A stretch of DNA of 64,000 nucleotides. Origin: Patescibacteria group bacterium (GTDB taxonomy: Bacteria > Patescibacteriota > Microgenomatia > UBA1400 > PJMF01). Each line of letters opens with the position of its first letter. Positions within the stretch are counted from its first letter, which is position 1. The stretch covers positions 118,274 through 182,273 of the forward strand of contig JBGTEY010000011.1 in the NCBI GenBank assembly GCA_041747555.1. Reading direction: 5' to 3'. The translations under genes and the position numbers were made by a program. Positions 1-64,000 of the stretch are shown here, one piece after another. The notes below the pieces were generated by a model. It saw only the letters and a list, made by a program, of their open reading frames with translations, did not search any database and was not told where the DNA came from.

Positions 1-107
1 CCTGTTAAAAGCAGCGCGCCAACTAAAATCATCGCAATCATGGGCAATTTTGTGAGATTTTCGCGTTTCATATAGAGACACTATATAATAGTGAAAGGAC
101 TTAGTAA

Positions 108-755
108 ATGACACCGATCACGATTACCACGTTAGAACTTGGGGACTTGAGCACAAATTGCTATCTTGTTTCTTGTGATGAAACCCAGGAAACGGTCATT
201 ATCGACCCTGCTGATGCTGGAGAATTTATTGCTGATCAAATTACAGTACTTGGGCTAAAACCAACGGCTATTGTCTTGACTCACGGGCATTTTGATCATG
301 TGCTGGGGACGCTTTCCTTGGCGTTGGCATATGATTTGCCGGTGTATTTGCACCCTGCAGATCATTTTTTACTTGATAAAGCGCAACAGAGCGCTGAATA
401 TTGGCTGGGGCGGGCCGTTGACCCCGTCCTTCCCGCTGAATTGACGCTGGATATTAGAGAAACACCTGTTTTTGGCGATGGATTGAGTTTTTCTTATGTT
501 GAGACACCTGGGCATACTCCCGGGAGCGTGTGTTTGGAAGTTTTACAGCATGGTGAGCCACTTGATCAGCCAATTATGCTGGTTGGAGATACGTTGTTTA
601 AAGCTGGTGTTGGCAGAACTGATTTTTCATACTCGAGTCATGAGGATCTTAAAAAGTCCCTCAAATTGCTCTCATCTAGAAATCCAGACACCCTCTGTTA
701 CCCCGGTCATGGGGAGCCAACAACTATTGGCAATGAGCTCAAAACTCTGCTATAG
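108..755 (+). CDS. MBL-fold metallo-hydrolase (hydroxyacylglutathione hydrolase-like)
   Basis: 215 aa ORF with the THGHFDHV zinc-binding motif, downstream D and H residues (PGHTPGS, GDTLF, PGHGE) typical of glyoxalase-II/MBL fold. Confidence 0.8.
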   Translation: MTPITITTLELGDLSTNCYLVSCDETQETVIIDPADAGEFIADQITVLGLKPTAIVLTHGHFDHVLGTLSLALAYDLPVYLHPADHFLLDKAQQSAEYWLGRAVDPVLPAELTLDIRETPVFGDGLSFSYVETPGHTPGSVCLEVLQHGEPLDQPIMLVGDTLFKAGVGRTDFSYSSHEDLKKSLKLLSSRNPDTLCYPGHGEPTTIGNELKTLL

Positions 756-762
756 TGGTGAT

Positions 763-1095
763 ATGGCAATTCTTCTTAATCTTCTTCTCAGCGCACTCGT
801 AGTTATGGTCGCGGCATATATTGTGCCTGGTGTGACCGTTGCGTCATTTACAACTGCTTTGGTTGTGGCGGTGGTTCTGGGACTTTTGAATGCGATTGTT
901 AAGCCGATTCTTATTTTACTCACCCTCCCAATTACGATTGTGACATTGGGGTTGTTTACTATTGTTATTAATATTGGACTTCTCTTCCTTGCAAGTGAAC
1001 TTGTCCCTGGATTTACTATTGATTCGCTCCTGGGCGCCATTCTGTTTGGCTTAGTGATGAGTTTGATTACCACGGTACTTGGCACTGTTAAGTAA
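763..1095 (+). CDS. DUF360 / phage-holin-family-4-like small membrane protein
   Basis: Internal ATG at 763 of the long 496..1095 frame; 110 aa, 3-4 TM helices, motif NAIVKPILILLTLPITIVTLGLF...LVPGF characteristic of YvlD/DUF360 family. Confidence 0.75.
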   Translation: MAILLNLLLSALVVMVAAYIVPGVTVASFTTALVVAVVLGLLNAIVKPILILLTLPITIVTLGLFTIVINIGLLFLASELVPGFTIDSLLGAILFGLVMSLITTVLGTVK

Positions 1096-1139
1096 TTAGG
1101 GGTTCGATTCTCTGTAGGCTCACAATTTTTAGTTGACAA

Positions 1140-1766
1140 TCAGGAATATTTCTTTTTGATTGTCTCGTATGCTTCTGTCAATTCTTCTCGGACATTTTCA
1201 AAAAAGATTTTACTATTAAAGTCTCTCTCTATTTTTTTAAGTATCCATAATCTATGCTCTTCATTGGTCATCGCCAATCCAAATAGTCTTAATTGTTCTA
1301 TAGTCATGTCGTTATAAAAATTTGTTCCTAAATGCCCATAAGCATCCGCAGTTGACACAACTTTAGCTTCTAATGTCTTAGGCATATTTTCAGGGTATGC
1401 TGAGTGCGTTTTAAGTATCTCACTAATTATTACTTCCACTTCATCCACCGAAAAACCAGCTTCCAAGAGAATATCTCGAGCTATTTGTTCAGACTCTACA
1501 TCATGATTTTCATCACTTCTTAACAGTTTAGTATCTGCAATATCGTGAAGCAACGCTGCAGATACAACCTGCTCTAAACTGGCATGAACTCTCTGGGCAA
1601 TTTCTTTAGCTTTTAAGGCTACAATTTGGACGTGTGTTTCCCACATCCATCTTGCTGCTGGTAATTGGGAACGCAAGTACAAATTTTCTACAGTTGATCT
1701 AACTAGTTCATCTCTTTGATTTAACATTTCTGAGTTACTCATGAGATGCATTGTAGCATGGCACAT
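1140..1766 (-). CDS. HD-domain phosphohydrolase
   Basis: 208 aa; H..(LLHDIADTK) HD motif, predicted all-helical. Confidence 0.55.
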   Translation of the reverse strand: MCHATMHLMSNSEMLNQRDELVRSTVENLYLRSQLPAARWMWETHVQIVALKAKEIAQRVHASLEQVVSAALLHDIADTKLLRSDENHDVESEQIARDILLEAGFSVDEVEVIISEILKTHSAYPENMPKTLEAKVVSTADAYGHLGTNFYNDMTIEQLRLFGLAMTNEEHRLWILKKIERDFNSKIFFENVREELTEAYETIKKKYS

Positions 1767-1823
1767 ACCTCATATTTTAAATTTTCACAACAAAATTTAA
1801 GACGTAATCCCTCGAGGTCCGTA

Positions 1824-3104
1824 TCACTCCATAAATTGATATAATTTATCACCCAAGTAGCCCGTTACTTCTGGTTTAATAATTTCTTGATTCAAAAATA
1901 ATCCTGATCTGACGGTAAATAATCCGTATTTTTTACTGAGCGAATCTACCGCGCGCGCCACGCGTTCTTGTTTCCAGTAGTCTGGCAAAATTGGTTGAGG
2001 AACTTGTTGCAACGGCTCAAGTAGCCCTAAGTACACCACAAACTTGATCACCGGGAACTGCTCTTTCCACTGCGAGACAAGTTGATTCCAAAGAATATCA
2101 AAATATTCTGAAAGATGGTTAATATGCCGTCGTAGCGTCACATACGTACCCCAACTATTAGGCCCATCACCACGCAAATAAACGCCAATCACACGCCCCG
2201 CCAAGTCCATCCGCCGCACCTTGTGCATGACTTCGGTTGCCAGATTGTAGAGCACTCTTTTAATATGATCGTGCTCTTTGGAGAGGGAAAAAAGGGTGAT
2301 TGATCTGCTGACGCTTTTCATGTGTGGGTTGCGGTCGATTCTGGTGAGGAACAGCGGCTCGTCTCCTCTGGCCATTTTTTGGAGTTCTTCTGTCCAGAAT
2401 GGGCCAAAAAGTGAAAGCAGCGTCTCTCTTTCTATAAAATTAATTTGAAATGGCGTGGTGACATTGAGTAATCGCAATTTTCTCTCGAGTCGCATGCCAA
2501 TTCCGCAGACATCGGCAAATGAGACTCGTGCTAGCAATGCGTCTCTATTGCGTGGCGTTACCTCGGTGACACTGCCCTTGGGGGACGTTTCACCCGTCAT
2601 TTTTGCCAAAAAACGATTGTAGCTAATCCCGACGTTGCAGGTTACCCACTCGCCGAGTGTTTTTTTGATTTGTGTTTGAACCTCGAGACCGAATTCTTGG
2701 GGAGAAGGATAGAGTTTTCTGAGCGGGGTGAAGTTGATAAATGATTCATCGAGTGAAAAGACTTCTACATCGGGCGCGAGTGAGGTAAATAGTTGCTTTA
2801 GGTCCTTCGTCGCAGAAAGATACATGTCAAATTGGGCGGGGACGGTGATGATATCGGGGCATTTTTGACGAGCGTCCTTGAGGCGTTCACCCGTTTTGAT
2901 GCCAAATTTCTTGGCTTCTTTGGACGCGGCAATGATGCAGGTTCTACCCACATCCTTGATGATGCCGACGGGTTTGCCCCTGAGCGCTGGCGTTTCTTGT
3001 TGCGCGAGTGTCGCAAAGTATGAGTTGATATCGACGTGCAGGAATGTTTGGTCTGGAATGTCTTCAGTCACACCACACCTCCTCGAGTTTCCAGGTTTCT
3101 TCAT
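1824..3104 (-). CDS. dinB: Y-family DNA polymerase IV
   Basis: FLHVDINSYFA...DESF(I) catalytic motifs (HVDxDxFFA / SxDE) of DinB/UmuC family; start placed at MKKPGNS (internal to longer ORF) by alignment logic. Confidence 0.8.
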   Translation of the reverse strand: MKKPGNSRRCGVTEDIPDQTFLHVDINSYFATLAQQETPALRGKPVGIIKDVGRTCIIAASKEAKKFGIKTGERLKDARQKCPDIITVPAQFDMYLSATKDLKQLFTSLAPDVEVFSLDESFINFTPLRKLYPSPQEFGLEVQTQIKKTLGEWVTCNVGISYNRFLAKMTGETSPKGSVTEVTPRNRDALLARVSFADVCGIGMRLERKLRLLNVTTPFQINFIERETLLSLFGPFWTEELQKMARGDEPLFLTRIDRNPHMKSVSRSITLFSLSKEHDHIKRVLYNLATEVMHKVRRMDLAGRVIGVYLRGDGPNSWGTYVTLRRHINHLSEYFDILWNQLVSQWKEQFPVIKFVVYLGLLEPLQQVPQPILPDYWKQERVARAVDSLSKKYGLFTVRSGLFLNQEIIKPEVTGYLGDKLYQFME

Positions 3105-3309
3105 CGCGGTTGAAGACAACTCGGTAGGCGTTACCCTTGGAAATGAGTGAGTACATGCGCTTTTGGACGCCGCCATCACGGACGTTGGTGACAAAGGTAA
3201 TCTCGTCAACACGATACACCCGACTATTCCATAAGAATTTTTTGGGCACAAAGGCCGCTTCTTTGTAGACGCCAATGACGCTGATTGTTTCGTGTATTCT
3301 TTGGTACAT
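3064..3309 (-). CDS. hypothetical 81-aa protein overlapping dinB 5' end
   Basis: ORF immediately upstream of and 40 nt overlapping dinB; no recognised motif. Confidence 0.3.
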   Translation of the reverse strand: MYQRIHETISVIGVYKEAAFVPKKFLWNSRVYRVDEITFVTNVRDGGVQKRMYSLISKGNAYRVVFNRDEETWKLEEVWCD

Positions 3310-3523
3310 GTGCTGTCATTTGTACCAAATCCCAGACCCTAATACAATCGTGCAAAAGGGATTGGAGTGGGTCATTTGATTGGGGTTTGTTTGGGTTTTT
3401 TGGGGAGAATATTTTTGCACCGAAGTAAAAATTTGTGAAGGTTGACAACCTCAGATAAACACACGTAGAACGACTTTAGTATTACGTGAGAGCACATCGT
3501 CAAAAATGCTCAAAAGGAGAAAA

Positions 3524-3856
3524 ATGACAAGAACAACAGTTTCTGAGAGGAATGCTGAGATAATCGGAGTAAGGAGAGTTGAAGATATACTTACTAATTT
3601 GGATGATTTAGCCAACCAATGTATTCTAGATGAACAGAAAAGGGTCATCTTGGCTAATAAAGCAATAGTTGAGTCCAACTTCACACTACAAACGATATTA
3701 GATGCAAATGTATACCAAAGCAAGCGAGTGGTGAGCGCAATTCAAGATCTGAATAAGTCGACTAAGTATACTGAAAAAGTAATGATTGGGCTGACAGTTG
3801 CGCAGATAGTGCTCGCTATCGCGAGCATATGTGTTGCGATAAGTTTTAGAAACTAG
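3524..3856 (+). CDS. hypothetical protein with C-terminal TM anchor
   Basis: Start chosen at ATG preceded by AAAGGAG RBS; C-terminal hydrophobic helix (IGLTVAQIVLAIASICVAI). Confidence 0.4.
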   Translation: MTRTTVSERNAEIIGVRRVEDILTNLDDLANQCILDEQKRVILANKAIVESNFTLQTILDANVYQSKRVVSAIQDLNKSTKYTEKVMIGLTVAQIVLAIASICVAISFRN

Positions 3857-3970
3857 CAAAAGAAATAAATAATCGTATTAAAAGAGCCAACTCAGTTTAT
3901 TGCTGTTTTCTATAAGTGCGGCGACAATGATGAGGATTAGAGAGAGTCCAAGCATAACACTGAGACAAGC

Positions 3971-4708
3971 TTAGTTTCGATATAGCTTCATTTTTATATC
4001 ACCTATTGCAGATTTCAGTTGATCAATTCGCCCCCTCGGATAACTGGGAATTATAATTTCTGTTTTGCCAGTTGTTGAGCACACTGATGGCACTATAAAA
4101 ACATTACTAATTGACCTCAATCTCAGGTTTTCATCTGTGCGACCCTGAAATAAATTGCGAACAATTAGACTTAGTTTTGATCGAAGTGAAACCTGCTCGC
4201 TGGTACGAGATTCGCGTTCTAAAAATAAAAAACGTACTTTTTGACCAAAAATTTCTTCTAAATTTCTAATTAATTCTGCTCTTTCTTCTATCGTCGTTCC
4301 CGCACCAGTTGCCGTAATGAATATAGTTCTCTTAGACGCAATATTTTCATTTAGCAGCGGTATGAATCCAGTTAAATTCAATTCTTGCTCGATCTCTAAT
4401 TTACTGTACCCAACAATTGGCAAATGTAAAGACACTACATTCCCTTCCTCGTCTGACGCAACGAGCAGAGAACAATAGCTGGCGCCATGCTCAAAGATTA
4501 TATTCGGATTTTCATGAGTACTGCAATTTGCCTGAAACATTGTGTCCAAAAAACCAGGAGTGCCCTTGATAAAGCTCTCTAATTTGCTGAAATCTTGAGT
4601 AGAAAGACCAACATTGCGATCACTCAATTGGTTAATTAGATCAGGACTATTGCTGAGTCTTTTACGATCAAGGACTCTGCCGTCAATTGGTTTTAATCCA
4701 TCCATCAT
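3971..4708 (-). CDS. hypothetical protein, possible Rossmann/SLOG-like nucleotide-binding fold
   Basis: 245 aa; segment IFITATGAGTTIEERAELI resembles the PGGxGTxEE signature of LOG/SLOG Rossmannoid domains; last gene of a 4-gene operon. Confidence 0.4.
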   Translation of the reverse strand: MMDGLKPIDGRVLDRKRLSNSPDLINQLSDRNVGLSTQDFSKLESFIKGTPGFLDTMFQANCSTHENPNIIFEHGASYCSLLVASDEEGNVVSLHLPIVGYSKLEIEQELNLTGFIPLLNENIASKRTIFITATGAGTTIEERAELIRNLEEIFGQKVRFLFLERESRTSEQVSLRSKLSLIVRNLFQGRTDENLRLRSISNVFIVPSVCSTTGKTEIIIPSYPRGRIDQLKSAIGDIKMKLYRN

Positions 4709-4716
4709 TTGTTTTC

Positions 4717-5250
4717 CTAGCTATCAATCTTACTATAAAAATGCACCTTCCCCCGAGACTCCCGCACCTCCCACCCCGGAAACTCAAAATAGTTAGAAGC
4801 CACCACCGCCCCAGGTCGCAATTCCGCCAATAATTTCTTCTCAAGTTTTGGCATCAGATACGTCGTGCCATACACAATCACCATGTCGTACGGCTCAAGA
4901 GTAACATTCCAAAAAGAATTTCTATAAATGTGGGCAGAAAGTCCTCTTTTTCGCACCTCTCTTTGTGATTTCCAGGCTAAAATTGGGTTGATTTCGATGC
5001 CATCAACGGCGTGCTCTCGCTCAGCGAGCGCTAACACAATCGTTCCATCGCCAGAACCAAGATCAATAATTTTTTTAGGCTTTGATCGTGCTACTTCATA
5101 CAAAACCGCATCAATAAAAGCTTGATCAGAGCGCACAAAAACCGCCCCATGCACCATAACACTGGCGTAGATGATCATCCGGATCAGAAGCACCACCAAA
5201 ACCAACGACACAATTCCAAGAACAATAAGAAAAAATAGTTGCGAGGTCAT
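4717..5250 (-). CDS. class I SAM-dependent methyltransferase with N-terminal TM anchor
   Basis: IIDLGSGDGTIVLALAE (motif I) and downstream acidic residue; N-terminal hydrophobic helix; start ATG overlaps upstream gene stop. Confidence 0.6.
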   Translation of the reverse strand: MTSQLFFLIVLGIVSLVLVVLLIRMIIYASVMVHGAVFVRSDQAFIDAVLYEVARSKPKKIIDLGSGDGTIVLALAEREHAVDGIEINPILAWKSQREVRKRGLSAHIYRNSFWNVTLEPYDMVIVYGTTYLMPKLEKKLLAELRPGAVVASNYFEFPGWEVRESRGKVHFYSKIDS

Positions 5251-5669
5251 CACACCATTGTAATCGAAAACCACACCCCCACCCCCGCCAAAACTGCCAC
5301 ACACTGCCAAATCACTTGATTAATAAACCACACCGCGTCACTTTTGATGAATGGAAAAAGAACATGATTCTCTGGTGGCTCGCGCTTGAGTGATGAAAAT
5401 TGTACCAGCAGCCAATACTGCACCTCTCCAAGAGAGCGAATCAACCAAAAAAGTGAGTATACAAACGCCAACACCTGCCAAGATCCCCACAACCAGATGC
5501 CAGCCGTGACAACCATCCAAAATAAGCCAAACACCAGCGCGTCTCCCCACACAAACACCCCAAGCGGAAGGAACCAAAATGCGTGACCGTAGGGATTGCG
5601 GTTTTTGATGGTGGTGGTGTAGCCGGCAACTAAGCAGAGCGTGGCGTACAAAAAAAGTAATAAGAGCAT
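5250..5669 (-). CDS. hypothetical integral membrane protein (4 TM)
   Basis: 139 aa, four hydrophobic helices, W-rich; translationally coupled to neighbours. Confidence 0.45.
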   Translation of the reverse strand: MLLLLFLYATLCLVAGYTTTIKNRNPYGHAFWFLPLGVFVWGDALVFGLFWMVVTAGIWLWGSWQVLAFVYSLFWLIRSLGEVQYWLLVQFSSLKREPPENHVLFPFIKSDAVWFINQVIWQCVAVLAGVGVWFSITMV

Positions 5670-5678
5670 TATTCAGTA

Positions 5679-6797
5679 CTATACTTCATTTAAAATTTGT
5701 TGTGCTGCCATCCACATTGTTGCTGGCACACTTTGTTGCGGAAAATACCTTGTTTCCCACTTTTCCCCAAACTTCTTTGCGCAAAAAATTCCGTTATCGG
5801 GTTTATGCCAGTGATTGGGACCACGATACGCGCTCCAAACAATCTTGAGTGGTATATAACCCTCTCGGGTTACTTCTTCGTACACGCCTTCATCTGGATT
5901 AAACGGGTCGTTACCAACTATTGGTTTTCGATAGGTAAACTCAGGTATCTTGTCACTGTTCTCAGGGACTTTAAAAGTAGCTTCCTGTCGCTTGAGTGAT
6001 CCATTCTCAATTACGTAATAGTGTCCAACACCCACTAGTCGGCCATTGGTTGCAGTAATCGTGTCAGCTTGAATATCAGCTGGAATATCAAACCTTCGTT
6101 CTGTCTTTTTGGGAGGTGCTTCTATTGGAGGAGAAACTTTTTGTATGGCGCGCGCCTTAGGCTTATCTTGGCCTGCATATGCTCGCAACGCAGCAAGTGT
6201 TGCAGGGCGCACGTCGTGCTCACTCAGTAGATCTAGTTTATCCTGAGAAATTGTGACAATTTGTCGACCGCTCTTCGCCATATTTTCACAAATTGCCTGG
6301 CACTCCTCATCGTTGAGCGTGTAATAGTAACCTGCGATCAAAAATAGTGCAGATTTTTGAATATGGTGAGTACCATTGCGTTTCTCCGATACGTCTCTTT
6401 GTTGTTGAATAAAAGTGCGAATGATCATTTTGCGGAGTTTCTTTTCATCAAGCTGAAATCCAAGCTCCTCACCTACCTCGCGTTGAATAGCTTCCTCAGG
6501 GGATTCTTCTTTGTGATCGCATGCACCTGTGGGTAGGCAGAGCATGCTGGCTTTCAGTTGTGTGAACTCAGCTGGTTCATCCTCACCTATCATTCGTTCG
6601 CGTTTTTTTGATTCCTTATGATCTTCATCAGGTACAGCCGTCAATACTATATGCGTCTCACCATCTATCTGGCACAGCAATACACAGGCTACGCCAAGTT
6701 CTAAGGTTTGCTCGAGTTCTGGATTTCGTTCTGGTCTTATCACGCCTGGTATTATACACCTCTGGAGCAACACCTGTAGGCAATCTGTAAGAAACAT
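5679..6797 (-). CDS. NUDIX hydrolase fused to C-terminal domain of unknown function
   Basis: NUDIX box GACDHKEESPEEAIQREVGEELGF (Gx5Ex7REUxEExGU); ~170 aa C-terminal extension without recognised motif; start trimmed to avoid head-on overlap with recQ. Confidence 0.6.
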   Translation of the reverse strand: MFLTDCLQVLLQRCIIPGVIRPERNPELEQTLELGVACVLLCQIDGETHIVLTAVPDEDHKESKKRERMIGEDEPAEFTQLKASMLCLPTGACDHKEESPEEAIQREVGEELGFQLDEKKLRKMIIRTFIQQQRDVSEKRNGTHHIQKSALFLIAGYYYTLNDEECQAICENMAKSGRQIVTISQDKLDLLSEHDVRPATLAALRAYAGQDKPKARAIQKVSPPIEAPPKKTERRFDIPADIQADTITATNGRLVGVGHYYVIENGSLKRQEATFKVPENSDKIPEFTYRKPIVGNDPFNPDEGVYEEVTREGYIPLKIVWSAYRGPNHWHKPDNGIFCAKKFGEKWETRYFPQQSVPATMWMAAQQILNEV

Positions 6798-6815
6798 GCA
6801 GTACAATGACAGCTC

Positions 6816-8594
6816 ATGCCCAAACTCAGCGTCAAAAAACAATTTCAGAATGCCCACAATCTCCTCAAGGAAATTTTTGGATATAAAGCGTTTCATCCAA
6901 CGCAAGAGACAGCGATTCGCGCAGTTTTAGCAGGAAAAGACGCATTAGTGATCATGCCTACAGGCGGCGGAAAATCAATGTGCTATCAAATTCCAGCGCT
7001 CGTCCTTGGGGGAACGACAATTGTGGTTTCTCCCCTGATCGCACTTATGAAGGATCAGGTCGATGCACTGCGCGCAAATGGGGTCGCTGCGGAATACCTC
7101 AACAGCAGCATTCTCCCCGAACGACAACGTGAAATAATTGCGGACGTACTTGAGGGTACTATCACACTCCTCTATGTCTCAGCAGAACGTCTGATCACGC
7201 CTGATTTTATTAAAATTATCAAAAAAATTCAGCCAAAACTCTTTGCTGTCGATGAAGCGCACTGTATTTCTGCCTGGGGACACGATTTTCGGCCAGATTA
7301 CACCAGACTTTCTCAGATAAAAGCGCTCTTTCCCAAAACGCCAATCATCGCTCTCACCGCCACTGCAGATGAAATAACGCGCAAAGACATAATTTCTCAG
7401 CTAGAACTTACCAATCCTTTAGAATTGATCGATTCTTTTGACCGACCAGGTATTTCACTAACCGTTTTGCCGGGCCAAAAAAGAGTTGAAAAAATAAAAG
7501 AATTTCTCAGTGACAAAGACGGGCAATCAGGAATTATCTACTGTCTGACACGCAAAAAAACAGAAACCATTGCCAAAAAACTACAACAAATTGGCCTCAC
7601 TGCCGCCAGTTACCACGCTGGAATGTCATCATCAGACCGGTCGAAAATTCAAAAAAGCTTTGTGCGCGATAAGACCCAAATTATCTGTGCTACCATTGCT
7701 TTTGGCATGGGTATCGACAAGTCAAATGTGCGCTGGGTGATCCACTACAACCTACCCAAAAACATCGAAGGCTACTACCAAGAAATCGGTAGAGCCGGTA
7801 GAGACTCCGCACCCGCACAAGCCCTCCTCTTTTACACCTACGCTGACGTTGAAATGATTAAGAAATTTTTTATTGACGTTAAGCAGGGTGCACTCCAGCT
7901 CGCAAAACTCGAACGAATGAAAGAGTATGCGGAAGGTGTCATTTGTCGACGCAAGATCTTACTCCAGTATTTTGGCGAAACATACCCAAAAAACTGCGGT
8001 AATTGTGATGTCTGCGAAAACCCCTATCCAACCCGAAATGGCACCAAGATCACCGAAAGCATTCTGTCTCACCTCACAGATATGAGTTCTGGCGATGAAC
8101 CCAACACAATTCAACTTGTTTCGGCCCTCACCCAATCTAGCAGCAAGGTCAGCTTCGCTTCTTGGCATTTTTATCTGGCGCAACTTAAAAATCAGGGAAT
8201 TATCGAAGTCAATTTTGCAAAAAATCAATCATTGGCGGTGACCCAAAAAGGCATAAGTGTGGTCAAAAAGAAAAAACCAGTCAAGTTGGTGCTGCTCGAT
8301 ACTTTTATTGAAAGGCAAGAAAGCGCAGGCAAAGCAAGCAAGAAGCGCTCTAAGAAAAAGCCCAAAAAAGACTATTTCAAAAACCCGCTCTACGAAAAAT
8401 TGCGAGAAACCAGGCTCGAACTTGCCCAGAAAAACTCCCTTGCCGCCTACATGGTCTTTAGTGACGCAACACTGCTCGAAATGGCGCATGAAAAACCAAA
8501 AAATAAACAAGAAATGTTGAATATATCAGGTGTGGGTGAGGTGAAGTGGGAGCGGTACGGTGAAGCTTTTTTAAATGTTATCGCAAAAAACTGA
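6816..8594 (+). CDS. recQ: ATP-dependent DNA helicase RecQ
   Basis: MPTGGGKSMCYQIPAL (Walker A), DEAH box (VDEAHCIS), RecQ zinc-binding Cys cluster, C-terminal HRDC-like region; 592 aa. Confidence 0.9.
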   Translation: MPKLSVKKQFQNAHNLLKEIFGYKAFHPTQETAIRAVLAGKDALVIMPTGGGKSMCYQIPALVLGGTTIVVSPLIALMKDQVDALRANGVAAEYLNSSILPERQREIIADVLEGTITLLYVSAERLITPDFIKIIKKIQPKLFAVDEAHCISAWGHDFRPDYTRLSQIKALFPKTPIIALTATADEITRKDIISQLELTNPLELIDSFDRPGISLTVLPGQKRVEKIKEFLSDKDGQSGIIYCLTRKKTETIAKKLQQIGLTAASYHAGMSSSDRSKIQKSFVRDKTQIICATIAFGMGIDKSNVRWVIHYNLPKNIEGYYQEIGRAGRDSAPAQALLFYTYADVEMIKKFFIDVKQGALQLAKLERMKEYAEGVICRRKILLQYFGETYPKNCGNCDVCENPYPTRNGTKITESILSHLTDMSSGDEPNTIQLVSALTQSSSKVSFASWHFYLAQLKNQGIIEVNFAKNQSLAVTQKGISVVKKKKPVKLVLLDTFIERQESAGKASKKRSKKKPKKDYFKNPLYEKLRETRLELAQKNSLAAYMVFSDATLLEMAHEKPKNKQEMLNISGVGEVKWERYGEAFLNVIAKN

Positions 8595-8618
8595 GTTGCG
8601 CTACTGAGTTGCATTACA

Positions 8619-9383
8619 TTACTGCATCAAAGACAACACTTCATCATGAATCGCGCCATTCGTGGCTACGATTATCGATGAGTCAGTGGTCCACGGCTTG
8701 CCATGCTCATCACTGACCGTGCCTCCTGCTTCTGTGATGATACTCACTCCTGCCACCATGTCATGAGGTTGCATTCCTTCAAATGTGTAACACTCGGCAT
8801 TTCCCATTGCGATCTGGGCGAACTCAAAACTACTCGCATCAATCGCACGTATCCAGCCCGTTTTCGCGCCTACTTTAGGGAAACGCAGCCCGTCTCTGGA
8901 CTCTGCGGTTGAAATGTAATAGAGCCCTTTATCCAATGAGCGATCTGAAACAGAAATAGGCTTCCCATTTGCTTGCGCACCACCGCCCTTGTAAGCAGAA
9001 ACCATCAAATCAAGTGCAGGAAAAAACAAAACTCCAAGGATCGGGTGTTTATCTTGCACCAACCCGATTGAAATTCCAAATAAAGGGATTTGCCGCCAAA
9101 AATTTGTAGTGCCATCAATTGGATCCACATACCACACAAACTCACGATCGAGGTTATGATTAGTGCCCTCCTCACCGTATACGCCATGGCTTGGATATTC
9201 AGCTTGAATCGCCCTAACAATAAGTTGTTCTGACTCCTCGTCGGCCTTGGTGACCGTGTTGGGACGTCCTGCTTTATCAGTTTTAAAATTAGAAAGCGCC
9301 GGGCTGTCATAGTGCGTCATCACGATATCGCCAGCGCGTTTGGCAGTTTGTTTAGCGAATGCAAGAAGGAAGGTGTTGTTCAT
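8619..9383 (-). CDS. inositol monophosphatase family protein (SuhB-like)
   Basis: WYVDPIDGTTNF motif and downstream D-containing motifs of IMPase family; start moved to MNNTF. Confidence 0.75.
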   Translation of the reverse strand: MNNTFLLAFAKQTAKRAGDIVMTHYDSPALSNFKTDKAGRPNTVTKADEESEQLIVRAIQAEYPSHGVYGEEGTNHNLDREFVWYVDPIDGTTNFWRQIPLFGISIGLVQDKHPILGVLFFPALDLMVSAYKGGGAQANGKPISVSDRSLDKGLYYISTAESRDGLRFPKVGAKTGWIRAIDASSFEFAQIAMGNAECYTFEGMQPHDMVAGVSIITEAGGTVSDEHGKPWTTDSSIIVATNGAIHDEVLSLMQ

Positions 9384-9438
9384 GATGAACAAGAGTATAT
9401 CAGCAAAAGCAATTTTTTTGTAAATTACGCGAAAACTA

Positions 9439-9882
9439 TTAATGCCCGCCATCGTACTTCACAATAACCGAAGTCATGTCGATCTTGGAGTTTTCAATTT
9501 CCGTTTCCAGCTGGTGCTTTTCATAATTTTCACCAATGTTTAACTCGTCCTTGAGCGCAAAAAACCGGAATTCATATCGATGGATAACGGTGTCTGTTGG
9601 ACAGGGACCCGTATAGCCGACATCGCCAAAACTATTCGTCCCTTGACTAGCTTCTGAAGGGATATTATCTTCAAATATTTTTGGTGTTCCGGTGTCCATG
9701 TTCCACAGTAGCCAATGTGCGGGTTCATACGGAGAATCTAAATCAACCATAATCAGCGCAAGCGTGAGCGTTTCTGGTGGGAAATCATAAATATCAAACG
9801 CAGGATTTCTATTTTCACCTCTGCAGGTGTATCGTTCTCTCAGAAAACTTCCGGGAGCAAATGAGTGGCTGGTTACTTTCAT
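9439..9882 (-). CDS. YbhB/YbcL (PEBP / Raf-kinase-inhibitor-like) family protein
   Basis: DLDSPYEP...HWLLWN...GYTGPCP...HRYEFRFFAL pattern typical of bacterial PEBP. Confidence 0.7.
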   Translation of the reverse strand: MKVTSHSFAPGSFLRERYTCRGENRNPAFDIYDFPPETLTLALIMVDLDSPYEPAHWLLWNMDTGTPKIFEDNIPSEASQGTNSFGDVGYTGPCPTDTVIHRYEFRFFALKDELNIGENYEKHQLETEIENSKIDMTSVIVKYDGGH

Positions 9883-10022
9883 GGGTGTAGTATGTCCTGA
9901 GTTGAATTGAATTGTGTAAGAAGGTTGAATGGAATTTGTAAGAGATGATTTAATTTCAGACCCACTGTACAAAAACCTTTTTTAACGCCTCGTACTGATA
10001 GCGCACCTCATCCCCCAAGCAG

Positions 10023-10385
10023 ATGGGTGCCCAAGAATTTCTACAATCTCAAAAACAAATCATTTTCGCGCAACAAAATATTTTTGAAACAATCCGTATT
10101 TTAACTCACCAAAAATTTCCAAACCCCTTCCCAGCCGATGAAGCTGTGACTGCAATTCGCAAGATTACCGACCACGGATTGATTATTTATCCCACTTTTG
10201 AAACTCAGGAGTTGGCGCTGGAACTAGTTCAAAAATATAATGTCACAGGTGCAGAGGTATTTGATGCGTATTTAGTCGCAACAGCTCTCAGCAATAAAAT
10301 TCGAGAACTTGCAACGGATAATATTAAGCACTTACAGAAGTATGAAGAAATTAGCGTACGTAATCCGTTTGAAATTTTTACGTAA
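10023..10385 (+). CDS. PIN-domain-like protein (VapC-like C-terminal motifs), orphan
   Basis: DAYLVATAL...TDN motifs resemble distal PIN acidic residues; no N-terminal Asp motif and no antitoxin upstream. Confidence 0.35.
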   Translation: MGAQEFLQSQKQIIFAQQNIFETIRILTHQKFPNPFPADEAVTAIRKITDHGLIIYPTFETQELALELVQKYNVTGAEVFDAYLVATALSNKIRELATDNIKHLQKYEEISVRNPFEIFT

Positions 10386-10884
10386 GTGCCACTCGTTCTA
10401 CAACTTCCCACTCTTTTGGATCTCCAGAATCTGCTCTGACAATAGTAATTGCTCTCGCCTCGAATGCTTTATTTTTCACGGTAATTTCTTGAGCAATCCG
10501 CACCCTTTCTGTCATATCAAAATCACCATAGACCAAACTTGCGTGCGGCATAAAAACGTGTGGATCTTGAAAATTCAACGCAGTTCTCAGCTTCAAATGT
10601 GCGTCGAGCAGTGAAGCACTTGTTTTAAGTCTGGCAAAAACACACTGAAAATAGGTCGTACTACACTCAACGTCACCAATTTCGAGCACAAACGGAGACA
10701 TATTCTGTGCGGCTTCGGTGACTGCTGCAACTACTTGCTCATCAGTGGACTCCACAGGTCCGTGCAGCGTCATATGTGGAGTAAAAGTAGGAGAGCCTGT
10801 TTTTTGAGCAAATTCAGAAATTATTGTTTCAAATTCTTGGTAGACGTTGTTCTCTGGTACAAGCCACAAACTGTATTTTTTCAT
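10378..10884 (-). CDS. 2H phosphoesterase superfamily protein (LigT / cyclic phosphodiesterase-like)
   Basis: Two H-x-T/S-x motifs (PHMTLHG and PHASLVY) in 168 aa. Confidence 0.6.
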   Translation of the reverse strand: MKKYSLWLVPENNVYQEFETIISEFAQKTGSPTFTPHMTLHGPVESTDEQVVAAVTEAAQNMSPFVLEIGDVECSTTYFQCVFARLKTSASLLDAHLKLRTALNFQDPHVFMPHASLVYGDFDMTERVRIAQEITVKNKAFEARAITIVRADSGDPKEWEVVERVALT

Positions 10885-10890
10885 AAAACC

Positions 10891-12642
10891 TTACTTGGAT
10901 TCCTCACCCACCGCATATATTATTTCATCCTCAGACTCAAAAACCTCCTCGGCATTTGTTTTCTCCCGCCATTCAGATAGTGTCCCTGATTGCGTTGCCG
11001 TGAGTTTCTCTGTATGAATCCTGAGCAGCTCCACATTTCTTTTTTCTAATAATTCCTGGAATGCCTCAGTGTTGGTTGTGTTCAGACTCTCGTCTACAGA
11101 AATATGATATTCGTTGTACGCATCCGGAGAATACCCGCTGTAGCCATTCACTACATTGCAGTTATGATCTGTGGCATCGATCACAATGCCTGTCCAGTGC
11201 TGGAGCATCATGAAAATTCCTCTGCCGTCGCCATATGGATTGTATAAAATTGGATACTCAAGAAGGACCGAAGCGTCGTCGCAGAGTGGTTTGAGATGGG
11301 TACTGATCGCTCTTTCTGGTGTGGCGGGCTCAAAGGTGCGATTCACGGGGAGTGCTTCTGCAAAATAAACGAGCAACACAAGCCCTATTACTGGTGCGTG
11401 CCATTTTACATCTATTTTTTTCAATACTTTTTTCAGGCCTAGAAGCGCAAAGAAAATCACACCAATAAAAAACAATAATGACCAACGGGATGTTGCACGA
11501 ATCGGCTCAAATATCGGAATAAATTTTAATAAAACTGCATACGGTAACGGCGGACCAATATACACCGAACCTACCCGCAGACGTGGTCCCAGAGAGAAAA
11601 TAAGTCCTGAAATTGCCAGCGCCAGGAAAAATAATGTCGAGCGATTCATTGGCAACCCAATTCCAAACTGCAGTGGTTTTTTCTTCTTGAAAATAACAAA
11701 ATTCCACACCGCCAGCGCACTCAAGATAAATGTTGGGAAAAATCCCCCGGCCGCTGTTGCTAGTAATCGATTCCATCGCTGGAAAAGTGCAGTGTTAGAA
11801 AGCACACTTTGGTAACTCGAGTTTGAAACATAGTCAAAAATACTTGCAGAATAATTCACATACTCACCAAAATCCCGCTTCGCATCATAAAATTGCCGTA
11901 CTGCATAATATTTATACATAAACGGACCTGCCAAAACAGCAACTGTCAGTACAAATATGCTCCCCCACCGCAACCAAGTTTTCCAATTTTTCGCAAAATC
12001 CTCGCGCTCCGCCAAAAGTTGCACCAACGCCCAAATTCCAATACAGTACATCAAGAAAATCGACAAATATACGCTTGAAACAAAGGTCACGCTCGTCCAA
12101 AACCCAAGCCAAAACGGCTGCCACTTCCCCCATTTATTATTGAGTAGGTGCGAAAATCCAAACAAAAATGGCCACAGCGTGATCATTTGGTAATGTGATG
12201 TATTAACAATCACAAACGGCATAAGTGCCGTGACGAATGCTGCCAACGACAGGAGTGGGCCATCCCAAGTTTTCCGCCACAAATGCCAACTGGCGATAAA
12301 ATTAAGCAAGAGCGTTATAAAAAACGTGATATTAAATGCGGTAATTATGTTTGGAATAACCAGGTAGATCGGCAGTGCAATCAACGCGCTGGGCAAAAGC
12401 AAATCGCTAAACAGCAACGTATCCTGGAAAGGATAAAAAATATTTGATTGAAAAAACTGCCCCCAGTTCCCCGCCAAAACATGATCCAAATGCTGATCAA
12501 TAATCCAAACAATCAGCGGATAGTCGTTCCAGTCATACAACTGCGTACTGAGATTAAATAGAATTGGACTGAAGAGATAACCAACAACCAGTGCAAAGAG
12601 TAAAAGTGATCCTGCGAGCCAGAGATTTTTTTTGGTTGGCAT
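10891..12642 (-). CDS. polytopic membrane protein, possible GT-C-type glycosyltransferase
   Basis: 583 aa, >10 predicted TM helices in N-terminal two thirds plus C-terminal soluble domain; architecture typical of GT-C/YfhO-like enzymes. Confidence 0.45.
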   Translation of the reverse strand: MPTKKNLWLAGSLLLFALVVGYLFSPILFNLSTQLYDWNDYPLIVWIIDQHLDHVLAGNWGQFFQSNIFYPFQDTLLFSDLLLPSALIALPIYLVIPNIITAFNITFFITLLLNFIASWHLWRKTWDGPLLSLAAFVTALMPFVIVNTSHYQMITLWPFLFGFSHLLNNKWGKWQPFWLGFWTSVTFVSSVYLSIFLMYCIGIWALVQLLAEREDFAKNWKTWLRWGSIFVLTVAVLAGPFMYKYYAVRQFYDAKRDFGEYVNYSASIFDYVSNSSYQSVLSNTALFQRWNRLLATAAGGFFPTFILSALAVWNFVIFKKKKPLQFGIGLPMNRSTLFFLALAISGLIFSLGPRLRVGSVYIGPPLPYAVLLKFIPIFEPIRATSRWSLLFFIGVIFFALLGLKKVLKKIDVKWHAPVIGLVLLVYFAEALPVNRTFEPATPERAISTHLKPLCDDASVLLEYPILYNPYGDGRGIFMMLQHWTGIVIDATDHNCNVVNGYSGYSPDAYNEYHISVDESLNTTNTEAFQELLEKRNVELLRIHTEKLTATQSGTLSEWREKTNAEEVFESEDEIIYAVGEESK

Positions 12643-12662
12643 GGGGGTAGTATATACCTGCC

Positions 12663-13190
12663 CTACTTAATCTCAATATTCCCCTCTTCAACCACCCACG
12701 GCATCCAAGGCGTTTCGCACTCATCACCGTCACAGAGTTGGACGGAAAATATGTCAAAATATGGATTTGGATCAGGATCGTAGTGGTCTTGATCTACCAA
12801 TAGGATTTTTGCTCGTAAATTTGCAGAGGACGTGGCAGTGCCGTATCGAATAAATGCAGGTCCCTCGACTAATGCCGTAGTGCCGCTCCATTGGACAGCA
12901 TCAACTCTCACACCAAGACTTGAAATAGGTGCATCAGGGGAAAGAGTTTTTACTGAAATACTACCTGTGTTGCCCGTGGTTTGGGTTCTTTTATTGGCCA
13001 CATACTCAAATACATCAATGTCGAAACTCACGTGCTCAGTCACGCCCTGACCAACAACTTCTCTGGTTTTCTGCCGAGCGGCAACATCAGTTTGTGTGCG
13101 TTCACCTCCAGAGACGAGTCGCATCGACATGAGTCCGGCAGTCATCACCACACCAACTGTAGCTAGGGTCATAAAATCTTTTTTTGTCAT
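12663..13190 (-). CDS. secreted/membrane-anchored hypothetical protein
   Basis: N-terminal signal/anchor (MTLATVGVVMTAGLMSM); no recognised domain. Confidence 0.4.
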   Translation of the reverse strand: MTKKDFMTLATVGVVMTAGLMSMRLVSGGERTQTDVAARQKTREVVGQGVTEHVSFDIDVFEYVANKRTQTTGNTGSISVKTLSPDAPISSLGVRVDAVQWSGTTALVEGPAFIRYGTATSSANLRAKILLVDQDHYDPDPNPYFDIFSVQLCDGDECETPWMPWVVEEGNIEIK

Positions 13191-13264
13191 GGGTGCCTTT
13201 CTTGTTGAAATTACTATAGCAGTTGCTGGCAGAATGAGAAATAACCACGGGGTATCTTTTTCAG

Positions 13265-13681
13265 CTATTTTTCACCATTCGCAGCGTAACGTTCGTAGAT
13301 TTTATCTGCAATCTCATGCAAGGACATTTCGCTCAGATTAGTATACAACCCTGTCCTCAGTTTTTGCTTAAACTGTTCTGTGAGCTTATTGTTTTGGTCT
13401 AAGCCGTCAAGAATTTCTCTAAAGTCCAAATCGAAAATCGCAGAAAGTTGCACTAACATTTCTCCTGTGCGTCCAGCTCCAGGACCTTCAGCCTTTTTTA
13501 TCTTAATTCGTTGCACAATATCGTCAAAGACTTTTGAATCATTCGCAAATAAATCTAGCAACCAACCACACAATACGGTCCTACTCCCCAATCTCCTTTT
13601 CTCATTTTCAACTTGCCTTCCAACTTCGTCAGCGGCTGCAATTTTTGCTATTTCTAATAGTTCGCTGGTTTCTTCTGACAT
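13265..13681 (-). CDS. hypothetical protein
   Basis: 138 aa ORF, helical, no recognised motif. Confidence 0.35.
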   Translation of the reverse strand: MSEETSELLEIAKIAAADEVGRQVENEKRRLGSRTVLCGWLLDLFANDSKVFDDIVQRIKIKKAEGPGAGRTGEMLVQLSAIFDLDFREILDGLDQNNKLTEQFKQKLRTGLYTNLSEMSLHEIADKIYERYAANGEK

Positions 13682-13747
13682 AATTCCATCAATAATAGCA
13701 TTCTTTTATTACTTGAATCAAAGTACAGAAAACAAGGATGTTGAAAC

Positions 13748-14344
13748 TTAAGCTGCTAATCGCTCCTCTATCAACACCGCTAGAGGTTTGTAACTCAGTT
13801 GCTCATCACTTAAATTCAATACCTGCTTGTGTTTGGCAATGCGTTGCTTGACGTATTCAAGATCTGATCCATCAATCTCCATTTCACCAGTCCAACCCAA
13901 GAGATCAGTTTCCTCAGCACAAAACTCGAGTTCTTGATCTGTATCTTGCCAGACATACCCTTGTTTTTTTTGAATGTGATACGCTTCTCTGAAGCCAAAA
14001 TCGGTGAGAACCTGCCGACATTCCTCCAAACTTCCTTCAAAAATATTTTTCTTACCTTCCGGATACAGAGACCGCTTGAATGAAAATCCATCTTCGTGCT
14101 TCACCTCATCTTTCGTGAGATAGATGGCTGTTGCTAAATGTGGTTTCTCCCAAACGCGAATCCGCACGGTCTTTTCCAGACTATTCCATGCTCCGGAGAC
14201 TGGTTTGTAGTAGTGATCGGTAAATGCGTATTCTTTTATTACTTTTAAGTTTAGGGAATCTACTAATTGTCGAAAAATATTTATATCGGGAATGCTAAAT
14301 CTGACTTCGGTTTCGAATGGTTTGTTTTGTGTGAGGTTGCCCAT
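13748..14344 (-). CDS. CYTH-domain protein (triphosphatase / CyaB-like)
   Basis: N-terminal ETEVRF (ExExK-like), RIR (RxR), C-terminal EMEID (ExExE-like) motifs arranged as in CYTH domains. Confidence 0.5.
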   Translation of the reverse strand: MGNLTQNKPFETEVRFSIPDINIFRQLVDSLNLKVIKEYAFTDHYYKPVSGAWNSLEKTVRIRVWEKPHLATAIYLTKDEVKHEDGFSFKRSLYPEGKKNIFEGSLEECRQVLTDFGFREAYHIQKKQGYVWQDTDQELEFCAEETDLLGWTGEMEIDGSDLEYVKQRIAKHKQVLNLSDEQLSYKPLAVLIEERLAA

Positions 14345-14372
14345 AGGGTAGAAAATGTTGTAACTAATTGAC

Positions 14373-14681
14373 TTAGGTATAGTTGAACATTACAAAAAAA
14401 AGTAGGCATAAACTAGCTATGAGTATCAGCAATACCCTGATATCTTTACTTTTATTTTTCATCTTCAAAAGTCTGCGCACCCTTAAAACAATTGCTATAA
14501 AAAGCATGATGACTATCGGCCAAAAAAGATATGCGAGTATTAAAAGCAAATAATTAATCAACACACCAGGCCCGCAAAGCTGCATCAAGAGAATTGTTTC
14601 AGTGATAGAACCTGAAACACGATGACACAAAGACATCTCCACGGGCATATTTGCAATAGTTTCAGGAGATATCTGTGTCAT
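14373..14681 (-). CDS. small hypothetical membrane protein
   Basis: 102 aa with two hydrophobic helices. Confidence 0.3.
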   Translation of the reverse strand: MTQISPETIANMPVEMSLCHRVSGSITETILLMQLCGPGVLINYLLLILAYLFWPIVIMLFIAIVLRVRRLLKMKNKSKDIRVLLILIASLCLLFFVMFNYT

Positions 14682-14782
14682 AGATACAACAATAGCAGTT
14701 ATGAGTTGGAATTGTAAGTTTTTGGTTACCTAATTTGAACACTCCACACGTTTGTGCAGGGAATAGTAGAGGATGTTGGAAA

Positions 14783-15061
14783 CTATTTATACACTTGTTC
14801 ATGAGTTCCAAAACTAAAAAAGACAATCTTAGTCAGGTTTTTATCTTGCTCATAGTAATAAAGCAATCGATAGGTCATATCTATAGAAACACTCCAACTT
14901 TCTTTTTGCCCTCCACTCAATTTGTGAAGACGTAATGATGGGTGATCTGGATTCTGACCAAATAACACCAATTTCTTTTGAATTTTTGCAAATAACTGAG
15001 CATCACTTTTTTTAACTTTTTGTAATAGTTTCAGGCATTTAGGAGAAAACGAAACTTCCAT
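14783..15061 (-). CDS. type II toxin, RelE/ParE superfamily
   Basis: 92 aa; HPSLRLHKLSG...W..SI...YRLLY pattern of RelE/YoeB-like mRNA interferases; 2 nt downstream of antitoxin stop. Confidence 0.7.
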   Translation of the reverse strand: MEVSFSPKCLKLLQKVKKSDAQLFAKIQKKLVLFGQNPDHPSLRLHKLSGGQKESWSVSIDMTYRLLYYYEQDKNLTKIVFFSFGTHEQVYK

Positions 15062-15063
15062 TT

Positions 15064-15324
15064 CTATAAATCCTGGAGCAACTGATTAACGTTATTAGTC
15101 TGAACTAACTCCCCAGCTTTTTCTGCTTCGACTGCCTCTCGAAGATCATTAACTGATCGGTCCGACATTTCAAAAACAGGGTAGTCTACATCCTGAACAT
15201 CATTTATCACTAAATTTCTGATGTAAGCTGATAAACTAAGACCGTATTTATTAGCTTTGGTCTGTAAGTAACCTTGTAATTGCACAGGTAGTGTAACTCT
15301 TATTTGAGTAGTTTGTGTTTGCAT
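15064..15324 (-). CDS. type II antitoxin (ribbon-helix-helix-like)
   Basis: 86 aa; IRVTLPVQLQGYLQ...LSLSAYIRNLV typical RHH/ParD-like antitoxin N-terminus; paralogous to 24657..24932. Confidence 0.65.
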   Translation of the reverse strand: MQTQTTQIRVTLPVQLQGYLQTKANKYGLSLSAYIRNLVINDVQDVDYPVFEMSDRSVNDLREAVEAEKAGELVQTNNVNQLLQDL

Positions 15325-15390
15325 AAGGCTATTATATGCATAAATGAGTCATTTATCAAGTACAAAAGAAGGCTATTCTATGTATTTTGC

Positions 15391-15463
15391 AGGGCCGGAG
15401 GGATTCGAACCCCCACGAGAGGTTTTGGAGACCTCCATGCTAACCATTGACATCACGGCCCTA
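15391..15463 (-). tRNA. tRNA-Trp (anticodon CCA)
   Basis: Cloverleaf on minus strand: acceptor AGGGCCG/CGGCCCT, anticodon stem GAGGT/ACCTC with loop CTCCAAA, T-arm GGGGGTTCGAATCCCTC; CCA 3' end not encoded. Confidence 0.85.
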
Positions 15464-15601
15464 TTTTCTGGTGTGCTTGAGGGAATCAAGCATGACCACT
15501 GTTGCATTATACGTTGCCAATGCTCCTCGAGCAATTGACGTTCGGGTGATGCGTCACTACTTGCTCCCCGCCCTCAAGTCAGCTACTATATACCTACTGC
15601 C

Positions 15602-16930
15602 ATGCCTGAACTGTACGATCCAATTCTTGTACAAACACTCAAAAAAGACCGTCAATTCCTCGAGGAAACCGATGTTCCGATCGTCACGGTTTCTGCATCG
15701 TTTAAAGAAGACCTCAAAGGTTTTCAGGGCTATCCAGAGGTAGAAACCATCCCAGATGTTGTTTTTTCCCGCGCGCACTACTCGATGGCAGTCGCGGTTG
15801 CTACAGAAATTTGGAAATCCACAATCAATCCCAAAAAAGCCTGGGTGGTTGACCCCACCAATCACGTTTCGCACGACAACTGGTCCACGATTGTCTTGAC
15901 AGAAACTATCGGAAAAACACTCGCCCGCAACCCAATCCTCAAGCTTCTCAAAGATTTTGTAGACACATTTGCTCGCCAAAAACTGCCAATCCTCGACGGC
16001 ATCACCCCACCACTTCTCTATTTAACCGAAAAAATACCAAAAAATAAGACAATTTTGTCTTTGCATATAGCCGCGGGCAATATTTTGGCTGCCCAGGGGA
16101 AAAAAGTCGTCCAAGTCATCACCGATCCCCACGTCCGCCCCGAGTACGTCGATCACGCTGCACTTTCCAGCATGGAGTACTGCGTCTTTGACGAACCTAC
16201 CAAATTAGAATTCCTCGAGATTGCGGCCGTCAGAAACATCAAAGCCGACCCGAACCGTATCCACGTCACCGGCCCCCCGATCGATCCCCGCATTATTCGC
16301 GCACGAGCTAAAAAACACCCGTGGCGCAGTGGTCCGCTCAAACTCTGTATCACCACCGGCGGCCTCGGCACCAACAAACAAGAGATCACCAAGCTCTTGG
16401 ACCAACTCTTACCCGAGCTCCGTCGCCGACCGTCCAAGTTTCAGATCCTCGTCTACGCCTCCACCCACCTCGATATACACGACCTTGTGCTCGAACTCGC
16501 AGAAAAGCACCGTGTATCAATTTCAAGTGACATGGACAAATCTGCAAAATTACGCCTACTTTACCACCCCCAAATCGTCGACGCCAACGAACTTTTGATC
16601 GAATACGGCTTCCCGTGGGCACACGGATTCATCACCAAGCCATCGGGAGACATGGCATATGACGCCGCGGCTTCGGGTAGTTTCTTGCTAACACTTCCTG
16701 AATGGGGCGTGTGGGAGGAACACATTAGAGAAATTTTTGAACAAAAAAGCATCGCCCGCGAGGCCCGAATCGACGCTATCGTGCCGCAACTTAATGTTTT
16801 GATGTCTTCTGCGGGAAAATCTCAGTCTTGGATTGAGAAAGCACAGCACAACGCGCTCAGACTTGAGTCGTTATTCTTGGATGGAACCAAAGAGATTGTG
16901 AAACTTATTTCAACTTCTTCGAAAGCGTGA
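15602..16930 (+). CDS. glycosyltransferase, MGDG-synthase/UgtP (GT28)-like
   Basis: 442 aa; C-terminal GFITKPSGDMAYDA resembles the ITKPGG motif of processive diacylglycerol glycosyltransferases. Confidence 0.45.
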   Translation: MPELYDPILVQTLKKDRQFLEETDVPIVTVSASFKEDLKGFQGYPEVETIPDVVFSRAHYSMAVAVATEIWKSTINPKKAWVVDPTNHVSHDNWSTIVLTETIGKTLARNPILKLLKDFVDTFARQKLPILDGITPPLLYLTEKIPKNKTILSLHIAAGNILAAQGKKVVQVITDPHVRPEYVDHAALSSMEYCVFDEPTKLEFLEIAAVRNIKADPNRIHVTGPPIDPRIIRARAKKHPWRSGPLKLCITTGGLGTNKQEITKLLDQLLPELRRRPSKFQILVYASTHLDIHDLVLELAEKHRVSISSDMDKSAKLRLLYHPQIVDANELLIEYGFPWAHGFITKPSGDMAYDAAASGSFLLTLPEWGVWEEHIREIFEQKSIAREARIDAIVPQLNVLMSSAGKSQSWIEKAQHNALRLESLFLDGTKEIVKLISTSSKA

Positions 16931-17108
16931 AGTCAGAGTGAGCTCTGCACACTTTGCAGTATTTTTTGATGGGAAATGTGTCCTCACCAGAAGTCTGCTT
17001 CTTGAGACGCTCGTTGTTTTTATTGTATTCAGTGATGTAGCCGAACGCACCACAGGTCATGCATTTGAGTCCTGCTGCTTGTCGTGGTCCTTTTTTTGCT
17101 TTTGCCAT
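16905..17108 (-). CDS. rpmG: 50S ribosomal protein L33 (zinc-ribbon type)
   Basis: 67 aa; C-x-x-C ... ERL..KK ... KKYCKVCRAH pattern matching L33 (CxxC...KKYCxxCxxH). Confidence 0.7.
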   Translation of the reverse strand: MAKAKKGPRQAAGLKCMTCGAFGYITEYNKNNERLKKQTSGEDTFPIKKYCKVCRAHSDFTLSKKLK

Positions 17109-17223
17109 AGTGTCTTTCTATTTCAAGAGTATGAAGTATACCAGATGGTCTAATTTTTTGCTATTGAGAAAAATGCTAAAGTGATATGCTAGTATGATCA
17201 ATAAATAAGGAGTCAAATCAAGC

Positions 17224-17565
17224 ATGAAAAATAAAAAAACTGAAGGTACTAAAAAAACATCTCCCGTCGACGGTTTCATAAGCTTTATCCGCGAACAAGG
17301 AGTAATGGGACTAGCCGTTGGATTTCTCTTGGGAGGCGCGGTGTCTAAAGTCGTGACATCTCTGGTAACCGACATTATCAATCCAATTCTAGGCATTTTT
17401 CTGGGGTCAACTGAGAATTTATCAGCTGCCGCGCTGTCCGTCGGGCCAATTGAGATTCGTTTTGGAAGTTTTTTGACCGTTTTGATCGATTTTATTGTGA
17501 TTGCGCTGGTGGTGTATTTTGGGGTGAAGGGGTTGAAGTTGGATCAGATTGATAAGAAGGAGTGA
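17224..17565 (+). CDS. mscL: large-conductance mechanosensitive channel
   Basis: FIREQGVMGLAVGFLLGGA...VTDIINPI signature, two TM helices, 113 aa. Confidence 0.85.
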   Translation: MKNKKTEGTKKTSPVDGFISFIREQGVMGLAVGFLLGGAVSKVVTSLVTDIINPILGIFLGSTENLSAAALSVGPIEIRFGSFLTVLIDFIVIALVVYFGVKGLKLDQIDKKE

Positions 17566-17830
17566 GATTTGATACCAAAAACTACTTGCAAGAATGTAAA
17601 AACAGATTCATTTGCTGTATTATATGAGATGAATTGTAATTTACTAAGGAAAATATGTTTGAATCTAAAACAGGCCCAACACAAGATGCTCCTCCTCTTA
17701 AAGACAGACTCCTTAGGATTCCCCATATGGGAGAAGTACCTATTGAAAGCAATTCAGCACTCATAAACAGAGCACTCAATCGCATAGATGCGGTAAAGCT
17801 ATTCTCTTTCCCCCACTTAATGGAGACCAA

Positions 17831-18220
17831 TTGAGACAGATTCCCAATATTGCAACGCTGGAGGGTGTATATGCAGACATCTTGTCAGCGTGCCAGAGTG
17901 GATTCTTTGTGGTGGAAAAAGTCAGTACTACAGAGGAAAAAGAAGCTTTGGAACAACTTCAATTGAAAGCAGAATCATTAAAAACAAACACACTCAATTT
18001 GCTGAAAGATTATCTTAAAAGCAAAAAGAAACGGACAAGTAAAGCTGAAAAGCTTCCTGTACAACCACCTGCTGAAATTGATGGGACCGCAGATTGGAAG
18101 CGAGGAATCTCCATTGGGTCTATGATAAACAAAATCAATACTCAAGCACATGAACTTTTTCAGTTCCTTCCAAAAACAGTTATCATGGCACCTGAGCAGC
18201 CAGAAACAACTAATCTCTGA
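17831..18220 (+). CDS. hypothetical protein
   Basis: 129 aa ORF ending exactly at the 3' end of the convergent tRNA-Thr; low-complexity, unsupported by motifs. Confidence 0.3.
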   Translation: MRQIPNIATLEGVYADILSACQSGFFVVEKVSTTEEKEALEQLQLKAESLKTNTLNLLKDYLKSKKKRTSKAEKLPVQPPAEIDGTADWKRGISIGSMINKINTQAHELFQFLPKTVIMAPEQPETTNL

Positions 18221-18293
18221 GCCATCTCGGGGATTCGAACCCCGGACCTCCTGTTTACAAAACAGGCGCTCTAACCAACTGAGCTAAGATGGC
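18220..18293 (-). tRNA. tRNA-Thr (anticodon TGT)
   Basis: Minus-strand cloverleaf GCCATCT..AGATGGC, anticodon loop TTTGTAA, T-arm CGGGGTTCGAATCCCCG. Confidence 0.85.
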
Positions 18294-18327
18294 ATGGACC
18301 ATTTAAGTGGTCGATTCTCTCAAACTG

Positions 18328-18410
18328 TGCCAGGTGAAGGATTCGAACCTACGAAGGCGTAAGCCAGCAGATTTACAGTCTGCCCCCGTTGACCGCTTGG
18401 GTAACCTGGC
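18328..18410 (-). tRNA. tRNA-Tyr (anticodon GTA)
   Basis: Minus-strand cloverleaf GCCAGGT..ACCTGGC, anticodon loop CTGTAAA, long variable arm, T-arm GGTTCGAATCC. Confidence 0.85.
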
Positions 18411-18421
18411 GTGGTGTGGTG

Positions 18422-18552
18422 TGATTGAAATGGCTTTATTAGAGTTGCGCTCAGCAACACTTCGCTTGGGGAATGTCTCTCCTCTTCGCTTCAATATCTT
18501 CTAGTTTTCCTGTCGAGACATTCAACAAACTCTAATAAAACCATTTCAATCA
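18422..18552. repeat. 131-bp element with 25-bp near-perfect terminal inverted repeats (MITE-like or structured RNA)
   Basis: TGATTGAAATGGCTTTATTAGAGTT (18422-18446) vs reverse complement of AACTCTAATAAAACCATTTCAATCA (18528-18552), 24/25 match; nested 9-bp inverted repeat GAATGTCTC/GAGACATTC. Confidence 0.4.
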
Positions 18553-18585
18553 CCGGCGACACAGTATTCGTTTTAAAAGAGCTTG

Positions 18586-18657
18586 AGCCCAGGGAGGGAA
18601 TCGGACCCTCGACCTCCATCTTACCAAGATGGCGTTCTGCCACTGAACTACCTGGGC
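18586..18657 (-). tRNA. tRNA-Thr (anticodon GGT)
   Basis: Minus-strand cloverleaf GCCCAGG..CCTGGGC, anticodon loop TTGGTAA; T-loop TCCGATT slightly atypical. Confidence 0.75.
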
Positions 18658-18995
18658 AGTGGCTGCGTGTTGGCGAATGTGAGGTTGCGCAGCTCGTACC
18701 GTTTGCCACTCAAAAATCACTTCGTTTATTCACGATTAACAAAGCAATAGTATACCATCTGGAAAGAAATAATTGACAGCCAAGTGTGAGAGGCACTCCT
18801 TTCCCCCCGAATATCAGGTGGGTAGGATGTCCGGCACACCACAGTGTGACAGAACGCTCCATTGCCCGTTGGCAAAGTGTTGAGGAAAATGCTGTTACCC
18901 CCCACACTTGACTGTAAATGTTGTGCGTATAGTCAGTATACTATATTTTTTTGTTGAGAATTGTTTGAGAAAATGAGTATTTGTTGAAGCAGTGT

Positions 18996-19889
18996 CTACT
19001 GTCCTAGCTCAGCAACCCATTCCCTAACTTTGTGCCCATACTTCTCATTTCGCATCACAAATTGTAGATGGGCCCTGAAGTAATTTTCTGGGTCGCCGGT
19101 GGTCATCCATTCTCCGCGGGTGCGCTCAACGAGAACTCGGCCGGAGCTCGCGACTTGAGTGATAGCGTCGACCGTCCATAGCTCATTGTCTTTACCTGTG
19201 TTTACGGGGATGAGGTGTTCAAAAATTGATGGTTTCAATAAATATCGACCGTATGATGCCAGATGTGATGGCTCGGTCCCTTTGTCTGGTTTTTCGATAA
19301 TATTTGCCAAATCGGTGTCAGAACCTTCTTTGAAACTAATAATTCCGTATTTATCAACTACATCAGGGCTGACTTCTTGCGCCATGATAATTGCGTCGGC
19401 ATCTCGGTTTTGCATGTAGGTGTCGACCATGCTTCTGGCATCGCCATGCTCACCAAAAACAATATCGTCGCTATACAGGACTAAAAATGCCTCCTCGCCC
19501 TCTACAAATCGCTGCGCGGATGCAACTGGGGAGCCATTTCCATACGGCAAACTTTCATCTTGAGTGATCACGACTATCTTGGGGAAATCTAAAATGTGTT
19601 GAACTGGCTCGTATCGATCTTCTTTACCTTGAGTTGCAAGCTGTTTCCTAATTCTATTGACACTATTATTGAAATAATCTTCGTAAATTGGTTTACCTTC
19701 TGGGGTGGCAACGATGATAATTTCTTGCACTCCCGCCTGAGCACATTCTTCAACGATCAACTGCATAATTGGTCGATTTCCAAATGGCAACATGGCTTTG
19801 GGTACGGTCTTTGTGATCGGCAAATACCGACTGGCAAAACCAGCATCGGTGACAATAGCTTTTCGTACGACTTGTTCGGTTTCAGACAT
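18996..19889 (-). CDS. galU: UTP--glucose-1-phosphate uridylyltransferase
   Basis: KAIVTDAGFASRYLPITKTVPKAMLP nucleotidyltransferase N-terminus (GxGTRxLPxTK), ~298 aa from internal start MSETEQ. Confidence 0.75.
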   Translation of the reverse strand: MSETEQVVRKAIVTDAGFASRYLPITKTVPKAMLPFGNRPIMQLIVEECAQAGVQEIIIVATPEGKPIYEDYFNNSVNRIRKQLATQGKEDRYEPVQHILDFPKIVVITQDESLPYGNGSPVASAQRFVEGEEAFLVLYSDDIVFGEHGDARSMVDTYMQNRDADAIIMAQEVSPDVVDKYGIISFKEGSDTDLANIIEKPDKGTEPSHLASYGRYLLKPSIFEHLIPVNTGKDNELWTVDAITQVASSGRVLVERTRGEWMTTGDPENYFRAHLQFVMRNEKYGHKVREWVAELGQ

Positions 19890-20046
19890 AGATACTCCCC
19901 CTACTTTTAAAAAGTACACTTCATTGTAGCATTGTGTAATGAAAATAGGAAAGTCTCCCACACTTTCACTAGAAGTAGTCGCATATATTGTGTAGTATGG
20001 AGATATGATATCTATCGATCCGAGAACTGGCGATGCTGTGTCGAGG

Positions 20047-20388
20047 ATGTTGCTGTTTTTGGCAATAGTGTTTTTGATCTCTGGTTTTGTGGGATTTTTA
20101 TACACGCTCGATTTTAGTCCAAAACCTCAAGTGAATCCCTATCCTTCCCCAACGGTCACGACTGTCTCAGGCTGCAAGCGTGGTGGTTGTAGTAGTCAGC
20201 TCTGTGTTCCTACAGATTCTGAAGATGTAGTAAGCACCTGCGAGTGGCGTGCCGAGTATGGCTGCTACAGAGATGCAACGTGTGAGCGCCAAGCAGACGG
20301 AAATTGCGGTTTTACCATGAATGACACGCTTACTTCATGTCTTGAGGAAATCTATACGAATGCTCCGGCTCAGGATACTCTTTTTTGA
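20047..20388 (+). CDS. membrane-anchored Cys-rich small protein
   Basis: N-terminal TM helix then 8 Cys in ~60 aa; start uncertain (20005 or 20047). Confidence 0.4.
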   Translation: MLLFLAIVFLISGFVGFLYTLDFSPKPQVNPYPSPTVTTVSGCKRGGCSSQLCVPTDSEDVVSTCEWRAEYGCYRDATCERQADGNCGFTMNDTLTSCLEEIYTNAPAQDTLF

Positions 20389-20407
20389 TTAGTTTTAGCC
20401 CTGCCCT

Positions 20408-22120
20408 ATGAATACAACATCAAACTCCACCGCTTCTTCCGATAATCGGAGCACCATATCGTCAAAAAGCGTAAGTCCTTGGCAAACCATAAGCATTGTA
20501 CTCTCAACGCTCCTTGTGATTTGTGGCGCACTCGGTCTCGTGTATTTGCAAAAACCCCTCAGAGAAACTCAGTATATACAACCAGAAGCGTCCGTGGATG
20601 TTGGATTAGTCACTGTTTCCTCAAGAAGTACGACTGGTGCGATGTCACAAGGTGTTCCATCAAGCGTTATTTTTTCTGTTGATACTGCAGGAGCACAAAT
20701 TCATGGGGTGCAATTAGTTTTTAATGTCGTGTCAAATGCAGCGGACAATTTGGGTATCAAAGTCCTTGAAAGTTCCGGTCTCAAAACTGCATTCTTAGAA
20801 ACCGAGCGTACCAATGATGGCTACTTAGTTGGCGTTGTAGCGCTCCCTCAGGAGGAATCAGCAGGATATAGCACGACGGCGGCTACAGATTTTCTTGAGA
20901 TTGAATTCACACCTCGGCACGGTGGGACCATAGAATTTAATTTTGATGTAGAAGAATCTTTTGCATCTCTATATGGTTCAGAGCCACTCAAAGATGAATT
21001 AACGCATATTGAAACAATCATTTACCATATCTCTGGCGAACCGGCCACTTCCACCACTACTGTTGCCGCAGGCCAAGCTCCTGCACCAGATCCAAACAGC
21101 ACCGCACAGTGCAATGAGACGTGCACCGACAATTCAGAATGTCCAATAAATCACCGATGCGTGGATGTCTCGGGCACCAGTCGTTGTCGGCTGGCAACAA
21201 ACATCTCAAGTGAGTATTGCTCAACTAAGCTTACCGTCCAATCGCAACAAACTGCCTCCCAAACCACGTTCGCTCAGTGCAACGAACAATGCACTCGCCA
21301 TGCAGACTGCGCAGCTGGATTCGCTTGTCTTGAAGGAGCATGCCGTCATCCCCAAAATCCAGACAATACATCTTGTCAGGAACCACTAGAGTCGGATCTG
21401 GTAACAATTTCACAATCATGTAATTCGGCCTGCACTCAGAATTCCGATTGTGCAACGAACCTTCGGTGCTTTTCTGGTAGCTGTCGTCTGGCCACTAATG
21501 TCAGTAGTAGCACTTGTGCAGCAGGTTACACCGGAACTGTTTCGTCTATTTACAACAAATCAAAGGGTGGTGATATTTCAAACCAGCAGACAGGCAACAA
21601 CACCCCACAACCTGGCATTGGAAGTGGCGTCAGCGACGAGATCAATTCTTTGGAAGGACAAGTCACCTCTGCAGTTGATGAGATTCCTCCTGACGAAACT
21701 GTATGGGAGATGCTAAAAACTATGCTGCAAACTAGAGAATTATCTCTCCCACTTTTAATTTTATTTGCCGGAAGTTGGCTCTTTATCCTCGCAGTCGCTT
21801 GGCTTATCGTGAGAACAATTAAAGATAGAGCTGCCAAACCCAAACCGCTCACCCCCATCGTCATTGATCGCTCCGCTACAGAAATAAGCAGCACATCACC
21901 AATTTTAGAAATTAAAAAAGAGTCTAGCTCACCAATAACTCCTGAACCAACTACCCTCCCCCCTTCATCTACTATTCCCAAAGTTGTAGACATACCAGTG
22001 CCACCAGCAACTTCATCACCAACCCAAATACCCCCAGCACCAAAAACCTCAATGATGCAGCGAGTAAGAGACAAGGGTATCTCACCTCCCTCACCAAAAT
22101 CACCGCAAAATGACCAATAA
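20408..22120 (+). CDS. two-TM surface protein with three tandem six-cysteine modules and Pro/Ser/Thr-rich tail
   Basis: TM1 near aa 30-48, three repeats C-x3-C-x5-C-x5-C-x4-C-x10-C (CNETCTDNSECPINHRC..., CNEQCTRHADCAAGFAC..., CNSACTQNSDCATNLRC...), TM2 near aa 445-468, PST-rich C-terminus. Confidence 0.55.
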   Translation: MNTTSNSTASSDNRSTISSKSVSPWQTISIVLSTLLVICGALGLVYLQKPLRETQYIQPEASVDVGLVTVSSRSTTGAMSQGVPSSVIFSVDTAGAQIHGVQLVFNVVSNAADNLGIKVLESSGLKTAFLETERTNDGYLVGVVALPQEESAGYSTTAATDFLEIEFTPRHGGTIEFNFDVEESFASLYGSEPLKDELTHIETIIYHISGEPATSTTTVAAGQAPAPDPNSTAQCNETCTDNSECPINHRCVDVSGTSRCRLATNISSEYCSTKLTVQSQQTASQTTFAQCNEQCTRHADCAAGFACLEGACRHPQNPDNTSCQEPLESDLVTISQSCNSACTQNSDCATNLRCFSGSCRLATNVSSSTCAAGYTGTVSSIYNKSKGGDISNQQTGNNTPQPGIGSGVSDEINSLEGQVTSAVDEIPPDETVWEMLKTMLQTRELSLPLLILFAGSWLFILAVAWLIVRTIKDRAAKPKPLTPIVIDRSATEISSTSPILEIKKESSSPITPEPTTLPPSSTIPKVVDIPVPPATSSPTQIPPAPKTSMMQRVRDKGISPPSPKSPQNDQ

Positions 22121-22162
22121 CTACTCCCTATTCCTTTCTGGTGATAAGTTTGTTAAAATAGC

Positions 22163-22348
22163 ATGCTTATGGTACGATTGACGACCTACGTCAGGGAAGT
22201 TATCCGAGAACTCAAGAAGGTAACCTGGCCCACATACGAGCAAACTCAGAACAAGACTTTATTAGTCATTGGAGTGAGCGTTGCAGTTGGCCTTTACATT
22301 GGTGTACTCGACTTTATTTTCAACTGGCTCGTCACGACATTTTTATAA
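22163..22348 (+). CDS. secE: preprotein translocase subunit SecE
   Basis: 61 aa, single C-terminal TM, KKVTWPT motif; immediately upstream of nusG as in the conserved secE-nusG-rplKA cluster. Confidence 0.75.
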   Translation: MLMVRLTTYVREVIRELKKVTWPTYEQTQNKTLLVIGVSVAVGLYIGVLDFIFNWLVTTFL

Positions 22349-22413
22349 ATAGAATTATAAAAATCAATCAAATCGATACCTCAACCTGGTAGTAACTAAC
22401 AAAAAGACACGCC

Positions 22414-23082
22414 ATGGCAGATGACACAGATCAATATGACACAGAAGACATGACCTCGGATGACGCAACCGATTCACTCGAAAACGTTGAAGTTCCAGAG
22501 GTACAAGAAGTCAAAGTCAAAACACCCAACGTGGTGGTTATTTCTGATGACGTTAATCCAAAAGCCCGCTGGTACGTCGTGCACACCTACTCAGGTCACG
22601 AAAATAAAGTCGCCGAAACACTCAAACAACGTGCAGAAACACTCAATTTAACCGATAAAATCATTTCTGTGCTCATCCCAACCGCAGAGAAAATCCAAAT
22701 TCGTCGCGGACAACGCAAAACTGTTCATGAGAAAATTTTCCCGGGCTACATGTTGGTACAGATGCAGTTAACCGACGACTCTTGGCTCGCGGTTCGCACA
22801 ACTCAAGGCGTGACAGGATTTGTGGGCGTTGGCAACAAGCCGACTCCGCTCCCTAAGCACGAAGTTGAAGCGATCAAACAATACATGACTCAATCTGCTC
22901 CACAATTCAAAGCAGATTACTCAGAGGGTGAAGCCGTTAGAATTACTGACGGTCCATTCAATGACTTCCTCGGTACCGTCAAGAGTATTGATGAAGAAAA
23001 AGGCAAAGTCGAGGTTTTGGTCAATATTTTTGGCAGAGAAACCCCAGTCGAAGTCGATTTACTACAAGTCAAGAAAGTTTAA
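22414..23082 (+). CDS. nusG: transcription termination/antitermination factor NusG
   Basis: NGN domain (WYVVHTYSGHENKV), KOW motif at C-terminus (GEAVRITDGPFNDFLGTV); acidic N-terminal extension. Confidence 0.9.
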   Translation: MADDTDQYDTEDMTSDDATDSLENVEVPEVQEVKVKTPNVVVISDDVNPKARWYVVHTYSGHENKVAETLKQRAETLNLTDKIISVLIPTAEKIQIRRGQRKTVHEKIFPGYMLVQMQLTDDSWLAVRTTQGVTGFVGVGNKPTPLPKHEVEAIKQYMTQSAPQFKADYSEGEAVRITDGPFNDFLGTVKSIDEEKGKVEVLVNIFGRETPVEVDLLQVKKV

Positions 23083-23100
23083 AAATTCCAGGAGCACATC

Positions 23101-23529
23101 ATGGCAAAAAAAATTCAAACCGTTCTCAAACTCAACCTCCCTGCAGGAACCGCAACTCCAGCACCTCCAGTCGGTCCAATTCTTGGTCAAGCTGGTATCA
23201 ATATGATGGACTTCCTCAAGCAGTACAACGCTGCCACACAGGATAAAAAAGGTCAAACAATTCCAGCAGAAATTACCGTGTATGCTGACAGATCATTCAC
23301 CTTTGTTCTTAAATTGCCCCCTGCATCAGCTTTAATTAAGCAAGAGCTTAAATTGAAATCAGGCAGCAGCACTGCTGGAAGAGGAAAAACATCAGGAACC
23401 CTCACTCAAGAAAAATTGACTGAACTCGCAGAGAAAAAAATGCCTGACCTCAATACTAATGATCTCGAACAAGCAAAAAAAATCATCGCTGGTACTGCCA
23501 GAAGTATGGGAGTTACCGTCGCGCAATAG
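23101..23529 (+). CDS. rplK: 50S ribosomal protein L11
   Basis: KLNLPAGTATPAPPVGPILGQAGIN... canonical L11 sequence. Confidence 0.92.
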   Translation: MAKKIQTVLKLNLPAGTATPAPPVGPILGQAGINMMDFLKQYNAATQDKKGQTIPAEITVYADRSFTFVLKLPPASALIKQELKLKSGSSTAGRGKTSGTLTQEKLTELAEKKMPDLNTNDLEQAKKIIAGTARSMGVTVAQ

Positions 23530-23637
23530 TTTTAATGACGGTGCACATTTTAGTTAGAGATAAATAATAGTATCAATCGTACTTATGCTGGGGAGTGAGA
23601 AATCTCACAAACACATCGCCCAGTAGCAAGGAGACCT

Positions 23638-24381
23638 ATGGGATCTAAAAAAAACGTCGACATGTCGACCACAGAAGACACAGTAAAAATCGTTGAGGTG
23701 GATGCACCAGCTGAAGCTACAGAAGCGTCTGAAAATTCAGAGAATTCTGATAAACCTGCCAAAAAAGCAGTCGTCAAAAACCGCCCCCACAGCAAAAAAT
23801 ACTTTGCAGCCAAAAGAAATATTGACCGCACTCGTATTTATGAACCAGAAGCTGCAGTTGAGTTGGTTAAAAAACTTTCATACTCAAAATTCCCTGGAAC
23901 CATTACTCTAGACGGCGTAGTCCGCGAAGTTGGTGATCAAGGTGTGTTAACATTTCCCCACTCAACAGGTAAAAAGCGCGTTATTGCTATAGTTGATGAC
24001 GCACTCCTAGAGAAAATCGAAGCCGGTGAAATCGAGTTCGACGTCCTTATTACCGAACCCAAATACATGGCGAAAATTGCAAAATACGCTCGCGTCCTTG
24101 GGCCACGAGGTCTGATGCCAAATCCAAAACAAGGCACGGTCACCCCTAACCCAGAACTCAAGAAAAAAGAGCTCGAAGGCGGCAAAGTCACGATCAAATC
24201 AGAACGAAAATTCCCGGTCATCCACGTCACTCTCGGTAAAACCGACATGGAAACCGCCGAAGTCGTCCAAAACATGCGCGTTCTCTTCTCTACACTCAAA
24301 GGCAAGCTCAGAAAAGCTGCAATTTCTGCAACCATGAGCCCTTCGGTGAAAGTTGATGTGAGTGTGGCGGAGGTGAAGTAG
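23638..24381 (+). CDS. rplA: 50S ribosomal protein L1
   Basis: AGGAG RBS 7 nt upstream; ...LGPRGLMPNPKQGTVT... canonical L1 motif; acidic low-complexity N-terminal extension. Confidence 0.9.
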   Translation: MGSKKNVDMSTTEDTVKIVEVDAPAEATEASENSENSDKPAKKAVVKNRPHSKKYFAAKRNIDRTRIYEPEAAVELVKKLSYSKFPGTITLDGVVREVGDQGVLTFPHSTGKKRVIAIVDDALLEKIEAGEIEFDVLITEPKYMAKIAKYARVLGPRGLMPNPKQGTVTPNPELKKKELEGGKVTIKSERKFPVIHVTLGKTDMETAEVVQNMRVLFSTLKGKLRKAAISATMSPSVKVDVSVAEVK

Positions 24382-24399
24382 GGATTTGCACTCAAGAGT

Positions 24400-24660
24400 C
24401 TAATACTGATCATGATTCACAACATCCGTGAGAAAAACATTCCCGTCAATCAGAACAAAAGTTATGCGAAGGTTGCCTTCTATCCAAATTGAATATTGAT
24501 CTGTTCGTTTTCCTTTAAGTTTGTGAGTCTTGAGTGACGGGTGTATAAAATCCTCTAGCAGAAGTTTGAGTTGCTTAGATACTCTTGCCCGTGCTCTGGC
24601 ATTTTTTACAACAACTTTTCTAAGCTTTCTTTTGAATCGATCACTGTAAATGAGCTTCAT
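24400..24660 (-). CDS. type II toxin, RelE/ParE superfamily (paralog of 14783..15061)
   Basis: HPSLKTHKLKG...W...NLRITF shares HPSL-x-HKL core with first toxin; ATGA overlap with upstream antitoxin. Confidence 0.7.
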   Translation of the reverse strand: MKLIYSDRFKRKLRKVVVKNARARARVSKQLKLLLEDFIHPSLKTHKLKGKRTDQYSIWIEGNLRITFVLIDGNVFLTDVVNHDQY

Positions 24661-24932
24661 AGACCTTCTAGAAACTCATCTATTTCATCTTTTTCGAGCG
24701 CGTGGGTTTTCTTTAGTTTATATTCCCGTAGCTCTTGTAATAACGTTCCTTCCGTCTTGCTACTCATGGGAAATGTTGGCATATCAATATCTTTAACATC
24801 GTCCAAAACAAGGTGCTTTATGTACGTCGACAAGGTTAGTCCAAATTTATCAGCCCTACTCTGGGCAAACTGACGGAGCTCATCAGGCAACGTGACTTTT
24901 ATTTGGCTTGAAGTGGTTGACGTTGTTGGCAT
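24657..24932 (-). CDS. type II antitoxin (RHH-like), paralog of 15064..15324
   Basis: IKVTLPDELRQFAQ...LTLSTYIKHLV aligns with first antitoxin. Confidence 0.65.
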   Translation of the reverse strand: MPTTSTTSSQIKVTLPDELRQFAQSRADKFGLTLSTYIKHLVLDDVKDIDMPTFPMSSKTEGTLLQELREYKLKKTHALEKDEIDEFLEGL

Positions 24933-24995
24933 AGGCCTATTTTAGTACTTAAATAGTGAGTTAGCAAGGACTATTCAAGGACCTTTTGACGCGTG

Positions 24996-26771
24996 TCATG
25001 CTTCCATGACATTCGTCTTTTGCTCTATTTCCTCAAGTACACGCTCCACAAAACTGCTCAACAGCATAACATCCTGCTTCTTTCCCTGTCGTTTCCTCAC
25101 CGCCACCGACTTCGCCTCAGCCTCCTTATCCCCGACCACCAGCGTGTACGGAACCTTCTCCATTGCCGCAGCACGAATTTTAGCCTGGAGTCGCTCTGAT
25201 CGATCATCGAGCTCTACTCTGATGCCCGCCTCACTTAACGTGGCAACTACTTCTTGAGCATATTCATTGTGCGCATCAGTAATCGGCAACACCTTGACCT
25301 GCACCGGAGACACCCAGATAGGAAATGCCCCCGCTGTGTGCTCAATATAGACCGACAAAAAACGCTCCAATGAGCCCATTAATGCAAAATGGATCATAAC
25401 GGGCGTCTTCTGTGTACCATCGCTATCTGCATATTCAAGTCCAAAGCGAGCTGGCTGGACAAAATCAAGTTGCGGTGTCGCCAACTGCCATTCTCTTCCC
25501 AAAGCGTCACGAACCATAAAGTCTATTTTTGGGCCGTAAAATGCTGCTTCACCGTCGGCTTCGTAGTAGTCGAGGTTTTTTTCTTTGGCGATCTCGAGGA
25601 GTGTTGATTGTGCGAGATCCCAGAGTGAATCTTCTCCCAGGTATTTTTCTGGCTCTGCAGGGTCACGATAGGACAAGCGCGCTCGATAGGTCATGCCAAG
25701 AGCGTCATAAAACTGCTGAACGATCTCGATCATTTCACTGTAGACGTCTTTGATTTGTTCTCTGGTACAAAATACGTGCGAGTCATCTTGCGTGACTGAC
25801 CGCACTCGAGATAATCCCATCAGTTCACCGGCTTTTTCATCACGGTAAATCGTGGTTGTCTCAAGGTATTTGATCGGCAAATCGCGATAACTGCGAGGCC
25901 GCGACGCAAAAATTTGCTGATGATGCGGGCAATTCATGGGTTTCATCACCATTTCATCGCTCGTTTCTTGGCTTTCGACCAAGAATAGCTCATCACCAAA
26001 CTTATCCCAGTGTCCTGAGACCTTGTAGAGGTCGTTTTTGGTAATATGTGGGACCCATACTCTCTGGAACCCCTTCTTGAGGCGCAAGCCTTGAGAAAAG
26101 TCGTTGAGGAGTTCTCTCAATAACGCGCCCTTTGGGGTAAAGAGCGGTAGGCCCTTCCCCACTAGATCGGAGAACACAAATAGGTCGAGTTCTTGACCCA
26201 ATTTGCGGTGGTCGCGCGTGCGTGCCTCCTCGAGCATCTTGAGATGGTCATACAGCTCCTGTTTGCTCTGAAAAGCCGTGCCGTAGATACGAGTTAACAT
26301 GGTATTCTTCTCATCCCCACGCCAGTATGCTCCCGCAAGTGACAACAACTTGAAGTGCTTGAGATCTTTAGATGGATGTTCGCAATGTCCGCCCCTGCAG
26401 AGATCGGTAAAATCACCAGACGTGTACATGGTGAGCGTTTGACCTTCTGTAGAGAATTCTTCAATAAGCTCCTTTTTGTAGCTATTACTGCCATAAAATG
26501 CCAGCGCTTCGTCTCTTTTTACCTCTTTTCTGTCAAATTTATCCCATTTTTTGACAATTTCTTTCATTTTTTGCTCAATTTCGGGCAAATCGTGCTCAGA
26601 AATGGGTGTTTTGAACTCAAAATCATAGTAAAAGCCATTTTCAATGGCCGGACCTATGGTTGGTAGCGCATCTGGATACAGTTCAAGCACCGCTGCAGCG
26701 AGTAAGTGGGCGCAGGAGTGGCGTAATTCGTCCAGATTGTGGTCATTTCCGTTATTTTTAGAGTGTGACAT
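24996..26771 (-). CDS. thrS: threonine--tRNA ligase (N-terminal TGS domain absent)
   Basis: HSCAHLL editing-domain start, class II motifs (FRDE..., HRAILGS-like, GxGxGxER), anticodon-binding C-terminus; 591 aa. Confidence 0.92.
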   Translation of the reverse strand: MSHSKNNGNDHNLDELRHSCAHLLAAAVLELYPDALPTIGPAIENGFYYDFEFKTPISEHDLPEIEQKMKEIVKKWDKFDRKEVKRDEALAFYGSNSYKKELIEEFSTEGQTLTMYTSGDFTDLCRGGHCEHPSKDLKHFKLLSLAGAYWRGDEKNTMLTRIYGTAFQSKQELYDHLKMLEEARTRDHRKLGQELDLFVFSDLVGKGLPLFTPKGALLRELLNDFSQGLRLKKGFQRVWVPHITKNDLYKVSGHWDKFGDELFLVESQETSDEMVMKPMNCPHHQQIFASRPRSYRDLPIKYLETTTIYRDEKAGELMGLSRVRSVTQDDSHVFCTREQIKDVYSEMIEIVQQFYDALGMTYRARLSYRDPAEPEKYLGEDSLWDLAQSTLLEIAKEKNLDYYEADGEAAFYGPKIDFMVRDALGREWQLATPQLDFVQPARFGLEYADSDGTQKTPVMIHFALMGSLERFLSVYIEHTAGAFPIWVSPVQVKVLPITDAHNEYAQEVVATLSEAGIRVELDDRSERLQAKIRAAAMEKVPYTLVVGDKEAEAKSVAVRKRQGKKQDVMLLSSFVERVLEEIEQKTNVMEA

Positions 26772-26914
26772 GTATTCCTTTCAATTAGATGACATGAGCC
26801 ATCTTTGGGCTATTATCGCGGTGAAAGCGGTTTTGAGCAAGTCCCTGCCTGGGGGTAGCGCTTTCGCCTGGCGTGCTGGCTCTGTACAGGTCTTGAGCGT
26901 AATAAATCCCCTCA

Positions 26915-26945
26915 AGACACAAAAAACCCTCCGTCTAAGGGAGGG
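26915..26945 (-). terminator. intrinsic terminator/attenuator hairpin in thrS leader
   Basis: Minus-strand CCCTCC-CTTAGAC-GGAGGG hairpin followed by TTTTTTGTG; lies between leader ORF and thrS start. Confidence 0.55.
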
Positions 26946-26972
26946 TGTCGCACGTCACGTCCACTCCTCGCC

Positions 26973-27020
26973 TTAGGCGGAGTTGGTAGTGGTAGTGGTG
27001 ACTAAAATGCTTGGTTGCAT
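26973..27020 (-). CDS. candidate thrS leader peptide MQPSILVTTTTTNSA
   Basis: 15-codon ORF with ACC ACT ACC ACT ACC run ending 28 nt upstream of terminator hairpin; weak RBS. Confidence 0.4.
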   Translation of the reverse strand: MQPSILVTTTTTNSA

Positions 27021-27227
27021 GGGGGTATTGTAGCATATGTAACTCGTTAGAACTTTTTATGCTAAATTACATCCTAATAACTTTGGTTATTGACAATACT
27101 CACACTTATAGTGTTTAATTACCTCTGCACCTTAACATTCCGATGGCAAGAGAAATGAGAAACCGATCATAGTTTGATGGGTTTTTGGTTTCTCTTGCCG
27201 AGAAAAAAATCATAAGGAGTATATTTA

Positions 27228-27752
27228 ATGAACAAAGTAATATTGAGGAAAGTCGCCATTGTTTTACTGATGGCTGGACTGATTTGTACAAAAGCGTTCG
27301 CTACTAGCGTCAGCGCATGCTGGGACCCCACGATCTGTGGGGACTCTGCAGAGCCGCCGCCGCCAGTTGAGACAACGCCGCAGACAGATACAATCACCAC
27401 CATTGGGGTGGACACGATCGGCACCGTGATCTTGGTGCCAAATCATACCACCACACCGACCCCTCCCACCTCCAGAACCGCTCCGGTTGTCCAATCTGGA
27501 GTAGCTGGACTCAGCTACACGGTCACTCGTGGCGATACCTTGTACGGAATAGCCAGCAGACATGGGAGCACAGTAGGCGCCATTCAGATGGCCAACGGCA
27601 TGGGCAACAGCACGGTGCTGTACCCGGGTGATGTCCTCATCATCCCGGGGGCAAGCTTCGTGGCTCCACCCGCGCAGGCACCACCTCCAGTTCAGGCGCC
27701 CATCGTGGTGACTCCACCGTCTCCCTACCATTCCTTTGATGGGAACTGGTAG
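27228..27752 (+). CDS. secreted LysM-domain protein
   Basis: Signal peptide, Pro-rich linker, LysM motif YTVTRGDTLYGIASRHG...GDVLIIP. Confidence 0.8.
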   Translation: MNKVILRKVAIVLLMAGLICTKAFATSVSACWDPTICGDSAEPPPPVETTPQTDTITTIGVDTIGTVILVPNHTTTPTPPTSRTAPVVQSGVAGLSYTVTRGDTLYGIASRHGSTVGAIQMANGMGNSTVLYPGDVLIIPGASFVAPPAQAPPPVQAPIVVTPPSPYHSFDGNW

Positions 27753-27935
27753 GGATCTCCAGAGTTTTTTTTCAAGTCGGAATTGCAAGGTAACCCAACC
27801 TGCGACTCTTTTTAGGCAAGAGAAGTCGCAATGAGGGATACCTGAGTGCAAGACCCTCGGCTAACCCCGGGGGTCTTTTTTATCAAAAAATTGAAACATC
27901 AGCTCGCGGAGATATCCAAAAAAAGTTACTCTGCC

Positions 27936-29528
27936 TCACCCGCCCATCACCACTGGCAAAGAAATACTATTTTCAGGCCTAGCTGCCTCATACTCAATCC
28001 CCCACTTAAGTTTAGCGGGAGAAACATCGGCATTTCCCAGATTAAATTTCATAGTTAACTCATAGCAAGTATTGGGACTCGCACCATTTTCCCAATACCC
28101 CACCGAAAAATCATTGACATCCATGTACCGCCAACCTTGATCAATCACCGTGCCGGAGGCATCTCGCTTCTCTACACGCAACATAAGTAGTGCATTTGTG
28201 TTGGGGATCATGTATCGAGTTTCAACACCATTTTCATGTATATATTCCAACCGCTCAACTCCTTTTTCAAATGGATTTTGGTTTAATTTGAACTGCCCAT
28301 CAATTACTTTTCCAGCAAACGTGGGCTCTGTGGTAAATTTTTTCTTAAGTCGAGTTGAAGCATAATCTTTGTCATACGTTTGATAGATCTTATATTCCAC
28401 GGTTTCATCAGGTCCAGCTACCCAACGATTTTGATTCTCCTGGTCTGCAATCTTGAGGATATGTGTGGGCGCAAATTCTGAGACAAAATCCCAGAGCGTT
28501 TCTGGGTATGTTTTGACGCGATCATGTAGCCATCCTTTTTCGTATCTGCGATTAATAAGCGCTTTTTCGTGTCTTCCAAGCAGGAGCGAGTCTATTCCTC
28601 CTGTCCACATACCATTACGATCATCATCTCGGCTAGACTGCAAGTATTTTAACCACTCAGTTGGTAATCCTTCAAGTGCGCTATCTGTGACAGCAGTACT
28701 GTTTTCAGTTTCCTGTTGTGAAAATTGCTGGAGCGCTTTAATTAATTCCAGTTCAATCTTTGGGTCGCCTCCTACTATCGCTTGTAAGCGCGGTATATTT
28801 TTTAGCAACAGCTTAATCGTATCAAATGATACCTGGTACTCCTCCTGATCAAAATACCCATCAATGGCATAAAAATCAGGCATTCCTGGCAACTGATAAT
28901 GACCTTCCTCATGCAAATATCCTGCGTCAATCATCAGCGCAAATATGTAATAGGCGGCAAGTGTAGGATTATACGGTCGATGAAACCACAACCCAATTAC
29001 CGCATTACTGTCCATAAATGACTCCCCGTCATTAATGTTAAACGGAGTAATTGAAGGCTCTGCATCGTCTGCCATGACAATGACACGCTTGAGTGTGGCA
29101 CCACCAGCTAGATTGGTTTGCCCTTTAAGTATTTCGTCCATTTTTTCATGCTGAGATTTGGCAAAATGTTGGAAATCTTCATGTCCTGTTTCGGTGTGGA
29201 TGGCATGTTCGCCATTGTATTCTTCTGCCCAAACCAGTGCTGTTGCAGTCATGCCATTTACTGGTCTCTTGTTTTCTCCATCTAAAAATTTTTGATTGAG
29301 GTGATCGCGGAGCGCGATTAGTTGTTCGTTGGTGAGGGGTTCGTTATGACCGTATGTCTCAACTCCATTAATAAACTGAGGTTCCGGAACAGCAACAGTT
29401 TCTTGCGCAGTGAGTGTTTCTACTGCTTTGCCCAGAAAACTACTTCTCGCCTTTTTGAGAGCTAGAAGTGCCGCCAAAATAGCGCCCAGCCTCAGAACAT
29501 CTCTTCTTGGTATGATGTGCTTTTCCAT
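27936..29528 (-). CDS. secreted hypothetical protein (possible Tat-type signal)
   Basis: ~530 aa; N-terminus PRRDVLRLGAILAALLAL resembles twin-arginine signal; no recognised catalytic motif. Confidence 0.45.
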   Translation of the reverse strand: MEKHIIPRRDVLRLGAILAALLALKKARSSFLGKAVETLTAQETVAVPEPQFINGVETYGHNEPLTNEQLIALRDHLNQKFLDGENKRPVNGMTATALVWAEEYNGEHAIHTETGHEDFQHFAKSQHEKMDEILKGQTNLAGGATLKRVIVMADDAEPSITPFNINDGESFMDSNAVIGLWFHRPYNPTLAAYYIFALMIDAGYLHEEGHYQLPGMPDFYAIDGYFDQEEYQVSFDTIKLLLKNIPRLQAIVGGDPKIELELIKALQQFSQQETENSTAVTDSALEGLPTEWLKYLQSSRDDDRNGMWTGGIDSLLLGRHEKALINRRYEKGWLHDRVKTYPETLWDFVSEFAPTHILKIADQENQNRWVAGPDETVEYKIYQTYDKDYASTRLKKKFTTEPTFAGKVIDGQFKLNQNPFEKGVERLEYIHENGVETRYMIPNTNALLMLRVEKRDASGTVIDQGWRYMDVNDFSVGYWENGASPNTCYELTMKFNLGNADVSPAKLKWGIEYEAARPENSISLPVVMGG

Positions 29529-29765
29529 TAAAAAAATCATACCAAAATTTGGCAGAAATATAGATATGGAATGCAATAAGATAAAAAAACCCAGCAATCT
29601 GTGCGATCACTGGGCTTCCTCCCGACTCTACTCCAACAACGCCTTTCATCGGGACGCGCGTTGGGACTTTTTTTGCTACTCTGAAAAGCAACTTTGTTTG
29701 GGCTGGTGCCCTAGGCTGACTTTAGGTTTCAATCCTTAAGCCAACCCGTCCTCTAAATCACCCTT

Positions 29766-29936
29766 GACCCCACTCCTGCGTGCGTTGGGATCCGCGGGTG
29801 ATGTGCTTGAGTGAGATGCTATTGGTTGCTGGGTCGACCCAAATAAATGCGCTGTGGAGCTTGAGGGTATTAGCCAAGGCTTCCAGGCTTTTTTTACTAT
29901 ATGGCAACGAGGCAGCTTCTGCACTCATAGCACCTT
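29766..29936 (-). CDS. small hypothetical protein (56 aa), paralog of 30867..31058
   Basis: Translated by hand: MSAEAASLPYSKKSLEALANTLKLHSAFIWVDPATNSISLKHITRGSQRTQEWGQG; shares YSKK-L-AL--TLKLH---W--P-TN--S-KH with the paralog; below 60-aa ORF cutoff. Confidence 0.4.
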
Positions 29937-30010
29937 TCCGCGCACGAAATACTTGATACGTTTTGTCAAATTGCCGTCATCCTCTTGATGACTGGCTAAT
30001 TTTTTGACAA

Positions 30011-30040
30011 AAAAAACCTCCTTTTGTTGAGGAGGTCGTG
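30011..30040 (-). terminator. intrinsic terminator
   Basis: Minus-strand CCTCC-TCAACAAAA-GGAGG followed by TTTTTTTTG downstream of 30246..30521 gene. Confidence 0.5.
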
Positions 30041-30245
30041 CGCTTTTATTTGTTCTGTTTTTGTTAGGTGTGTCTTTCCACCAAGCGTCCGACCTCGCTA
30101 TTGCGAAGTTGGGATTGCTTAATGGTGAAGCAGACCTGTGTAAACATTAAAGAAATAATACTTGAGAGTAGTTGATTTTGCAATGTGTGATGAGTGTGTA
30201 AGAGTTGTGGTGAATTCTCATCCAGGTACTTTAAAAGAAATACAA

Positions 30246-30521
30246 TTACGCACCTCTTTTTAAATCTGCTTCCCTTTTCTTTAGTTTCGCACGTGTTTCG
30301 ATGAGTCTGCTCAATCTTCTTTGGTGGAACGGTGTCAGTTGTTTGCCATCGTATCTCTTGATGCTGGCTTCTGTGGCGGCTATTTGCTCATTAATTTTTG
30401 CAAGTTCAGGATTTCCAGCAAGTCCAGCAGATTTGTCAGCTGTTGCGGTCTCTCCACCCATTGTGGTGTCGGCAGCTGCGGTTTCTACATTGGGTTTTTG
30501 CACCTCTTGAGCCGCAGGCAT
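30246..30521 (-). CDS. hypothetical protein
   Basis: 91 aa, Ala/Thr-rich N-terminus and basic helical C-terminus; between the two small paralogs. Confidence 0.35.
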   Translation of the reverse strand: MPAAQEVQKPNVETAAADTTMGGETATADKSAGLAGNPELAKINEQIAATEASIKRYDGKQLTPFHQRRLSRLIETRAKLKKREADLKRGA

Positions 30522-30866
30522 ATCTGATCGCTCTGCAGCAGGTGCTTGAGGAGTTGGTGACTCAGATAGACCTTGTGTAACACCGCCAGTTGAAAGCAGT
30601 CAGTCTCTACTCCCTTGATCCAATTTAGAATAATCGTCCTCTGCACCACCAATCTTAGCCTCATGCTCCTTCACTCTAGCCAGCAGTCCTTTTTCACCAA
30701 TCATATTTTTATCGTAACCCAATTTACAATAAAAATCACGCTCAGCATTCAGTATACCCATAGTGACAAAAAACCTCCCCGTCGTCCAAAACGTGAGAGG
30801 GAGATACGTTCTGTGGAGATCAAGGGAGGTTTTTGGCGCGTGCTGTTATGAGTTGGATGGCACTAT

Positions 30867-31058
30867 TTAGGAGTTAGTTTGTGTTGCAGAGATTGACCCT
30901 GCGGGCAGATGCTTGATACTGAGTTCGTTGGTTTCTGGGTTGAGCCACACTAATTGTTGATGAAGCTTAAGCGTTTTTGAAAGTGCTGAGAGCGCTTTTT
31001 TTGAATACTTTCCGAGAAATCTTTCTTCCGTGTCGGCCTGGTGTTCATATTTGTTCAT
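30867..31058 (-). CDS. small hypothetical protein (63 aa), paralog of 29766..29936
   Basis: MNKYEHQADTEERFLGKYSKKALSALSKTLKLHQQLVWLNPETNELSIKHLPAGS... Confidence 0.45.
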   Translation of the reverse strand: MNKYEHQADTEERFLGKYSKKALSALSKTLKLHQQLVWLNPETNELSIKHLPAGSISATQTNS

Positions 31059-31189
31059 ACTTTTAGTATAGCAAGCGCTGCAATGAGTAACGAGTGTGCA
31101 CTTGAGGGAACACCCGCACTCACCTTACCACGCACATCAAGGCTCGTCCTCACATTGACGAACCCACCGGACTATCAGACAATGCGCTT

Positions 31190-32107
31190 ATGACTCCCGT
31201 GCTACTGGTAACTGGTTTTTTGGGCTCTGGTAAAACTACCTTTCTAAACTGGCTCCTCAAGACCCATCCTGAAAAAAACATTTCATTAATTCTCAATGAA
31301 TTTGGCGATATCAAACTAGAAAGCCAATTTATTACCAAAAAAGGAGATATTCAAGTTGCCGAGCTCTCAAACGGCTGCATGTGCTGTGTGGCAAAGAGCG
31401 ATATTCCGCGTGTTGTCGAGTATATTTTAGAAAATGCACCGCACACCGACTATCTGGTAATTGAAGCATCGGGCCTGTCCGTCCCCGACCCCATTCATGA
31501 CGCGCTGAGGAGTGACCGATTATCAGAAAAGGTCAGACTCGACGCGGTGGTATGTATTATTGATGCGATTAATTTTGAAAAAACGCGGTCAGAACATAGT
31601 GTCGTACTGTCACAAATTGGTGATGCTGATATTGTTTTGATCAATAAAGTGGCGGATGCTGATGATGAGACAATTTCGCGAATTTCTGAATATGTCTCTA
31701 AAATTGGCAGCAAAAAAAGCGTTCTGGTCTGGGATGACAAACTCGATCCCAAGCTATTTCTTGAGCCAAATGTGGAAATGCACCACCCACGCAATCAAGA
31801 GCGTGATCGCAATCACTTGCATGACCACGAAACCTATACCGAACACTGGTTCATCACTCCATCCTCGATCAATTCTACTGTTTTCAGCCAAGTTATGCGC
31901 AGTCTTCCCGCAAATATCGTCCGTGCCAAAGGCTACATCAACGTCAACGGCACCAAGGCTATGGTTCAGTATGTGGGAAGTAAACTCGAGCTGATTGAGG
32001 CAGATTGGGGAGATCTAGAACCCTCGACAGCCGTTCTTTTCTTGGGTAAAGCCATAGATACTGGAGCGCTTGAGGAAGCTCTCTCAAAAACCCTTGCACT
32101 TCCCTGA
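31190..32107 (+). CDS. CobW/HypB/UreG-family (G3E, COG0523) GTPase, putative metallochaperone
   Basis: GFLGSGKTT P-loop, CxCC motif (NGCMCCV), ExxG, NKxD-like, C-terminal CobW_C-like domain. Confidence 0.8.
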   Translation: MTPVLLVTGFLGSGKTTFLNWLLKTHPEKNISLILNEFGDIKLESQFITKKGDIQVAELSNGCMCCVAKSDIPRVVEYILENAPHTDYLVIEASGLSVPDPIHDALRSDRLSEKVRLDAVVCIIDAINFEKTRSEHSVVLSQIGDADIVLINKVADADDETISRISEYVSKIGSKKSVLVWDDKLDPKLFLEPNVEMHHPRNQERDRNHLHDHETYTEHWFITPSSINSTVFSQVMRSLPANIVRAKGYINVNGTKAMVQYVGSKLELIEADWGDLEPSTAVLFLGKAIDTGALEEALSKTLALP

Positions 32108-32121
32108 CTCCATGCTATAAT
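32094..32121 (+). promoter_or_regulatory. sigma70-like promoter for rplJ-rplL
   Basis: TTGCAC (32094-32099), 16-nt spacer, TATAAT (32116-32121). Confidence 0.45.
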
Positions 32122-32320
32122 TCAAGATGTCCAAAGACAGCGTGCAGCAATAAGTCGCGCCGAGGAGAACGAAACCCACATCTTGTGGTACTGCACGGCA
32201 AAGAGTGTCGCGCATATTTCAAAAACTCTCCTCGGAACGTACTGAAAGCACACTGCTTTGAGTATTTTTTTGAATAATTACAAAAAAAACGCGTAGTAAA
32301 CCGCCAACAGAAAGCACTCA
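32122..32320 (+). ncRNA. candidate ribosomal protein L10 leader (cis-regulatory 5' UTR)
   Basis: ~200-nt untranslated leader before rplJ with several inverted repeats (GTGCAG...CTGCAC; CCGAGGAG...CTCCTCGG); position matches known L10-leader autoregulatory element. Confidence 0.35.
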
Positions 32321-32839
32321 ATGCCAAACGCCAAAAATCAATCACAAGTCGAACTCCTCAAGGAGAAAGTCGATCGCAGTAAATCAGTCGTTGTTGTTGA
32401 TTACTCTGGAACAACCGTGAACGATCAAGTCACCCTCCGCTCTGCAGTCAGCGAAGCCGGTGGTGAAATGCTCGTCGCCAAGAACACCTTGATTGATATC
32501 GCTACTGGCAAGGGAAACCTCACCGATTCTCTGGAAGGCATGAACGCAATTGTCTTCTCATATGAAGATGCCGTGGCTGCTATCAAGAAAGTCTTTGAAT
32601 TTCATAAGGATTCCAGCAAATTGACCATCAAACAAGGCATGATGGACGGTAAAGTTTTGTCAGTTTCTGAAGTTGAAATGCTCAGCAAATTGCCAAGCAA
32701 GAACGAACTTATTGCAACGCTTATCTCAAGATTACAAGGTCCAGCATATGGTTTGGTCAATGTACTCAAAGCAAATCAGCGTGGTTTGGTCTATGCCCTT
32801 CGCGCAATTGCAGATAAAGGTGGCCCCGCTACCAACTAA
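32321..32839 (+). CDS. rplJ: 50S ribosomal protein L10
   Basis: 172 aa, canonical L10 N-terminus ([20 protein letters not shown]). Confidence 0.9.
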
Positions 32840-32926
32840 GATATTTAATAGTAAGGACATCAATTTTAGATTGATGCAACAAGTAATAGTCACAGTCGAC
32901 AACAATATAAAATAGAAAGGGACACT

Positions 32927-33340
32927 ATGTCAGACGACACAAAATCCGAAAGCAAAGAGCTTTCAAAGAAAGTACAAAGCATTCTTGACTCAGTCAAAGA
33001 ACTCTCACTCATGGAAGTTTCAGAGCTCGTCTCTGCACTCGAAGATGAGTTCGGCGTCAGCGCAGCAGCTCCTATGATGATGGGCGCAATGCCTGCAGCA
33101 GGTGCAGCAGAAGCTGTCGAAGAGCAAGATGAGTTTGACGTCATCCTCAAAGATGCTGGTTCAAACAAAATTGGTGCAATTAAAGCAGTCCGAACCCTCA
33201 AGCCAGAACTCGGCTTAGGTGAAGCAAAAGCTTTCGTCGAAGACGCTCCTAAGACCGTCCTCGAAGGTGCCAAAAAAGAAGACGCAGAAGCAGCCAAGAA
33301 AACGCTTGAAGAAGCAGGTTGTGTTGTTGAGTTGAAGTAA
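32927..33340 (+). CDS. rplL: 50S ribosomal protein L7/L12
   Basis: [10 protein letters not shown]...Ala-rich hinge...[23 protein letters not shown] canonical L12. Confidence 0.92.
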
Positions 33341-33394
33341 TTCGCACAACAACTGCGTGAGAATTTTTGTTCTCACAGTGTATTTGAAAATAGA

Positions 33395-33428
33395 AACACG
33401 CTCCAGAAGGGGCGTGTTTTTTTATTGG
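33395..33428 (+). terminator. intrinsic terminator after rplL
   Basis: AACACGC-TCCAGAAGGG-GCGTGTT followed by TTTTTTTAT. Confidence 0.6.
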
Positions 33429-33556
33429 TGAAATGCCGAATGCAATCAGTATCGTCCGAAATACAATTCTGAAGCTATGCTGGACAGCACCCAAAAGATG
33501 TGGTGTGATTAACTGAATATGGAATGTAGAAATAATCAATAAGTAGAGAGCCAAAC

Positions 33557-34450
33557 ATGATGCTAGAAGTAAGTACCGATGAAGCGATCTTTCAAGTTCA
33601 CGATGCAGTACAGCCGGGGGTAGATACAACTGATGTTAGTCCAAACGCAGTCAAAAATACAAAAGATACTCAGATATCAGCTGCTGAAAGCACTCGCAAC
33701 ACACTGAGAAATTTACTTGATCAAGAGGGCCAAAATTTGCCTGAAGCGAGTCTCAGCTATCAACTCGATTGGGCTGTCGACCATCTCTCGGGGGCTGATG
33801 CACTGACTCAAGCTGCTAACGAACAACTTACCCACTTTGTGCGACAAGAAGATTACTTTTCAGTCGTCAATAGACTTCTCTCACCTCAATACAGATCGAT
33901 CTCAATTCCGGCATTCCAGTCAACAGAGGTTATTGGACGACTCTATGAGGAAGCCGAAGCAAAAGGTAATTTTTTCCAAATGCGAAGAATCGCTGAACAG
34001 ATGGCACGAGCTGGAGAGTCAGGAATAAAAGCTGCACTTCCATTTTCACCAGATGATAGCAAGTATAATACTGGCTGGGAAGCCCGTGACCTTAACTTAT
34101 TGGATCAAGATATTGACGCTGCCTGCAAAAGCTGGGAGGAGGCCAGAGATTTGCCTGATTTTAACTGGGAGCTCCATCAGCTGATAGGCATGCTAAAAGA
34201 TGAGATTTTTATTAGTAGCGGATATAGAAATCTGGACATCACCAACCCACACTATGCCAAAATTCTCAAAGCGTATTGTGATCAGCTAGTTCAACGAGGT
34301 ATTCCTGATGCAGCGCTCTCCTTGGCACATCAGTTTCGTCTTCCTGCGACGTCAATTGCTGAGTACCGCAAGCTAGTGCGCAACCCAGCACAAATCATGG
34401 AAAATATGAAACAACGCTTTCAAAAAATTATTGATCTCCTACCAAGTTAA
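33557..34450 (+). CDS. hypothetical protein
   Basis: 297 aa, soluble, helical; no recognised motif. Confidence 0.4.
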   Translation: MMLEVSTDEAIFQVHDAVQPGVDTTDVSPNAVKNTKDTQISAAESTRNTLRNLLDQEGQNLPEASLSYQLDWAVDHLSGADALTQAANEQLTHFVRQEDYFSVVNRLLSPQYRSISIPAFQSTEVIGRLYEEAEAKGNFFQMRRIAEQMARAGESGIKAALPFSPDDSKYNTGWEARDLNLLDQDIDAACKSWEEARDLPDFNWELHQLIGMLKDEIFISSGYRNLDITNPHYAKILKAYCDQLVQRGIPDAALSLAHQFRLPATSIAEYRKLVRNPAQIMENMKQRFQKIIDLLPS

Positions 34451-34488
34451 CGGGTAATAAATGCTTCAACACATGCTATACTCCCCTC

Positions 34489-36879
34489 ATGTCCACGCCG
34501 CATACCCTGATCAAAGACGGCCAGCCCATTCAGTACAACCCTCCGTTTTCTGCGTTTCCTCAGTTTCTTGAGAACCTTGCAGAAAATGATCCCACCAAAC
34601 AAGCCATCGTCTTTGTGCCCATCAAAGGCACAAACATTACGCTCACCAGAGAAGATCTTGCTGACTCCGTAGCCACGCTCGCAGCCACCATGCAAAAAAG
34701 CTGGAATTTAGATGTAAGTGATGCTATCTCATTTTGCCTTCCGAACACCCCAGAGGTGTTACTAATAAATTACGCTGCCTGGAGCCTTGGATTACTGTCC
34801 GTGCCACTCGATAGCACCAGAGATACCACCGAGCGCAAAATTTATAAGCTCCAACAAACCAATGCCCAAGTGCTCGTCACCAGAGACGACAAGAAGTCGC
34901 TCTTTGAAAATGCAGAAATCCAAAATGCTCTGCCCCACCTCAAGATCCTCACCTTCAAAAACTTCACCGACTTCAAAAAACAACTTCTTTCCAAAAAACT
35001 CACTCCAGACTATCCAGAGACCGATTTTTCAGAACCGGCCCTTATTCTCTACACCTCTGGCACGACAGCTCTCCCCAAGGGTGTCGAGCTCACTGTCACC
35101 AGCCTTTTTGCCAACGCTGCTTGCATTAGGGATTGGCTCCAGTTCACCCCAGAGGACCGCTGGCAGGTTCTTTTGCCACTCCACCACATCAACTCAACTA
35201 CTTTTGCCAACACCACCCTCTTGGTTGGTGGGACGATAATCTTAGTTGAACACTACTCCAAGTCTCGGTTTTGGCAGTATTTAGCAGAGACAAACTCGAC
35301 TGGAGCTTCCATCGTACCCACCATTGCTTACGATCTCCTTACAGAACAGCAAACATTTGAAAAACATCAAGCAAAACTCAAGCAAGTTGCGCGGTTTCAG
35401 CTCGGATCGGCCCCTGTACAACCCAGAGTTGTCGAGCAGTTCATGAAACAGTTCAATATTCCGCTCTATCAAGGATATGGCCAGACAGAAACTTCCCTCA
35501 GAAGCACTGGTGTACCCATGGATTTAACCAAAAAAGAGTATGAGCATATCAGGGAACTCAACTCGCTTGGAACAGAAATGTCGCTCGCCAACGTTACCGT
35601 TCTTGACGAAAAAGGCTCTGAGCTCGAGGCAGAAGCAGTCGGTGAAATTTGTGTTCGCGGACCAATTATCATGCGTGGCTACCTCAAGAACATCGACGCC
35701 ACAGAAGAATCTTTCGCTCATGACTGGTTCCATTCTGGCGACACCGGTTACTATCGAGAGCTCTATGACAGAAAATTCTTTTTTCTCAAGGGAAGAAGTA
35801 AGGAAATTATCAAAAAAGGTGGTGTCCTCCTCTCGCCACTCGCCATAGAAAACGCCCTCCTCGCACACTACCCTGACCTTGATCAAGTGTATGTCATTGG
35901 TTTTGACGACGCACGCCTGGGAGAGCGAATTGGGTTCGTCGCAGTGACGAAAGTCCACGACCTAGTCCCCCAAATACTTGAAGATGCTAAAAAAGGCGCT
36001 ATTCCCACGCTCAAACCATATGAATTACCTGATAGTGGTCTCAGGATCACCCCAGAAGTACTCCCCAAAACTGCCACCGGAAAAGTCCAGCGTCTTGAGA
36101 TAAAAAAACAGTTCGGACCGTTACTCTTAGAGGCATTTCGCACCATCGCACTTGCTGATGATGGCACCAGATTCAGATTGATCGGTCCAGAAGAAGAAAA
36201 AGTACTCTCCAAAGCCGCTGAAATCGATGAAAATCGTTGGGGTTCTCACCTTGCTGGCAGTTCCGCATCATTCATGCAAAGAGCACAAAATGGAGCGCTA
36301 ATAGGCGCATTTGATGATCGAAATTCTCTCCTTGGAACCATCTCTGCTGTCCGCCTGGATGAGACTGAATTGCTGGATTCAATTCAACCTGATCACTGGG
36401 CCTCTACTTGGGATGGAATTACTGGCAATGGCACACTCAACACCAATTCGCACAAAGGTGACACACTGGTGCTGGTTGCCGTCGCGGTGGCCTCTGGAAA
36501 AGCAACATCGCCCAGTCCCACCCCACCCAAACCAATTTCAGAAAAACTGCACCAAGAAAGCCTCAAGCACCTCCAAAAGTATGCGAAATCAGGCGAAGAC
36601 CCCGTCCTGGCGTTTCATGGCATGAAAAAAGCTGGAATGCCATCGGGAGCAACGGTTGTTCATAGTCTCCCAAACTCTCGCCCTGCGGATTGGATGGCTC
36701 TTGGTCACAATGTGTTGGTGCAGTATCCCGAGATTTCAAGTGAGCCGGTGATTAGCGTTCCAGCTAGTACCGGCACGCAATTGGTCGAAGCGGCAATCCT
36801 CTATGCATTTCAAAATGGCATCACCAACGTCTATGCCTATTCTCGACCGGCGAAATACCATGATTACCTGACTAAATAA
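34489..36879 (+). CDS. AMP-forming adenylating enzyme (acyl-CoA synthetase-like) fused to ~270-aa C-terminal domain of unknown function
   Basis: ANL-superfamily core motifs YTSGTTALPKG, GYGQTE, FHSGDTGYY, GRSKEIIKKGG, PKTATGKVQR in first ~530 aa; C-terminal region without recognised motif. Confidence 0.8.
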   Translation: MSTPHTLIKDGQPIQYNPPFSAFPQFLENLAENDPTKQAIVFVPIKGTNITLTREDLADSVATLAATMQKSWNLDVSDAISFCLPNTPEVLLINYAAWSLGLLSVPLDSTRDTTERKIYKLQQTNAQVLVTRDDKKSLFENAEIQNALPHLKILTFKNFTDFKKQLLSKKLTPDYPETDFSEPALILYTSGTTALPKGVELTVTSLFANAACIRDWLQFTPEDRWQVLLPLHHINSTTFANTTLLVGGTIILVEHYSKSRFWQYLAETNSTGASIVPTIAYDLLTEQQTFEKHQAKLKQVARFQLGSAPVQPRVVEQFMKQFNIPLYQGYGQTETSLRSTGVPMDLTKKEYEHIRELNSLGTEMSLANVTVLDEKGSELEAEAVGEICVRGPIIMRGYLKNIDATEESFAHDWFHSGDTGYYRELYDRKFFFLKGRSKEIIKKGGVLLSPLAIENALLAHYPDLDQVYVIGFDDARLGERIGFVAVTKVHDLVPQILEDAKKGAIPTLKPYELPDSGLRITPEVLPKTATGKVQRLEIKKQFGPLLLEAFRTIALADDGTRFRLIGPEEEKVLSKAAEIDENRWGSHLAGSSASFMQRAQNGALIGAFDDRNSLLGTISAVRLDETELLDSIQPDHWASTWDGITGNGTLNTNSHKGDTLVLVAVAVASGKATSPSPTPPKPISEKLHQESLKHLQKYAKSGEDPVLAFHGMKKAGMPSGATVVHSLPNSRPADWMALGHNVLVQYPEISSEPVISVPASTGTQLVEAAILYAFQNGITNVYAYSRPAKYHDYLTK

Positions 36880-37278
36880 CGCTGATTTAGTACAAAAACC
36901 CATTTTTCTCTCACCTTTGGTGCATTGGTCCCTGTTGCGCGCGCTGCCTCTTTTGTGGTTTTGACGATTTCGAACATATTTTTAGTAGCTTTTTGTGATT
37001 TTTGACCCGAATTTTATACGAATTTTACAATTTCTAATTAACTTGATCTAATTCACCAACTTTTCCACACTATTTTACTATAGGTTTTATGAAATTATAT
37101 TATAAGACTTGTATGTTGATAAGTAACTAATGTTGATGTATAGGCATTTTTATACACTTGACCTAGTTGTGACTACTCTGCTATTGTTGCTACAACAAAG
37201 TCAATCTTTGTACCAGAAAATCGCAGGTAATAACAACAAAATACGTGCAAAATCGCACAAAAGTACAGAAAGGGTCAC

Positions 37279-37590
37279 ATGAATCAGGCAACACAACCAA
37301 TCGCCAACTTGCCAACCGACAGTCAGGATGGTGATGTTGAAAATTCCGCAGAAGACAAACGAACCGGTCGCGCTGACGATGCCAGCAAACTTGATATCAA
37401 CAATCTTCCGGATCTCTTGACTGTTCGAGAAGTTGCAGATTTGCTCAGAGTTTCTCCGCTCACTATTAAACGATGGGGTAAGCGCGGTAAATTGCCAGCA
37501 ATTCGGATCAATTCCAGAGGTGACAGACGATACAAAAAAGAAGCTGTGCTTTGGCTGCTAGGTATAGACGCATCTGACGATGAGTCATAA
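37279..37590 (+). CDS. helix-turn-helix DNA-binding protein (excisionase/MerR-like HTH)
   Basis: LLTVREVADLLRVSPLTIKRWGKRGKLPAIRI...RYKKEAVLWL. Confidence 0.6.
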   Translation: MNQATQPIANLPTDSQDGDVENSAEDKRTGRADDASKLDINNLPDLLTVREVADLLRVSPLTIKRWGKRGKLPAIRINSRGDRRYKKEAVLWLLGIDASDDES

Positions 37591-37602
37591 CACTGATTGA
37601 AA

Positions 37603-38469
37603 TTATTTTTTAGGCCGCTGTGGGAATACATTTTCTACGGCGGCTTTTAGTACCAACCACCCAAACTCAAGTAATCTCAACTGCCTTCTCCATCTCCAGG
37701 GTTCCTGAATGAGTCGATAGAGCCATTCTAGGTGCATACTTCGCATCCATCGCGGTGCGCGATGCAACTTTCCTAAGAGTACGTCAAAGCTCCCTCCAAC
37801 CACCATTGCGATTCGCACGTTTTGTTTTGTGAGGAACGCGCGGTGTTCTGCAATCCAGCGTTCTTGCCACGGGGCACCAAATGCGACAAACACAATTGCG
37901 GGTTTGTGTGTTGTGATGAGTTTTTGAACTGCGGTTTCTTCTGATTTTTTTGGTTGAGTGATGTCTTCATATCCCGGTGTCCAGTGAATTTGAATCTCTT
38001 TGGCAACATCCTGCCCTGCCTCCTCAAGAAACACGGTAATCTCCCCTGGATCAGATGCGTACCCCTGACCGCCAAGTAGCATCATGGGTAATTTCAGCGA
38101 CTTCCCCATTTGCAATAGCTCAGAAACAACATCTATTCCCGCAAATTTAGTGACAGGAACGAATGTTTCCTCAAGAAGACTTAAGAATTGAAATGCTAGT
38201 GCTGGTCCACTCTCTGCCAGGGCAAGATCTGCAGAACCCAAAACTTTAGCGAAGGTACGATTATGACTTGCTTGAACAAGTTGCTCTGCGTTGGGGGTAA
38301 CCACCATCTGGACCTCTGATGTCCCGATAAGTGAATCATGGAATTCTGTTAGCAGTTGTGCATGTGAACTGCTATATAGTTTTAGACGAGGCAATTTGCC
38401 TGATATAAACGTATTTTTCATATAATTGACCGCTTGCAAGCACTCGAGAGAAAAGCGAAACTCAGCCAA
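37603..38469 (-). CDS. WecB/TagA/CpsF-family glycosyltransferase (GT26)
   Basis: FGAPWQERWI...HLEWLYRLIQEPWRWRRQ conserved GT26 motifs. Confidence 0.8.
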   Translation of the reverse strand: MAEFRFSLECLQAVNYMKNTFISGKLPRLKLYSSSHAQLLTEFHDSLIGTSEVQMVVTPNAEQLVQASHNRTFAKVLGSADLALAESGPALAFQFLSLLEETFVPVTKFAGIDVVSELLQMGKSLKLPMMLLGGQGYASDPGEITVFLEEAGQDVAKEIQIHWTPGYEDITQPKKSEETAVQKLITTHKPAIVFVAFGAPWQERWIAEHRAFLTKQNVRIAMVVGGSFDVLLGKLHRAPRWMRSMHLEWLYRLIQEPWRWRRQLRLLEFGWLVLKAAVENVFPQRPKK

Positions 38470-38857
38470 AGAGTATCGAGCATGCTCGTGACTACACTAT
38501 ACCGCTGATTGTTGAAATTGCCTATCTCAACCCGTTTTGCGGTCGCGCGCGATTATTATTGCATTTTTTGCAAAGAACACACATTGTGTACAAATTTGCA
38601 TTTGTATTTTCTTCGTGGGTAAAATAACAAGTCCTACAAGATACGAAAATAATCCATAATGCATGCCCAACTGTGTGCAAATACTTCACAGGTAATGATT
38701 CATTTTGAAAATTTAAAATGCAAAAACGCTCGTTTTGAGTACATTTTTTTAGCCAACTGCAACGCTCATAGAAAACTAGGAAAGATTTTGATCAAAAAAG
38801 TGATAGGTGGATTCAAAAAGTGATGTTGCTGCGCTCTGGTCGAAAATTATTAACGGT

Positions 38858-39208
38858 CTAATCAGCTTTTTTTTCGTCAAAAACAGACCATTCACACTCG
38901 CTGAGATGAACTCGACTGTCGTTCTTAAACGGCACCCCTTCTTTCTCAAGTACAGCGCGCTGTGCCTCGGGGCCGCCAAATACATATCCGCCAGCCATTC
39001 TGCCATCGGTGTGTACTACTCTATGGCACGGTACTTGACTAGAATCGTCATTTGTGTGGAGCGCCATGCCAATGACTCTGGGGTGTGTACCGGTCAACAA
39101 CGCCAACGTTTTGTATGTCGTTACTTTGCCTGGAGGCACCTGTGCCACAATCTTAAAAATTGCATCCCTAATTACCGCTATTTTTGCCATACATGTAGTA
39201 TAGTACAC
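38858..39208 (-). CDS. ogt: methylated-DNA--protein-cysteine methyltransferase (single-domain)
   Basis: VPPGKVTTYKTLA...PCHRVV active-site motif. Confidence 0.75.
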   Translation of the reverse strand: MYYTTCMAKIAVIRDAIFKIVAQVPPGKVTTYKTLALLTGTHPRVIGMALHTNDDSSQVPCHRVVHTDGRMAGGYVFGGPEAQRAVLEKEGVPFKNDSRVHLSECEWSVFDEKKAD

Positions 39209-39216
39209 TTATTACA

Positions 39217-40662
39217 ATGACTGAATCTGTATCTAACCTCCGCGAACGCTATCCGGTGTTTCATGTATTGAATCCCACCTGGGAACTCGGTGAAACTGCA
39301 TTAAAAATCACGTGTCACTACCAAACCGGCGAGCACTCCTTCGACCATACCCTTGAGTTTCACGACATTCCTTACGATCGCGTTGCAGAATTACCGCAAT
39401 CCGCGCAAGTATACCTAAGTAGACAGATTGCCCTGGTTGAAGTATTTAATTACTGGAAACTCACCTGCTCGCCAGAGATTCATGCCGCTTGGCATATGAC
39501 AACCGAGGAACAAGGCTGGTGGCACAATCTCCTCGAACACGGCATGGGTGAATATTTTTATCAAAATAACATCGCCTTTAGCAAGCCGGATTTCATCAAA
39601 TTTACTTCAGAAGACGGCACTGCACCAGAGGAAACACAACTTTTTGTAGACCGAGAACAACCGTCATATCTAATTCCCGTTGGTGGTGGCAAAGATTCGT
39701 CCGTCACGCTCGAGCTCCTCGGCAAGTATGCCAGACAAGAAGGCTATCGCTCAGCCACAATTATGGTAAACCCCAGCAAAGCTGCTAAAACCACTGCTGA
39801 GACCAGCCCTGTAGAAACGCACCTCACGATCACCAGAACGCTCGATCCGCTCCTCCTCAAGCTCAACGGCGAAGGCTTTCTCAATGGCCACGTCCCATTC
39901 TCTGCGATGTTGGCAATGCTTGGGTTTACTGCAGCAGTGCTTCATGACTACAACTCCATCCCAATTTCTAACGAGCGCAGCTCAAATGAAGGCAATGTTT
40001 CTTTTCAAAACCGCACTATAAATCACCAATACTCCAAAACCTATGCCTTTGAGACAAGTTTTAGAGATTTCGGGGCAATGGCATTTTCACAAAGTCCTGA
40101 TTACTTTTCTTATCTGAGGCCATTGTACGAGCTGCAAATTGCGCAGCTCTTTGCCACCATGCCGCACTATCATCAACTATTTCTCAGTTGTAACCGCAAC
40201 CAAAAACAAAACACATGGTGTGGCACCTGTCCCAAGTGCCTTTTTACCTATAGCGCGCTCCTTCCCCATCTAGGAGAACCAAAAACCACTGAGATTTTTG
40301 GGACCGCTGTGTTAGAAAATGAGTCACTCTTCCCCCTCGCTCTTGAGCTTGTTGGCCAAGAAGCCTGCAAGCCATTTGAATGCGTTGGAACGCAAGAAGA
40401 ATCAATTGTGGCACTGTATTTATGCCAAGAATGGTTTGAGCAACGATCGCTTCCACTCCCCAAATTACTAAAAGAAATCAGCGTTCACGTCCTGCGCAGT
40501 GAACCGGGATTATTTGAGCGCTCTCAAGCACTGCTCGACTCCTGGAATAATCGCCACCACATACCTGTGGATCTCGAGTCAATTCTAAGAGATGCGCTGT
40601 CTCACATTCCGCAACCGCAACTTACTCAAACTGCAGAACCAATACAAAACCAAGATCAGTAG
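39217..40662 (+). CDS. hypothetical PP-loop-like ATPase-fold protein with C-terminal CxxCxxC cluster
   Basis: PVGGGKDSSVTLELL resembles SGGxDS PP-loop; WCGTCPKCLF Cys cluster; translationally adjacent (20 nt) to murD-like gene. Confidence 0.45.
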   Translation: MTESVSNLRERYPVFHVLNPTWELGETALKITCHYQTGEHSFDHTLEFHDIPYDRVAELPQSAQVYLSRQIALVEVFNYWKLTCSPEIHAAWHMTTEEQGWWHNLLEHGMGEYFYQNNIAFSKPDFIKFTSEDGTAPEETQLFVDREQPSYLIPVGGGKDSSVTLELLGKYARQEGYRSATIMVNPSKAAKTTAETSPVETHLTITRTLDPLLLKLNGEGFLNGHVPFSAMLAMLGFTAAVLHDYNSIPISNERSSNEGNVSFQNRTINHQYSKTYAFETSFRDFGAMAFSQSPDYFSYLRPLYELQIAQLFATMPHYHQLFLSCNRNQKQNTWCGTCPKCLFTYSALLPHLGEPKTTEIFGTAVLENESLFPLALELVGQEACKPFECVGTQEESIVALYLCQEWFEQRSLPLPKLLKEISVHVLRSEPGLFERSQALLDSWNNRHHIPVDLESILRDALSHIPQPQLTQTAEPIQNQDQ

Positions 40663-40681
40663 AAAAATCACATAAGGAAAA

Positions 40682-42181
40682 ATGCTCTCACTCAATCCTT
40701 TACCAGAAGAAGTTGCGCACGCAAAAACAATTGTACTGTTCGGACTAGGGAGAGAGGCGCATTCAACGTATACGTTTTTGAAAAACTATGCGTCTCTGAG
40801 TCAAGTAGGATCAGCCCCTGATTTTTCATTTGTGCTCATGGATGATCAACAACTAGAGCAAATCAGTCCAGTCTGGAAAGAAGTTGCAGATCAGGAAAGT
40901 GTGACATTTGTGGGATCGGTAGTGCCAGACGTTGATCCTGCTTCAACACTACTCTTTGTTTCCCCCGGAATCCCACCCACTCATTCTATTCTTGCACAAT
41001 TACTGCAAAGAAATATTCCACACACTTCCAACACCGATCTCGCACTCAAATTACTTCCCAAAAATGTCCACACCATAGGCATCACCGGCACCAAGGGCAA
41101 AAGCACCACCTCCGCACTCATTCACCACGTGTTGACTGTAGGTAAAACACCCACTTTTTTGGGAGGGAATATTGGCACTGCTCCACTTGACGTGGTCGCA
41201 CAGATTGCACACTCACCAGAGGTTGCACATGAAACATCAGCCGCTACTCTTGCAGCCATCGCAGTCCTTGAGCTCTCAAGCCACCAACTCCGCACCACAA
41301 CGGTGAGTCCACAGATTGCCGTCATTCTTGATATTACGCCAGAGCACCTCGATTATTACCATACATTCGAAGAATACCAGTCGGCCAAGGCAAAAATCGT
41401 CGCCCATCAAACAGCTAACGACATCGTTGTCTTCAATCCTGATCACGAAACCGCTGCAGCAATTGCCGCAACATCTGCAGGTAAAAAGCTCGAATTCACC
41501 ACCCATCCGCCGCTCTCGCCAACCTCTGACGACTATCCTGTTGTTGCGTATTTACATGAAAATAAATTGATGTACGGTTCAGAAACCATTCTAGAAGACA
41601 CCGATCAAATGCAAATTATTGGCAACCACAATAGAGAAAATGCCCTCCCCAGTGTAGTTATTGCTAAAGAATATGGGCTCGAAAATCAGCAAATCGCAAC
41701 AGCGCTTCTAAATTTCACAGGATTACCACATCGCTTGCAGTTCGTAGCAGAAGATCGAGGCGTATGGTACATTAATGACTCACTTTCAACAACTCCAGAG
41801 GCAGCAGTGGCTGCGCTGCAGACATTCAACGATTCTTCTGTTGTTCTCATCGCTGGTGGCCACGATCGTCATCTCGACTTTGGCCCCCTGGCCCGCCAAA
41901 TTCTCGCACAATCGGTCACCGCGCTCATCACCTTCCCTCCGACAGGCGAACAAATCACCCGCGCCCTCTACCAGATGCAGCCAAACAGCCCTCTCCTCCA
42001 AGAGGCAGGTTTCAAGGTCAATTCCATGAGCGAAGCCGTCAGCATTGCCAAAAAAATGGCTCGACCAGGAGACGTTGTGCTCTTGAGTCCGGGAAGTGCG
42101 AGCTTTGGATTATTTGAGGATTATGCAGATCGTGGTGAGCAGTTCGTGAATGCAGTGACAGACCATTCAGACGCCCAATAG
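40682..42181 (+). CDS. murD: UDP-N-acetylmuramoyl-L-alanine--glutamate ligase (MurD family)
   Basis: Mur ligase P-loop GITGTKGKSTTSAL, central and C-terminal Mur ligase domains; AAGGA RBS. Confidence 0.75.
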   Translation: MLSLNPLPEEVAHAKTIVLFGLGREAHSTYTFLKNYASLSQVGSAPDFSFVLMDDQQLEQISPVWKEVADQESVTFVGSVVPDVDPASTLLFVSPGIPPTHSILAQLLQRNIPHTSNTDLALKLLPKNVHTIGITGTKGKSTTSALIHHVLTVGKTPTFLGGNIGTAPLDVVAQIAHSPEVAHETSAATLAAIAVLELSSHQLRTTTVSPQIAVILDITPEHLDYYHTFEEYQSAKAKIVAHQTANDIVVFNPDHETAAAIAATSAGKKLEFTTHPPLSPTSDDYPVVAYLHENKLMYGSETILEDTDQMQIIGNHNRENALPSVVIAKEYGLENQQIATALLNFTGLPHRLQFVAEDRGVWYINDSLSTTPEAAVAALQTFNDSSVVLIAGGHDRHLDFGPLARQILAQSVTALITFPPTGEQITRALYQMQPNSPLLQEAGFKVNSMSEAVSIAKKMARPGDVVLLSPGSASFGLFEDYADRGEQFVNAVTDHSDAQ

Positions 42182-42208
42182 GATATATTCGCAAAATTGT
42201 CGTGATTT

Positions 42209-42961
42209 TTAGTTTTTTTTCTCAATTGTTGCGGTAATTGCTTTATGATCGCTCACTCCAGCATGTAATTTCACGTCTCGAGCCACAAATCCGTCAGTCA
42301 AAAACAATCCATCTACCATTAAGTTAGCCGTTTTCCCAATTGGATGAATATCAGGATCAAGTGATGTCACATACTCTTGAGGAATATAATCAGTAAATAG
42401 TTCCGCAAATGCAGTAAATACCTTCTCTCCTCTGGGGGCATTAAGATCGCCGCAGAAAATTAATTCATCATACTTCGCAAACACTTTTTTGAGTGATTCA
42501 AGCGCTTCCCATTGCTCTGGATTGTCTTTGCCGTTGGGTGTCCAGACAAAATGCGTCGTTGCGACGGGATATATCACTCCATCAACCTCAATCTGCGCCA
42601 CAAGCAGTTTTCTGACTGGAGAAAGTGGATCTGTAAATTCTGGAACCTCACCATCACTCTCGTCTCCATTTGACTCTCGATGTGGATTTAGATACAAATG
42701 CGAAGTCACTTCCATTGGGTGTGCAGAAAAACAAGCAATTCCCTGCTCGCCAAACAACTGATGGGTGAATCTGTTTTCTTTGGTAAACGTTGTTAGTGAC
42801 GCATACTCACCGTGCATTCCGCCTAGCATTTCAGATACCAACTCCAAATCCATCTTAAAAATTTCTTGAAAACAAACGACATCCGCTGTATTTTTGGTGA
42901 AAAATTCGGCAAGTTTATCAAGATGTCGGCGGCCTTCGATATTGACTGAAATTAGTTTCAT
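42209..42961 (-). CDS. endonuclease/exonuclease/phosphatase (EEP) family protein
   Basis: VVCFQEIF, GDLNAPR, SDHKAI motifs. Confidence 0.7.
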   Translation of the reverse strand: MKLISVNIEGRRHLDKLAEFFTKNTADVVCFQEIFKMDLELVSEMLGGMHGEYASLTTFTKENRFTHQLFGEQGIACFSAHPMEVTSHLYLNPHRESNGDESDGEVPEFTDPLSPVRKLLVAQIEVDGVIYPVATTHFVWTPNGKDNPEQWEALESLKKVFAKYDELIFCGDLNAPRGEKVFTAFAELFTDYIPQEYVTSLDPDIHPIGKTANLMVDGLFLTDGFVARDVKLHAGVSDHKAITATIEKKN

Positions 42962-44004
42962 ATTCCTATACCTCTCCCTTCCTGCGAATACCCCAAGCTC
43001 TCCCTAAATAAATCCAGATGTTCCAGCGCGGTCGAAATCCCATGAATCACCACCAAATCAGAGTGCTCCACCACAGAAACGGGTACACCCAATCGAGCAG
43101 TCGCAAAACTTGTGAAATCAGAAAGCTGAGCCAGACCACCAGACAACAACAGTCCTTTATCAATCACGTCACTCGTTAATTCAGGGGGTAATTTGGACAA
43201 TAACTTAGTGAGTACATTCAAGTAGCGCTCAGCCACAACGGTCACTTCAGGTAGAAAATCACTAGCTTTGACCGCAACTTCTTTTGGGTTGCCGTGTTGC
43301 ACGTCTTGACCAGCTACAAGTGATTGGGCACCTTCACTTCCGGTCACAGAAACAACAGATTTTAGTAATTTACTTGCTTCAGAACGACTGACAACGATAG
43401 CGTGCTCTTTTTTAAGAGAAAATTGTAAGCGTTCTAGTAAATGAATTCCCGCATACTTCGTATCAACAGCGCTCACAATACTCCCTAGAGAAATAACCGC
43501 ACCCTCAACAACTCCTGCTCCCATGTGCAAGAAAAAACTTCCCGAAGCATCTGCAATCGGCACGCCAGAACCAATACTCGCTGCCAAAGGTTGAGAAATC
43601 GTATACACCTCCCCTGCTCCCACGTCGTACATGAGTTGCGTCATGGCTTGGCGGGCAGTTTGGGTACTGAGCGCTGGGACACTGGCCATGATGACAGGAC
43701 TTATCAGGGGTTTTCGCTTTAATTCTCGCTGTAATAATACCTTAAGCAAGGCTAGGCCAATCGTGCTGTCGTACAATTCTCCCGCAACAACTGGATAGTG
43801 AATTGAGATGTGTTCCCCAACGCGACCTTCCATTTCTTCTGCGTCGGTTCCGACTGCAATCACGCGCTGTGTGGTGTTTTCAATGGCAATGCAGGCTGGC
43901 TCATCGACGATCAATCCACCCGCGTCAACCCAAATTCGCACTCGACTAGAACCGAGATCGATTCCGACACGGCGGACTAGTTTGGGAATACTTGGAAATT
44001 TCAT
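42958..44004 (-). CDS. mreB: rod-shape-determining actin homolog MreB
   Basis: GIDLGSSRVRIWV, EPAAASIGSG-like (SQPLAASIGSG), GAGVVEGAVISLG, LLSGGLAQL motifs collinear with MreB; 348 aa. Confidence 0.8.
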   Translation of the reverse strand: MKFPSIPKLVRRVGIDLGSSRVRIWVDAGGLIVDEPACIAIENTTQRVIAVGTDAEEMEGRVGEHISIHYPVVAGELYDSTIGLALLKVLLQRELKRKPLISPVIMASVPALSTQTARQAMTQLMYDVGAGEVYTISQPLAASIGSGVPIADASGSFFLHMGAGVVEGAVISLGSIVSAVDTKYAGIHLLERLQFSLKKEHAIVVSRSEASKLLKSVVSVTGSEGAQSLVAGQDVQHGNPKEVAVKASDFLPEVTVVAERYLNVLTKLLSKLPPELTSDVIDKGLLLSGGLAQLSDFTSFATARLGVPVSVVEHSDLVVIHGISTALEHLDLFRESLGYSQEGRGIGI

Positions 44005-44040
44005 TGTGACGTCACTCCTACTTCCCTATATAATACCTGT

Positions 44041-45447
44041 ATGCGCAAGCACATCAACAACCTTCTCAGTCGTCGTGGTATGTATACCATATTTGGTGCA
44101 GTTTTTATTATACTTGGCACCTTTGTGGCTATTCAGTATGCTAATGGAAACTTGCGCTTAACCGATGATGGTGTTGTCCAAGGCACCGGGCTTTTGGCAG
44201 CAAATTCATTTCCACCAGGGGCAGAAGTGTTGGTCAATGACAAACTTGTCACTGCTACTGATGACACGATTTATCTCCAGCCAGGTGAATACATCGTTCA
44301 AATTAGAAAAGATGGCTATGCACCCTGGAGCAAGAACTTGCGCGTAGAACAAGAGCTCGTCACTCAAACCAACGCCAAATTATTTCCCTCTGCACCAAGC
44401 CTCTCTCCGCTCACTTTCACCGGTGTGCAGAATTTACACCCTTCTCCAGATGGTCAAAAAGTTGTCTATTACACAGCCAGCGCATCTGCAGAGCGCAAAA
44501 ATGGCTTGTATGTACTTGATCTAAATAGTGGTTCAGCACTGCCATTTCAGCGTGGTCCGAGGCAAATTTCTTTTGATTCATCAATTTTTGATCTAGAGAA
44601 TGCAGATTTTATCTGGTCACCTGATAGTAGTGAACTGATTGTGATGTCAAATGATCGCGAGGTATTACTCAATGTTTCTACCACCAATGATCTCGACACG
44701 TTGTCCGACATCAGCTTTCAGAGACAACAGATTCTCTCGACATGGGAGCAAGAAATGTACATTAGAGAACGCCAATTTTTGAAGGAATTCCCACCTGAAA
44801 TTCTACAAATTGCTACCAGTAGTGCCAAAAATTTATATATCTCCCCAGACAAGAAACGACTACTCTACACTGCGACAGAGGCCGCAACAATTCCTGATAC
44901 CATCGTGCCGCCAATTCCCGCAACCAACACTCAGCCAGAAGAACGAAACCTCGTAGCGGGTGGAATTTATGTCTATGATCGAGAAGAAGATAAGAATTTC
45001 AGAGTAGCAACAGAGGCCGGTGACACCGTATCTGAACTTGCCACAGGCTTAAATCTTGAGGAGAATTTGGCAGAGGGTGCGCGAAAACAATTACTCGCAC
45101 TTGATATTCTTCAGGAACGATCTCCACTTTTGACCGCTAGCCCAAGCGCTTTCACCTCACTTCAAGCTACAGAATCAGCGCAAACTGCGAAAAATTTCAA
45201 TACATACCACAGCTCACTGTATGCAAATACCGTGCAATGGTTCCCAGATTCTAAGCATCTGATTTACTTACAAAACGGAACAATTAAGGTCATGGAGTAC
45301 GATGCATCAAATAAAACCACGATCTACTCTGGACCATTTTTCGATCAATTTGTGTACCCGTGGCCTGATGGAAGCCGGTTGTTAATTAAAACCGCCTTCA
45401 GTCCAGATTCACCGACGAATTTGTATGGAATTGAGCTAGGAGAATAA
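44041..45447 (+). CDS. membrane-anchored PEGA-domain protein with TolB-like beta-propeller repeats
   Basis: N-terminal TM, PPGAEV...GEYIVQIRKDGYAPW (PEGA), repeated SPDG/WSPD motifs. Confidence 0.6.
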   Translation: MRKHINNLLSRRGMYTIFGAVFIILGTFVAIQYANGNLRLTDDGVVQGTGLLAANSFPPGAEVLVNDKLVTATDDTIYLQPGEYIVQIRKDGYAPWSKNLRVEQELVTQTNAKLFPSAPSLSPLTFTGVQNLHPSPDGQKVVYYTASASAERKNGLYVLDLNSGSALPFQRGPRQISFDSSIFDLENADFIWSPDSSELIVMSNDREVLLNVSTTNDLDTLSDISFQRQQILSTWEQEMYIRERQFLKEFPPEILQIATSSAKNLYISPDKKRLLYTATEAATIPDTIVPPIPATNTQPEERNLVAGGIYVYDREEDKNFRVATEAGDTVSELATGLNLEENLAEGARKQLLALDILQERSPLLTASPSAFTSLQATESAQTAKNFNTYHSSLYANTVQWFPDSKHLIYLQNGTIKVMEYDASNKTTIYSGPFFDQFVYPWPDGSRLLIKTAFSPDSPTNLYGIELGE

Positions 45448-45455
45448 TTATTTTC

Positions 45456-45854
45456 TCACTTTTTTGCACCGTGAGTTCGACCTGGGTGTTTATTGACATT
45501 ATATCTTATTTTGGAATTACTTCTGCCACGACTTCGACCATTCCCTTGCTTAAAAGATCTGACATTTTTTGCTAGATACACAGGATCTCCCTGATTGTAG
45601 AGGCGAACGACAAGATCAAATGTTACCTGACTACCTTCAGAAAGTCTTAGATTTGAATCTAAGTTCTTTGGTTTTACCCGCACACGACCAATACCTGGGA
45701 CATCACACTCGATGTACTTCTTCCCACCCTCAATAAATACCACACCATTTAATCCTTGTGTTTCGTGCTCGTCCATCAATTTTCGTACCTCGGTATTCTT
45801 CTGAGCCACGCGAAAACCAGAATGATCGATATTGCCTGCAATTTCTGCCATCAT
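45456..45854 (-). CDS. hypothetical protein with basic C-terminal tail (possible OB-fold nucleic-acid binder)
   Basis: 132 aa, Arg/Lys/Gly-rich C-terminus. Confidence 0.35.
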   Translation of the reverse strand: MMAEIAGNIDHSGFRVAQKNTEVRKLMDEHETQGLNGVVFIEGGKKYIECDVPGIGRVRVKPKNLDSNLRLSEGSQVTFDLVVRLYNQGDPVYLAKNVRSFKQGNGRSRGRSNSKIRYNVNKHPGRTHGAKK

Positions 45855-45912
45855 AAGTGCTAATTATACCAGAATATGCAAATTCGATGTTACAATTACC
45901 CTTTACGGACTA

Positions 45913-45986
45913 CGGAGAGTGGCGCAGATGGCTAGCGCGCTGTGTTCGGAACGCAGAGGTCGCAGGTTCGAGTCCTGTCTCTCCGA
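45913..45986 (+). tRNA. tRNA-Pro (anticodon CGG)
   Basis: CGGAGAG acceptor, D-arm GCGC-AGATGGCTA-GCGC, anticodon loop TTCGGAA, T-arm GCAGGTTCGAGTCCTGT. Confidence 0.85.
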
Positions 45987-45991
45987 CATAT

Positions 45992-46020
45992 AAAAAAGCG
46001 ACCATGAGGTCGTTTTTTTT
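45992..46020. terminator. bidirectional intrinsic terminator
   Basis: AAAAAA-GCGACC-ATGA-GGTCG-TTTTTTTT. Confidence 0.5.
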
Positions 46021-46131
46021 ATATGTTGGAGTGGGCAACGGAATCGGAGCTATTTGGTTCTGCCGCCAAGCGACCGAAACTTATTGCAATGCATGAAAAA
46101 CGAAGCGCGTGGCTAATCCCCGAAGGGGAGC

Positions 46132-46148
46132 GTCCTGTCTCTCCGACA
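46132..46148 (+). repeat. 17-nt direct repeat of tRNA-Pro 3' end
   Basis: GTCCTGTCTCTCCGACA identical to 45972-45988. Confidence 0.5.
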
Positions 46149-46212
46149 AGGAAGTGATTAAAATAGACCGCTAAGCTGACTTTCAAATACAGTTGTCAAA
46201 AAAAGTTGCAAA

Positions 46213-46515
46213 CTAAACTTGCCACGCTTGAGCAATTGATTCGTCTATTTGTTGCCATCCATTTAAAGACGAATAAGTTAAAAGAAACGTTTTGGATATA
46301 GTTTGTCCCTCAGCATTTTTTCCCGCAACATTTACAGCCAGGGCTCTGTTTTCCTGGGATTCTGGAAATTCCAAGCTGATAGAATTACTGTGGCGGATTA
46401 CTGATACTTTTTCAGAAGGAAGAAATCCAACAACTGAAAAGCCAGTCATTTCAGGCAGCAATCCCTCTGGTAGTGGAATTGTTAAAGTTAGATTTCGACG
46501 TAGTTTTTCGCTCAT
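46213..46515 (-). CDS. hypothetical protein
   Basis: 100 aa ORF, no motif. Confidence 0.35.
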   Translation of the reverse strand: MSEKLRRNLTLTIPLPEGLLPEMTGFSVVGFLPSEKVSVIRHSNSISLEFPESQENRALAVNVAGKNAEGQTISKTFLLTYSSLNGWQQIDESIAQAWQV

Positions 46516-46765
46516 ATTCTCACAAAAATGGTTGTTAGTTCTTTTTATGTAGTATTATGCAAACCTATCGATCGCACAATAATGAATACAAGTTATTTGG
46601 TGCTAGAATTAAAAATAATAACTGTTATCTATTGATTAGAGAGAAAAAATATAAAAGGCGAATATGATAGTAGCAAAACTGCAAATTGAAGCAAGAAAAT
46701 ATGGATTTTTGCCTAACTTTATCCCCAACCCCGCTTTGGATGTATATCTATCAAACTAGGATTCG

Positions 46766-47719
46766 ATGTCCAAAAGCACTCCTCACTCAAAAATTACCAT
46801 CACCGGCACCATAGGCCACGACAACATCATGAACTTCGCTGGCAAATTTGCCGACCGAATTATGCCAGAAATGGTCCACCAACTGTCCCTCAGTTTCTTA
46901 ATTGACGAACTCAGAACCGAAATTGGCGGCACGGCCACCAACATCGCCTACTCGCTCAATCTCCTTGGTCACAAGCCACAAATCGTCTCTGCAATAGGCA
47001 ACGATGGCGCGGATATACTAGAATTTTTAGAGAGTCACCATATTTCTACCACCCATATCTTACAAACTCCTAACCACAAAACTGGCGCCTACTTCGTCAT
47101 CACCGACACCGATAATAACCAGATCGGCTCGTTCTACACCGGTGCCACCCAGCGCGCGGCAGAAACCAGCATTCCCAAAGACACCGATTTTGCAGTCCTC
47201 GCCCCCACTCTCCCCGAGGCTATGAATAAATACGTCAAGGAATGTCAAAAGCACAAGATCCCGTATTTGTACGACCCCGCATTTCAAATTGATCATTTTT
47301 CTGCAAAAGAACTTCTCACCGCCATCAAGGGAGCAGCAATTCTGATCGGCAACGACTACGAAATTTCACTCATCAAACAAAAAATTGCCAAATCCCACAC
47401 CGAATTACTCAAATTAGTCCCTATCCTCATCACCACCCTTGGTTCAGAAGGTTCAAAAATAGAGACCGCCACGAAACAACACATAATCCCCCCAGCCAAG
47501 CCCAAAAACACCACCGATCCAACCGGCGCAGGCGACGCTTTCCGCGCGGGATTTCTCGCAGGGTACTTGAGAGGATTTGATCTTGAAATCTGTGGTATGA
47601 TGGGTTCTGTATCGAGCGTGTACACGGTAGAAAAATACGGAACCGTGACACATTCGTACACGATTTCAGACTTTAAAAAACGATTTCAAGAGAATTTTAA
47701 CAAAAAACTACCGTTATAA
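46766..47719 (+). CDS. PfkB-family carbohydrate/nucleoside kinase (adenosine-kinase-like)
   Basis: DPTGAGDAFRAGF (DTxGAGD motif), N-terminal GG dipeptide region; adjacent to ahcY. Confidence 0.7.
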   Translation: MSKSTPHSKITITGTIGHDNIMNFAGKFADRIMPEMVHQLSLSFLIDELRTEIGGTATNIAYSLNLLGHKPQIVSAIGNDGADILEFLESHHISTTHILQTPNHKTGAYFVITDTDNNQIGSFYTGATQRAAETSIPKDTDFAVLAPTLPEAMNKYVKECQKHKIPYLYDPAFQIDHFSAKELLTAIKGAAILIGNDYEISLIKQKIAKSHTELLKLVPILITTLGSEGSKIETATKQHIIPPAKPKNTTDPTGAGDAFRAGFLAGYLRGFDLEICGMMGSVSSVYTVEKYGTVTHSYTISDFKKRFQENFNKKLPL

Positions 47720-49012
<1,293 letters not shown>

Positions 49013-49013
49013 T

Positions 49014-50147
49014 CTAGCTCCGACTCACTTCCCAAACTGTCATCGACCCGCTCCCCACTTTAGCCCGAGTGTCATTGTCAGACAGCTCGACTCTAAATTT
49101 ACTCACAAATGGATAGAGCAAGAAAATACTCTTGGCAGCTAACTTCATGCGATCGCCATATATTTCATTGAACATTTTTGCGAAAGAATCTCGATACCGC
49201 ACCCCTTTTTGAATAAATAATCGCTGGATCAGCCCCGGCATCCAAATCCGGTTATTTCCCTTGGTAAAAGATTCAAATTTCTTCTCAAGTTGCTCCACGC
49301 TAAAATCCAAATGCCACACAAATTCCTCAACTCCCACATGCCAACTGGACCGCACGATCAATGCATTTAAGAAAATATGCTTGTCTTTCTCAAGCGCTTT
49401 ATGCTTCACGCCAGACGCAAACGAGCGATCGCCGATCCGCTCTCTACCAACATGCATTTTGTCCGCTGCAACGAGCGCCCACTGCAATGGCGTCCCTTTC
49501 TCAAGTGGCTGATCAAGCGCAATTAACACCGGCTCTTCATGAAATAATATTGCATAGAGTGCGTGATTAAATTCGTACGGGTGCTCTTGCCATTTATCAA
49601 ACATCTTTGTCAAAAGCCAAGCGCTGTACGTACTGTGCTCTTTTCTACTCAAGAAATTACCAAGATCATGCGTCATGCCCACCAACGTCATCAGCACCTC
49701 AGATTTGGCTCCATATTCTGATCTGCCGTCGTAGGACACACCGGCTCTTTGGAGGAGCTCTACGCCGTTTTGAGTGACCCAGAGGGTGTGTCTGTCGGTG
49801 TGGTCGTTGAATCCGTGCTCGCGCTCAAGATCTAGGACTGGTCCGACATAATCCAAAGCCTTGCCGAAGCCTTGATAGAGGTACGATAATGCAGATCCTC
49901 GAGATCCAAGATGTAAAAATTCTGGGAAATTATAGACTTTTCTGAGTTGAGGCTGTGGATGATACGTTAAGAACGGAAAATCGGACTTGTCATAAGGTAT
50001 GTTGCTTTCTTTGAGAAATTTCCAGAATGGCGTGTCATCTTGGCGCAAGAATCGTGTGTTAGAAAGTGCTTTGTTGAGAAACGTTTGGGGATGCTCGCTA
50101 GCCTGGGTTGTGGATTTTGGTGGTTTTTTTTGTGTTCTTGAAGACAT
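49014..50147 (-). CDS. HD-domain phosphohydrolase (dNTP triphosphohydrolase-like)
   Basis: H...H (DRHTLWV) and MTHDLGN HD motif; 377 aa. Confidence 0.5.
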   Translation of the reverse strand: MSSRTQKKPPKSTTQASEHPQTFLNKALSNTRFLRQDDTPFWKFLKESNIPYDKSDFPFLTYHPQPQLRKVYNFPEFLHLGSRGSALSYLYQGFGKALDYVGPVLDLEREHGFNDHTDRHTLWVTQNGVELLQRAGVSYDGRSEYGAKSEVLMTLVGMTHDLGNFLSRKEHSTYSAWLLTKMFDKWQEHPYEFNHALYAILFHEEPVLIALDQPLEKGTPLQWALVAADKMHVGRERIGDRSFASGVKHKALEKDKHIFLNALIVRSSWHVGVEEFVWHLDFSVEQLEKKFESFTKGNNRIWMPGLIQRLFIQKGVRYRDSFAKMFNEIYGDRMKLAAKSIFLLYPFVSKFRVELSDNDTRAKVGSGSMTVWEVSRS

Positions 50148-50325
50148 TAGTCGTTCCTTGGGTGCGAACCTGTTGCATTTTACCCCTATCAGGAGGAAAT
50201 CGCCATGTGTAGGGATGGTGTATGGAAGTCTATCAATGAAGTTTTTAGAAACGCAATCACTTTTAAGATCAAGAATTCAATCGACGCGGTTGACTCGTAC
50301 GTACATTTATTCTAAAATCGTACGT

Positions 50326-50571
50326 ATGAATACCAAACTCACCCTCAGTTTAGATCGCACAGTTATCGAAGCAGCCAAGCGCACGCTCCAAACAAAGGAC
50401 CAAAGTCTCTCGAGTATCATCGAAGATTATTTCCGCGCACTCATAGCGGTTAAAACAAAAAAAAACCCTACAAGCCCCCTCGTCACTGAACTCTCGGGCA
50501 TTGCCAGCCTCCCCAAAAACACAAGCGACCAAGACGTAATAACAGACTACCTCCTGGAAAAATATCAATGA
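50326..50571 (+). CDS. vapB: type II antitoxin VapB-like (ribbon-helix-helix)
   Basis: MNTKLTLSLDRTVIEAAKR... RHH N-terminus; ATGA overlap with vapC. Confidence 0.6.
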   Translation: MNTKLTLSLDRTVIEAAKRTLQTKDQSLSSIIEDYFRALIAVKTKKNPTSPLVTELSGIASLPKNTSDQDVITDYLLEKYQ

Positions 50572-50981
50572 CGATTTTTGTAGATAATGACGTGATTTTG
50601 GATGTTTTACTTGAGAGGAAGGACTTTCGATACTCGCAGACACTCCTCAGTCTTATTGAGAAAAAGCAGGTTGTCGCATTCACCTCGCCACTCATTTTTA
50701 CCAATAGTTTTTATGTTGTTTCTAAGATTAAAAGTAAAAAAGCAGCTTGGAGTGCATTGCAGAAAATTCGACTACTCTTTAAGGTGACGACAGTCTCACA
50801 GAAAAGCATTGATCAAGCTCTCGCGTCGAGCTTTACAGATTTTGAGGACGCGGTGCAGTATTACGCGGCACTTAATAAAAATGTCGATTTTTTGGTAACC
50901 AGAAATAAAAAAGATTATGAATCTGCAGAAATCGCGGTAGTTAATCCCCAAGAATTTTTGGCAATTCTAGATCTGTCGTGA
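50568..50981 (+). CDS. vapC: type II toxin VapC (PIN domain)
   Basis: IFVDNDVILD (Asp6), FEDA, TRNKKDY PIN acidic residues. Confidence 0.75.
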   Translation: MTIFVDNDVILDVLLERKDFRYSQTLLSLIEKKQVVAFTSPLIFTNSFYVVSKIKSKKAAWSALQKIRLLFKVTTVSQKSIDQALASSFTDFEDAVQYYAALNKNVDFLVTRNKKDYESAEIAVVNPQEFLAILDLS

Positions 50982-51044
50982 AGTATGCTGAGGTATAATG
51001 GCACCCAGAAGCGGCCTGGAATTCAACACCTAATTCCAGAAAAC

Positions 51045-51116
51045 GCTCCCATAGTTTAACGGATAAAACAGTCGCCTCCTAAGCGATAGCTCCAGGTTCG
51101 ATTCCTGGTGGGAGCA
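51045..51116 (+). tRNA. tRNA-Arg (anticodon CCT)
   Basis: GCTCCCA...TGGGAGC acceptor, anticodon loop CTCCTAA, T-arm CCAGGTTCGATTCCTGG. Confidence 0.85.
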
Positions 51117-51132
51117 CAAAATCGCACAGCTC

Positions 51133-51204
51133 GCCCTCATAGTTTAACGGATAAAACAAGGGTTTCCGGAACCTTAGCTGTGGGTTCGATTCCCGCTGAG
51201 GGCA
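51133..51204 (+). tRNA. tRNA-Arg (anticodon CCG)
   Basis: GCCCTCA...TGAGGGC acceptor, anticodon loop TTCCGGA, T-arm GTGGGTTCGATTCCCGC. Confidence 0.85.
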
Positions 51205-51230
51205 CTCTCAAGTTCTGGAATAATTAGGCG

Positions 51231-51890
51231 TCAGATTTTTGCAAAAATGCTTTTTATAGTAAACCAAAGTTGTGCGAAGAATTCCCATATCCGAGAAAAA
51301 ATCGATCTTGAGTTTGATTCACTACCATCTGCAGGATCAAGTACCACGCCCGCAGGTAATTCACTTCCCTCTTCCAAGACAGTAATTACTCCTGTTAAGT
51401 GCGGTCGAAGGTGATCGTTATATTCGAATGTTCCCGCTTTTTCAAAGGTAAAAAACCAGTCTTTCCCAGGAGGAATGCCGTTGCACGAGTCAAACGTTGG
51501 CTCATTCTTAGTTGCGCAGTGGATATCGATCGTGCTGTCATTATGCTCAGTATTGCTTGGATATCTTTCAGAGATTGGCCAGTGCAACTCATTCCCGTTA
51601 TTATGAAAAATCACTGTAGCACCCTGCTCAATCGTCAGTTCTTGAGGCACAAAACCCTGCTCGTCATTAATAAGAACCGTCAAAGCATCATCGGGAGTCA
51701 CTTGAAATTTGGCAATATTTTCCTCACCGAACTCGGAGGTGGTTGTGGATCGTTGTGCTAAGTCATCATCAGAAGACTCTTCATGTGCAGAAATCACCAC
51801 CGGAAAAACAGCAAAAAACACTATCGCTACAGCGTAAAAAGCACAAAACAGTGGGCTGGCAGTTCTACTCTGTTTAGTTTTTAATCTCAT
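51231..51890 (-). CDS. secreted cupredoxin-like protein (tentative)
   Basis: Signal peptide; C-terminal H...C...H..H spacing loosely like blue-copper fold; weak. Confidence 0.35.
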   Translation of the reverse strand: MRLKTKQSRTASPLFCAFYAVAIVFFAVFPVVISAHEESSDDDLAQRSTTTSEFGEENIAKFQVTPDDALTVLINDEQGFVPQELTIEQGATVIFHNNGNELHWPISERYPSNTEHNDSTIDIHCATKNEPTFDSCNGIPPGKDWFFTFEKAGTFEYNDHLRPHLTGVITVLEEGSELPAGVVLDPADGSESNSRSIFSRIWEFFAQLWFTIKSIFAKI

Positions 51891-52365
51891 CAAGCTCAAA
51901 GTCCGTGTAAATAACACAATCTCTGACGCCAGTGTAATCAAATAGCTCGTCATCAGCAAACACAAGTGCGACTTCTCTGGTCGCGTCTTCTTTATTTGCG
52001 GATGCATGGATCAAATTAAATTGTTGACTCATTCCAAAATCACCTCGTATTGAACCAGCTTCTGCTTCTCTACCAAGGGTGGTGCCGACCAGTTTTCTGA
52101 CGACAGGCACCGCATCATAGCCTTCCCAGACCATGGCGACGATGGGGAGTGAGGACATAAATGATTTTAATTCACCAAAGAAACCCTTATCCTTGTGCTC
52201 TTCGTACCATTTATCAAGAATTTCATCAGTCATGTTGAGCATTTTAATGCCGCTGAGCTTAAGACCTTTTCGCTCGAATCTGCTGATAATTTCTCCAATG
52301 AGCCCTCGTTGCAAACCATCTGGCTTGACGAGAACGGCAGTTTTGGTTGTTGTATTTTCGGACAT
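51874..52365 (-). CDS. ndk: nucleoside-diphosphate kinase
   Basis: GSIRGDFGMS...NLIHASA...ALVF aligns with Ndk active-site region (NxxHGSD variant). Confidence 0.85.
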   Translation of the reverse strand: MSENTTTKTAVLVKPDGLQRGLIGEIISRFERKGLKLSGIKMLNMTDEILDKWYEEHKDKGFFGELKSFMSSLPIVAMVWEGYDAVPVVRKLVGTTLGREAEAGSIRGDFGMSQQFNLIHASANKEDATREVALVFADDELFDYTGVRDCVIYTDFELDEIKN

Positions 52366-52395
52366 TTTTTCTCCTTTTTTTGTACAGCGCCTTGA

Positions 52396-53697
52396 CTAGG
52401 CTATATATTTTTTAAATGCTGATTCACTTTTGAATGGCCCGACAATTGCCAAACGGGTATGTCGGTCGACGATTATTTTTTTGGCTAATTTCTGAATGTC
52501 TTCAATGGTGACTTTTTTGAGCAAGTTCATGGTTTCTGTAGGATCGGTGATTTCCTCGAGTAGTAACTCTTTCATACCGTAGAATTCTGCGACTCTTCTG
52601 CTGTCTTCAAGTCCAAGTACCATTGTGCCTGCGGCGTACTCGCGAGCTCGCTCAAGTTCTTCTTCGGTGACGGGTCGCTCACCACTGGCGAGTGCGAGGC
52701 ATTCTTCCCGAATTGTTTTTAGTGCTTCATGAAGCCGATTAGGATCCACACCAGCTGAAACGCCAAATACACCTGCGTCGTGGTAGTAATCTGCGTCTGC
52801 ACTTATGTAGTAACACAGTCCGCGTTTTTCACGAATTTCAGAAAACAATCGAGAGCTCATGCTTGCTCCAAGAATAACTCCGAGCAATGCTTGGGCATAT
52901 CGATCTTTGTGCCCGCGCTTGATACTTGGCCACCCCATGATCAGGTGAGCTTGCTCAGTTTTCTTATATTTGACTGCAATTTGCTTTGAAGACACAGGTG
53001 TTTTATCGGGTAAAAGTCGCTTCATAGAAACCTTGTCTCGTGCTCTAACACCAGCATTCTTATTGAATGCCGTTGTGACTGTCTTGAGCATATCCGCGTG
53101 TGTAATTTTTTTCTTATCACCTGCCAAAACGACAACTAAATTGCCAGTTCCATACCAGTGCTGAATAAATCGCTGAAAATGTCGCCTCTCAAGTTGAGAT
53201 ACGGTCATTTTACTACCAATAATGTCATGACTCAGTCCAGATCCATCGAAAAACATTTGCTCGAAGACATTCTCAACAAGACGCATTGGCGTGTCTTCGT
53301 ACATGTTGATTTCTTCGATAATGACGCCTTTTTCTCGATCAATGTCTTCTTGTTTGAGCAGTGGTTGGAGGAGCATGTCTGATAGCACATCAAGTGCTGT
53401 ATCCAAGTGTTTGCTTGCTGCCTTGACGTAGTAGCCCGTGTATTCTTTGCTCGTAAATGCATTAAAGTCAGCACCAATTGCGTCAATTGCAGAAGCTAAA
53501 ATTTGTGGATCTGGGTACTTTTTGGTTCCCTTAAACACCATATGTTCAAAGAAATGAGCAATTCCTTCTTCTTTGGGTCGTTCGAAACGCGATCCGGTGT
53601 TTGCGAGCACCATTGCAGTTACTGATTTAACGCCGGGCATTTCAACACGAAGTACCGTGAGGCCATTTTTTAATGTATCAATTTTGTGGGTAAACAT
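52396..53697 (-). CDS. M16-family zinc peptidase (pitrilysin-like)
   Basis: HFFEHMVFKGT inverted zincin HxxEH motif; 433 aa. Confidence 0.85.
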   Translation of the reverse strand: MFTHKIDTLKNGLTVLRVEMPGVKSVTAMVLANTGSRFERPKEEGIAHFFEHMVFKGTKKYPDPQILASAIDAIGADFNAFTSKEYTGYYVKAASKHLDTALDVLSDMLLQPLLKQEDIDREKGVIIEEINMYEDTPMRLVENVFEQMFFDGSGLSHDIIGSKMTVSQLERRHFQRFIQHWYGTGNLVVVLAGDKKKITHADMLKTVTTAFNKNAGVRARDKVSMKRLLPDKTPVSSKQIAVKYKKTEQAHLIMGWPSIKRGHKDRYAQALLGVILGASMSSRLFSEIREKRGLCYYISADADYYHDAGVFGVSAGVDPNRLHEALKTIREECLALASGERPVTEEELERAREYAAGTMVLGLEDSRRVAEFYGMKELLLEEITDPTETMNLLKKVTIEDIQKLAKKIIVDRHTRLAIVGPFKSESAFKKYIA

Positions 53698-53723
53698 ACA
53701 GAAAATCGATTATACAACAACTC

Positions 53724-55694
53724 CTACATTTTCTCGACGGCAGGAATACCTAGTGTTTCAAATCCGTGCTTGAAGACTTGCGTTACAGCAAGCGTAGTGG
53801 CCAAATAGAGCGTGGATTCTGCGTCTGATTCCGTCATTTTTTCTGGAACTATCTGTTGCTTGCCATAAAACGCGTTAAACAGCTGCGCTAGGCTATGAAG
53901 ATAGGAACAAATGAGATGCGGACTTGTTTGAGCAGCGGCTTGTGCTACTACATCAGAATATTGCAAAAGGTTTCGCAAGATACCAAACGCATCCATATTT
54001 TTGTTCATGTCAAATTGTGTCGATGTGTTAAGTACTGTATCAAAATACTCAGCAATATTCGTTTCTGTATAACCTATTTTAGTTGCCTTTTCTAAGAGGC
54101 TCAAACCCCTCACGAGCGTGTATTGCAAATACGGTCCCGAATCTCCCTGAAACGACAGCGACTGATCAAAACTAAATGCAATATCAGAGCCGATACTCTG
54201 GCTCAAAAAGGCGTACTTGATGGCACCGAGACCAACTGCCTCAGCAATTGCTTGACGTTCCGTATCAGGCAACTCAGGGCGTGACTCGTCCACTACTGCC
54301 TTGATTCTCTGGGTTGCCTCCTCTACCAGCCACTCTGCGGTGATGATTTTGCCCGTTCTGCTGGACATTTTTCCCTCTGGGAGCCTGACCATTCCGTGTG
54401 ATATGTGAGTGGTTTTCTTTTGGAGATCGGGATTGATCAGCTCAAGCACCTTGAGAAGGACCTTGAAATACTCGGCTATTTCATTGCCGGTGATTACGAT
54501 TGACTTGTCATAGGGAAAGCGTCTGTGCTTCTCTGGTGCGAGGCCGAGTTCTTTGGCTTCGTAGGTTGGGAGTCCGAGTGAATTGATAAATACTCGACTA
54601 TGCAATCCGTATTTTTCTCCTGGGAAAATTATCGCTCCTTGGCTTTTTTCAAAAATGCCTTTAGGGAGATTTTCCATGACAATTTTATACCCGTACTCGG
54701 CGACTAAACTCTCGAAAAAATACTCATCAAAGTGCTTGCCGTTAGCGCGGGGTTTCATGCCGATTTTGCCGTACATGACTTCAAAATATTCGAGGCTCCA
54801 CGCGCGACCGACCTGATAGAGTGCCTTGATGACATCGTAATCCAGCTTGGTTTTGGAAACAAAGTCCAGGTATGGCACTTGAGGTTTCCAATTTTCTGTT
54901 TCTTCTAAATATTCTTGGCCTGCTCTGTAAGTGAGATAATTAACGTCTTTAATTTCAGACTCAGCTTGCTTGGATTCGGTGTACTCGGTGGCTCCAAGTG
55001 CATAGCTTTTACCGAGTAGTTTAATTCTTTCGTTGAGTGGTTTTTTTGACCAAATTTCGATTGCTGATTCTGCAGACTCAAGGGAAGTAATCTCGAGTAT
55101 TTGCATCATTCCCCAGACACTTTTTGCTACGTGCATTCCGACATCACCCTGATATGCGACTCGTTTGACATCGGCGCCAACTGCCTCATAAATTCTTGCA
55201 ATCGAATCACCTACAGCGTTGCTGTACAAGTGACCTATATGCAGCTCTTTAAATGGATTTGGATCAGTGAACTCACACATGACTTTTTGACCAACAAACT
55301 CGGGCAAAATGGTATCAACTTCACCCCTCACAAAGGTTTTTGCGTGCGAAAGTACGGCAAATGTCGAAAGCTTGAAATTAATAAAACCTGGTCCTGCGAT
55401 TTCAATTGACTCTATATGCGAATTCAGTGGTGAGTCAACTAATTGCTCTTTGAGTGCAGAAACGATCTGATTTGCAACATCCCGCGGTGACTTTCCAAGA
55501 CTTGCTGATAATTGCAAGGCTATATTCGTGGTGAAATCGCCATGATCTGCCGACGCTGGATACCTTACCTGAATCTCAGCATCAGACACGAAATTACGCG
55601 CTTTAAGCGCGTTGGCAATCATGGTTTGAATTACATTGATCGTGACAAAAAGCTCGTCATTAATTTTTTTGGTGTGTATCGTGCTTTTTTTCAT
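53724..55694 (-). CDS. argS: arginine--tRNA ligase
   Basis: IAGPGFINF, HIGH motif (HIGHLYS), DALR-type C-terminus ending ...VEKM; start at MKKSTIH. Confidence 0.9.
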   Translation of the reverse strand: MKKSTIHTKKINDELFVTINVIQTMIANALKARNFVSDAEIQVRYPASADHGDFTTNIALQLSASLGKSPRDVANQIVSALKEQLVDSPLNSHIESIEIAGPGFINFKLSTFAVLSHAKTFVRGEVDTILPEFVGQKVMCEFTDPNPFKELHIGHLYSNAVGDSIARIYEAVGADVKRVAYQGDVGMHVAKSVWGMMQILEITSLESAESAIEIWSKKPLNERIKLLGKSYALGATEYTESKQAESEIKDVNYLTYRAGQEYLEETENWKPQVPYLDFVSKTKLDYDVIKALYQVGRAWSLEYFEVMYGKIGMKPRANGKHFDEYFFESLVAEYGYKIVMENLPKGIFEKSQGAIIFPGEKYGLHSRVFINSLGLPTYEAKELGLAPEKHRRFPYDKSIVITGNEIAEYFKVLLKVLELINPDLQKKTTHISHGMVRLPEGKMSSRTGKIITAEWLVEEATQRIKAVVDESRPELPDTERQAIAEAVGLGAIKYAFLSQSIGSDIAFSFDQSLSFQGDSGPYLQYTLVRGLSLLEKATKIGYTETNIAEYFDTVLNTSTQFDMNKNMDAFGILRNLLQYSDVVAQAAAQTSPHLICSYLHSLAQLFNAFYGKQQIVPEKMTESDAESTLYLATTLAVTQVFKHGFETLGIPAVEKM

Positions 55695-56543
55695 AGAAAG
55701 TGCTTGTACTGTGTAGCAATTGTACCGCAAGACTGTCAAATCCGCTCTAGAAACACTACCGATGTAGATATGTGTGCAGTTTGTGGTTTGCTGATTTTTG
55801 TTAATATCTTATGGGATTTATGTGCGATGTTAAAAAAAGCGTTGATTACTTTTTTTTATTGCAATTTACCAACGTACTCTCCCAACTACTCATTGTTGAT
55901 TCACTCCGCAACAACCGAATGTATACCGTAACTAACTGAGTACAAAATGTATTACTCAGTGAGATGGTCATCGGACTCATTGTAGCTTCTAGTTGATGTA
56001 TAAAATGTGTTCAATTTAAGCTGAATAATAATAGTATGTTCGTATTTTGTTCGGTTGGTTATTTTTTTACTAACATGCGTGATTTAATGTAAAAATAAGC
56101 ACCAATCTCAAATTTTAAAATGCTGAGAAATTACAAAAGTAGAGTTCCTCAACCAACAGAAGCAACGATAAGTGAAAGTAGGCGCTCGAGCACCAACTTT
56201 ATTATTTCGCCTGGTGAACCCTGCTTGCTGAATTACAATAACGCAAATCGCATGATTGACCTCCCAAAATCATTTACTTGAGGCAAATGGCAGTTAATTT
56301 TGGGTTATGTTCGTTCTATTACATGCGCAAAACGCCCGCACCAAATCAAGTTTGAAGCACATCAATGCTCATCTCTTCAAAAAAAAAGCCTAAAAGATGG
56401 CGTCGTGTGGATTTTTACAAAATTGCCGTGGGCAATTTACTCAAGAAATCGATATTTGCTACTTGCACGAACTAAAAATATATGGAACAGTTGTCAACAA
56501 GCTCATTAACAGCAATACATGCAGACTACTCCTTTCCTCGAGA

Positions 56544-57485
56544 CTAATCAAGAGTGCTCGGGAGCGTAATGGTCTTACCATCAGTCACAATCTCGATCAC
56601 ACCAGAAGTGTCGGTTCGCAAAATCAGCGCACCCACTTCTTCCAGTCGAGAGATCACCCCTGGTGAAGGGTGGCCAAATGTATTGTTTTTCCCCGAGTTG
56701 ATCACAGAGACTTCGGGTCGCAAATTACCTAAAAAATCAGGGTAAGAACTCGTATTTGACCCGTGGTGCCCGACTTTTAGCACGTCCACGTCCTCTATCA
56801 AACCACTCACAATGACTGCTTCTTCCCCTGCTTTCTCGAGGTCTCCCACAAGTGCGATTGACACTTGATCAAATGTGACAATTAGGCTGATAGATAGGTC
56901 ATTATGATCACTTTCATTAGGTAGCAAAGAGGCAAATATATCCGATAATGTTGTTTCGGATCGTCCAAAAATGGTGCTTTTTTGTGTGTCAGGAGCAAAA
57001 TGAGGCCAGATCACACGACCCATAATTTCATCACCAATTTGCAGCGACTGTCCACGCGCACCAATAACTACTGTTGCTCCATTATCGGCCTCAGTCTGGA
57101 CGGCGTGCTCAAATGCCGCAAAATCGCTCGTTTCTTTTCTTGCTATGGGAATGTATATCAATTCTGTCGTGTAACGAGCAAAAACAGCCTCCATCCCACC
57201 AATGTGATCAGCGTCAGCGTGGGTCGCAACTACAAATTCGATCACTCTGTCCCAAAACGGCATGTACTTGCTCAAACAAGAGACAACACTATCATCAGGG
57301 CCGGCATCAATTAATAATTGTGTCGAACCACGCGATAGCAAGATCGCATCACCCTGCCCAACATCACAAAAAACGATGTGAAGCTTTTCATCGGGTTTCT
57401 GATTATGAATTGCTACAACAATAGCGACACCCATCACTGCCAAAGCTGCCAACATACTTCGTAGGTGACGACTAATCCAAAACAC
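56544..57485 (-). CDS. comEC: ComEC C-terminal part: TM helix + metallo-beta-lactamase domain (split/frameshifted comEC)
   Basis: GTG start; VVATHADADHIGG MBL motif, DVGQGDA; overlaps upstream ORF by 14 nt in +1 frame. Confidence 0.75.
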   Translation of the reverse strand: MFWISRHLRSMLAALAVMGVAIVVAIHNQKPDEKLHIVFCDVGQGDAILLSRGSTQLLIDAGPDDSVVSCLSKYMPFWDRVIEFVVATHADADHIGGMEAVFARYTTELIYIPIARKETSDFAAFEHAVQTEADNGATVVIGARGQSLQIGDEIMGRVIWPHFAPDTQKSTIFGRSETTLSDIFASLLPNESDHNDLSISLIVTFDQVSIALVGDLEKAGEEAVIVSGLIEDVDVLKVGHHGSNTSSYPDFLGNLRPEVSVINSGKNNTFGHPSPGVISRLEEVGALILRTDTSGVIEIVTDGKTITLPSTLD

Positions 57486-58809
57486 TTTGAAACTTTCTCT
57501 TCTGTCGCGCTCGCGTGTGATAGATGAAAATTGAAATCACAAGAAAAAGATAGTACAGTATTGAGTAGATAATATCATTTTTTGCGCTTTGTATCGCTGT
57601 TTTTTCAAGTATAGATAACGAATCAGCTAACCAAAGAAAAACATTCGACACTACTGAAATTGGTTGACCAATCGCGAAATACACCCAGTTTGAAGCACTC
57701 AGAAGCCATGCAATTATTAGCCCTGTAGTCGTTACTAGTGACATAACAATGATAATTGGTACAAATAAGAAGAGAACAATACCCGAAATACTGCTGAGTG
57801 GGTGAAATTCCTGAAAATACTGCAGCAATAAGGGAAAAACAGCCAGCTGAGCCGCTGTAGACACCAGAAATGACTCAACAAATACTGCACCATGACCTGA
57901 TCCTAGTGCAGCTAATAAACTACCTTTTTCACGCATCTTACTCGAGAAAATAGGGTAAAAAAAGAGTACGCCAGCTGTGCCTGCAAACGACAAATGGAGT
58001 GACACGCTGGTTACCAAATAGGGATTAGCAAGCAATAGTATCCATGTTGTGAGGAATAAGGCTGTTTTTGAATGATACTGCCGCCTGTACCAGGCAGAAA
58101 ACAGATAAAAAACTATCATTATAAATGCGCGCAATGCTGGAATTCTCCACCCCGCTACCAGGCAGTATATGAATAAAAGACCAATTAGCAAGAAAATGCT
58201 GGTCTTAGATCGACTATGCGAGAACTGTGCGTCAATCACTCCAAAAATAATCCCAAAATGCAATCCAGACACGGAACTAATATGCTGCATCCCAATAGCG
58301 GCTATAATCGGATCTGCAAACGACCGACCTGTTGGAACTTTGCCAAAAGTCAGCTGCCAAACTAGGCTCAAATATGGTTCCTCAAGTGACGTCTGCAGCA
58401 ATTCGAAAAGCCAGACTCTAGCCTTGATACTGTTTGAGTATGTTTGATAAATCCAACCTTTTACCGAATTCAAATCTGGTGAAAAAGCGTAAAAACTCTC
58501 TAATTTCAACCTTTTTTTAATTAATAAATAGCTATCAAAGACTGCTGCTGGAGTGCTATCGGGCATATCTAGTGTGCCCGTCAGATGCAGCACCGAACCA
58601 ACTTCAAACTGCCCACAGTCTGGGAGGGAGAAGTAAAACCTGCTGGTTTGGTACCAACACGTGTCAGAAACGGAATCGATCACAAAATCTAGACTTATAT
58701 TTCTTGCAAGATTATCTCTATGGTATATATGTAATACACGCAAAAATAGCGTGAGTATTACTAGTACAATTAAATACAATTGATATCTTTGTGTTTTATT
58801 TTTCGTCAT
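57472..58809 (-). CDS. comEC: ComEC N-terminal part: DUF4131 + competence (membrane channel) domain
   Basis: Polytopic membrane protein with ISSVSGLHFGII competence-domain signature. Confidence 0.75.
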   Translation of the reverse strand: MTKNKTQRYQLYLIVLVILTLFLRVLHIYHRDNLARNISLDFVIDSVSDTCWYQTSRFYFSLPDCGQFEVGSVLHLTGTLDMPDSTPAAVFDSYLLIKKRLKLESFYAFSPDLNSVKGWIYQTYSNSIKARVWLFELLQTSLEEPYLSLVWQLTFGKVPTGRSFADPIIAAIGMQHISSVSGLHFGIIFGVIDAQFSHSRSKTSIFLLIGLLFIYCLVAGWRIPALRAFIMIVFYLFSAWYRRQYHSKTALFLTTWILLLANPYLVTSVSLHLSFAGTAGVLFFYPIFSSKMREKGSLLAALGSGHGAVFVESFLVSTAAQLAVFPLLLQYFQEFHPLSSISGIVLFLFVPIIIVMSLVTTTGLIIAWLLSASNWVYFAIGQPISVVSNVFLWLADSLSILEKTAIQSAKNDIIYSILYYLFLVISIFIYHTRARQKRKFQSVLD

Positions 58810-58959
58810 TATCGGCTTACACTATATTGATGCATTTAGTATTTTTAATAGTATTTATGTCCTTTTGCTGTATCTATAATGCCACTTTCAAATTCAGCGT
58901 CATAATAAGATTTTTCAATATTTACTTAATTCACGTCTCATAACAGCAGCCTCATATCA

Positions 58960-59577
58960 CTAAAAACTAATTAAATCCTTAATATCAGCGATAATCTTAT
59001 CGGATAAACCACCTTTTTCTTTTAATTCTTCAAGCGTCTGATAGGGGCGCTGGTCAATCAAGTCACTCGCTCTTTTCTCTCCTATGCCTGGTAGAGTCTG
59101 AAGCTTTGCCTGACTTGCGGTATTTATAGGGATCAAATCCTGGGTTTTGGATGTAGTGCTTACCCCTTCATCCTTGGTTTCTGCTGGTGCTGTGCTCAAT
59201 GTCTCGAGTAATGGCGGAATATAGACCTTCTGACCGTCTGCAAGTGTGGATGCGCCATTTAATTGCTTGGCAACATACCCTACATCTGCTGCCGAGGTGA
59301 CACCTCCTGCAGCAGAAATTGCTTGACTGAGTCTTGAGAGAGCTGGCAGCTTATACACACCCGGCTTATATACCGCCCCACCGACATCGACAGCAATTTC
59401 ATAATGATGATCAATAGCCTTATTTTGAGAAACGTGCTCCTGACTCTCGTTTGCTCCCCTATATAGTTCAGAAACGCCATACAAAATTGCCCCCATGCCA
59501 AGAATACTCAACAAGAGGGAGAACGCAATTATTTTTTTTGGGATGGAATGGTGATTTTTATTGGTTTGGTTCATCAA
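58960..59577 (-). CDS. comEA: competence protein ComEA (SLBB + helix-hairpin-helix DNA-binding)
   Basis: N-terminal TM, VDVGGAVYKPGVYKLP SLBB-like, C-terminal LQTLPGIGEKRASDLI HhH motif. Confidence 0.8.
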   Translation of the reverse strand: MMNQTNKNHHSIPKKIIAFSLLLSILGMGAILYGVSELYRGANESQEHVSQNKAIDHHYEIAVDVGGAVYKPGVYKLPALSRLSQAISAAGGVTSAADVGYVAKQLNGASTLADGQKVYIPPLLETLSTAPAETKDEGVSTTSKTQDLIPINTASQAKLQTLPGIGEKRASDLIDQRPYQTLEELKEKGGLSDKIIADIKDLISF

Positions 59578-59659
59578 ACCAACACTACCCTACCAACCTT
59601 ACATATCGTTGACACCGTTATCGAAAATCGGATAGATTGGTAGTACCAGGGTCAGAGCG

Positions 59660-62600
59660 TTAAGGGGTTGGGGATGGCGAGCTCTGACCCTGATTCAATG
59701 GGGTTGGTACTGGAGACGGCGTAGCTGAACCCCCACTTGAGGGACTTGGTGTTGGAGATGGTTGCGGCGATGCTTCTGGAGATGGGGATGGACTTGGTTC
59801 AACTGATCCGGCGCCTTCAGCACCTTCGCTTGTCTCATCAGTTTCGCCTGCTTCATCTTGATCACCTGCAACTTCACCAGACTCTTCTGGGTCATTGTTT
59901 TCTTCTGGTTGTGGACTCTGACTTGGCTGTGGTGATCCGCCTTCACTCTCGAGAACTTCTACTAAAGCGGCTTCACCACTCGTTGTGAGCACTGCTAACC
60001 AGTTAATTTCAATATCTTGTGCCTGCGCTTGAGTAAGTCTAATGATAAATGATCCAACTTCAACAGATTCTAGGTGGTAACCACCATTGATTGTGCCTCG
60101 AGAACTGAGGTATACAGTTGGGGCGTCCGCATATGCCTTGGCGAAGGTTACTCTCACTTTGGTAGTTCCTGCTGGAATCACCACACTACCTGCTGTATCT
60201 TTATTGACTCGAATACTACCTCTGATGGTGACGTCTGCCAAGAACTCGACACCGCTCTTGAAGACTGCTCGAGTATTAAATACGACCTCTTTGAGGAATG
60301 TCCAGGCAGTGGCTGTTATTGTCGTATGATTATTCAGGTTTGCATTGATTGCCTGGACTTGTGTGTCGATCGCTGCCAATTGAGTCACCGCAAGTTCAGC
60401 TTGTGTTGCCGCATCCTGTGCCAATTGCTGATCAATATTAGATACTCTACCCTGACTATCAAATTGTACTCGATCAGAAAATGTTTTAAATTGTTCATTC
60501 TGCTCTTGCACCGCCCTCACAATCATAGGTGTGACCTTACCGTAATCAACTTTCCAGTGTTCATTTGGATTGTCAAAATAGGCCGTGACCGCGTCTGGGT
60601 ATATTTCATACAACTGTTGAGCAATAAATCCAGTGTGCATTTTGCTTGATCCATCAGCTTTAAAGCTGTAATCCATAACTTGCACCTGGAGCAATTCCTC
60701 AAGACCTTTGCTGCCCATTGAAAAATTTTCCTTTAAACGTAGATCAGAAGAGGTGTTGTATGAAGTCGTACTACTCCCAAACGTGATTGAGCCGACACTT
60801 GTCCCATTGCCATCGTTAAATTGTACGAGTGTTGAGGGGCCTGCAGCTGTATGATCGTCCAATCCAGCTTGAATGGAGATGCCCGATCTATTAGTAGCAT
60901 TCCCATCATTGAAAAATTCTGCAGCATAATCAGTTAAGTTGGCTGAAACTTGAAGTTGACCATTCGTTGCCAAAGTTCCAGAACCCAAAAAGTTAAAATT
61001 TTGATTTAAACTAACATTTCCAAAGTGAAGCGCTTCAGAACCATCGGTTGTCGTAAAGATCATGTACCGACTACCAGATTGAGCAAACTGCAGTGCTGCG
61101 GATTGATTATCTGGAAATCTGATTGTTGTTGCTGAATTTAAATTTATATCACTACCACCTACAACCAAGTCATTCACACGTACATCGCTCTCAAAATATC
61201 CTCCATAATCCCAGTTTGCGCCCTCTTGGTAAATTGCATATTGCGTGCCTGAGACCCCGTTGGTGTCTGTGGCTGGATCATTAATGCGAATTCCATATAG
61301 AGAGTTACCAGTTGATGCAGTGAAATTTGTAAAATCAAGATCAATCAATGTGGTGCTTCCCGTAGAAGTTGTCCCTGTCCCCCAATCTACATTTATAAGC
61401 TCACCAGACGTCCAGCTGGTATTAAGTGCATAATCGGTAAATGTACCAATTGTCCCTGGCGTAATTGTTGTTAACCCTGATAAGGTCAATGTTGTGGAAT
61501 CAACCCCAGCATTTGCATCTAGATTTCCTGTAAATGTCACCTGACCTGATCCTGCTTGTGTAAGTGCTCCAGTGTTAGTGAATGTGAAAAATGGAGTGCC
61601 GTTGTCGGCAATGATGAAGTCGCCTGTGGTTGTGAGATTATATGTTAATCCTGTAGCATTATCGATTTCCATGGTTAAATTAGCCTCAGTGATTGATTGT
61701 GCATACACATCATCAAATGTGGGTGTGCCCGCTACAGTATCTACATACGCTTTAATGCTCTGCTGTGTGGCAAGGGCTGTAGCAGAGTTTGAGACGAGGT
61801 CGTCTTCATCGAGAATTGAACTGACGGCTGTTGAGGCTCCGAGTTGAAGTGAGCCATTGACGAGCAATGCTCCATTTGAGAATGAGAGTAGGTCAGTGTC
61901 TGTGGTAAGCCCAAGAGTCGTGCCATCCAAAAGCAAACTATCTACTGTCCAGCTCGTAAAACCAGTTCCCACACCAGAAGCGTTAATATCCCAACCAGAA
62001 GAGTTTATTGCAATTGCATCTCCGCCATCTCCCAGAGTTACCGTGCCATTTGCGACCAGTGAGCCATTTGCTGTAAGCGTGCTAGCAAAAGTACCCGCAC
62101 CAGCCGTGGTAATTGTTGCATTTCCACCCACGGTGAGTGATGATCCTGTGACATCGAGGCCGCTTGTTACATCCACATTGCCGGTGAGGGTTACTTGACC
62201 AGCTCCAGCTTGAGTAAGTGCTCCAGTGTCAGTGAATGTGAAAAATGGCGTGCCGTTATCTGCAATGATGAAGTCGCCGGTTGTTGTTAGGTCAAAGGTC
62301 AACCCACCCGCATTATCAATTTCCATGTTGAGATCAGCTTCAGTAATAGATTCGGCATACACTTGATCAAATGTTGGAGTTGAGGTGCTTATTTGATTAT
62401 CAACATAGGCCTTTATGCTCTGCTGTGTCGCCAACGCTGTTGCTGAATTTGAAGTGAAGCTATCTTCATCAAGAATTGAACTAACCGTTCCTCCAGAAGT
62501 AAGAGTGAGCGTGGAAGCAGTAATATCTCCTTCAACCGATAAGTTAGCTTGGTATGTTGAATTTGAATTAATAATGGTGTACGTACTATCCGCACCAGCA

Positions 62601-64000
62601 TCAAGCAGGTTCCAATAGACAGAGTTGTCTCCAGAAATCGCGCCAGAGCTCACAATTTCGAGGCGATCATCGGTGCTCTCATCATAAAGGACACTCCAGT
62701 TTGCATCATTTCCAAAAGCAAATCCTACGTTATCCTGCACTTCCCAAGCTCCAGAAATAGCCTGTGCATCTGAGTCAAAAATTAACGCCTCTATTGTATT
62801 CTCGGTCGTCGCATCTGTAGATGCTAAACCGTTTAATGCTCCTCCTGTAAGCGAAGTAGTGCCGTCAGTGAGGGTACCGCCAGTGATGATACTTGAAGCG
62901 TTCAGGGTTGTTACGTCAGAAATTGCTCCTGCATTTATATCAATTCCGTTGATCGTTTCATCTGTATGAGCGGTAATTACACCGCCAGTTGAAAATGAGT
63001 AACTCCCGCCAACAGTCAAGTTTGCATTGGTAACATCAAGTCCATTGCTCGCATCTACATTGCCTGAGAGCGTTACCTGACCTGCTCCTGCCTGCGTGAG
63101 TGCGCCACCATCGGTGAAGGTAAAGAAGGTAGTGCCGTTGTCGGCAATGACGAAATCACCAGTGCTGGTCAAGTCTACAACCAGGTTGCCAGTTAGTGCA
63201 TTAGTTATTGTCGTTGCTGCGTCAAGTGTTAGGGCATCTGCGAGTTCAGTAAAATTCAAAGAGTCTGCAATGACATTGTAGGTAAGTGTGTCAGTTGCAG
63301 AAACGGTTGCGTTAATAGTTGATGAATCTGCGGCGCTGAGAGTATTGGTTGAGCTGATAGTTTGTGAGGTGACGCCGTCAGAAATTACCCAGTTTGAATA
63401 TCCGCCGGCTCCAGCATCAGCATCAATCCATGCTAAGACTCCAGCCGAGTTTGTAGATAAAATTTGATTTGCGCTCCCATCGGCAACGGGAAGTGTATAA
63501 ATAACGTCTCCTGCGAGTGTATCTGGAGCTTTAAATCCAGTATAGTTGTCTCCCCCAGCCTCAAGCTCCTGGAAACGAATTTCACCAGTATTACCAGCGG
63601 CAATACCAAATGGATTAATGTTAAATGCTGACGCAGACACGTCAAAGTAAAATGGTGAGTCGCTCGTGGTATTACCAACAGCAAGGTCGTCTGAGGTGGC
63701 AGTTAAGTAGGTAATTGCACCATTATCTGTCCATTTTGAAGAACCAGAACCACCAGAAGTTACCCAGCCGCAAGTTGGTTGTGTAGGATCACAGAGGAGA
63801 TCGTTACCCCAATACAAACTATCGCCCGCTTCTCCTGCTGCAGCTGCGCCATACGAAAGTACATTGTCTGGATCTGCGTCATTGTTGAGACCAAGGGTGG
63901 TGCCTTGCACCGCAACTGCCCCCGAGAATGTAGTGAGCGCTGCATTAATATCGATATCATCGCTGGCAAAATCGATGCTTGGATCCGTTACTCCGACATC
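59660..64000 (-). CDS. giant repetitive surface/fibre protein with Peptidase-S74-like intramolecular chaperone domain; 5' end beyond window
   Basis: >1440 aa; Thr/Gly/Asn-rich beta-rich repeats (three copies of TTTGDFIIADNGTPFFTFT...QAGAGQVTLTGNVD), SDLRLKENF...GFIAQQLYEIYPDAV S74-type motif, Pro/Ser/Glu-rich C-terminal tail; frame remains open to nt 64000. Confidence 0.7.
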   Translation of the reverse strand, partial: DVGVTDPSIDFASDDIDINAALTTFSGAVAVQGTTLGLNNDADPDNVLSYGAAAAGEAGDSLYWGNDLLCDPTQPTCGWVTSGGSGSSKWTDNGAITYLTATSDDLAVGNTTSDSPFYFDVSASAFNINPFGIAAGNTGEIRFQELEAGGDNYTGFKAPDTLAGDVIYTLPVADGSANQILSTNSAGVLAWIDADAGAGGYSNWVISDGVTSQTISSTNTLSAADSSTINATVSATDTLTYNVIADSLNFTELADALTLDAATTITNALTGNLVVDLTSTGDFVIADNGTTFFTFTDGGALTQAGAGQVTLSGNVDASNGLDVTNANLTVGGSYSFSTGGVITAHTDETINGIDINAGAISDVTTLNASSIITGGTLTDGTTSLTGGALNGLASTDATTENTIEALIFDSDAQAISGAWEVQDNVGFAFGNDANWSVLYDESTDDRLEIVSSGAISGDNSVYWNLLDAGADSTYTIINSNSTYQANLSVEGDITASTLTLTSGGTVSSILDEDSFTSNSATALATQQSIKAYVDNQISTSTPTFDQVYAESITEADLNMEIDNAGGLTFDLTTTGDFIIADNGTPFFTFTDTGALTQAGAGQVTLTGNVDVTSGLDVTGSSLTVGGNATITTAGAGTFASTLTANGSLVANGTVTLGDGGDAIAINSSGWDINASGVGTGFTSWTVDSLLLDGTTLGLTTDTDLLSFSNGALLVNGSLQLGASTAVSSILDEDDLVSNSATALATQQSIKAYVDTVAGTPTFDDVYAQSITEANLTMEIDNATGLTYNLTTTGDFIIADNGTPFFTFTNTGALTQAGSGQVTFTGNLDANAGVDSTTLTLSGLTTITPGTIGTFTDYALNTSWTSGELINVDWGTGTTSTGSTTLIDLDFTNFTASTGNSLYGIRINDPATDTNGVSGTQYAIYQEGANWDYGGYFESDVRVNDLVVGGSDINLNSATTIRFPDNQSAALQFAQSGSRYMIFTTTDGSEALHFGNVSLNQNFNFLGSGTLATNGQLQVSANLTDYAAEFFNDGNATNRSGISIQAGLDDHTAAGPSTLVQFNDGNGTSVGSITFGSSTTSYNTSSDLRLKENFSMGSKGLEELLQVQVMDYSFKADGSSKMHTGFIAQQLYEIYPDAVTAYFDNPNEHWKVDYGKVTPMIVRAVQEQNEQFKTFSDRVQFDSQGRVSNIDQQLAQDAATQAELAVTQLAAIDTQVQAINANLNNHTTITATAWTFLKEVVFNTRAVFKSGVEFLADVTIRGSIRVNKDTAGSVVIPAGTTKVRVTFAKAYADAPTVYLSSRGTINGGYHLESVEVGSFIIRLTQAQAQDIEINWLAVLTTSGEAALVEVLESEGGSPQPSQSPQPEENNDPEESGEVAGDQDEAGETDETSEGAEGAGSVEPSPSPSPEASPQPSPTPSPSSGGSATPSPVPTPLNQGQSSPSPTP

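Follow-up and report, generated by a model that had tools for sequence, protein, structure and literature searches.

A putative lineage-specific palindromic insertion in the tRNA-Thr–tRNA-Tyr spacer of a Patescibacteria genome

The spacer between tRNA-Thr(GGT) and tRNA-Tyr(GTA) of a Patescibacteria group bacterium contains a 133-bp palindromic, hairpin-forming element (18421..18553, minus strand) that is missing from the orthologous spacers of its relatives. All coordinates refer to the window, that is, the whole stretch of 64,000 nt of contig JBGTEY010000011.1 that was analyzed. We read this element as a single-copy, lineage-specific orphan palindromic insertion of ~150 bp, with the 133-bp hairpin as its core, that would be co-transcribed with the tRNAs, probably cut by RNase III and discarded during processing, and we give this reading a probability of about one half. 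Most likely it is a harmless insertion, neither a conserved RNA gene nor a member of a demonstrable transposon family.

Structure and stability of the palindrome

The element was delimited with an inverted-repeat finder and by folding. Its outer arms, GTGATTGAAATGGCTTTATTAGAGTT (18421..18446) and AACTCTAATAAAACCATTTCAATCAC (18528..18553), are 26 nt long, complementary at 25 of 26 positions (96%) and separated by 81 nt; in the tRNA-sense RNA, the first of them becomes the 3' side of the stem. The terminal repeats start with TGATTGAAATGG, and the tips of the element read TG...CA. At the only mismatched position of the outer arms, the minus (tRNA-sense) strand has a G.U wobble and the plus strand a C.A mismatch. 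Inside the outer repeat lie two inner arms, GAATGTCTC (18471..18479) and GAGACATTC (18515..18523), paired at 9/9 positions, which extend to 18466-18479 (with two mismatches) and 18515-18528, respectively, giving 14 nt at 86%. They enclose a 35-nt terminal loop (18480..18514, minus strand) that is purine-rich on the tRNA-sense strand. The first-pass annotation of this DNA had described a 131-bp element with 25-bp terminal inverted repeats; the element is real, and each arm proved to be one base longer, while the enclosed 9-bp inverted repeat and the 35-nt loop agree with both our reading of the sequence and the repeat finder. The outer repeat is the longest and best inverted repeat of the 64-kb window.

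Folding of the 174-nt spacer gives -56.3 kcal/mol for the tRNA-sense strand (z = -5.9), a value equaled by none of 200 shuffled sequences, and -57.1 kcal/mol for its complement (z = -6.2). The sense-strand fold includes 26 consecutive pairs, counting the G.U, and the hairpin stem is kept when the entire tRNA operon is folded. The element has no coding capacity, every frame being short or broken, and a search with its translated frame returned no candidate among 5.8 billion proteins. Its arms carry an SD-like GGTGA followed by ATG on both strands, a by-product of the palindrome. A small peptide or type I toxin was rejected, as the two frames of 17 and 24 aa are not hydrophobic and their start sites are buried in the stem.

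The sequence of the element is matched base for base in a separately built Logan contig, L034 (run SRR28170463), which argues against an artefact of one assembler, though the underlying reads may coincide. This contig and a second one from the same run (L033) both stop inside tRNA-Tyr (18367-18374), a few bases apart and not at the hairpin, which suggests branching of the assembly graph on tRNA sequence common to other members of the community.

Position in the tRNA operon

The best matches of the proteins encoded around the element come from MAGs labelled Microgenomates, Woesebacteria or Pacebacteria, and the G+C content of the window is 40-49%. Read along the minus strand, the region comprises a galU-like NTP-transferase gene (18996-19889), a structured RNA of ~140 nt, an extended -10-like motif, tRNA-Thr(GGT) (18585..18657), which is the upstream gene of the operon, the hairpin, tRNA-Tyr(GTA) (18327..18410), immediately downstream of the element, and tRNA-Thr(TGT) (18219..18293), the last of the cluster. 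The three tRNA genes, all on the minus strand, were identified with both ARAGORN and Rfam, which bears out the placement of the element between tRNA-Thr(GGT) and tRNA-Tyr in the first-pass annotation; it lies within the 174-nt spacer at 18411..18584 (minus strand). The same annotation had noted that no tRNA fold is present in the element, and ARAGORN and the Rfam tRNA model are indeed silent there. Its remark that the element occupies the slot of tRNA-Gly in E. coli-type operons turned out to be unhelpful: the cluster of this clade has the order Thr(GGT)-Tyr-Thr(TGT), and at this place all the relatives have no more than a short spacer. We thus discarded a tRNA, a pseudo-tRNA or a "missing tRNA-Gly", as the spacer gives no ARAGORN or Rfam tRNA match and the relatives have no tRNA there. 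An 11-nt similarity of the spacer to the D-arm region of tRNA-Tyr does not extend further and was treated as chance.

The -10-like motif, TGGTATACT (18749..18757, minus strand), is located upstream of tRNA-Thr(GGT) and is kept in three of the related loci (L035, L050 and L046); it was found by direct reading and is not listed by the consensus scan. We infer that it is the promoter of the operon, which would place the element inside the primary transcript. Neither a promoter nor a terminator was detected in or beside the element, by the consensus scan of 17800-19300 or by reading, and no U-run follows the stem on either strand, the 3' flank being ACCACACCAC on the sense strand and CGGCGACACAG on the other. 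A reading of the element as a terminator or an internal promoter was therefore rejected, the consensus scan being empty and the U-tract missing. With no promoter or terminator at the hairpin and no flanking U-run, the hairpin would be transcribed within the tRNA precursor.

Orthologous loci in related genomes

The spacer was compared with eight orthologous loci representing six related Microgenomates lineages. Synteny is kept across the clade, with a gene for a 442-aa protein, L33, the tRNA cluster and the NTP-transferase, then SecE-NusG-L11-L1. The Thr(GGT)-Tyr spacer, 174 nt in the source genome, measures 21 nt in both L035 (Logan SRR28060985) and L050 (NCBI GCA_049289655.1, Microgenomates group bacterium), 26 nt in L046 (Logan SRR29476927), 35 nt in L038 (NCBI GCA_900089805.1), 45 nt in L048 (Logan SRR28413672), 71 nt in L051 and L052 (NCBI GCA_018062735.1 and GCA_020050275.1) and 88 nt in L039 (NCBI GCA_020632265.1). 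A hairpin or any sequence similarity to the element is absent from the spacers of all eight loci, where structure is weak or lacking and never significant.

L035 and L050 represent one sister lineage of the same genus, sampled twice, and share 84-89% nucleotide identity with the window over the region; their tRNA-Thr(GGT) is identical to that of the window and their tRNA-Tyr differs from it by 1 base. With near-identical tRNAs on either side, their 21-nt spacer shows the orthologous site of a close relative to be empty. The window spacer can be aligned with that of L035 over no more than its first ~15 nt; ~150 nt, comprising the hairpin and its flanks (5', ~17 nt; 3', ~10 nt), have no counterpart. 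From this comparison, the element is best described as a lineage-specific insertion or expansion of ~150 bp in a spacer that is already prone to indels.

The Thr-Tyr-Thr cluster as a whole is visibly an insertion hot spot in the clade, as judged from the loci compared. In the sister lineage, a PemK toxin-antitoxin cassette separates tRNA-Thr(TGT) from tRNA-Tyr (2849-3480 in L035, 5035-5666 in L050); in the window, two small extra ORFs lie between MscL and tRNA-Thr(TGT) (17569-18220), and L046 has an extra ORF of 220 aa after the NTP-transferase (1985-2647). Kinship of the element to the PemK cassette of L035 was considered and dismissed, since the only match, 12 nt at the start of the first gene of the cassette, looks like chance.

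Other features of the window

The ~140-nt structured RNA (~18776-18915, minus strand), located between the galU-like gene and the promoter of the tRNA operon, is conserved, with orthologues in L038 (12045-12201), L039 (~12185-12350), L048 (~8112-8275) and L046 (~2720-2885). It is closed by a stem of ~20 bp, and compensatory changes were found in 16 of its 47 predicted pairs (five sequences), together with the invariant motifs UUUCCUnAAC and YUACCCACCUG. The window copy has no Rfam match; the L038 copy gives a weak full-length match to the 6S model on the correct strand (model positions 1-187), which at 17 bits and E = 0.12 is below threshold. This RNA is likely a divergent 6S RNA of Microgenomates, one that escapes current models, and it is probably a more useful lead than the hairpin for the annotation of CPR genomes.

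Two further repeats were observed in the window. The 3' end of tRNA-Pro(CGG) recurs at a distance of 160 bp on its downstream side (45961-45988 and 46121-46148, 82% identity over 28 nt), an arrangement that resembles the att-site duplication left by integration at a tRNA; a hairpin of 17 bp made of A/T runs (45981-46031), which looks like a bidirectional terminator, overlaps the 3' end of the tRNA. An ORF of 1416 aa (59660-63910) contains three tandem copies at 61499-63169 that have diverged to 74-79% identity (period ~650-880 nt), and its product appears to be a large repeat-domain protein.

Possible origins of the insertion

The form of the element had led to the proposal that a miniature inverted-repeat transposable element (MITE) had inserted into the tRNA operon. 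The insertion itself is supported by the hairpin-free spacers of 21-88 nt in the relatives; the hallmarks of a MITE (further copies, a target-site duplication, a transposase or a homologue) were not found. A genuine MITE would be non-autonomous and derived from an insertion sequence; it would have reached the spacer by transposition and be present in further copies in this or related genomes. Such an origin would account for the form of the element (26-bp terminal inverted repeats, 133 bp, non-coding, TG...CA tips), for its presence or absence between the source genome and the sister lineage and for its location in a neighbourhood that gathers inserted DNA, but we consider it rather unlikely in view of the search for copies that the first-pass annotation had called for, which gave a single copy in the 64-kb window and none in ~100 kb of the relatives' loci or in the searchable collections. 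When the arm 25-mer was sought with up to 3 mismatches, the two arms were the sole matches in the window (0 expected from 100 shuffles), which covers ~6% of the roughly 1-Mb genome; a blastn-short search of the window after masking returned nothing. No direct repeat of 2-10 nt is present at the 25- or 26-nt boundary, the tRNA-sense flanks being GTCGCCG and ACCACACC, and no transposase or integrase domain was detected among the 30 window ORFs scanned. An element with both arms is absent from 596 Gb of GTDB representative genomes, where a scan with an arm 19-mer returned 32 matches, every one a single arm in an unrelated taxon; we rejected them all as homologues, as they are chance matches or coding sequence. 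There was likewise no match in IMG/VR, PLSDB or phage records.

A scan of JGI metagenomes, which required both 12-nt termini 90-120 nt apart, yielded five loci with matching termini, all dissimilar inside. Two of them (L041 and L044) are the same coding palindrome, and L042 and L043 are unrelated. The remaining locus, L045 (JGI contig Ga0172368_10024836, 216-345), is a 130-nt hairpin with 17-bp arms, whose outer 14 nt (TGATTGAAATGGTT) equal the tips of the window element. It sits between a partial tRNA and a permuted tmRNA, on a contig where 14 tRNA genes are packed into 4.7 kb, perhaps a phage tRNA array, and has no internal similarity to the element; from this comparison, we judge the shared tips to be a coincidence. 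Logan contig L034, which crosses the element without interruption, also speaks against further near-identical copies in the sample. A Logan assembly is constructed so that no 31-mer occurs twice (PMC12424806); had the sample contained the element a second time in near-identical form, the contig would have ended at its edges. Both the exact-pattern scans and the 31-mer argument address near-identical copies, and diverged ones would escape them. With neither a target-site duplication nor a second copy, transposition is an analogy only, and a template switch or foldback during replication would look the same; on its sequence, the element is MITE-like in form and we do not file it as a MITE. An integron attC site and a retron msr-msd were also rejected, as the ends do not carry the R''/R' boxes and the neighbourhood contains neither an integrase nor a reverse transcriptase.

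The lack of a target-site duplication and the single copy would fit another origin, in which the 133-bp unit was not transposed and the palindrome either arose de novo by a replication error (template switch or foldback inverted duplication) or is the scar of a deleted cassette. The new DNA exceeds the hairpin, since its flanks (~17 nt at 5', ~10 nt at 3') are likewise missing from the spacer of the sister lineage; the variation of the relatives' spacers from 21 to 88 nt indicates that indels are frequent, and cassettes come and go in the tRNA cluster. We nevertheless regard this origin as unlikely, as no donor sequence for either arm was found in the window or in the relatives, and as one side of the interior is longer than the other by 24 nt, an asymmetry that a simple foldback copy does not predict.

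Fate and possible role of the hairpin

The first-pass annotation had offered a second reading, that of a highly structured processed spacer or ncRNA co-transcribed with the tRNAs. Its two halves fared differently: a conserved ncRNA finds neither an Rfam match nor conservation, and a co-transcribed structured spacer is the most likely physical fate of the element. The covariance scan that it had suggested gave no Rfam 15 match at the gathering threshold, and the sole match at E<=10 is to a plant miRNA-precursor model, with 21.9 bits against a threshold of 120, a chance hairpin. As identities for the element, 6S, SRP, ribozymes, riboswitches and T-box were discarded, with no match even at E<=10.

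A functional, lineage-specific structured RNA, acting as an RNase III module that uncouples tRNA-Thr(GGT) from tRNA-Tyr and tRNA-Thr(TGT) or released as a small RNA, would be consistent with a very stable hairpin on the transcribed strand within a stable-RNA operon, and with the only arm mismatch being a G.U wobble on that strand. The arms are also kept better than neutral drift implies for an old insert, the leader being ~86% identical to that of the sister, and there are precedents in the small RNAs and RNase III sites of the phage T4 tRNA cluster and in the rRNA intervening sequences excised by RNase III. We find such a function decidedly unlikely. The hairpin is conserved in none of the six related lineages (0/6), which leaves no alignment for covariation; the plus strand folds as well as the transcribed one (-57.1 vs -56.3 kcal/mol), as a DNA palindrome would, unlike a selected RNA; Rfam is silent; and the relatives process the same three tRNAs without the hairpin. 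In a fast-evolving spacer, the near-perfect pairing (25/26 in the outer arms and 9/9 in the inner stem) could mean that the element inserted recently or that pairing is under selection. A weak hint of selection, and hence of function, comes from the G.U on the sense strand, but a recent origin would explain both its placement and the preservation of the arms equally well. We hold it to be improbable that the hairpin was recently acquired as a functional module for the processing of pre-tRNA, serving as an entry site for RNase III or giving rise to a hairpin-derived small RNA.

For the preferred reading, a palindromic insertion that is probably neutral, the following course can be proposed. The promoter upstream of tRNA-Thr(GGT) would drive the cluster, making the element part of the precursor, and the element, having no U-tract and no promoter of its own, would neither end nor start transcription. 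In RNA it is predicted to fold into a mostly paired hairpin of ~40 bp, which would be thrown away as RNase P and RNase Z trim the tRNAs. RNase III could plausibly cut the 26-bp duplex and split the precursor there. This step is suggested because the enzyme cleaves dsRNA of about 20 bp or more and because Correia elements and rRNA intervening sequences provide precedents; the modeled stem offers uninterrupted dsRNA of at least ~20 bp within a predicted stable-RNA precursor. No RNase III domain was found among the 30 window ORFs scanned. The insert would be tolerated because the RNA of the spacer is discarded, and its net effect on the cell is probably neutral. Its origin would be mobile DNA or a replication error.

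Significance

By itself, the element matters little, and its kind, a MITE-like or foldback palindrome in a tRNA spacer, is ordinary. More broadly, it documents the spacers of Microgenomates tRNA operons as soft spots where foreign or palindromic DNA is taken up, and a MITE-like shape by itself is no ground for annotating a MITE or an ncRNA. If other copies exist, the element would join the small number of MITE families described from CPR genomes; the literature on such families was searched and no paper was found. If the hairpin directs RNase III processing, it would bear on tRNA maturation in reduced genomes, and if it were a functional module, a reduced genome, possibly with a reduced RNase repertoire, would be recruiting selfish palindromes for the maturation of its stable RNAs.

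Comparison with known systems

Bacterial MITEs include the Correia (NEMIS) elements of Neisseria, RUP, ERIC/IRU and Nezha, which occur in tens to hundreds of copies per genome and have a family consensus and a defined target-site duplication. In Correia elements this duplication is TA, and their transcripts are substrates of RNase III. By description, the element resembles them in being 100-160 bp long, non-coding and intergenic, in having terminal inverted repeats of ~26 bp, in forming a long hairpin when co-transcribed and in being present or absent between close relatives. It differs from them in having one copy, no duplication and no homologue in the collections searched.

Intrinsic terminators and attenuators are likewise stable stem-loops inside a transcription unit, but, unlike terminators, the element has no U-tract, and its stem is much longer and more AU-rich than is typical of them. 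Structured non-tRNA sequences are found in other tRNA operons, as with the species 1 and 2 RNAs of phage T4 and the tyrT-distal rtT repeats of E. coli, which are conserved in their phage or species group and accumulate as RNAs. The element is similar to these by description, with predicted co-transcription and release by processing, but it is not conserved. The intervening sequences of rRNA interrupt mature rRNA helices and are removed by RNase III without harm. Like them, by description, the element is a sporadic, lineage-specific extended hairpin of 100-200 nt, of obscure origin, in a stable-RNA operon; unlike them, it lies in an inter-tRNA spacer that would be discarded anyway, so that no special excision would be needed.

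What the first reader, a model, noticed from the sequence alone, without database searches (positions are those of the whole stretch)
26772..27020. Thr-codon leader peptide plus terminator upstream of thrS: candidate ribosome-mediated attenuator for a tRNA synthetase
On the minus strand a 15-codon ORF (ATG CAA CCA AGC ATT TTA GTC ACC ACT ACC ACT ACC AAC TCC GCC TAA = MQPSILVTTTTTNSA) lies ~250 nt upstream of thrS. Its stop is ~30 nt upstream of a GC-rich hairpin followed by TTTTTTGTG, and the stop codon sits inside a second small hairpin (CTCCGCC-TAA-GGCGAGGAG). Five consecutive Thr codons directly ahead of an intrinsic terminator is the arrangement of classic leader-peptide attenuators (thrL, hisL, and pheM for pheST). 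For ThrRS this would couple transcription read-through to charged tRNA-Thr availability. It differs from the known thrS controls, which are a T-box in Firmicutes and translational operator mimicry in E. coli; to my knowledge a Thr-codon leader-peptide attenuator has not been described for thrS. No strong SD precedes the leader ATG, which weakens the case.
Basis: partly seen in the sequence, partly recalled or inferred. Interest (0 to 1): 0.7.

Follow-up and report, generated by a model that had tools for sequence, protein, structure and literature searches.

The report
Leaderless threonine leader-peptide attenuator of thrS
A 15-codon mini-gene with five threonine codons, apparently translated from the very first base of its transcript, sits in front of a transcription stop signal upstream of the threonyl-tRNA synthetase gene of a Patescibacteria (CPR) bacterium; it looks like a classic amino-acid-sensing attenuator and recurs in related uncultured bacteria.

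Summary
On the minus strand there is a mini-ORF at 27020..26973 (MQPSILVTTTTTNSA), a hairpin whose loop is the stop codon, and an intrinsic terminator at 26946..26921. All lie 249 nt upstream of thrS (26771..24996).

- **Recurrence.** Seven other Patescibacteria thrS loci carry a short Thr-run ORF plus terminator in the same place. Their sequences differ, apart from one clear homologue, L081.
- **Specificity.** In a blind scan of 653 kb, all six Thr-rich mini-ORF-plus-terminator hits lay directly upstream of thrS.
- **Antiterminator.** Each locus has an antiterminator whose 5' strand begins at or just after the leader stop codon. In silico, a ribosome stalled on the Thr codons leaves it free. 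A ribosome at the stop codon masks it, so the terminator forms.
- **Covariation.** Two compensatory changes between the window and L081 support the antiterminator helix.
- **Missing Shine-Dalgarno explained.** In 8 of 8 loci the start codon lies 6-9 nt after a strong -10 box, so the leader mRNA is inferred to be leaderless.
- **Same slot, other sensor.** Some relatives carry a T-box-like leader there instead.

The mechanism is a known kind: pheST, Streptomyces leuS and trpS, and a proposed leaderless thrL-thrS in S. lividans. I found no description for Patescibacteria. Nothing has been tested experimentally.

The parts
27027..27035 (-). Extended -10 promoter element TGcTACAAT. The -35 is poor (AGTTCT at a 16-nt spacing).
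   Evidence: Read from the sequence. My own promoter criterion is met in 8 of 8 leader loci against 1.2% of background ATG/GTG triplets. The same TGcTACAAT precedes other genes in the window. The consensus scan, which requires a -35, did not report it.
27020..27026 (-). Discriminator ACCCCC plus the inferred transcription start at the A of the leader ATG (27020). There is no Shine-Dalgarno sequence.
   Evidence: Six nt separate the -10 box from the ATG. The spacing is 6-9 nt in all eight loci. The start site is inferred, not mapped.
26973..27020 (-). Leader ORF, 15 codons plus TAA: MQPSILVTTTTTNSA.
   Evidence: A homologous ORF, MKPLIVTATTTISA, lies upstream of the thrS of L081, whose ThrRS is 80% identical.
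26985..26999 (-). Regulatory run of five Thr codons: ACC ACT ACC ACT ACC.
   Evidence: tRNA-Thr(GGU), which reads ACC and ACU, is encoded in the window at 18585..18657.
26963..26983 (-). Hairpin 1:2, ACUCCGCC-UAA-GGCGAGGAGU, with the stop codon as its loop. It pairs region 2 when no ribosome is present (the anti-antiterminator role).
   Evidence: Read from the sequence. The equivalent UCUCC-GCUUGA-GGAGA forms in L081.
26929..26982 (-). Antiterminator: a long imperfect helix pairing CUCCGCCUAAGGCGAGGAGUG (end of the ORF, stop codon and region 2) with CACCCUCCCUUAGACGGAG (terminator 5' arm, loop and part of the 3' arm).
   Evidence: It is the minimum-free-energy fold. It forms when a ribosome is stalled on the Thr codons and is lost when a ribosome sits at the stop codon. 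The fold is -20.7 kcal/mol against -12.1 +/- 2.7 in shuffles. Two compensatory pairs distinguish it from L081.
26921..26946 (-). Intrinsic terminator: ACCCUCC-CUUAGAC-GGAGGGU, with a U6 tract that starts at the last base of the stem.
   Evidence: All seven stem pairs are identical in L081.
26772..26920 (-). Rest of the thrS 5' UTR. It includes a hairpin UCUUGAG..CUCAAGA, a weak promoter-like site (TTGCTC-17-GATAAT at 26840..26812) and the thrS Shine-Dalgarno AAGGA at 26780..26776.
   Evidence: Read from the sequence. The fold is no better than shuffles, z = -0.6. The region is not conserved in L081.
24996..26771 (-). thrS, the regulated gene: threonyl-tRNA synthetase, 591 aa, without a TGS domain.
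   Evidence: Pfam matches. The closest named homologues are Patescibacteria.
27228..27752 (+). Divergently transcribed LysM-domain gene with an AAGGAG Shine-Dalgarno. It is context only, and shows that no same-strand gene can read into the leader.
   Evidence: Pfam LysM, E = 8.5e-15. The Shine-Dalgarno was read.

Best explanation
This is a ribosome-mediated (leader-peptide) transcription attenuator that ties thrS transcription to the supply of charged tRNA-Thr.

**Proposed sequence of events**
1. Transcription starts at or next to the A of the leader ATG (27020), from an extended -10 promoter. This step is inferred.
2. A 70S ribosome loads on the 5'-terminal AUG and translates the 15-codon leader. 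This step is inferred.
3. If Thr-tRNA is scarce, the ribosome stalls on the five Thr codons (26999..26985). It covers region 1 only. Region 2 (GGCGAGGAGUG) then pairs with the terminator's 5' arm as that arm is made. The terminator cannot form and RNA polymerase reads into thrS.
4. If Thr-tRNA is plentiful, the ribosome reaches the UAA, which lies directly in front of region 2. It masks region 2, the terminator 26946..26926 plus U6 forms, and transcription stops.

**Shown versus inferred**
- Shown in silico: the sequence features, the alternative folds and their dependence on ribosome position, recurrence in relatives, covariation, and the promoter geometry.
- Inferred: the start site, leaderless translation, kinetic coupling of the ribosome to the polymerase, and the physiological response.
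For: **Anatomy and folds**
- The ORF, hairpins, terminator and thrS are as described.
- The minimum-free-energy fold of the leader is the long antiterminator helix.
- Ribosome-masking folds were run in six loci: the window, L081, L004, L018, L029 and L088. With the RNA truncated before the terminator's 3' arm, a stall on the Thr codons leaves an antiterminator that pairs the 5' arm. A ribosome at the stop codon removes it (full-length folds).
- The L082/83 variant behaves the same way.
- Antiterminator stability beats composition-matched shuffles in 7 of 7 loci. The fraction of shuffles at least as stable is 0.000 to 0.040.

**Recurrence**
Thr-run leaders with terminators lie upstream of thrS in:

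| Locus | Leader peptide |
|---|---|
| L081 | MKPLIVTATTTISA |
| L088 | MITQNIFITTVTTTPQ |
| L178 | MKSQIALQTTTTTS |
| L004 | MSLLNFVIVTTTTCPR |
| L018 | MILTTTTTTR |
| L029 | MLLKKFLLPTTTTTTMKR |
| L082/83 | ...QATTTANSNEGGGS |

Sources.

**Specificity and conservation**
- All six Thr hits in the 653 kb scan lie upstream of thrS.
- Thr is conserved at codon level with all four ACN codons in use, which points to selection on translation rather than on an RNA motif.
- The window and L081 differ by C-G to U-A and A-U to G-C in the helix that pairs the stop-codon region with the terminator loop. The stop codon UAA/UGA covaries with the loop UUA/UCA.
- Conservation between the window and L081 runs from the promoter to the terminator and then stops.

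**Leaderless start**
- A -10 box ends 6-9 nt before the start codon in 8 of 8 loci, against a 1.2% background.
- Several long ORFs in the window have a forced first start codon in the same geometry. One is a CobW gene whose Pfam domain begins at residue 3.
- The upstream gene is divergent, so the thrS transcript must start within this intergenic region.

**Same slot in relatives**
- T-box-like leaders lie upstream of thrS in L050, L023, L084 and L027.
Against: - There are no transcript or ribosome data. The start site, the termination site and any response to threonine are unmeasured.
- The -35 in the window is poor, and the consensus promoter scan did not flag the promoter.
- A weak promoter-like site downstream of the terminator (TTGCTC-17-GATAAT, 26840..26812) could give unattenuated thrS transcription.
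- Several close relatives have no leader: P0007 (L085-87), P0016 (L177) and P0021 (L179/180). The element is therefore dispensable and patchy.
- In full-length thermodynamic folds of L018 and L029 the terminator wins in every state. For those two loci the model needs kinetic, co-transcriptional folding.
- With no ribosome, the truncated folds of the window, L004, L029 and L088 give the antiterminator rather than hairpin 1:2. This departs from the classic trp scheme.
- Covariation rests on only two sequences.
Confidence: 0.8

Rival explanations
1. Chance: an ordinary terminator, or a small independent transcript, that happens to be preceded by a short ACN-rich reading frame with no regulatory role.
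For: Short ORFs and terminator-like hairpins are common; there are 59 terminator-like sites in the window. A second run of ACN codons in the window is only the antisense of a coding region.
Against: - The composite recurs upstream of thrS in seven other loci with unrelated nucleotide sequences, and nowhere else in 653 kb.
- The upstream gene is divergent, so the terminator ends no upstream gene.
- Antiterminator complementarity is significant in 7 of 7 loci.
- The promoter-to-start geometry is found in 8 of 8 loci.
Confidence: 0.03
2. A tRNA-sensing RNA (a T-box or a reduced T-box-like riboswitch). The ACC/ACU triplets would act as specifier codons that bind the tRNA-Thr anticodon directly, with no translation.
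For: T-box-like leaders lie upstream of thrS in some Patescibacteria relatives. UGG-containing motifs (GUGGA, GGUGGU) occur in region 2 of several leaders.
Against: - There is no T-box match in the window even at E <= 10, and none at gathering score in the other leader-type loci.
- The element is about 100 nt, with no Stem I or T-box sequence.
- Every example keeps an in-frame start codon at the predicted 5' end and a stop codon abutting region 2.
- Thr is conserved as codons with wobble variation.
- The UGG motifs are explained by pairing with CCA in the ACC-ACN codons.
Confidence: 0.04
3. The mini-ORF and terminator are real, but the transcript starts further upstream. The ORF, lacking a Shine-Dalgarno, would not be translated. 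The element would then be a constitutive or protein-controlled terminator, for example ThrRS autoregulation or a Rho/NusG-type control.
For: No start site has been mapped. The window's -35 is poor. ThrRS is an RNA-binding protein that autoregulates in E. coli (established knowledge, also cited in PMC2965389).
Against: - A -10 box at a fixed 6-9 nt from the start codon in 8 of 8 loci is hard to explain otherwise.
- Leaderless starts fit other genes of this genome.
- The Thr run and the placement of the stop codon would have no reason to be conserved.
- No anticodon-arm-like operator is evident next to the thrS Shine-Dalgarno, and that region is not conserved.
Confidence: 0.1

Closest known systems
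Classical leader-peptide attenuators of amino-acid operons (E. coli trpL, hisL, thrL; Rfam Thr_leader RF00506)
   Same: A short ORF with tandem cognate codons, alternative antiterminator and terminator hairpins, an intrinsic terminator, and read-out by ribosome position. Like thrL, the sensor is a run of Thr codons.
   Different: - It controls a tRNA synthetase, not a biosynthetic operon.
- There is no sequence relationship: no RF00506 match at E <= 10.
- The leader has no Shine-Dalgarno and is inferred to be leaderless.
- It carries no Ile codons as a second signal.
- The host is a Patescibacteria bacterium.
Leader-peptide attenuators of aminoacyl-tRNA synthetase genes: pheM-pheST (gamma-proteobacteria), leuS and trpS (Streptomyces; PMC1262725), a His leader upstream of a hisS paralogue in Bacillus (PMC2965389)
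   Same: The same logic, with cognate-codon stalling raising synthetase transcription. The same evolutionary pattern is documented, with a T-box and a leader peptide exchanging at one gene (PMC2965389).
   Different: A different amino acid and gene, and a different phylum. Here the stop codon directly abuts, or lies inside, the 5' strand of the antiterminator.
Leaderless thrL upstream of thrS in Streptomyces lividans TK24 (PMC8079986)
   Same: The closest precedent: a leaderless short ORF upstream of thrS, proposed as a threonine-dependent attenuator on the basis of mapped transcription start sites.
   Different: - The Streptomyces peptide (MKRVRPFLETTPGFVPAR) has only two Thr.
- Its authors found no clear Rho-independent terminator.
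- Here there are 3-6 Thr in tandem, a canonical terminator, a demonstrable antiterminator and recurrence across loci, but no transcript data.
- No sequence similarity is evident by eye; the two were not formally compared.
Leaderless polycysteine short ORFs acting as Cys-responsive attenuators in mycobacteria (bioRxiv 10.1101/834739)
   Same: Leaderless short ORFs with tandem cognate codons that control downstream operon expression through ribosome stalling.
   Different: The details of the mycobacterial mechanism were not read here; only the title and the start of the abstract were seen. The amino acid, targets and phylum all differ.
T-box leaders (RF00230) and the E. coli thrS translational operator
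   Same: The same regulated gene and the same physiological signal, tRNA-Thr charging or ThrRS sufficiency. T-box-like leaders occupy the same position in some Patescibacteria relatives.
   Different: The window has no T-box features. No tRNA-like operator is evident at the thrS Shine-Dalgarno. The sensor here is a translating ribosome.

Membership tests
Ribosome-mediated (leader-peptide) transcription attenuator | A short ORF in the 5' leader with tandem codons for the amino acid relevant to the downstream gene | tested here: met
   A 15-codon ORF with five consecutive Thr codons lies upstream of thrS. Relatives carry 3-6 Thr codons in tandem.
Ribosome-mediated (leader-peptide) transcription attenuator | An intrinsic terminator between the leader ORF and the structural gene | tested here: met
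   A 7-bp stem with 5 G-C pairs plus U6 lies at 26946..26921. A terminator is present in all eight loci, with its 5' arm starting roughly 22-35 nt after the stop codon.
Ribosome-mediated (leader-peptide) transcription attenuator | An antiterminator mutually exclusive with the terminator | tested here: met
   It is more stable than shuffles in 7 of 7 loci. Two compensatory pairs separate the window from L081.
Ribosome-mediated (leader-peptide) transcription attenuator | Ribosome position (stalled on regulatory codons versus at the stop codon) selects between the two structures | tested here: met
   Masking folds in six loci and in the L082 variant. These are in silico, with an assumed footprint of 10 nt beyond the A-site codon.
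Ribosome-mediated (leader-peptide) transcription attenuator | The leader ORF is translated (has a functional initiation signal) | tested here: inconclusive
   There is no Shine-Dalgarno. A -10 box 6-9 nt upstream in 8 of 8 loci implies a leaderless AUG or GUG, and leaderless-type starts occur at ordinary genes in the window. Neither the start site nor translation has been measured.
Ribosome-mediated (leader-peptide) transcription attenuator | Read-through rises when the cognate charged tRNA is limiting | not testable with these tools
   This needs Term-seq, reporter assays or in vitro coupled assays.
Rfam Thr_leader (RF00506, enterobacterial thrL) | A match to the covariance model | tested here: not met
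   No hit at gathering score or at E <= 10 in 26700..27300.
T-box leader (RF00230) | Stem I with a specifier loop, and the conserved T-box sequence in an antiterminator bulge | tested here: not met
   No RF00230 match in the window at E <= 10. My T-box motif regex also found nothing. By contrast L050, L023, L084 and L027 match at E = 4.6e-17 to 1e-2.
E. coli-type thrS translational operator | tRNA-Thr anticodon-arm mimics flanking the thrS Shine-Dalgarno | tested here: inconclusive
   The 150 nt before thrS fold no better than shuffles, z = -0.6, and are not conserved in L081. No dedicated search for anticodon-like loops was run.

The most novel reading that the evidence does not exclude
Leaderless, minimal leader-peptide attenuators are a recurrent and repeatedly re-invented amino-acid sensor across the Candidate Phyla Radiation (Patescibacteria).
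- A 70S ribosome loads on the 5'-terminal AUG.
- The stop codon abuts the antiterminator.
- The device alternates with T-boxes at the same synthetase gene.

If true, this would be the first direct sequence-level evidence for transcription-translation coupling and routine leaderless initiation in these uncultured, ribosome-reduced bacteria, which have few transcription regulators.
Probability: 0.5. Interest if true: 0.6.

Novelty: new member of a known kind. Interest (0 to 1): 0.47.

Why it matters
Patescibacteria are mostly uncultured, have tiny genomes and generally cannot make their own amino acids. How they regulate genes is almost unknown.

**What the element offers**
- A compact device of about 100 nt that reads threonine supply through the ribosome gives a concrete, testable example of gene regulation in this group.
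- It implies that transcription and translation are coupled there.
- It implies that mRNAs starting directly at the AUG are translated.
- It supplies a natural comparison between two interchangeable sensors, leader peptide and T-box, at one gene.

**Practical consequences**
- Such mini-ORFs are missed by gene callers.
- The recurring -10-to-ATG geometry could improve annotation of gene starts in these genomes.

The mechanism itself is textbook, so the advance is in where it occurs and in the leaderless design, not in principle.

Tried and rejected
- **Rfam on the window.** The gathering-score search and the permissive search of 26700..27300 gave only tRNAs and chance-level hits. There was no Thr_leader and no T-box.
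- **Metagenome DNA scan.** The terminator pattern ACACCCTCCC-N3-7-GGAGGGTTTTT returned 88 stretches. None had a Thr-run ORF. The single hit with thrS downstream (L122) is an unrelated terminator, separated from thrS by another gene and a tRNA. No further close homologues were gained.
- **Genome-collection scan with ThrRS.** Closer relatives had to be fetched one at a time.
- **Failed look-ups.** P0005 and P0013 gave no DNA.
- **L049.** It has a promoter-adjacent Thr-rich ORF (MQRAITTTTIFSLTPTTRGRGRA). However, the terminator's 5' arm lies inside the ORF, and the ribosome logic is ambiguous or even inverted. It was not counted as support.
- **Second ACN run.** The run at 20196 on the minus strand is antisense to a coding ORF.
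- **Other attenuators in the window.** argS (55739..53724) has no Arg-codon leader or terminator. The scan for promoter-adjacent short ORFs with terminators found only the thrS leader and two false positives.
- **L006.** The run of N upstream of its thrS is a 100-N scaffold gap, not a masked element.
- **L011.** The weak Thr_leader hits downstream of its thrS are a bidirectional terminator.

Full report
**1. What is in the sequence**

On the minus strand the mini-ORF starts with ATG at 27020. It reads CAA CCA AGC ATT TTA GTC ACC ACT ACC ACT ACC AAC TCC GCC and ends with TAA at 26975..26973, encoding MQPSILVTTTTTNSA. The five Thr codons lie at 26999..26985.

The stop codon is the loop of a small hairpin, ACUCCGCC-UAA-GGCGAGGAGU (26983..26963). 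Twenty-six nt after the stop codon lies an intrinsic terminator, ACCCUCC-CUUAGAC-GGAGGGU plus UUUUUUGUG (26946..26918). The terminator scan found it independently.

thrS starts at 26771, behind an AAGGA Shine-Dalgarno. It encodes a 591-aa ThrRS with tRNA_SAD, class II core and anticodon-binding domains. The gene upstream is a LysM-domain gene on the opposite strand (27228..27752, AAGGAG Shine-Dalgarno). The 207-nt spacer is therefore a divergent promoter region, and nothing can read into the leader from upstream.

ThrRS homologues place the organism in the Candidate Phyla Radiation (Patescibacteria). The closest named proteins are from Woesebacteria, Kerfeldbacteria, Nomurabacteria, Roizmanbacteria and Levybacteria, at 65-68% identity.

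**2. Is it more than chance?**

- Runs of five or more ACN codons occur twice in the window, counting all six frames. Simulation expects 0.05. The second run, at 20196, is merely antisense to a coding ORF.
- I scanned 653 kb on both strands: the window plus the 88 loci held at that point. The target was any short ORF with at least 4 of 6 identical residues, followed by a terminator starting 10-60 nt after its stop codon.
- The scan returned 32 hits. The six Thr hits all lie directly upstream of thrS on the thrS strand.
- Hits for other amino acids (S, L, K, R and others) are scattered and weak.
- The thrS-upstream zone is about 2.4% of the sequence scanned, so six out of six there is not chance.

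**3. Recurrence in relatives**

| Locus | Relation / label | Leader peptide |
|---|---|---|
| L081 | ThrRS 80% identical | MKPLIVTATTTISA |
| L088 | 70% identical | MITQNIFITTVTTTPQ |
| L178 | 69% identical | MKSQIALQTTTTTS |
| L004 | Roizmanbacteria | MSLLNFVIVTTTTCPR |
| L018 | Paceibacterota | MILTTTTTTR |
| L029 | Paceibacterota | MLLKKFLLPTTTTTTMKR |
| L082/L083 | 73% identical | 63-codon Shine-Dalgarno-led ORF ending ...QATTTANSNEGGGS |

- L081 is a clear homologue of the window's element. Its terminator, ACACCCTCCCTCAATCGGAGGGTTTTTT, has the same stem.
- In every locus the terminator's 5' arm starts roughly 22-35 nt after the stop codon.
- Apart from the window and L081, the nucleotide sequences are unrelated. 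What is kept is the run of Thr codons, using all four ACN codons, and the geometry.
- Alignment of the window with L081 shows conservation from the promoter to the terminator that ends right after the U tract.
- The element is patchy. Three close relatives lack it: L085-87, L177 and L179/180 (in L179/180 thrC abuts thrS).
- None of about 30 Bacteroidota and other non-CPR loci has it.
- Overall, roughly 8 of about 50 distinct Patescibacteria thrS loci carry it.

**4. How it would work**

The minimum-free-energy fold of the window's leader is a long imperfect helix. It pairs CUCCGCCUAAGGCGAGGAGUG (end of the ORF, stop codon and region 2) with CACCCUCCCUUAGACGGAG (terminator 5' arm, loop and part of the 3' arm). 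This helix excludes the terminator.

I then folded each leader with the 5' part masked, to mimic a ribosome that covers 10 nt beyond its A-site codon.

- With the RNA truncated before the terminator's 3' arm (the co-transcriptional situation), a ribosome on the Thr codons leaves an antiterminator that pairs the 5' arm.
- A ribosome at the stop codon removes that antiterminator.
- This held in all six loci tested and in the L082 variant.
- The common design is that the 5' strand of the antiterminator begins at or just after the leader stop codon.
- The antiterminators are far more stable than composition-matched shuffles in 7 of 7 loci. For example, the window gives -20.7 against -12.1 +/- 2.7 kcal/mol, and L029 gives -16.6 against -6.4 +/- 2.4. 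The fraction of shuffles at least as stable is 0.000 to 0.040.
- Between the window and L081, two pairs of the 6-bp helix joining the stop-codon region to the terminator loop changed on both sides. These are C-G to U-A and A-U to G-C, so that stop codon UAA/UGA covaries with loop UUA/UCA. A further 17 pairs, including all seven terminator pairs, are unchanged.

Caveats:
- In full-length thermodynamic folds of L018 and L029 the terminator always wins, so those two need a kinetic argument.
- Without any ribosome, several truncated folds give the antiterminator rather than hairpin 1:2.

**5. The missing Shine-Dalgarno**

The leader ATG lies 6 nt after an extended -10 box, TGcTACAAT (27035..27027). 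The same arrangement precedes the start codon in all eight leaders:
- The -10 box has either a TGn extension or a perfect TTGACA -35 at 16-17 nt.
- It ends 6-9 nt before the ATG or GTG.
- None of the eight has a Shine-Dalgarno.
- Only 1.2% of 19,241 background ATG/GTG triplets meet the same criterion.

The simplest reading is that transcription starts at, or within about 3 nt of, the start codon, so the leader ORF is translated from a leaderless mRNA.

This mode looks routine in the genome. Seven long ORFs in the window have their only possible start codon in the same geometry. They include a CobW gene whose Pfam domain starts at residue 3 and a 796-aa AMP-binding enzyme. Other genes, thrS among them, have a normal Shine-Dalgarno.

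The start site is inferred. The consensus scan, which needs a -35, did not report this promoter.

**6. Alternatives**

- **T-box or other tRNA-binding RNA.** This is excluded for the window. There is no RF00230 hit at E <= 10 and no T-box motif. The start-codon, Thr-codon and stop-codon frame is what is conserved.
- **T-box-like leaders in relatives.** These do occupy the same position upstream of thrS in L050 (84 bits, E = 4.6e-17), L023, L084 (ThrRS 71% identical) and L027. L011 has the motif GCTCGGTGGAACCGCGG plus a terminator. All score below Rfam's gathering threshold. The same slot is thus filled by either of two attenuation sensors, as documented for hisS (PMC2965389).
- **Chance.** This is excluded by sections 2 to 4.
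- **An untranslated ORF under some other control.** This cannot be excluded without transcript data, but it leaves the promoter spacing and the conserved Thr codons unexplained.
- **A weak promoter-like site downstream of the terminator** (TTGCTC-17-GATAAT, 26840..26812). It may provide basal thrS expression. It is not conserved in L081.

**7. Comparison with what is known**

The mechanism is the classical leader-peptide attenuator. Precedents for synthetase genes are:
- pheM-pheST in gamma-proteobacteria, and leuS and trpS in Streptomyces (PMC1262725);
- a His leader upstream of a hisS paralogue in Bacillus (PMC2965389);
- closest of all, a leaderless thrL upstream of thrS in Streptomyces lividans. 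That peptide has two Thr and no clear terminator (PMC8079986).

Leaderless cognate-codon short ORFs are also known as Cys-responsive attenuators in mycobacteria (bioRxiv 10.1101/834739).

The window's element does not match Rfam's Thr_leader. Four searches of the paper library found nothing on leader peptides, T-boxes or leaderless mRNAs as regulators in Patescibacteria. That library lacks most subscription journals, so absence is not proof.

**8. Verdict**

I rate it a new member of a known kind: a leaderless Thr leader-peptide attenuator of thrS, recurrent but patchy in Patescibacteria. Confidence in the mechanism is about 0.8. Confidence in the leaderless start alone is somewhat lower, at about 0.7. 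Interest is moderate. The principle is textbook, but the element offers a concrete and testable handle on regulation, coupling and leaderless translation in a poorly understood group.

Noticed in passing
window +31190, +34489, -45854, -15324, -14681, -12642, -1742: Seven long ORFs have their only possible start codon 6-8 nt after a strong -10 box, with an in-frame stop 3-28 codons upstream and no Shine-Dalgarno. Examples are TGcTATACT-cccctc-ATG and TTGAGA-16-TATACT-accccc-ATG. Leaderless mRNAs seem common in this genome, alongside Shine-Dalgarno-led genes.
   Followed up: partly
L050 2691-2929; L023 595-739; L084 3-213; L027 2771-2931; L011 about 2880-2965: T-box-like leaders with terminators lie upstream of thrS in other Patescibacteria-type loci. 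All score below Rfam's gathering threshold (84 to 28 bits against 93), which suggests divergent T-boxes that standard annotation misses. The specifier codons were not checked.
   Followed up: partly
L179 1-1193 and 1201-2952 (also L180): Threonine synthase (thrC) lies 8 nt upstream of thrS in one relative, an unusual pairing of biosynthesis and synthetase genes. There is no attenuator between them.
   Followed up: no
window 24400..24932 (-): A YafQ-like toxin ORF (24400..24660; Pfam E = 1.7e-5, below the gathering score) overlaps a 91-aa ORF (24657..24932) directly downstream of thrS. This is probably a toxin-antitoxin pair sitting where relatives have infC-rpmI-rplT or rplA-rplK.
   Followed up: no
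window about 27130..27195: An imperfect inverted repeat, GGCAAGAGAAACC...GGTTTCTCatttCTCTTGCC, lies in the divergent intergenic region on the LysM-gene side. It could be an operator or a 5' UTR structure for that gene.
   Followed up: no
L049 2870-2990: A promoter-adjacent GTG-start ORF, MQRAITTTTIFSLTPTTRGRGRA, lies upstream of thrS. The 5' arm of the terminator-like hairpin lies inside the ORF, so the ribosome logic differs from the other loci or may be inverted. The contig is labelled Pseudomonadales, but its ThrRS is of the Patescibacteria type.
   Followed up: partly
L082 2633-2824 (= L083 408-599): In this relative the Thr-run leader is the tail of a 63-codon ORF with a good Shine-Dalgarno (AAAGGAG). 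The sequence after the Thr codons resembles the window's (ACTACC..AACTCC..GAGG..GTGG), as if the stop codon had been lost and the ORF extended. The antiterminator logic is kept.
   Followed up: partly
window 18219..18657 (-): A tRNA cluster Thr(UGU)-Tyr(GUA)-Thr(GGU). tRNA-Thr(GGU) reads the ACC and ACU codons that make up the window's leader run.
   Followed up: no
window 53724..55739 (-) and upstream to 56540: argS, the other synthetase gene in the window, has a long upstream region of about 800 nt with no Arg-codon mini-ORF and no terminator next to the gene.
   Followed up: yes

What the first reader, a model, noticed from the sequence alone, without database searches (positions are those of the whole stretch)
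33557..36879. Adenylate-forming enzyme fused to an uncharacterised 270-aa C-terminal domain, paired with a hypothetical protein
The 796-aa protein has all ANL-superfamily motifs (A3 YTSGTTALPKG, A5 GYGQTE, A7 SGDTGYY, A8 GRSKEIIKKGG, A10 PKTATGKVQR) in its first ~530 residues. It is followed by a 270-aa domain with no recognisable motif. That domain could be an acyl-acceptor or transferase module, making a self-contained acylation system. The upstream 297-aa hypothetical may be a partner or substrate.
Basis: partly seen in the sequence, partly recalled or inferred. Interest (0 to 1): 0.5.

Follow-up and report, generated by a model that had tools for sequence, protein, structure and literature searches.

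The report
Acid-CoA ligase fused to rearranged decarboxylase domain
A gene from an ultra-small (CPR/Patescibacteria-type) bacterium fuses an acid-activating enzyme to a rare domain that has the fold and catalytic residues of malonyl-CoA decarboxylases but with two pieces of the fold in swapped order, so one protein probably activates and then decarboxylates a small dicarboxylic acid.

Summary
ORFs 33557-34450 (297 aa) and 34489-36879 (796 aa) exist, and all five quoted ANL motifs are present.

The C-terminal ~256 aa has no Pfam or NCBIfam hit, but it is not an ordinary extension. It is a well-folded domain (AlphaFold pLDDT 95.5).
- Its best structural matches are the four known GNAT-fold decarboxylases: CurA GNAT_L, GphF, SxtA and human malonyl-CoA decarboxylase.
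- The decarboxylase residues His/Ser(Thr)/Tyr are conserved (H710, S785, Y746).
- The alpha3-beta5 block sits at the C-terminus instead of after beta4. This is a non-cyclic segment swap, supported by profile-profile tests.

The ANL domain is closest to oxalyl-CoA synthetases. Its acyl pocket is altered but invariant within the family and includes an invariant Arg338.

The fusion is a rare family (96 representatives in 1.84 billion proteins), found mainly in Patescibacteria, with one hit in a Woesearchaeota MAG. It has no conserved neighbours.

The upstream 297-aa ORF is an orphan, absent even from a syntenic relative, so it is not a conserved partner.

Best reading: a one-protein ligase-decarboxylase that converts a malonate-type acid to acyl-CoA and then to decarboxylated acyl-CoA plus CO2. 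The architecture is well supported; the substrate and chemistry are inferred. I rate it a new variant of a known kind.

The parts
34489..36879 (+). Fusion gene, 796 aa: ANL adenylate-forming domain plus C-terminal GNAT-fold decarboxylase-like domain
   Evidence: ORF. The full-length architecture is conserved at 36-49% identity in 9 genome loci and in every metagenome locus long enough to show it.
34489..36108 (+). ANL (AMP-forming acyl-CoA ligase type) domain, residues 1-540
   Evidence: Pfam AMP-binding 28-399 (E 1e-64) and AMP-binding_C 453-532. Best PDB relatives are oxalate-CoA ligases: 5IE0 E 6e-50, 6QJZ E 2e-46. Motif coordinates: A3 35050-35082, A5 35473-35490, A7 35734-35754, A8 35791-35823, A10 36064-36093.
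35173..35502 (+). Acyl-pocket segments of the ANL domain: LPLHHINS (35173-35196), GSAPV (35404-35418), TETSLR (35485-35502, with invariant Arg338 at 35500-35502)
   Evidence: Positions equivalent to the AtAAE3 oxalate pocket (V215, H216, C288, S289, A313, M314, H319; PMC8905533) are I234, N235, G306, S307, G331, Q332 and L337. All are invariant in 22 fused proteins except 332, which is Q or S. R338 is invariant.
36109..36492 (+). Block A of the C-terminal domain (residues 541-668): linker helix, beta1-alpha1-alpha2-beta2-beta3, inserted helices, beta4 (HKGDTLVLVAVAV)
   Evidence: AF2 secondary structure. Aligns co-linearly with the N-terminal half of CurA and SxtA GNAT_L and of the sister family.
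36493..36732 (+). Block C (residues 669-748): variable Pro/Ser-rich linker, long helix, then the alpha4-beta6-beta7 equivalent. Carries DPVLAFH (His710 at 36616-36618), the family-specific KxxG insertion with invariant K714, NSRPAD (Arg731 at 36679-36681, Asp734) and VLVQY (Tyr746 at 36724-36726)
   Evidence: HMMER and hhalign align this block to CurA DPLLRFH...GYRPKD...VLVSY, which holds His389, Arg404 and Tyr419 (residue roles from PMC3701320). D704, F709, H710, K714, D734, G739 and Y746 are invariant in 34 sequences.
36733..36876 (+). Block B (residues 749-796): alpha3-beta5 equivalent moved to the C-terminus. Carries GTQLVEAA (CoA-pyrophosphate-loop/alpha3 equivalent) and YAYSRP (Ser785 at 36841-36843, invariant Arg786)
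   Evidence: In native order it matches the sister family out of order (hhalign second hit, E 9e-11). Moving it to follow beta4 gives one co-linear alignment, with the score rising from 211 to 276. Against CurA/SxtA, AYSRP aligns to AVTLC, which holds Thr355.
33557..34450 (+). Upstream 297-aa ORF. Probably co-transcribed here, but a lineage-specific orphan and not part of the conserved unit
   Evidence: No significant Pfam or NCBIfam hit. No homolog in any related locus, in the metagenome scan or in PDB. In the syntenic relative L021 the same slot holds unrelated ORFs.
33392..33421 (+). Intrinsic-terminator-like hairpin (13-bp stem plus T run) after rplL, marking the upstream boundary of the transcription unit
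37279..37590 (+). Downstream MerR/excisionase-type HTH gene (103 aa). Syntenic only in the closest relative and not a conserved partner
   Evidence: Pfam HTH_17/MerR_1. 86% identical copy directly downstream of the fusion in L021, absent from all other loci.

Best explanation
The 796-aa protein is a two-step enzyme on one chain. Step 1 (ANL domain, residues ~1-540): a small, probably anionic carboxylic acid is adenylated with ATP and then thioesterified to CoA, as in oxalyl- and malonyl-CoA synthetases. An invariant Arg338 in a remodelled acyl pocket, whose substitutions relative to oxalyl-CoA synthetase are mostly to smaller residues, is proposed to hold the distal carboxylate. Step 2 (residues ~541-796): the acyl-CoA is passed to a GNAT-fold domain of the decarboxylase clade (CurA GNAT_L / GphF / SxtA DC / malonyl-CoA decarboxylase). 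There His710 and Ser785, with His710 positioned by Tyr746, polarise the thioester carbonyl. The beta-carboxylate leaves as CO2 and the enolate is protonated. The net reaction is malonate-type acid + ATP + CoA -> acetyl-CoA (or alkyl-acyl-CoA) + CO2 + AMP + PPi, equivalent to a fused MatB+MatA pathway. The decarboxylase domain has an unusual topology: the alpha3-beta5 element, which carries the catalytic Ser and the CoA-pyrophosphate loop, has moved from its normal place after beta4 to the C-terminus (order A-C-B instead of A-B-C). Shown: the domain identities, the fold, the swap, the conservation of catalytic-equivalent residues, the conservation of the fusion, and its restriction mainly to Patescibacteria (with one Woesearchaeota MAG). 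Inferred: the substrate, the use of CoA, the decarboxylation itself, and any hand-over between domains.
For: ANL domain: complete motif set. Oxalate-CoA ligases are the best PDB relatives by about 14 orders of magnitude over the next group, and malonyl-CoA synthetases also match. Pocket positions are invariant across 22 fused proteins, including R338.

Catalytic map: CurA H389/T355/Y419/R404 correspond to HsMCD H423/S329/Y456 (roles from PMC3701320) and align to H710 (invariant), S785 (Ser or Thr in all 34), Y746 (invariant) and R731.

Segment swap: hhalign goes from two out-of-order hits to one co-linear hit after un-swapping, and the same happens against CurA/SxtA.

Fusion: conserved end to end in 9 of 10 genome loci and in all sufficiently long metagenome loci, with no conserved neighbour, which fits a self-sufficient unit.
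Against: No biochemical data exist. The nearest characterised ANL relatives use oxalate, and oxalyl-CoA cannot be decarboxylated by enolate chemistry, so the malonate-type assignment rests on pocket changes and on the partner domain. NCBIfam malonyl-CoA synthase scores only 170 bits against a cutoff of 558. According to PMC11685415, the PKS GNAT-like decarboxylases act on carrier-protein-bound substrates, and no ACP is present here. Stand-alone copies of the permuted domain lack an adjacent ANL gene, so the two activities need not be obligatorily coupled. Catalytic equivalence was inferred from alignments because the model coordinates could not be superposed with the available tools. The benefit to a CPR cell of spending two ATP equivalents to make acetyl-CoA from malonate is unclear.
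Confidence: 0.45

Rival explanations
1. Self-contained acylation system. The ANL domain makes an acyl-CoA or acyl-adenylate, and the GNAT-fold domain transfers the acyl group to an amine, hydroxyl or thiol acceptor such as a cell-envelope precursor, amino acid or protein.
Against: The best sequence and fold matches are all decarboxylases. The position of the canonical Tyr general acid is an invariant His, as in CurA and MCD. There is no carrier domain of the Ebony type. No acceptor-supplying gene is conserved nearby.
Confidence: 0.2
2. The C-terminal domain is catalytically silent. It would serve as a CoA or acyl-CoA sensing, oligomerisation or regulatory module for an otherwise ordinary acyl-CoA ligase, like the pseudo-GNAT domains in some PKS loading modules.
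For: Inactive pseudo-GNAT domains exist in PKS loading modules (my own recollection, not tested here). The beta4-to-helix linker is poorly conserved, variable in length and of low complexity, and it has the lowest model confidence in the domain (pLDDT ~74). The fusion protein evolves fast: ~47% identity in the syntenic relative against 74-86% for the neighbouring genes.
Against: Residues equivalent to the whole decarboxylase catalytic constellation (His, Ser/Thr, Tyr, Arg), plus D704, K714, D734 and R786, are invariant or nearly so across 34 diverse sequences and in the sister family. Stand-alone versions exist, which argues for an autonomous activity.
Confidence: 0.1
3. Autoregulatory or protein-acylating fusion. 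The GNAT domain would acylate the catalytic A10 lysine of the ANL domain (or of other proteins), as Pat/AcuA-type GNATs do to acetyl-CoA synthetase.
For: GNAT-mediated acylation of the ANL A10 lysine is a widespread regulatory mechanism (established knowledge). The A10 Lys532 is only ~20 residues upstream of the GNAT-fold domain.
Against: Pat-type GNATs are canonical N-acetyltransferases with the usual topology and catalytic residues. This domain belongs to the decarboxylase clade, with His replacing the general-acid Tyr. Known Pat fusions carry an NDP-forming, not an AMP-forming, synthetase-like domain (my own recollection).
Confidence: 0.05

Closest known systems
GNAT-like decarboxylase domains of PKS loading modules (CurA GNAT_L 2REE/2REF, GphF 6MFC, SxtA DC 7UCI)
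   Different: There is no PKS, ACP, adaptor or methyltransferase context, and the domain is fused to an ANL ligase. The alpha3-beta5 block is moved to the C-terminus. A family-specific 6-residue insertion with invariant K714 follows the catalytic His. The hosts are CPR bacteria rather than cyanobacteria or myxobacteria.
Malonyl-CoA decarboxylase (MCD / MatA; human 2YGW, C. metallidurans 4KS9) together with malonyl-CoA synthetase MatB (matABC pathway)
   Different: No MCD N-terminal helical domain and no Pfam MCD hit. The topology is permuted. The two activities sit on one chain. The ANL domain is nearer to oxalyl-CoA synthetases than to MatB.
Oxalyl-CoA synthetases (AtAAE3 5IE0-5IE3, LsOCS 6QJZ, yeast-type 8AFF)
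   Same: Closest characterised relatives of the ANL domain (E 6e-50 and 2e-46). Ser289 of the oxalate pocket is conserved as S307.
   Different: The OCS-specific His319 is Leu337, followed by an invariant Arg338. H216 becomes N, C288 becomes G, A313 becomes G, and M314 becomes Q or S. The protein carries an extra C-terminal domain.
Unannotated stand-alone sister family with canonical GNAT order (P0079-P0096, ~220-260 aa)
   Same: Shares the motifs (GNTLVC, AYSRP, H..GA, RPxD, Y) and aligns at E 6e-42 after un-swapping.
   Different: Canonical A-B-C order and never fused to ANL in the sample. It is also uncharacterised: the representatives returned carry no precomputed Pfam domain.

Membership tests
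ANL superfamily (class I adenylate-forming enzymes) | Core motifs A3 (P-loop), A5, A7, A8 (hinge) and A10 (catalytic Lys), and Pfam AMP-binding plus AMP-binding_C above threshold | tested here: met
   All motifs are present. PF00501 scores 219 bits (cutoff 29.9) and PF13193 scores 29.4 bits (cutoff 24.5).
Oxalate-CoA ligase (AAE3/OCS) | OCS-specific oxalate-contacting Ser289 and His319 (PMC8905533) | tested here: not met
   Ser is conserved (S307), but His319 is Leu337 in all 22 fused proteins.
Malonyl-CoA synthetase (MatB) | NCBIfam NF005702 score above cutoff | tested here: not met
   170 bits against a cutoff of 558. PDB MatB hits have E ~1e-25, weaker than the OCS hits.
Malonyl-CoA synthetase (MatB) | Malonate-carboxylate-binding residues of MatB structures | not tested
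   The structural papers were not available. Only the presence of an invariant pocket Arg338 was established.
GNAT superfamily | GNAT fold (mixed beta-sheet with a beta4/beta5 splay and flanking helices) | tested here: met
GNAT superfamily | Canonical element order beta4-alpha3-beta5-alpha4-beta6-beta7 | tested here: not met
   The order is beta4-(helix)-alpha4-beta6-beta7-alpha3-beta5.
GNAT N-acetyltransferases (canonical) | Tyr general acid (and usually a Glu general base); Pfam Acetyltransf_* hit | tested here: not met
   The Tyr position is an invariant His710. The window protein has no Acetyltransf Pfam hit. The general-base Glu was not examined.
GNAT-fold decarboxylases (CurA GNAT_L / GphF / SxtA DC / MCD) | His-Ser/Thr catalytic dyad with the supporting Tyr | tested here: met
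   By alignment, H710, S785 (Ser or Thr in all members) and Y746 align to CurA H389, T355 and Y419 (roles from PMC3701320). A 3D superposition was not possible with the tools.
GNAT-fold decarboxylases (CurA GNAT_L / GphF / SxtA DC / MCD) | Closest fold neighbours are members of this group | tested here: met
GNAT-fold decarboxylases (CurA GNAT_L / GphF / SxtA DC / MCD) | Decarboxylation of a malonyl-type thioester | not testable with these tools
   Requires an enzyme assay.
PKS loading-module GNAT_L | Embedded in a PKS module with a downstream ACP (and an adaptor or MT domain) | tested here: not met
   The protein ends at the GNAT-fold domain. No PKS or ACP gene was seen among the annotated window ORFs near the fusion, and no neighbour family is shared among 25 loci.
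Malonyl-CoA decarboxylase (Pfam MCD) | N-terminal helical oligomerisation domain plus MCD catalytic domain signature | tested here: not met
   No MCD Pfam hit at E <= 1. The region before the GNAT-fold domain is the ANL domain.
Ebony-type A-T-(GNAT-like condensation) enzymes | Thiolation (carrier) domain between the adenylation and GNAT-like domains | tested here: not met
   Only ~20 residues separate A10 (526-535) from beta1 of the C-terminal domain, and there is no PP-binding hit.

The most novel reading that the evidence does not exclude
Patescibacteria, and possibly some DPANN archaea, carry a previously unrecognised single-polypeptide pathway. A dicarboxylate-CoA ligase is hard-wired to a topologically rearranged (non-cyclically permuted) GNAT-fold decarboxylase, which would let these metabolically minimal symbionts turn a scavenged host acid (malonate or an alkylmalonate) directly into acetyl- or acyl-CoA. 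The domain would be the first GNAT-fold enzyme known with its alpha3-beta5 catalytic and CoA-binding element transplanted to the C-terminus.
Probability: 0.35. Interest if true: 0.7.

Novelty: new variant of a known kind. Interest (0 to 1): 0.58.

Why it matters
CPR/Patescibacteria genomes are full of unannotated proteins, and how they obtain central metabolites such as acetyl-CoA is poorly understood. This family gives a concrete, testable candidate: one protein that would take a free dicarboxylic acid to a decarboxylated acyl-CoA. It extends the small group of cofactor-free GNAT-fold decarboxylases beyond PKS loading modules and MCD. It also provides a natural example of a non-cyclic segment swap within the GNAT fold that keeps the catalytic residues, which bears on fold evolution and on annotation, since the swap probably helps explain why domain libraries miss it. 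A compact ligase-decarboxylase could also be useful for making acyl-CoAs in vitro.

Tried and rejected
(1) Word-indexed homolog searches with the C-terminal domain alone and with the family alignment returned only 1 and 4 proteins. The exhaustive HMMER search was needed to find the family.
(2) The first AlphaFold run, on a 2-sequence alignment, was useless (pLDDT 34). It succeeded with the 34-sequence alignment.
(3) The genome scan with the diverse alignment A3 failed for lack of conserved stretches. The tighter alignment A4 worked.
(4) The afdb50 fold library was unavailable, so UniProt/AFDB annotation of the family could not be checked.
(5) The MatB structure paper (PMC3426712) and Skiba et al. 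2020 (PMC6949403) are not held. MatB malonate-binding residues and the ACP-versus-CoA preference of the GNAT-like decarboxylases therefore could not be compared in detail.
(6) The 297-aa ORF as partner or substrate is rejected. It has no homologs anywhere searched and is absent from the syntenic relative.
(7) Conserved-neighbour analysis over 25 loci found nothing shared beyond the fusion itself.
(8) Oxalyl-CoA as the decarboxylase substrate was considered and rejected on chemical grounds (inference): there is no alpha-carbon to form an enolate, and the known oxalyl-CoA decarboxylase needs thiamine diphosphate.
(9) An alternative genetic code for the in-frame stop upstream of the fragment P0001 was rejected, because the stop is TAA.
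(10) Literature searches for a permuted GNAT decarboxylase, a natural MatB-MatA-type fusion, or MCD in CPR found nothing relevant.
Full report
OBSERVATION. The window carries two same-strand ORFs exactly as reported: 33557..34450 (297 aa) and 34489..36879 (796 aa). Pfam places AMP-binding at 28-399 (E 1e-64) and AMP-binding_C at 453-532. Residues ~541-796 hit nothing in Pfam or NCBIfam. The surrounding genes are NusG, L1, ThrRS, a CobW-type GTPase, L10, L7/L12, WecG/TagA, a MurL-like gene, MurD, a gene that looks MreB-like by eye (42958-44004, not searched), ArgRS and ComEC, plus many ORFs with no Pfam hit. Together with the closest homologs of the fusion being Patescibacteria MAGs, this suggests a CPR-type genome.

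THE C-TERMINAL DOMAIN IS A REAL, RARE FAMILY. A word-indexed search of 5.8 billion clusters found one fragment. An exhaustive HMMER search of 1.84 billion representatives found 96 proteins, 73 of them below 1e-10. They fall into three groups.
- ANL-fused proteins of ~690-830 aa. In the Pfam scan, 24 of 59 scanned members carry AMP-binding_C.
- Stand-alone proteins of ~240-310 aa with the same domain order.
- A weaker group of 220-260 aa (P0079-P0096) that matches in three stretches in permuted order.

A 34-sequence domain alignment (A3) has invariant D704, F709, H710, K714, D734, G739, Y746 and R786 (full-protein numbering), and Ser or Thr at position 785.

FOLD AND NEAREST RELATIVES. With A3 as its alignment, AlphaFold gives a confident model (pLDDT 95.5, pTM 0.93). 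The earlier 2-sequence attempt failed.
- Foldseek gives CurA at E 3e-7 and nothing else below 1e-3.
- By sequence, the A3 profile hits SxtA (E 6e-5), CurA (E 3e-4) and, faintly, GphF.

So the domain belongs to the GNAT fold, specifically to the small clade that has been repurposed as cofactor-free decarboxylases of malonyl-type thioesters.

CATALYTIC RESIDUES. The MCD structure paper (PMC3701320) states the following. CurA His389 and Thr355 form the decarboxylase dyad, equivalent to HsMCD His423 and Ser329. The His replaces the general-acid Tyr of canonical GNATs. Tyr419 (HsMCD Tyr456) holds the His. Arg404 contacts the main chain of Thr355. In the HMMER and hhalign alignments, CurA DPLLRFH...GYRPKD...VLVSY aligns to the window's DPVLAFH(710)...NSR(731)PAD...VLVQY(746), and CurA AVT(355)LC aligns to AYS(785)RP. 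His710 and Tyr746 are invariant, position 785 is always Ser or Thr, and Arg731 is mostly conserved. A 6-residue insertion carrying invariant Lys714 directly follows the catalytic His. It is specific to this family and absent from CurA and from the sister family.

SEGMENT SWAP. In CurA, SxtA and the sister family P0079-P0096 the order is as follows.
- Block A: beta1 to beta4.
- Block B: alpha3-beta5, with the G-x-G-type CoA loop and the catalytic Ser/Thr.
- Block C: helix, then alpha4 with the catalytic His, then beta6-beta7.

In the window's family the order is A-C-B. Block B (GTQLVEAA...YAYSRP) forms the last 48 residues. Evidence:
- The out-of-order HMMER stretches.
- hhalign of the family against the sister family gives two out-of-order hits in native order (scores 211 and 76; the second has E 9e-11). 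After block B is moved to follow residue 668, it gives one co-linear hit (score 276, E 6e-42).
- The same manipulation raises the CurA/SxtA alignment score from 75 to 88 and makes it co-linear over the whole domain.
- The AF2 secondary-structure string ends helix-strand-helix, as expected for alpha3-beta5.

A-C-B is not a circular permutation of A-B-C. It needs a segment transposition, for example through a tandem-GNAT intermediate followed by losses. This swap probably helps explain why domain libraries do not recognise the domain. I could not superpose coordinates, so the spatial equivalence of block B rests on the alignments and on model confidence.

THE ANL DOMAIN. Against PDB sequences the best matches are oxalate-CoA ligases: AtAAE3 5IE0 (E 6e-50) and LsOCS 6QJZ (E 2e-46). 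The next tier is at ~1e-36 (another oxalate-CoA ligase 8AFF, luciferases, FadD13, MenE). MatB malonyl-CoA synthetases are at ~1e-25. No NCBIfam equivalog cutoff is reached.

The AtAAE3 oxalate pocket is V215, H216, C288, S289, A313, M314, H319 and K500, with S289 and H319 specific to OCS (PMC8905533). In the window protein these positions are I234, N235, G306, S307, G331, Q332, L337 and K532. Across 22 fused proteins they are invariant, apart from Q or S at 332, and the next residue, Arg338, is invariant. The protein is therefore not an oxalyl-CoA synthetase, because His319 is missing. Most of the changed pocket residues are smaller than in OCS, and a conserved Arg is available. This suggests (inference) a somewhat larger anionic substrate.

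CONTEXT AND DISTRIBUTION. Genome scans found the full-length fusion in 9 of 10 GTDB loci. The carriers are two Daviesbacteria, Wildermuthbacteria, Kaiserbacteria, Nomurabacteria, two unclassified Patescibacteria, an unclassified bacterium and a Woesearchaeota MAG. The tenth locus, labelled Gammaproteobacteria, shows only partial matches. Every metagenome locus long enough to show it also has the fusion. Clustering ORFs from 25 loci shows that only the fusion is shared (24 of 25), and no neighbour family occurs in more than 3 loci.

L021 is a syntenic relative with the order rplJ-rplL-[~3 kb variable]-fusion-HTH-WecG. Its L7/L12 is 74% identical and its HTH 86% identical, but its fusion protein is only ~47% identical, and the upstream slot holds unrelated ORFs. 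Stand-alone permuted-domain genes (P0030, P0040, P0070) have no ANL neighbour. A sister-family member lies next to ATP-citrate-lyase-like genes, which is only a weak link to CoA metabolism.

THE 297-AA ORF. It is probably co-transcribed with the fusion. A strong terminator lies at 33392-33421 upstream, no terminator-like site lies between the two genes, and the gap is 38 nt. It has no significant family hit, no relative in any of the 37 related loci, none in the metagenome scan and none in PDB. It is a lineage-specific orphan in a variable slot and not a conserved partner or substrate.

MECHANISM (best reading, confidence ~0.45 for function and ~0.9 for architecture). The ANL domain adenylates a malonate-type dicarboxylate and thioesterifies it to CoA. 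The tethered GNAT-fold domain binds the acyl-CoA. His710 and Ser785, with Tyr746 in support, stabilise the enolate as CO2 leaves, giving acetyl- or acyl-CoA. This is the chemistry of MatB plus MatA/MCD on one chain.
- Shown: the domains, the fold, the swap, the conserved residues, the conserved fusion.
- Inferred: the substrate, the use of CoA, the decarboxylation, any hand-over between domains.

Oxalate itself is unlikely on chemical grounds, because oxalyl-CoA cannot form an enolate. The rivals are an acyltransferase module (0.2), a silent or regulatory domain (0.1) and self- or protein acylation (0.05).

NOVELTY. Neither the fusion, nor the family in CPR, nor a permuted GNAT decarboxylase appears in the searchable literature. 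The chemistry and both folds are known. The fusion, the topology and the phyletic restriction are new, so I rate it a new variant of a known kind, with interest 0.58.

Noticed in passing
window 39217-40662 (+) and 40682-42181 (+): The 481-aa ORF has no Pfam hit but matches NCBIfam NF041275 MurL (UDP-MurNAc-L-Ala-L-Glu epimerase) at E 5.5e-68 over almost the full model, below the equivalog cutoff. A MurD-type ligase follows immediately. This looks like a MurD2/MurL-type pair (L-Glu addition followed by epimerisation) in a CPR-like genome.
   Followed up: partly
window 59660-63910 (-): A 1416-aa ORF whose only Pfam hit is Peptidase_S74 (the intramolecular chaperone of endosialidase and tail-fibre proteins). 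It could be a large surface or fibre-like protein, or prophage-derived.
   Followed up: no
L021 3868-6792 (+): The syntenic relative's fusion protein is 974 aa, with extra insertions in the ANL domain and between the domains. It is only ~47% identical, while the flanking L7/L12 and HTH genes are 74% and 86% identical. The fusion gene evolves much faster than its neighbours.
   Followed up: partly
window 37279-37590 (+): A 103-aa MerR/excisionase-type HTH protein has an 86%-identical copy in the same position in L021. That is unusually high conservation for this region.
   Followed up: partly
L017 8001-8678 and 8760-13007: A member of the canonical-order sister GNAT-like family (P0081) sits directly upstream of ATP-citrate-lyase/citryl-CoA-synthetase-like genes (ATP-grasp_2/Citrate_bind, CoA_binding/Ligase_CoA, Citrate_synt). 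This may link the sister family to CoA-thioester metabolism.
   Followed up: no
L004 5061-8032: The stand-alone permuted-domain gene P0030 overlaps an upstream 385-aa gene by 32 nt, and that gene follows a 531-aa gene. Neither has a Pfam hit or any similarity to the ANL domain, so they could be lineage-specific partners of the stand-alone form.
   Followed up: no
window 10891-12642, 15602-16930, 20408-22120, 27936-29597, 49014-50147: Several large ORFs (377-583 aa) have no Pfam or NCBIfam hit.
   Followed up: no
L001 1-180: The only close homolog in the word-indexed collection (P0001, 44% identity) sits on a 915-bp contig. An in-frame TAA lies 18 codons upstream of its start, and similarity to the window protein seems, by eye, to continue weakly upstream of that stop. 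It may be a truncated or pseudogenised copy, or a genuinely shorter stand-alone form.
   Followed up: partly

Follow-up and report, generated by a model that had tools for sequence, protein, structure and literature searches.

A MurL homologue encoded directly upstream of a MurD2-like ligase in a Patescibacteria genome: a probable route to peptidoglycan D-glutamate from L-glutamate

The usual source of D-Glu for peptidoglycan is the glutamate racemase MurI, a cofactor-independent enzyme that acts reversibly on free glutamate. In the MurD2/MurL route, L-Glu is added to the cell-wall precursor and is then flipped to the D-form with ATP. The epimerase MurL requires ATP and Mg2+ and yields AMP, so that the preliminary description of the locus studied here was correct in calling it ATP dependent. 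MurD2/MurL orthologues of distant actinobacteria (Micromonospora and Salinispora) have the same activities in vitro. One proposal (PMC8788868) sees the pair as a target for narrow-spectrum antibiotics, restricted to a few genera rich in pathogens. Reviews describe MurL as having no known conserved domains, and our literature search found no paper that links MurL with CPR, QueC, or the PP-loop.

The window, by which we mean the whole 64-kb stretch of DNA that was analysed, contains two adjacent genes that invite comparison with this route. The features of the pair and its surroundings are as follows.

37603..38469, minus strand: WecG/TagA-family glycosyltransferase gene, a conserved neighbour in Patescibacteria relatives
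39217..40662, plus strand: upstream gene, MurL homologue (ORF with ATG start, 481 aa)
39682..39699, plus strand: GGGKDS (residues 156-161), a PP-loop variant predicted to bind the alpha/beta-phosphates of ATP
40189..40239, plus strand: four cysteines in the pattern C325-x9-C335-x2-C338-x2-C341 (SCNRN...WCGTCPKC), a predicted QueC/QatC-type structural Zn site
40381..40383, plus strand: Cys389, within the invariant KPFECVG of the C-terminal domain; a candidate catalytic acid/base or thioester nucleophile
40663..40681, plus strand: intergenic spacer of 19 nt with an AAGGA Shine-Dalgarno-like site and no terminator or promoter
40682..42181, plus strand: MurD2-type ligase gene (ORF with ATG start, 499 aa)
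41078..41107, plus strand: ligase ATP-binding P-loop GITGTKGKST, residues 133-142, aligned to GSNGKST of E. coli MurD
41342..41344, plus strand: ligase Glu221 (TPEH), equivalent to Asp182 of E. coli MurD and Glu197 of X. oryzae MurD2
41783..41785, plus strand: ligase Leu368 (NDSLSTT), equivalent to Lys319 of E. coli MurD
41867..41869, plus strand: ligase Arg396 (GGHDRH), equivalent to Lys348 of E. coli MurD and Arg358 of X. oryzae MurD2
42958..44004, minus strand: MreB gene, a conserved neighbour downstream of the pair in Patescibacteria relatives
44041-45447: PEGA-domain gene, forming a cell-envelope neighbourhood with MreB

The two-ORF layout given in the preliminary description, a 481-aa ORF with GGGKDS and a Cys cluster followed on its 3' side by a MurD-like ligase gene, was confirmed, except that the gap between the genes is 19 nt (40663-40681) and not 20 nt. 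The AAGGA ribosome-binding-like site lies 6 nt 5' of the ligase ATG. Because we found no promoter-like or terminator-like site between the murL homologue and the ligase gene, the two are probably co-transcribed.

The upstream protein had been suspected of resembling MurL, and profile and pairwise searches bore this out. The NCBIfam model NF041275 (MurL_Xanthmoales) matched residues 31-457 over model positions 26-443 of 447 (E = 5.5e-68, 229.5 bits), and BLASTP against the PGAP-annotated MurL of Xanthomonas sacchari gave 33% identity (E = 2e-54). The score of 229.5 bits lies far below the equivalog cut-off of 700 bits of a model that is tuned to Xanthomonadales, in which X. sacchari MurL scores 836.5 bits and other Patescibacteria homologues score 233 to 239. 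MurL orthology thus rests on conserved residues and synteny and not on the curated threshold. Among the matches listed, precomputed annotation places both Pfam MurL_N (PF26299) and MurL_epimerase_C (PF26298) in 120 of 120 homologues, one of which is a relative with 74% identity and identical synteny. The 481-aa protein carries G157, G158, D160, S161, G224, H225, P227, E253, H270, Q271, K274, R301, E305, S324, C325, N326, W334, C335, C338, K340, C341, P386, and C389, 23 residues that vary little or not at all among 117 sequences from many phyla, X. sacchari MurL included; this conservation argues that GGGKDS and the Cys cluster did not arise by chance. It retains at least 30 invariant family positions, and every family-invariant residue that we checked is kept. 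Seventy-six of the 117 homologues were fetched by scanning a genome collection with a GC-rich DNA pattern for the motif WCxxCxKCL; conservation of that motif is circular in these 76 because it was the selection criterion, but conservation of the motif was confirmed independently in 40 database homologues and in Xanthomonas. By these comparisons, the homology of the upstream protein to the epimerase MurL extends over its full length.

Is the pairing of the two genes conserved? The murL-then-ligase order is kept in Patescibacteria relatives at 74%, 43%, and 41% identity and also in X. sacchari; the Xanthomonas pair came from records mislabelled as plasmids. Among 80 genome loci from many phyla, murL lies upstream of a ligase gene in 67. 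Natural MurL-MurD fusion proteins exist as well. The upstream gene, whose absence from relatives would have spoken against a functional pair in the preliminary description, is present in Patescibacteria, in Xanthomonas, and across phyla in the same order. The MurL family comprises ∼2,300 clusters at 50% identity, and we also observed MurL-like genes without a ligase on Pseudonocardia plasmids.

In a predicted model of the upstream protein, an N-terminal domain (residues ∼1-130) is followed by a QueC-like PP-loop core (∼148-345), a C-terminal helical domain (∼346-465), and a disordered stretch of the last ∼10 to 20 residues. GGGKDS sits between a strand (150-154) and a helix (159-175). G157, G158, D160, and S161 are conserved in 116 to 117 of 117 homologues; the first position of the loop, which takes the place of Ser in SGGxDS, is Gly in 114 of 117 and Ser in 3. 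With the MurL family profile, GGGKDS lines up with the PP-loop of TtuA (SGGKDS, E = 3e-4) and with those of MnmA and GMP synthase. A fold search with the predicted model returned QueC and Cap9 as the best fold matches. Sequence searches of the PDB gave no match to QueC. WCGTCPKC spans residues 334-341 (nt 40216-40239), and the fourth Cys is C325 in SCNRN. All four (C325, C335, C338, and C341) are invariant in 117 of 117 homologues, a count that is partly circular for the 76 pattern-selected loci, and their spacing is QueC-like. A four-Cys Zn motif has been described for QatC and QueC (PMC13376578), and the cluster is a putative structural Zn site. Together, the model and the fold search place the predicted catalytic core among the QueC-like PP-loop ATP pyrophosphatases, with a Cys4 site. 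In the C-terminal domain, C389 and P386 are each conserved in 117 of 117 homologues, and the Cys of KPFECVG is also found in X. sacchari MurL. More speculatively, the invariant Cys389 may be the proton-transfer or thioester residue of epimerisation.

PP-loop enzymes AMPylate a first substrate, which for QueC and Cap9 is a carboxylate (PMC13376578). Cap9 AMPylates CDG, and a protein N-terminus then attacks the AMPylated CDG (PMC13376578). Seen in this light, the ligase would add L-Glu to the cell-wall precursor, and the upstream protein, by homology to characterised MurL, would bind ATP at GGGKDS and adenylate the alpha-carboxylate of the terminal L-Glu with release of PPi. Epimerisation by MurL would be one-way. 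We infer the adenylation site, the Zn binding, and the role of Cys389 from the model.

Could adenylation by the MurL homologue serve a different outcome on the stem peptide? The PP-loop protein might amidate the Glu alpha-carboxylate to iso-glutamine (compare the carboxylate-to-amide chemistry of QueC, and MurT/GatD) or epimerise a different residue, with the ligase adding whichever Glu isomer is available. Such a reading draws on the closest solved folds, QueC and Cap9, which form an amide bond from an AMPylated carboxylate and do not epimerise it; on the identity to Xanthomonas MurL of only 33% and a score under the equivalog cut-off; and on the stand-alone MurL-like genes of Pseudonocardia plasmids, which suggest that the family may not be monofunctional. 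However, the upstream protein and its Xanthomonas counterpart agree at every family-invariant residue, and the tight linkage or fusion to a ligase with an L-Glu signature is exactly the MurD2/MurL arrangement. The Micromonospora and Salinispora orthologues, moreover, have the same activities in vitro, and no glutaminase or ammonia-donor partner adjoins the pair. We regard a different outcome as unlikely and retain stem-peptide Glu epimerisation as the probable function.

The 499-aa ligase matched Pfam Mur_ligase_M and Mur_ligase_C, with a weak match to MurD-like_N. It scored 339.8 bits against TIGR01087, the murD "D-Glu ligase" equivalog model with a cut-off of 211.95, a pass that carries little weight because genuine Xanthomonas MurD2 passes too. 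We mapped ligase positions by alignment to the E. coli and S. agalactiae MurD structures. Glu at the position of Glu221 was found in 120 of 120 nearest homologues and in none of 13 canonical MurDs. The corresponding E197 of X. oryzae MurD2 has a role in specificity, and the double mutation E197D/R358K switches that enzyme to D-Glu (PMC8788868). The K319 position is Lys in all 13 canonical MurDs, Ile, Leu, or Phe in 75 of 75 MurL-linked ligases, and Ile in X. sacchari MurD2; in the nearest 120 homologues of the window ligase it is L, Q, I, or M but never K. The mutation K319T makes E. coli MurD accept L-Glu (PMC8788868), and loss of the equivalent Lys emerges from our alignments as an empirical hallmark of MurL-linked ligases. 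The Arg396 position holds Arg in 75 of 75 MurL-linked ligases and in X. sacchari MurD2, whose E/I/R triad compares with Glu221/Leu368/Arg396 here. Canonical MurDs of Firmicutes, too, can have Arg at the K348 position. Position 414 is Ala in the window ligase, as in E. coli, versus Pro (P433) in Xanthomonas MurD2, in which the P433A mutation left specificity unchanged (PMC8788868). As judged from these residues, the window ligase carries a MurD2 (L-Glu-adding) signature.

A neighbour-joining tree of 66 sequences, distance-based only and with 13 dcw-cluster MurDs as its canonical side, separated canonical MurD from the rest with moderate support (154/200 bootstraps, 77%) and placed the window ligase within the CPR MurL-linked group in 199/200. 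A first neighbour-joining tree, built without close relatives, had put the window ligase beside the canonical clade; this placement disappeared once 24 close relatives were added, and we treated it as long-branch attraction. The prediction that the ligase would fall with MurD2 rather than in the canonical clade thus agrees with its place on the MurL-linked side of the split (154/200) and with its specificity residues. The ligase might instead be an ordinary D-Glu-adding MurD, next to a functionally unrelated PP-loop protein by coincidence or for merely regulatory reasons. This would fit the TIGR01087 score (339.8 against 211.95), the naming of homologues as D-glutamate ligase in public records, and the Arg at the K348 position that canonical Firmicute MurDs share. 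Yet TIGR01087 is also passed by Xanthomonas MurD2; a residue other than Lys stands at the 319 position, as in 76 of 76 MurL-linked ligases and 0 of 13 canonical ones; Glu at position 182 never occurs in the 13 canonical MurDs; and the two genes stay linked across phyla, at times as fusions. We consider this account very improbable and take the ligase to be of the MurD2 type.

The neighbours of the pair are cell-envelope genes. Pfam scans of 48 ORFs revealed neither murI nor a D-amino-acid aminotransferase gene in the 64-kb window, and a five-sequence MurI HMM and tblastn over six frames likewise gave no murI (best E = 2.6); a second Mur ligase was also absent from the window. A role for the upstream protein outside the cell wall, in defence or nucleobase modification as a QueC-like enzyme of the QatC/Cap9/QueC type, is scarcely credible: QueC and Cap9 are indeed the best fold matches, and the N-terminal region, PP-loop at ∼residue 156, and C-terminal Cys4 layout resemble QatC (PMC13376578), but the protein matches no PADLOC defence model at E ≤ 1, on which ground we rejected a QatC/Cap9 defence identity, has no sequence-level QueC match in the PDB, lies among cell-envelope genes with no QatA/B/D, CD-NTase, or queuosine genes nearby, and shows strong, specific sequence homology to MurL.

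The guess of a MurD2/MurL-type D-Glu route made in the preliminary description is supported by the MurL homology, the MurD2 residues, and the conserved linkage. Reading the genes from sequence, we are confident that they would act as a co-transcribed murL-murD2 unit that gives the stem peptide its D-Glu without free D-Glu, and the pair is very probably a new example of the known MurD2/MurL route. The pair would explain how a reduced Patescibacteria-type cell can make normal D-Glu peptidoglycan from L-Glu alone, and it would correct the annotations "hypothetical protein" (MurL) and "D-glutamate ligase" (MurD2). The QueC-like PP-loop fold offers a concrete structural rationale for the unusual ATP-to-AMP requirement of MurL and points to specific MurL residues for mutation. 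The family is spread over many phyla, linked or fused, and includes common gut commensals, which bears on the proposal of MurD2/MurL as a narrow-spectrum target.

Taken jointly, our observations allow a broader reading, which we offer tentatively and hold at a little short of an even call. It has three parts. First, MurD2/MurL may be no oddity of Xanthomonadales and a few other genera: Patescibacteria, together with many Bacillota, Bacteroidota, Acidimicrobiia, and Acidobacteriota (with Faecalibacterium prausnitzii and Ruminococcus flavefaciens among them), may rely on it as a major and perhaps the dominant source of the D-Glu in their stem peptides. It would have been hidden by automatic annotation of the ligase as D-Glu ligase and of MurL as hypothetical. 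Second, MurL may belong to the QueC-like PP-loop enzymes, adenylating its substrate and carrying a structural Zn site, with the invariant Cys (C389 here) responsible for stereo-inversion. Third, loss of the K319-equivalent Lys may be a simple sequence marker that tells L-Glu-adding from D-Glu-adding MurDs.

How does the locus compare with known systems? MurI likewise provides for the D-Glu of the stem peptide, but its fold is unrelated to that of MurL. QueC, Cap9, and QatC differ from MurL in having no detectable sequence similarity to it beyond the PP-loop, and MurL has extra N- and C-terminal domains; the proposed MurL substrate is UDP-muramyl dipeptide and the outcome would be inversion plus hydrolysis, not amide or nitrile formation. 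Canonical MurDs (E. coli b0088 and other dcw-cluster MurDs) share the fold and the ATP and UDP-MurNAc-L-Ala motifs of the window ligase, which is ∼29% identical to E. coli MurD. They differ in having Lys319 (13/13), Asp, Thr, or Ala but never Glu at 182, and mostly Lys348, and their genes are located between mraY and ftsW/spoVE/murG, unlike the window ligase gene. Xanthomonas MurD2 is likewise a three-domain MurD-type Mur ligase, with which the window ligase shares Glu and Arg at the E197 and R358 positions, Phe as at F435, a hydrophobic side chain where E. coli has Lys319, and a gene that adjoins murL outside a dcw cluster; the window ligase differs in its Ala at the P433 position and its longer insertions (499 aa), and it clusters with other Patescibacteria ligases and not with the Xanthomonas enzyme. 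The characterised Xanthomonas MurL is homologous to the upstream protein over its full length, with the common motifs GGGKDS, NGHxP, SNExS, NHQxSK, SCN, WCGxCPKC, and KPFECVG. The two are near in size (451 aa, against 481 here), and each is encoded directly 5' of a MurD2-type ligase gene on the same strand. They differ in sequence (33% identity only, and 229 bits against the 700-bit cut-off), in the short disordered C-terminal tail found here, and in host, which is a Microgenomates-like member of the Patescibacteria here and a proteobacterium or actinobacterium for the characterised enzymes.

ORF A, a MurL homologue, and ORF B, a MurD-type ligase, lie next to each other on the same strand, as the preliminary description had claimed. 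Their positions in the ORF listing are as follows:

39217-40662, + strand: ORF A (MurL homologue), 481 aa, ATG start
40682-42181, + strand: ORF B (MurD-type ligase), 499 aa, ATG start

The spacer measures 19 nt rather than the 20 nt first claimed (TAG-aaaaatcacataaggaaaa-ATG) and includes an AAGGA ribosome-binding-like site. A consensus scan found no promoter-like or terminator-like sites between the two genes, for which a single transcript is the simplest reading. Divergent to murL is a short Ogt-like ORF (38858-39208, - strand; 101-116 aa; DNA_binding_1 domain with a PCHR motif). Only 8-26 nt separate its start from the start codon of murL, both in the window and in a 74%-identical relative, leaving almost no space for two promoters. 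The exact 481-aa product was not found in the assembly collection, and the adjoining ligase is 100% identical on an NCBI contig; the public murL gene call in that genome probably has a different start or is missing.

The GGGKDS motif and CxxCxxC cluster noticed by eye in ORF A were both located, at residues 156-161 and 334-341 (WCGTCPKC), and C325 extends the cluster to C-x9-C-x2-C-x2-C. Our local copy of Pfam gave no match to ORF A. An NCBIfam search returned a single, full-length match, NF041275 ('MurL_Xanthmoales, UDP-N-acetyl-alpha-D-muramoyl-L-alanyl-L-glutamate epimerase'; E=5.5e-68; residues 31-457 on model positions 26-443 of 447), with a score of 229.5 bits that is below the equivalog cut-off of 700 bits, a threshold adjusted to Xanthomonadales. 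In PLSDB, a Xanthomonas sacchari record that is actually a chromosome piece has a murL annotated by PGAP; it lies immediately before a 'murD' and overlaps it by 20 nt. The murL product, which by NF041275 is an equivalog of the characterised enzyme from X. oryzae, scores 836.5 bits against the model and is 33% identical to ORF A over 398 residues (E=2e-54), with every motif in common. The suspected relationship to MurL is thus seen in both comparisons. A large protein database held >6,700 ORF A homologues; among the matches listed, 120/120 had PF26298 and PF26299 (named MurL_epimerase_C and MurL_N in neighbourhood look-ups), and the nearest, from a Microgenomates-group MAG (74% identity), is annotated 'hypothetical protein'.

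Across 117 homologues (the X. sacchari protein, 40 proteins from the database, and 76 loci in genomes of many phyla), these ORF A residues were invariant or nearly so: the PP-loop residues, G224, H225, P227, E253, H270, Q271, K274, R301, E305, S324, C325, N326, W334, C335, C338, K340, C341, P386, and C389. Conservation of WCxxCxKCL in the 76 loci is circular, because these were retrieved by a DNA pattern for it; the remaining motifs in those loci, and all motifs in the other 41 sequences, are independent of the retrieval pattern. A stand-alone MurL-like gene was observed on the Pseudonocardia alni plasmid pPaSha1 (L145:3695-5095; 323 bits against NF041275) and in plasmid matches H33 and H34. 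On these mobilizable plasmids its neighbours are ParA-like, HTH, and WD40 genes, with no Mur ligase nearby, and it is perhaps a paralogue that serves a different function.

What chemistry might ORF A perform? According to the open reviews, MurL (XOO_1319) converts the MurD2 product to the D-Glu form in one direction, consuming ATP and producing AMP, in agreement with the ATP dependence given in the preliminary description. The two reviews describe MurL as a protein that 'lacks known conserved domains'. As summarised there, Feng et al. 2017 discovered the system and proposed that MurL adenylates the alpha-carboxylate. Our AlphaFold2 model of ORF A (20-sequence alignment; mean pLDDT 92.6, pTM 0.90) places strand 150-154, GGGKDS, helix 159-175, and strand 178-184 in succession, and the first strand, GGGKDS, and helix are predicted to open a Rossmann-like nucleotide-binding core as its beta1/PP-loop/alpha1 elements. 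Foldseek with this model, used alone, was weak; the MurL family profile against PDB sequences gave PP-loop matches only (TtuA first at E=3e-4, followed by MnmA and GMP synthase). We assign the MurL core a predicted QueC-like PP-loop fold; in the library searched, no paper was found that ties MurL to the PP-loop family or to QueC. A 2026 structural study of QatC (PMC13376578) sets out the mechanism of the family: ATP is spent to AMPylate a first substrate, PPi leaves, and AMP is freed when the intermediate is attacked. The AMPylated group is a carboxylate in QueC and Cap9, and a four-Cys zinc site with a presumed structural role is common to QueC and QatC. This mechanism fits both the ATP-to-AMP stoichiometry reported for MurL and the adenylation proposal. 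The PP-loop core would adenylate the alpha-carboxylate of the terminal Glu, the four Cys would bind a structural Zn, inversion would take place on the activated intermediate, and water would release AMP as the 'second substrate'. More speculatively, the invariant Cys389 could be a proton-transfer or thioester residue. Given the relationship to QueC, the scaffold could in principle carry out another reaction, for instance amidation. This is disfavoured, since the residues in common with Xanthomonas MurL are fully conserved, the ligase partner is of the L-Glu type, and no ammonia-donor gene adjoins the pair.

ORF B matches Pfam Mur_ligase_M, Mur_ligase_C, and, weakly, MurD-like_N, and TIGR01087 murD (339.8 bits) is its top match in NCBIfam, in keeping with the MurD-like gene first described. 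Xanthomonas MurD2 (L122:6136-7572) also passes this model (298 bits; cut-off 212), so this 'D-glutamate ligase' equivalog cannot separate MurD from MurD2. Because both proteins pass TIGR01087 ('UDP-MurNAc-L-Ala--D-glutamate ligase'), public records systematically label MurD2-type ligases as D-Glu ligases. MurD2 has Glu197, Arg358, Pro433, and Phe435 in place of E. coli MurD Asp182, Lys348, Ala414, and Leu416; the E197D/R358K double mutant switches specificity to D-Glu, and E. coli MurD K319T accepts L-Glu (PMC8788868). Aligned to E. coli MurD, ORF B has Glu221, Leu368 (the K319 position), Arg396, Ala473, and Phe475, and X. sacchari MurD2 has E/I/R/P/F. The two thus agree in Glu, Arg, and Phe but differ in Leu versus Ile and Ala473 versus Pro.

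Residues at E. coli MurD positions in 13 canonical MurDs (all beside mraY/ftsW-type genes), 75 MurL-adjacent ligases (ORF B included), and the best 120 ORF B homologues listed
K319: canonical, Lys 13/13; MurL-adjacent, Ile/Leu/Phe 75/75; homologues, L/Q/I/M, never Lys
K348: canonical, Lys 10, Arg 3; MurL-adjacent, Arg 75/75; homologues, Arg 86, Lys 34
D182: canonical, Asp 10, Thr/Ala 3, never Glu; MurL-adjacent, Glu 50, Asp 24, Gly 1; homologues, Glu 120/120

In the sample analysed, every canonical MurD has the K319-equivalent Lys and every MurL-linked ligase lacks it. Position 182 is not always Glu in MurL-linked ligases, since 24/75 have Asp. Acidimicrobiia MurL-linked ligases (L010, L012, L014, L020, L023, L026, and others) combine Asp at this position with Arg348 and no Lys319. 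Among the nearest ORF B homologues (P0121-P0240), 34/120 pair Gln at the K319 position with Lys at the K348 position, a variant signature within Patescibacteria ligases. A first neighbour-joining tree without close relatives placed ORF B beside the canonical clade. Once 24 close relatives were added, the phylogeny that had been proposed as a check put ORF B outside that clade (split from the rest, 154/200 bootstrap) and within its Patescibacteria group (199/200).

Both genes fell within 8 kb in 80/120 genome loci, murL being upstream on the same strand in 67/80; Geodermatophilus-type loci have the reverse order. Several MAGs of Bacteroidales and Bacillota have MurL and the ligase fused in a protein of 890-990 aa. 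When 1.84 billion cluster representatives were searched exhaustively, many fusions appeared, 880-1090 aa long and in both domain orders. Single-ORF examples are loci L033, L046, L081, L092, and L115, and representatives P0243, P0244, P0257, P0270, P0320, and others. Such fusions are classical evidence for functional coupling. The signature residues of ORF B and this conserved linkage and fusion contradict the reading of ORF B as a canonical MurD whose neighbour is unrelated. MurL homology, MurD2 signature residues, and linkage together support the idea of a MurL/MurD2-type pair.

The murL gene is also present in three Patescibacteria relatives (74%, 43%, and 41% identity), which keep the order found in the window: HTH_17, WecG glycosyltransferase, (Ogt-like), MurL, Mur ligase, (EEP nuclease), MreB, PEGA. 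This cell-envelope neighbourhood, together with the lack of a PADLOC match, contradicts a QatC/Cap9-type defence protein.

The logic of the MurD2/MurL pathway predicts a genome without murI and without D-amino-acid aminotransferase. Within the 64-kb window, Pfam scans of 48 ORFs found neither gene, a five-sequence MurI HMM and six-frame tblastn found no MurI (best E=2.6), and ORF B was the only Mur ligase.

Two other genes of the window were noted:

34489-36879, + strand: 796-aa AMP-binding enzyme, acyl/aryl-CoA-ligase-like, located ~2 kb before the cell-envelope cluster; its C-terminal extension (~260 aa) has no family match
59660-63910, - strand: 1416-aa ORF whose only Pfam match is Peptidase_S74 (residues 1055-1109)

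Peptidase_S74 is an intramolecular chaperone of the endosialidase/tail-fibre type, and in this small genome the 1416-aa product is a large protein of surface or phage-tail-fibre-like character.

A 2021 review confined MurD2/MurL to 'relatively few genera' (PMC8788868). The MurL family is much more widespread, with 2,293 clusters at 50% identity (E<=1e-3), and murL-murD pairs occur in many phyla, including cultured gut commensals. Carriers include:

Faecalibacterium prausnitzii (L100), Ruminococcus flavefaciens (L088), Pseudobutyrivibrio ruminis (L102)
Geodermatophilus obscurus DSM 43161 (L004), Mycolicibacterium (L019/L105)
Nanosyncoccaceae (L017), Parcubacteria (L025), Devosiaceae (L031)

This spread bears on the idea of a narrow-spectrum antibiotic target. 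Of wider value are the absence of the K319-equivalent Lys as a divider and the proposed QueC-like PP-loop assignment of the MurL core. JGI names a few MurL homologues correctly. Since the system of Feng et al. 2017, the Pfam MurL families, and these JGI names exist, the pair is not new in kind; judged from sequence, ORF A and ORF B are very probably a further case of the known MurD2/MurL system, in a lineage that the reviews do not mention.
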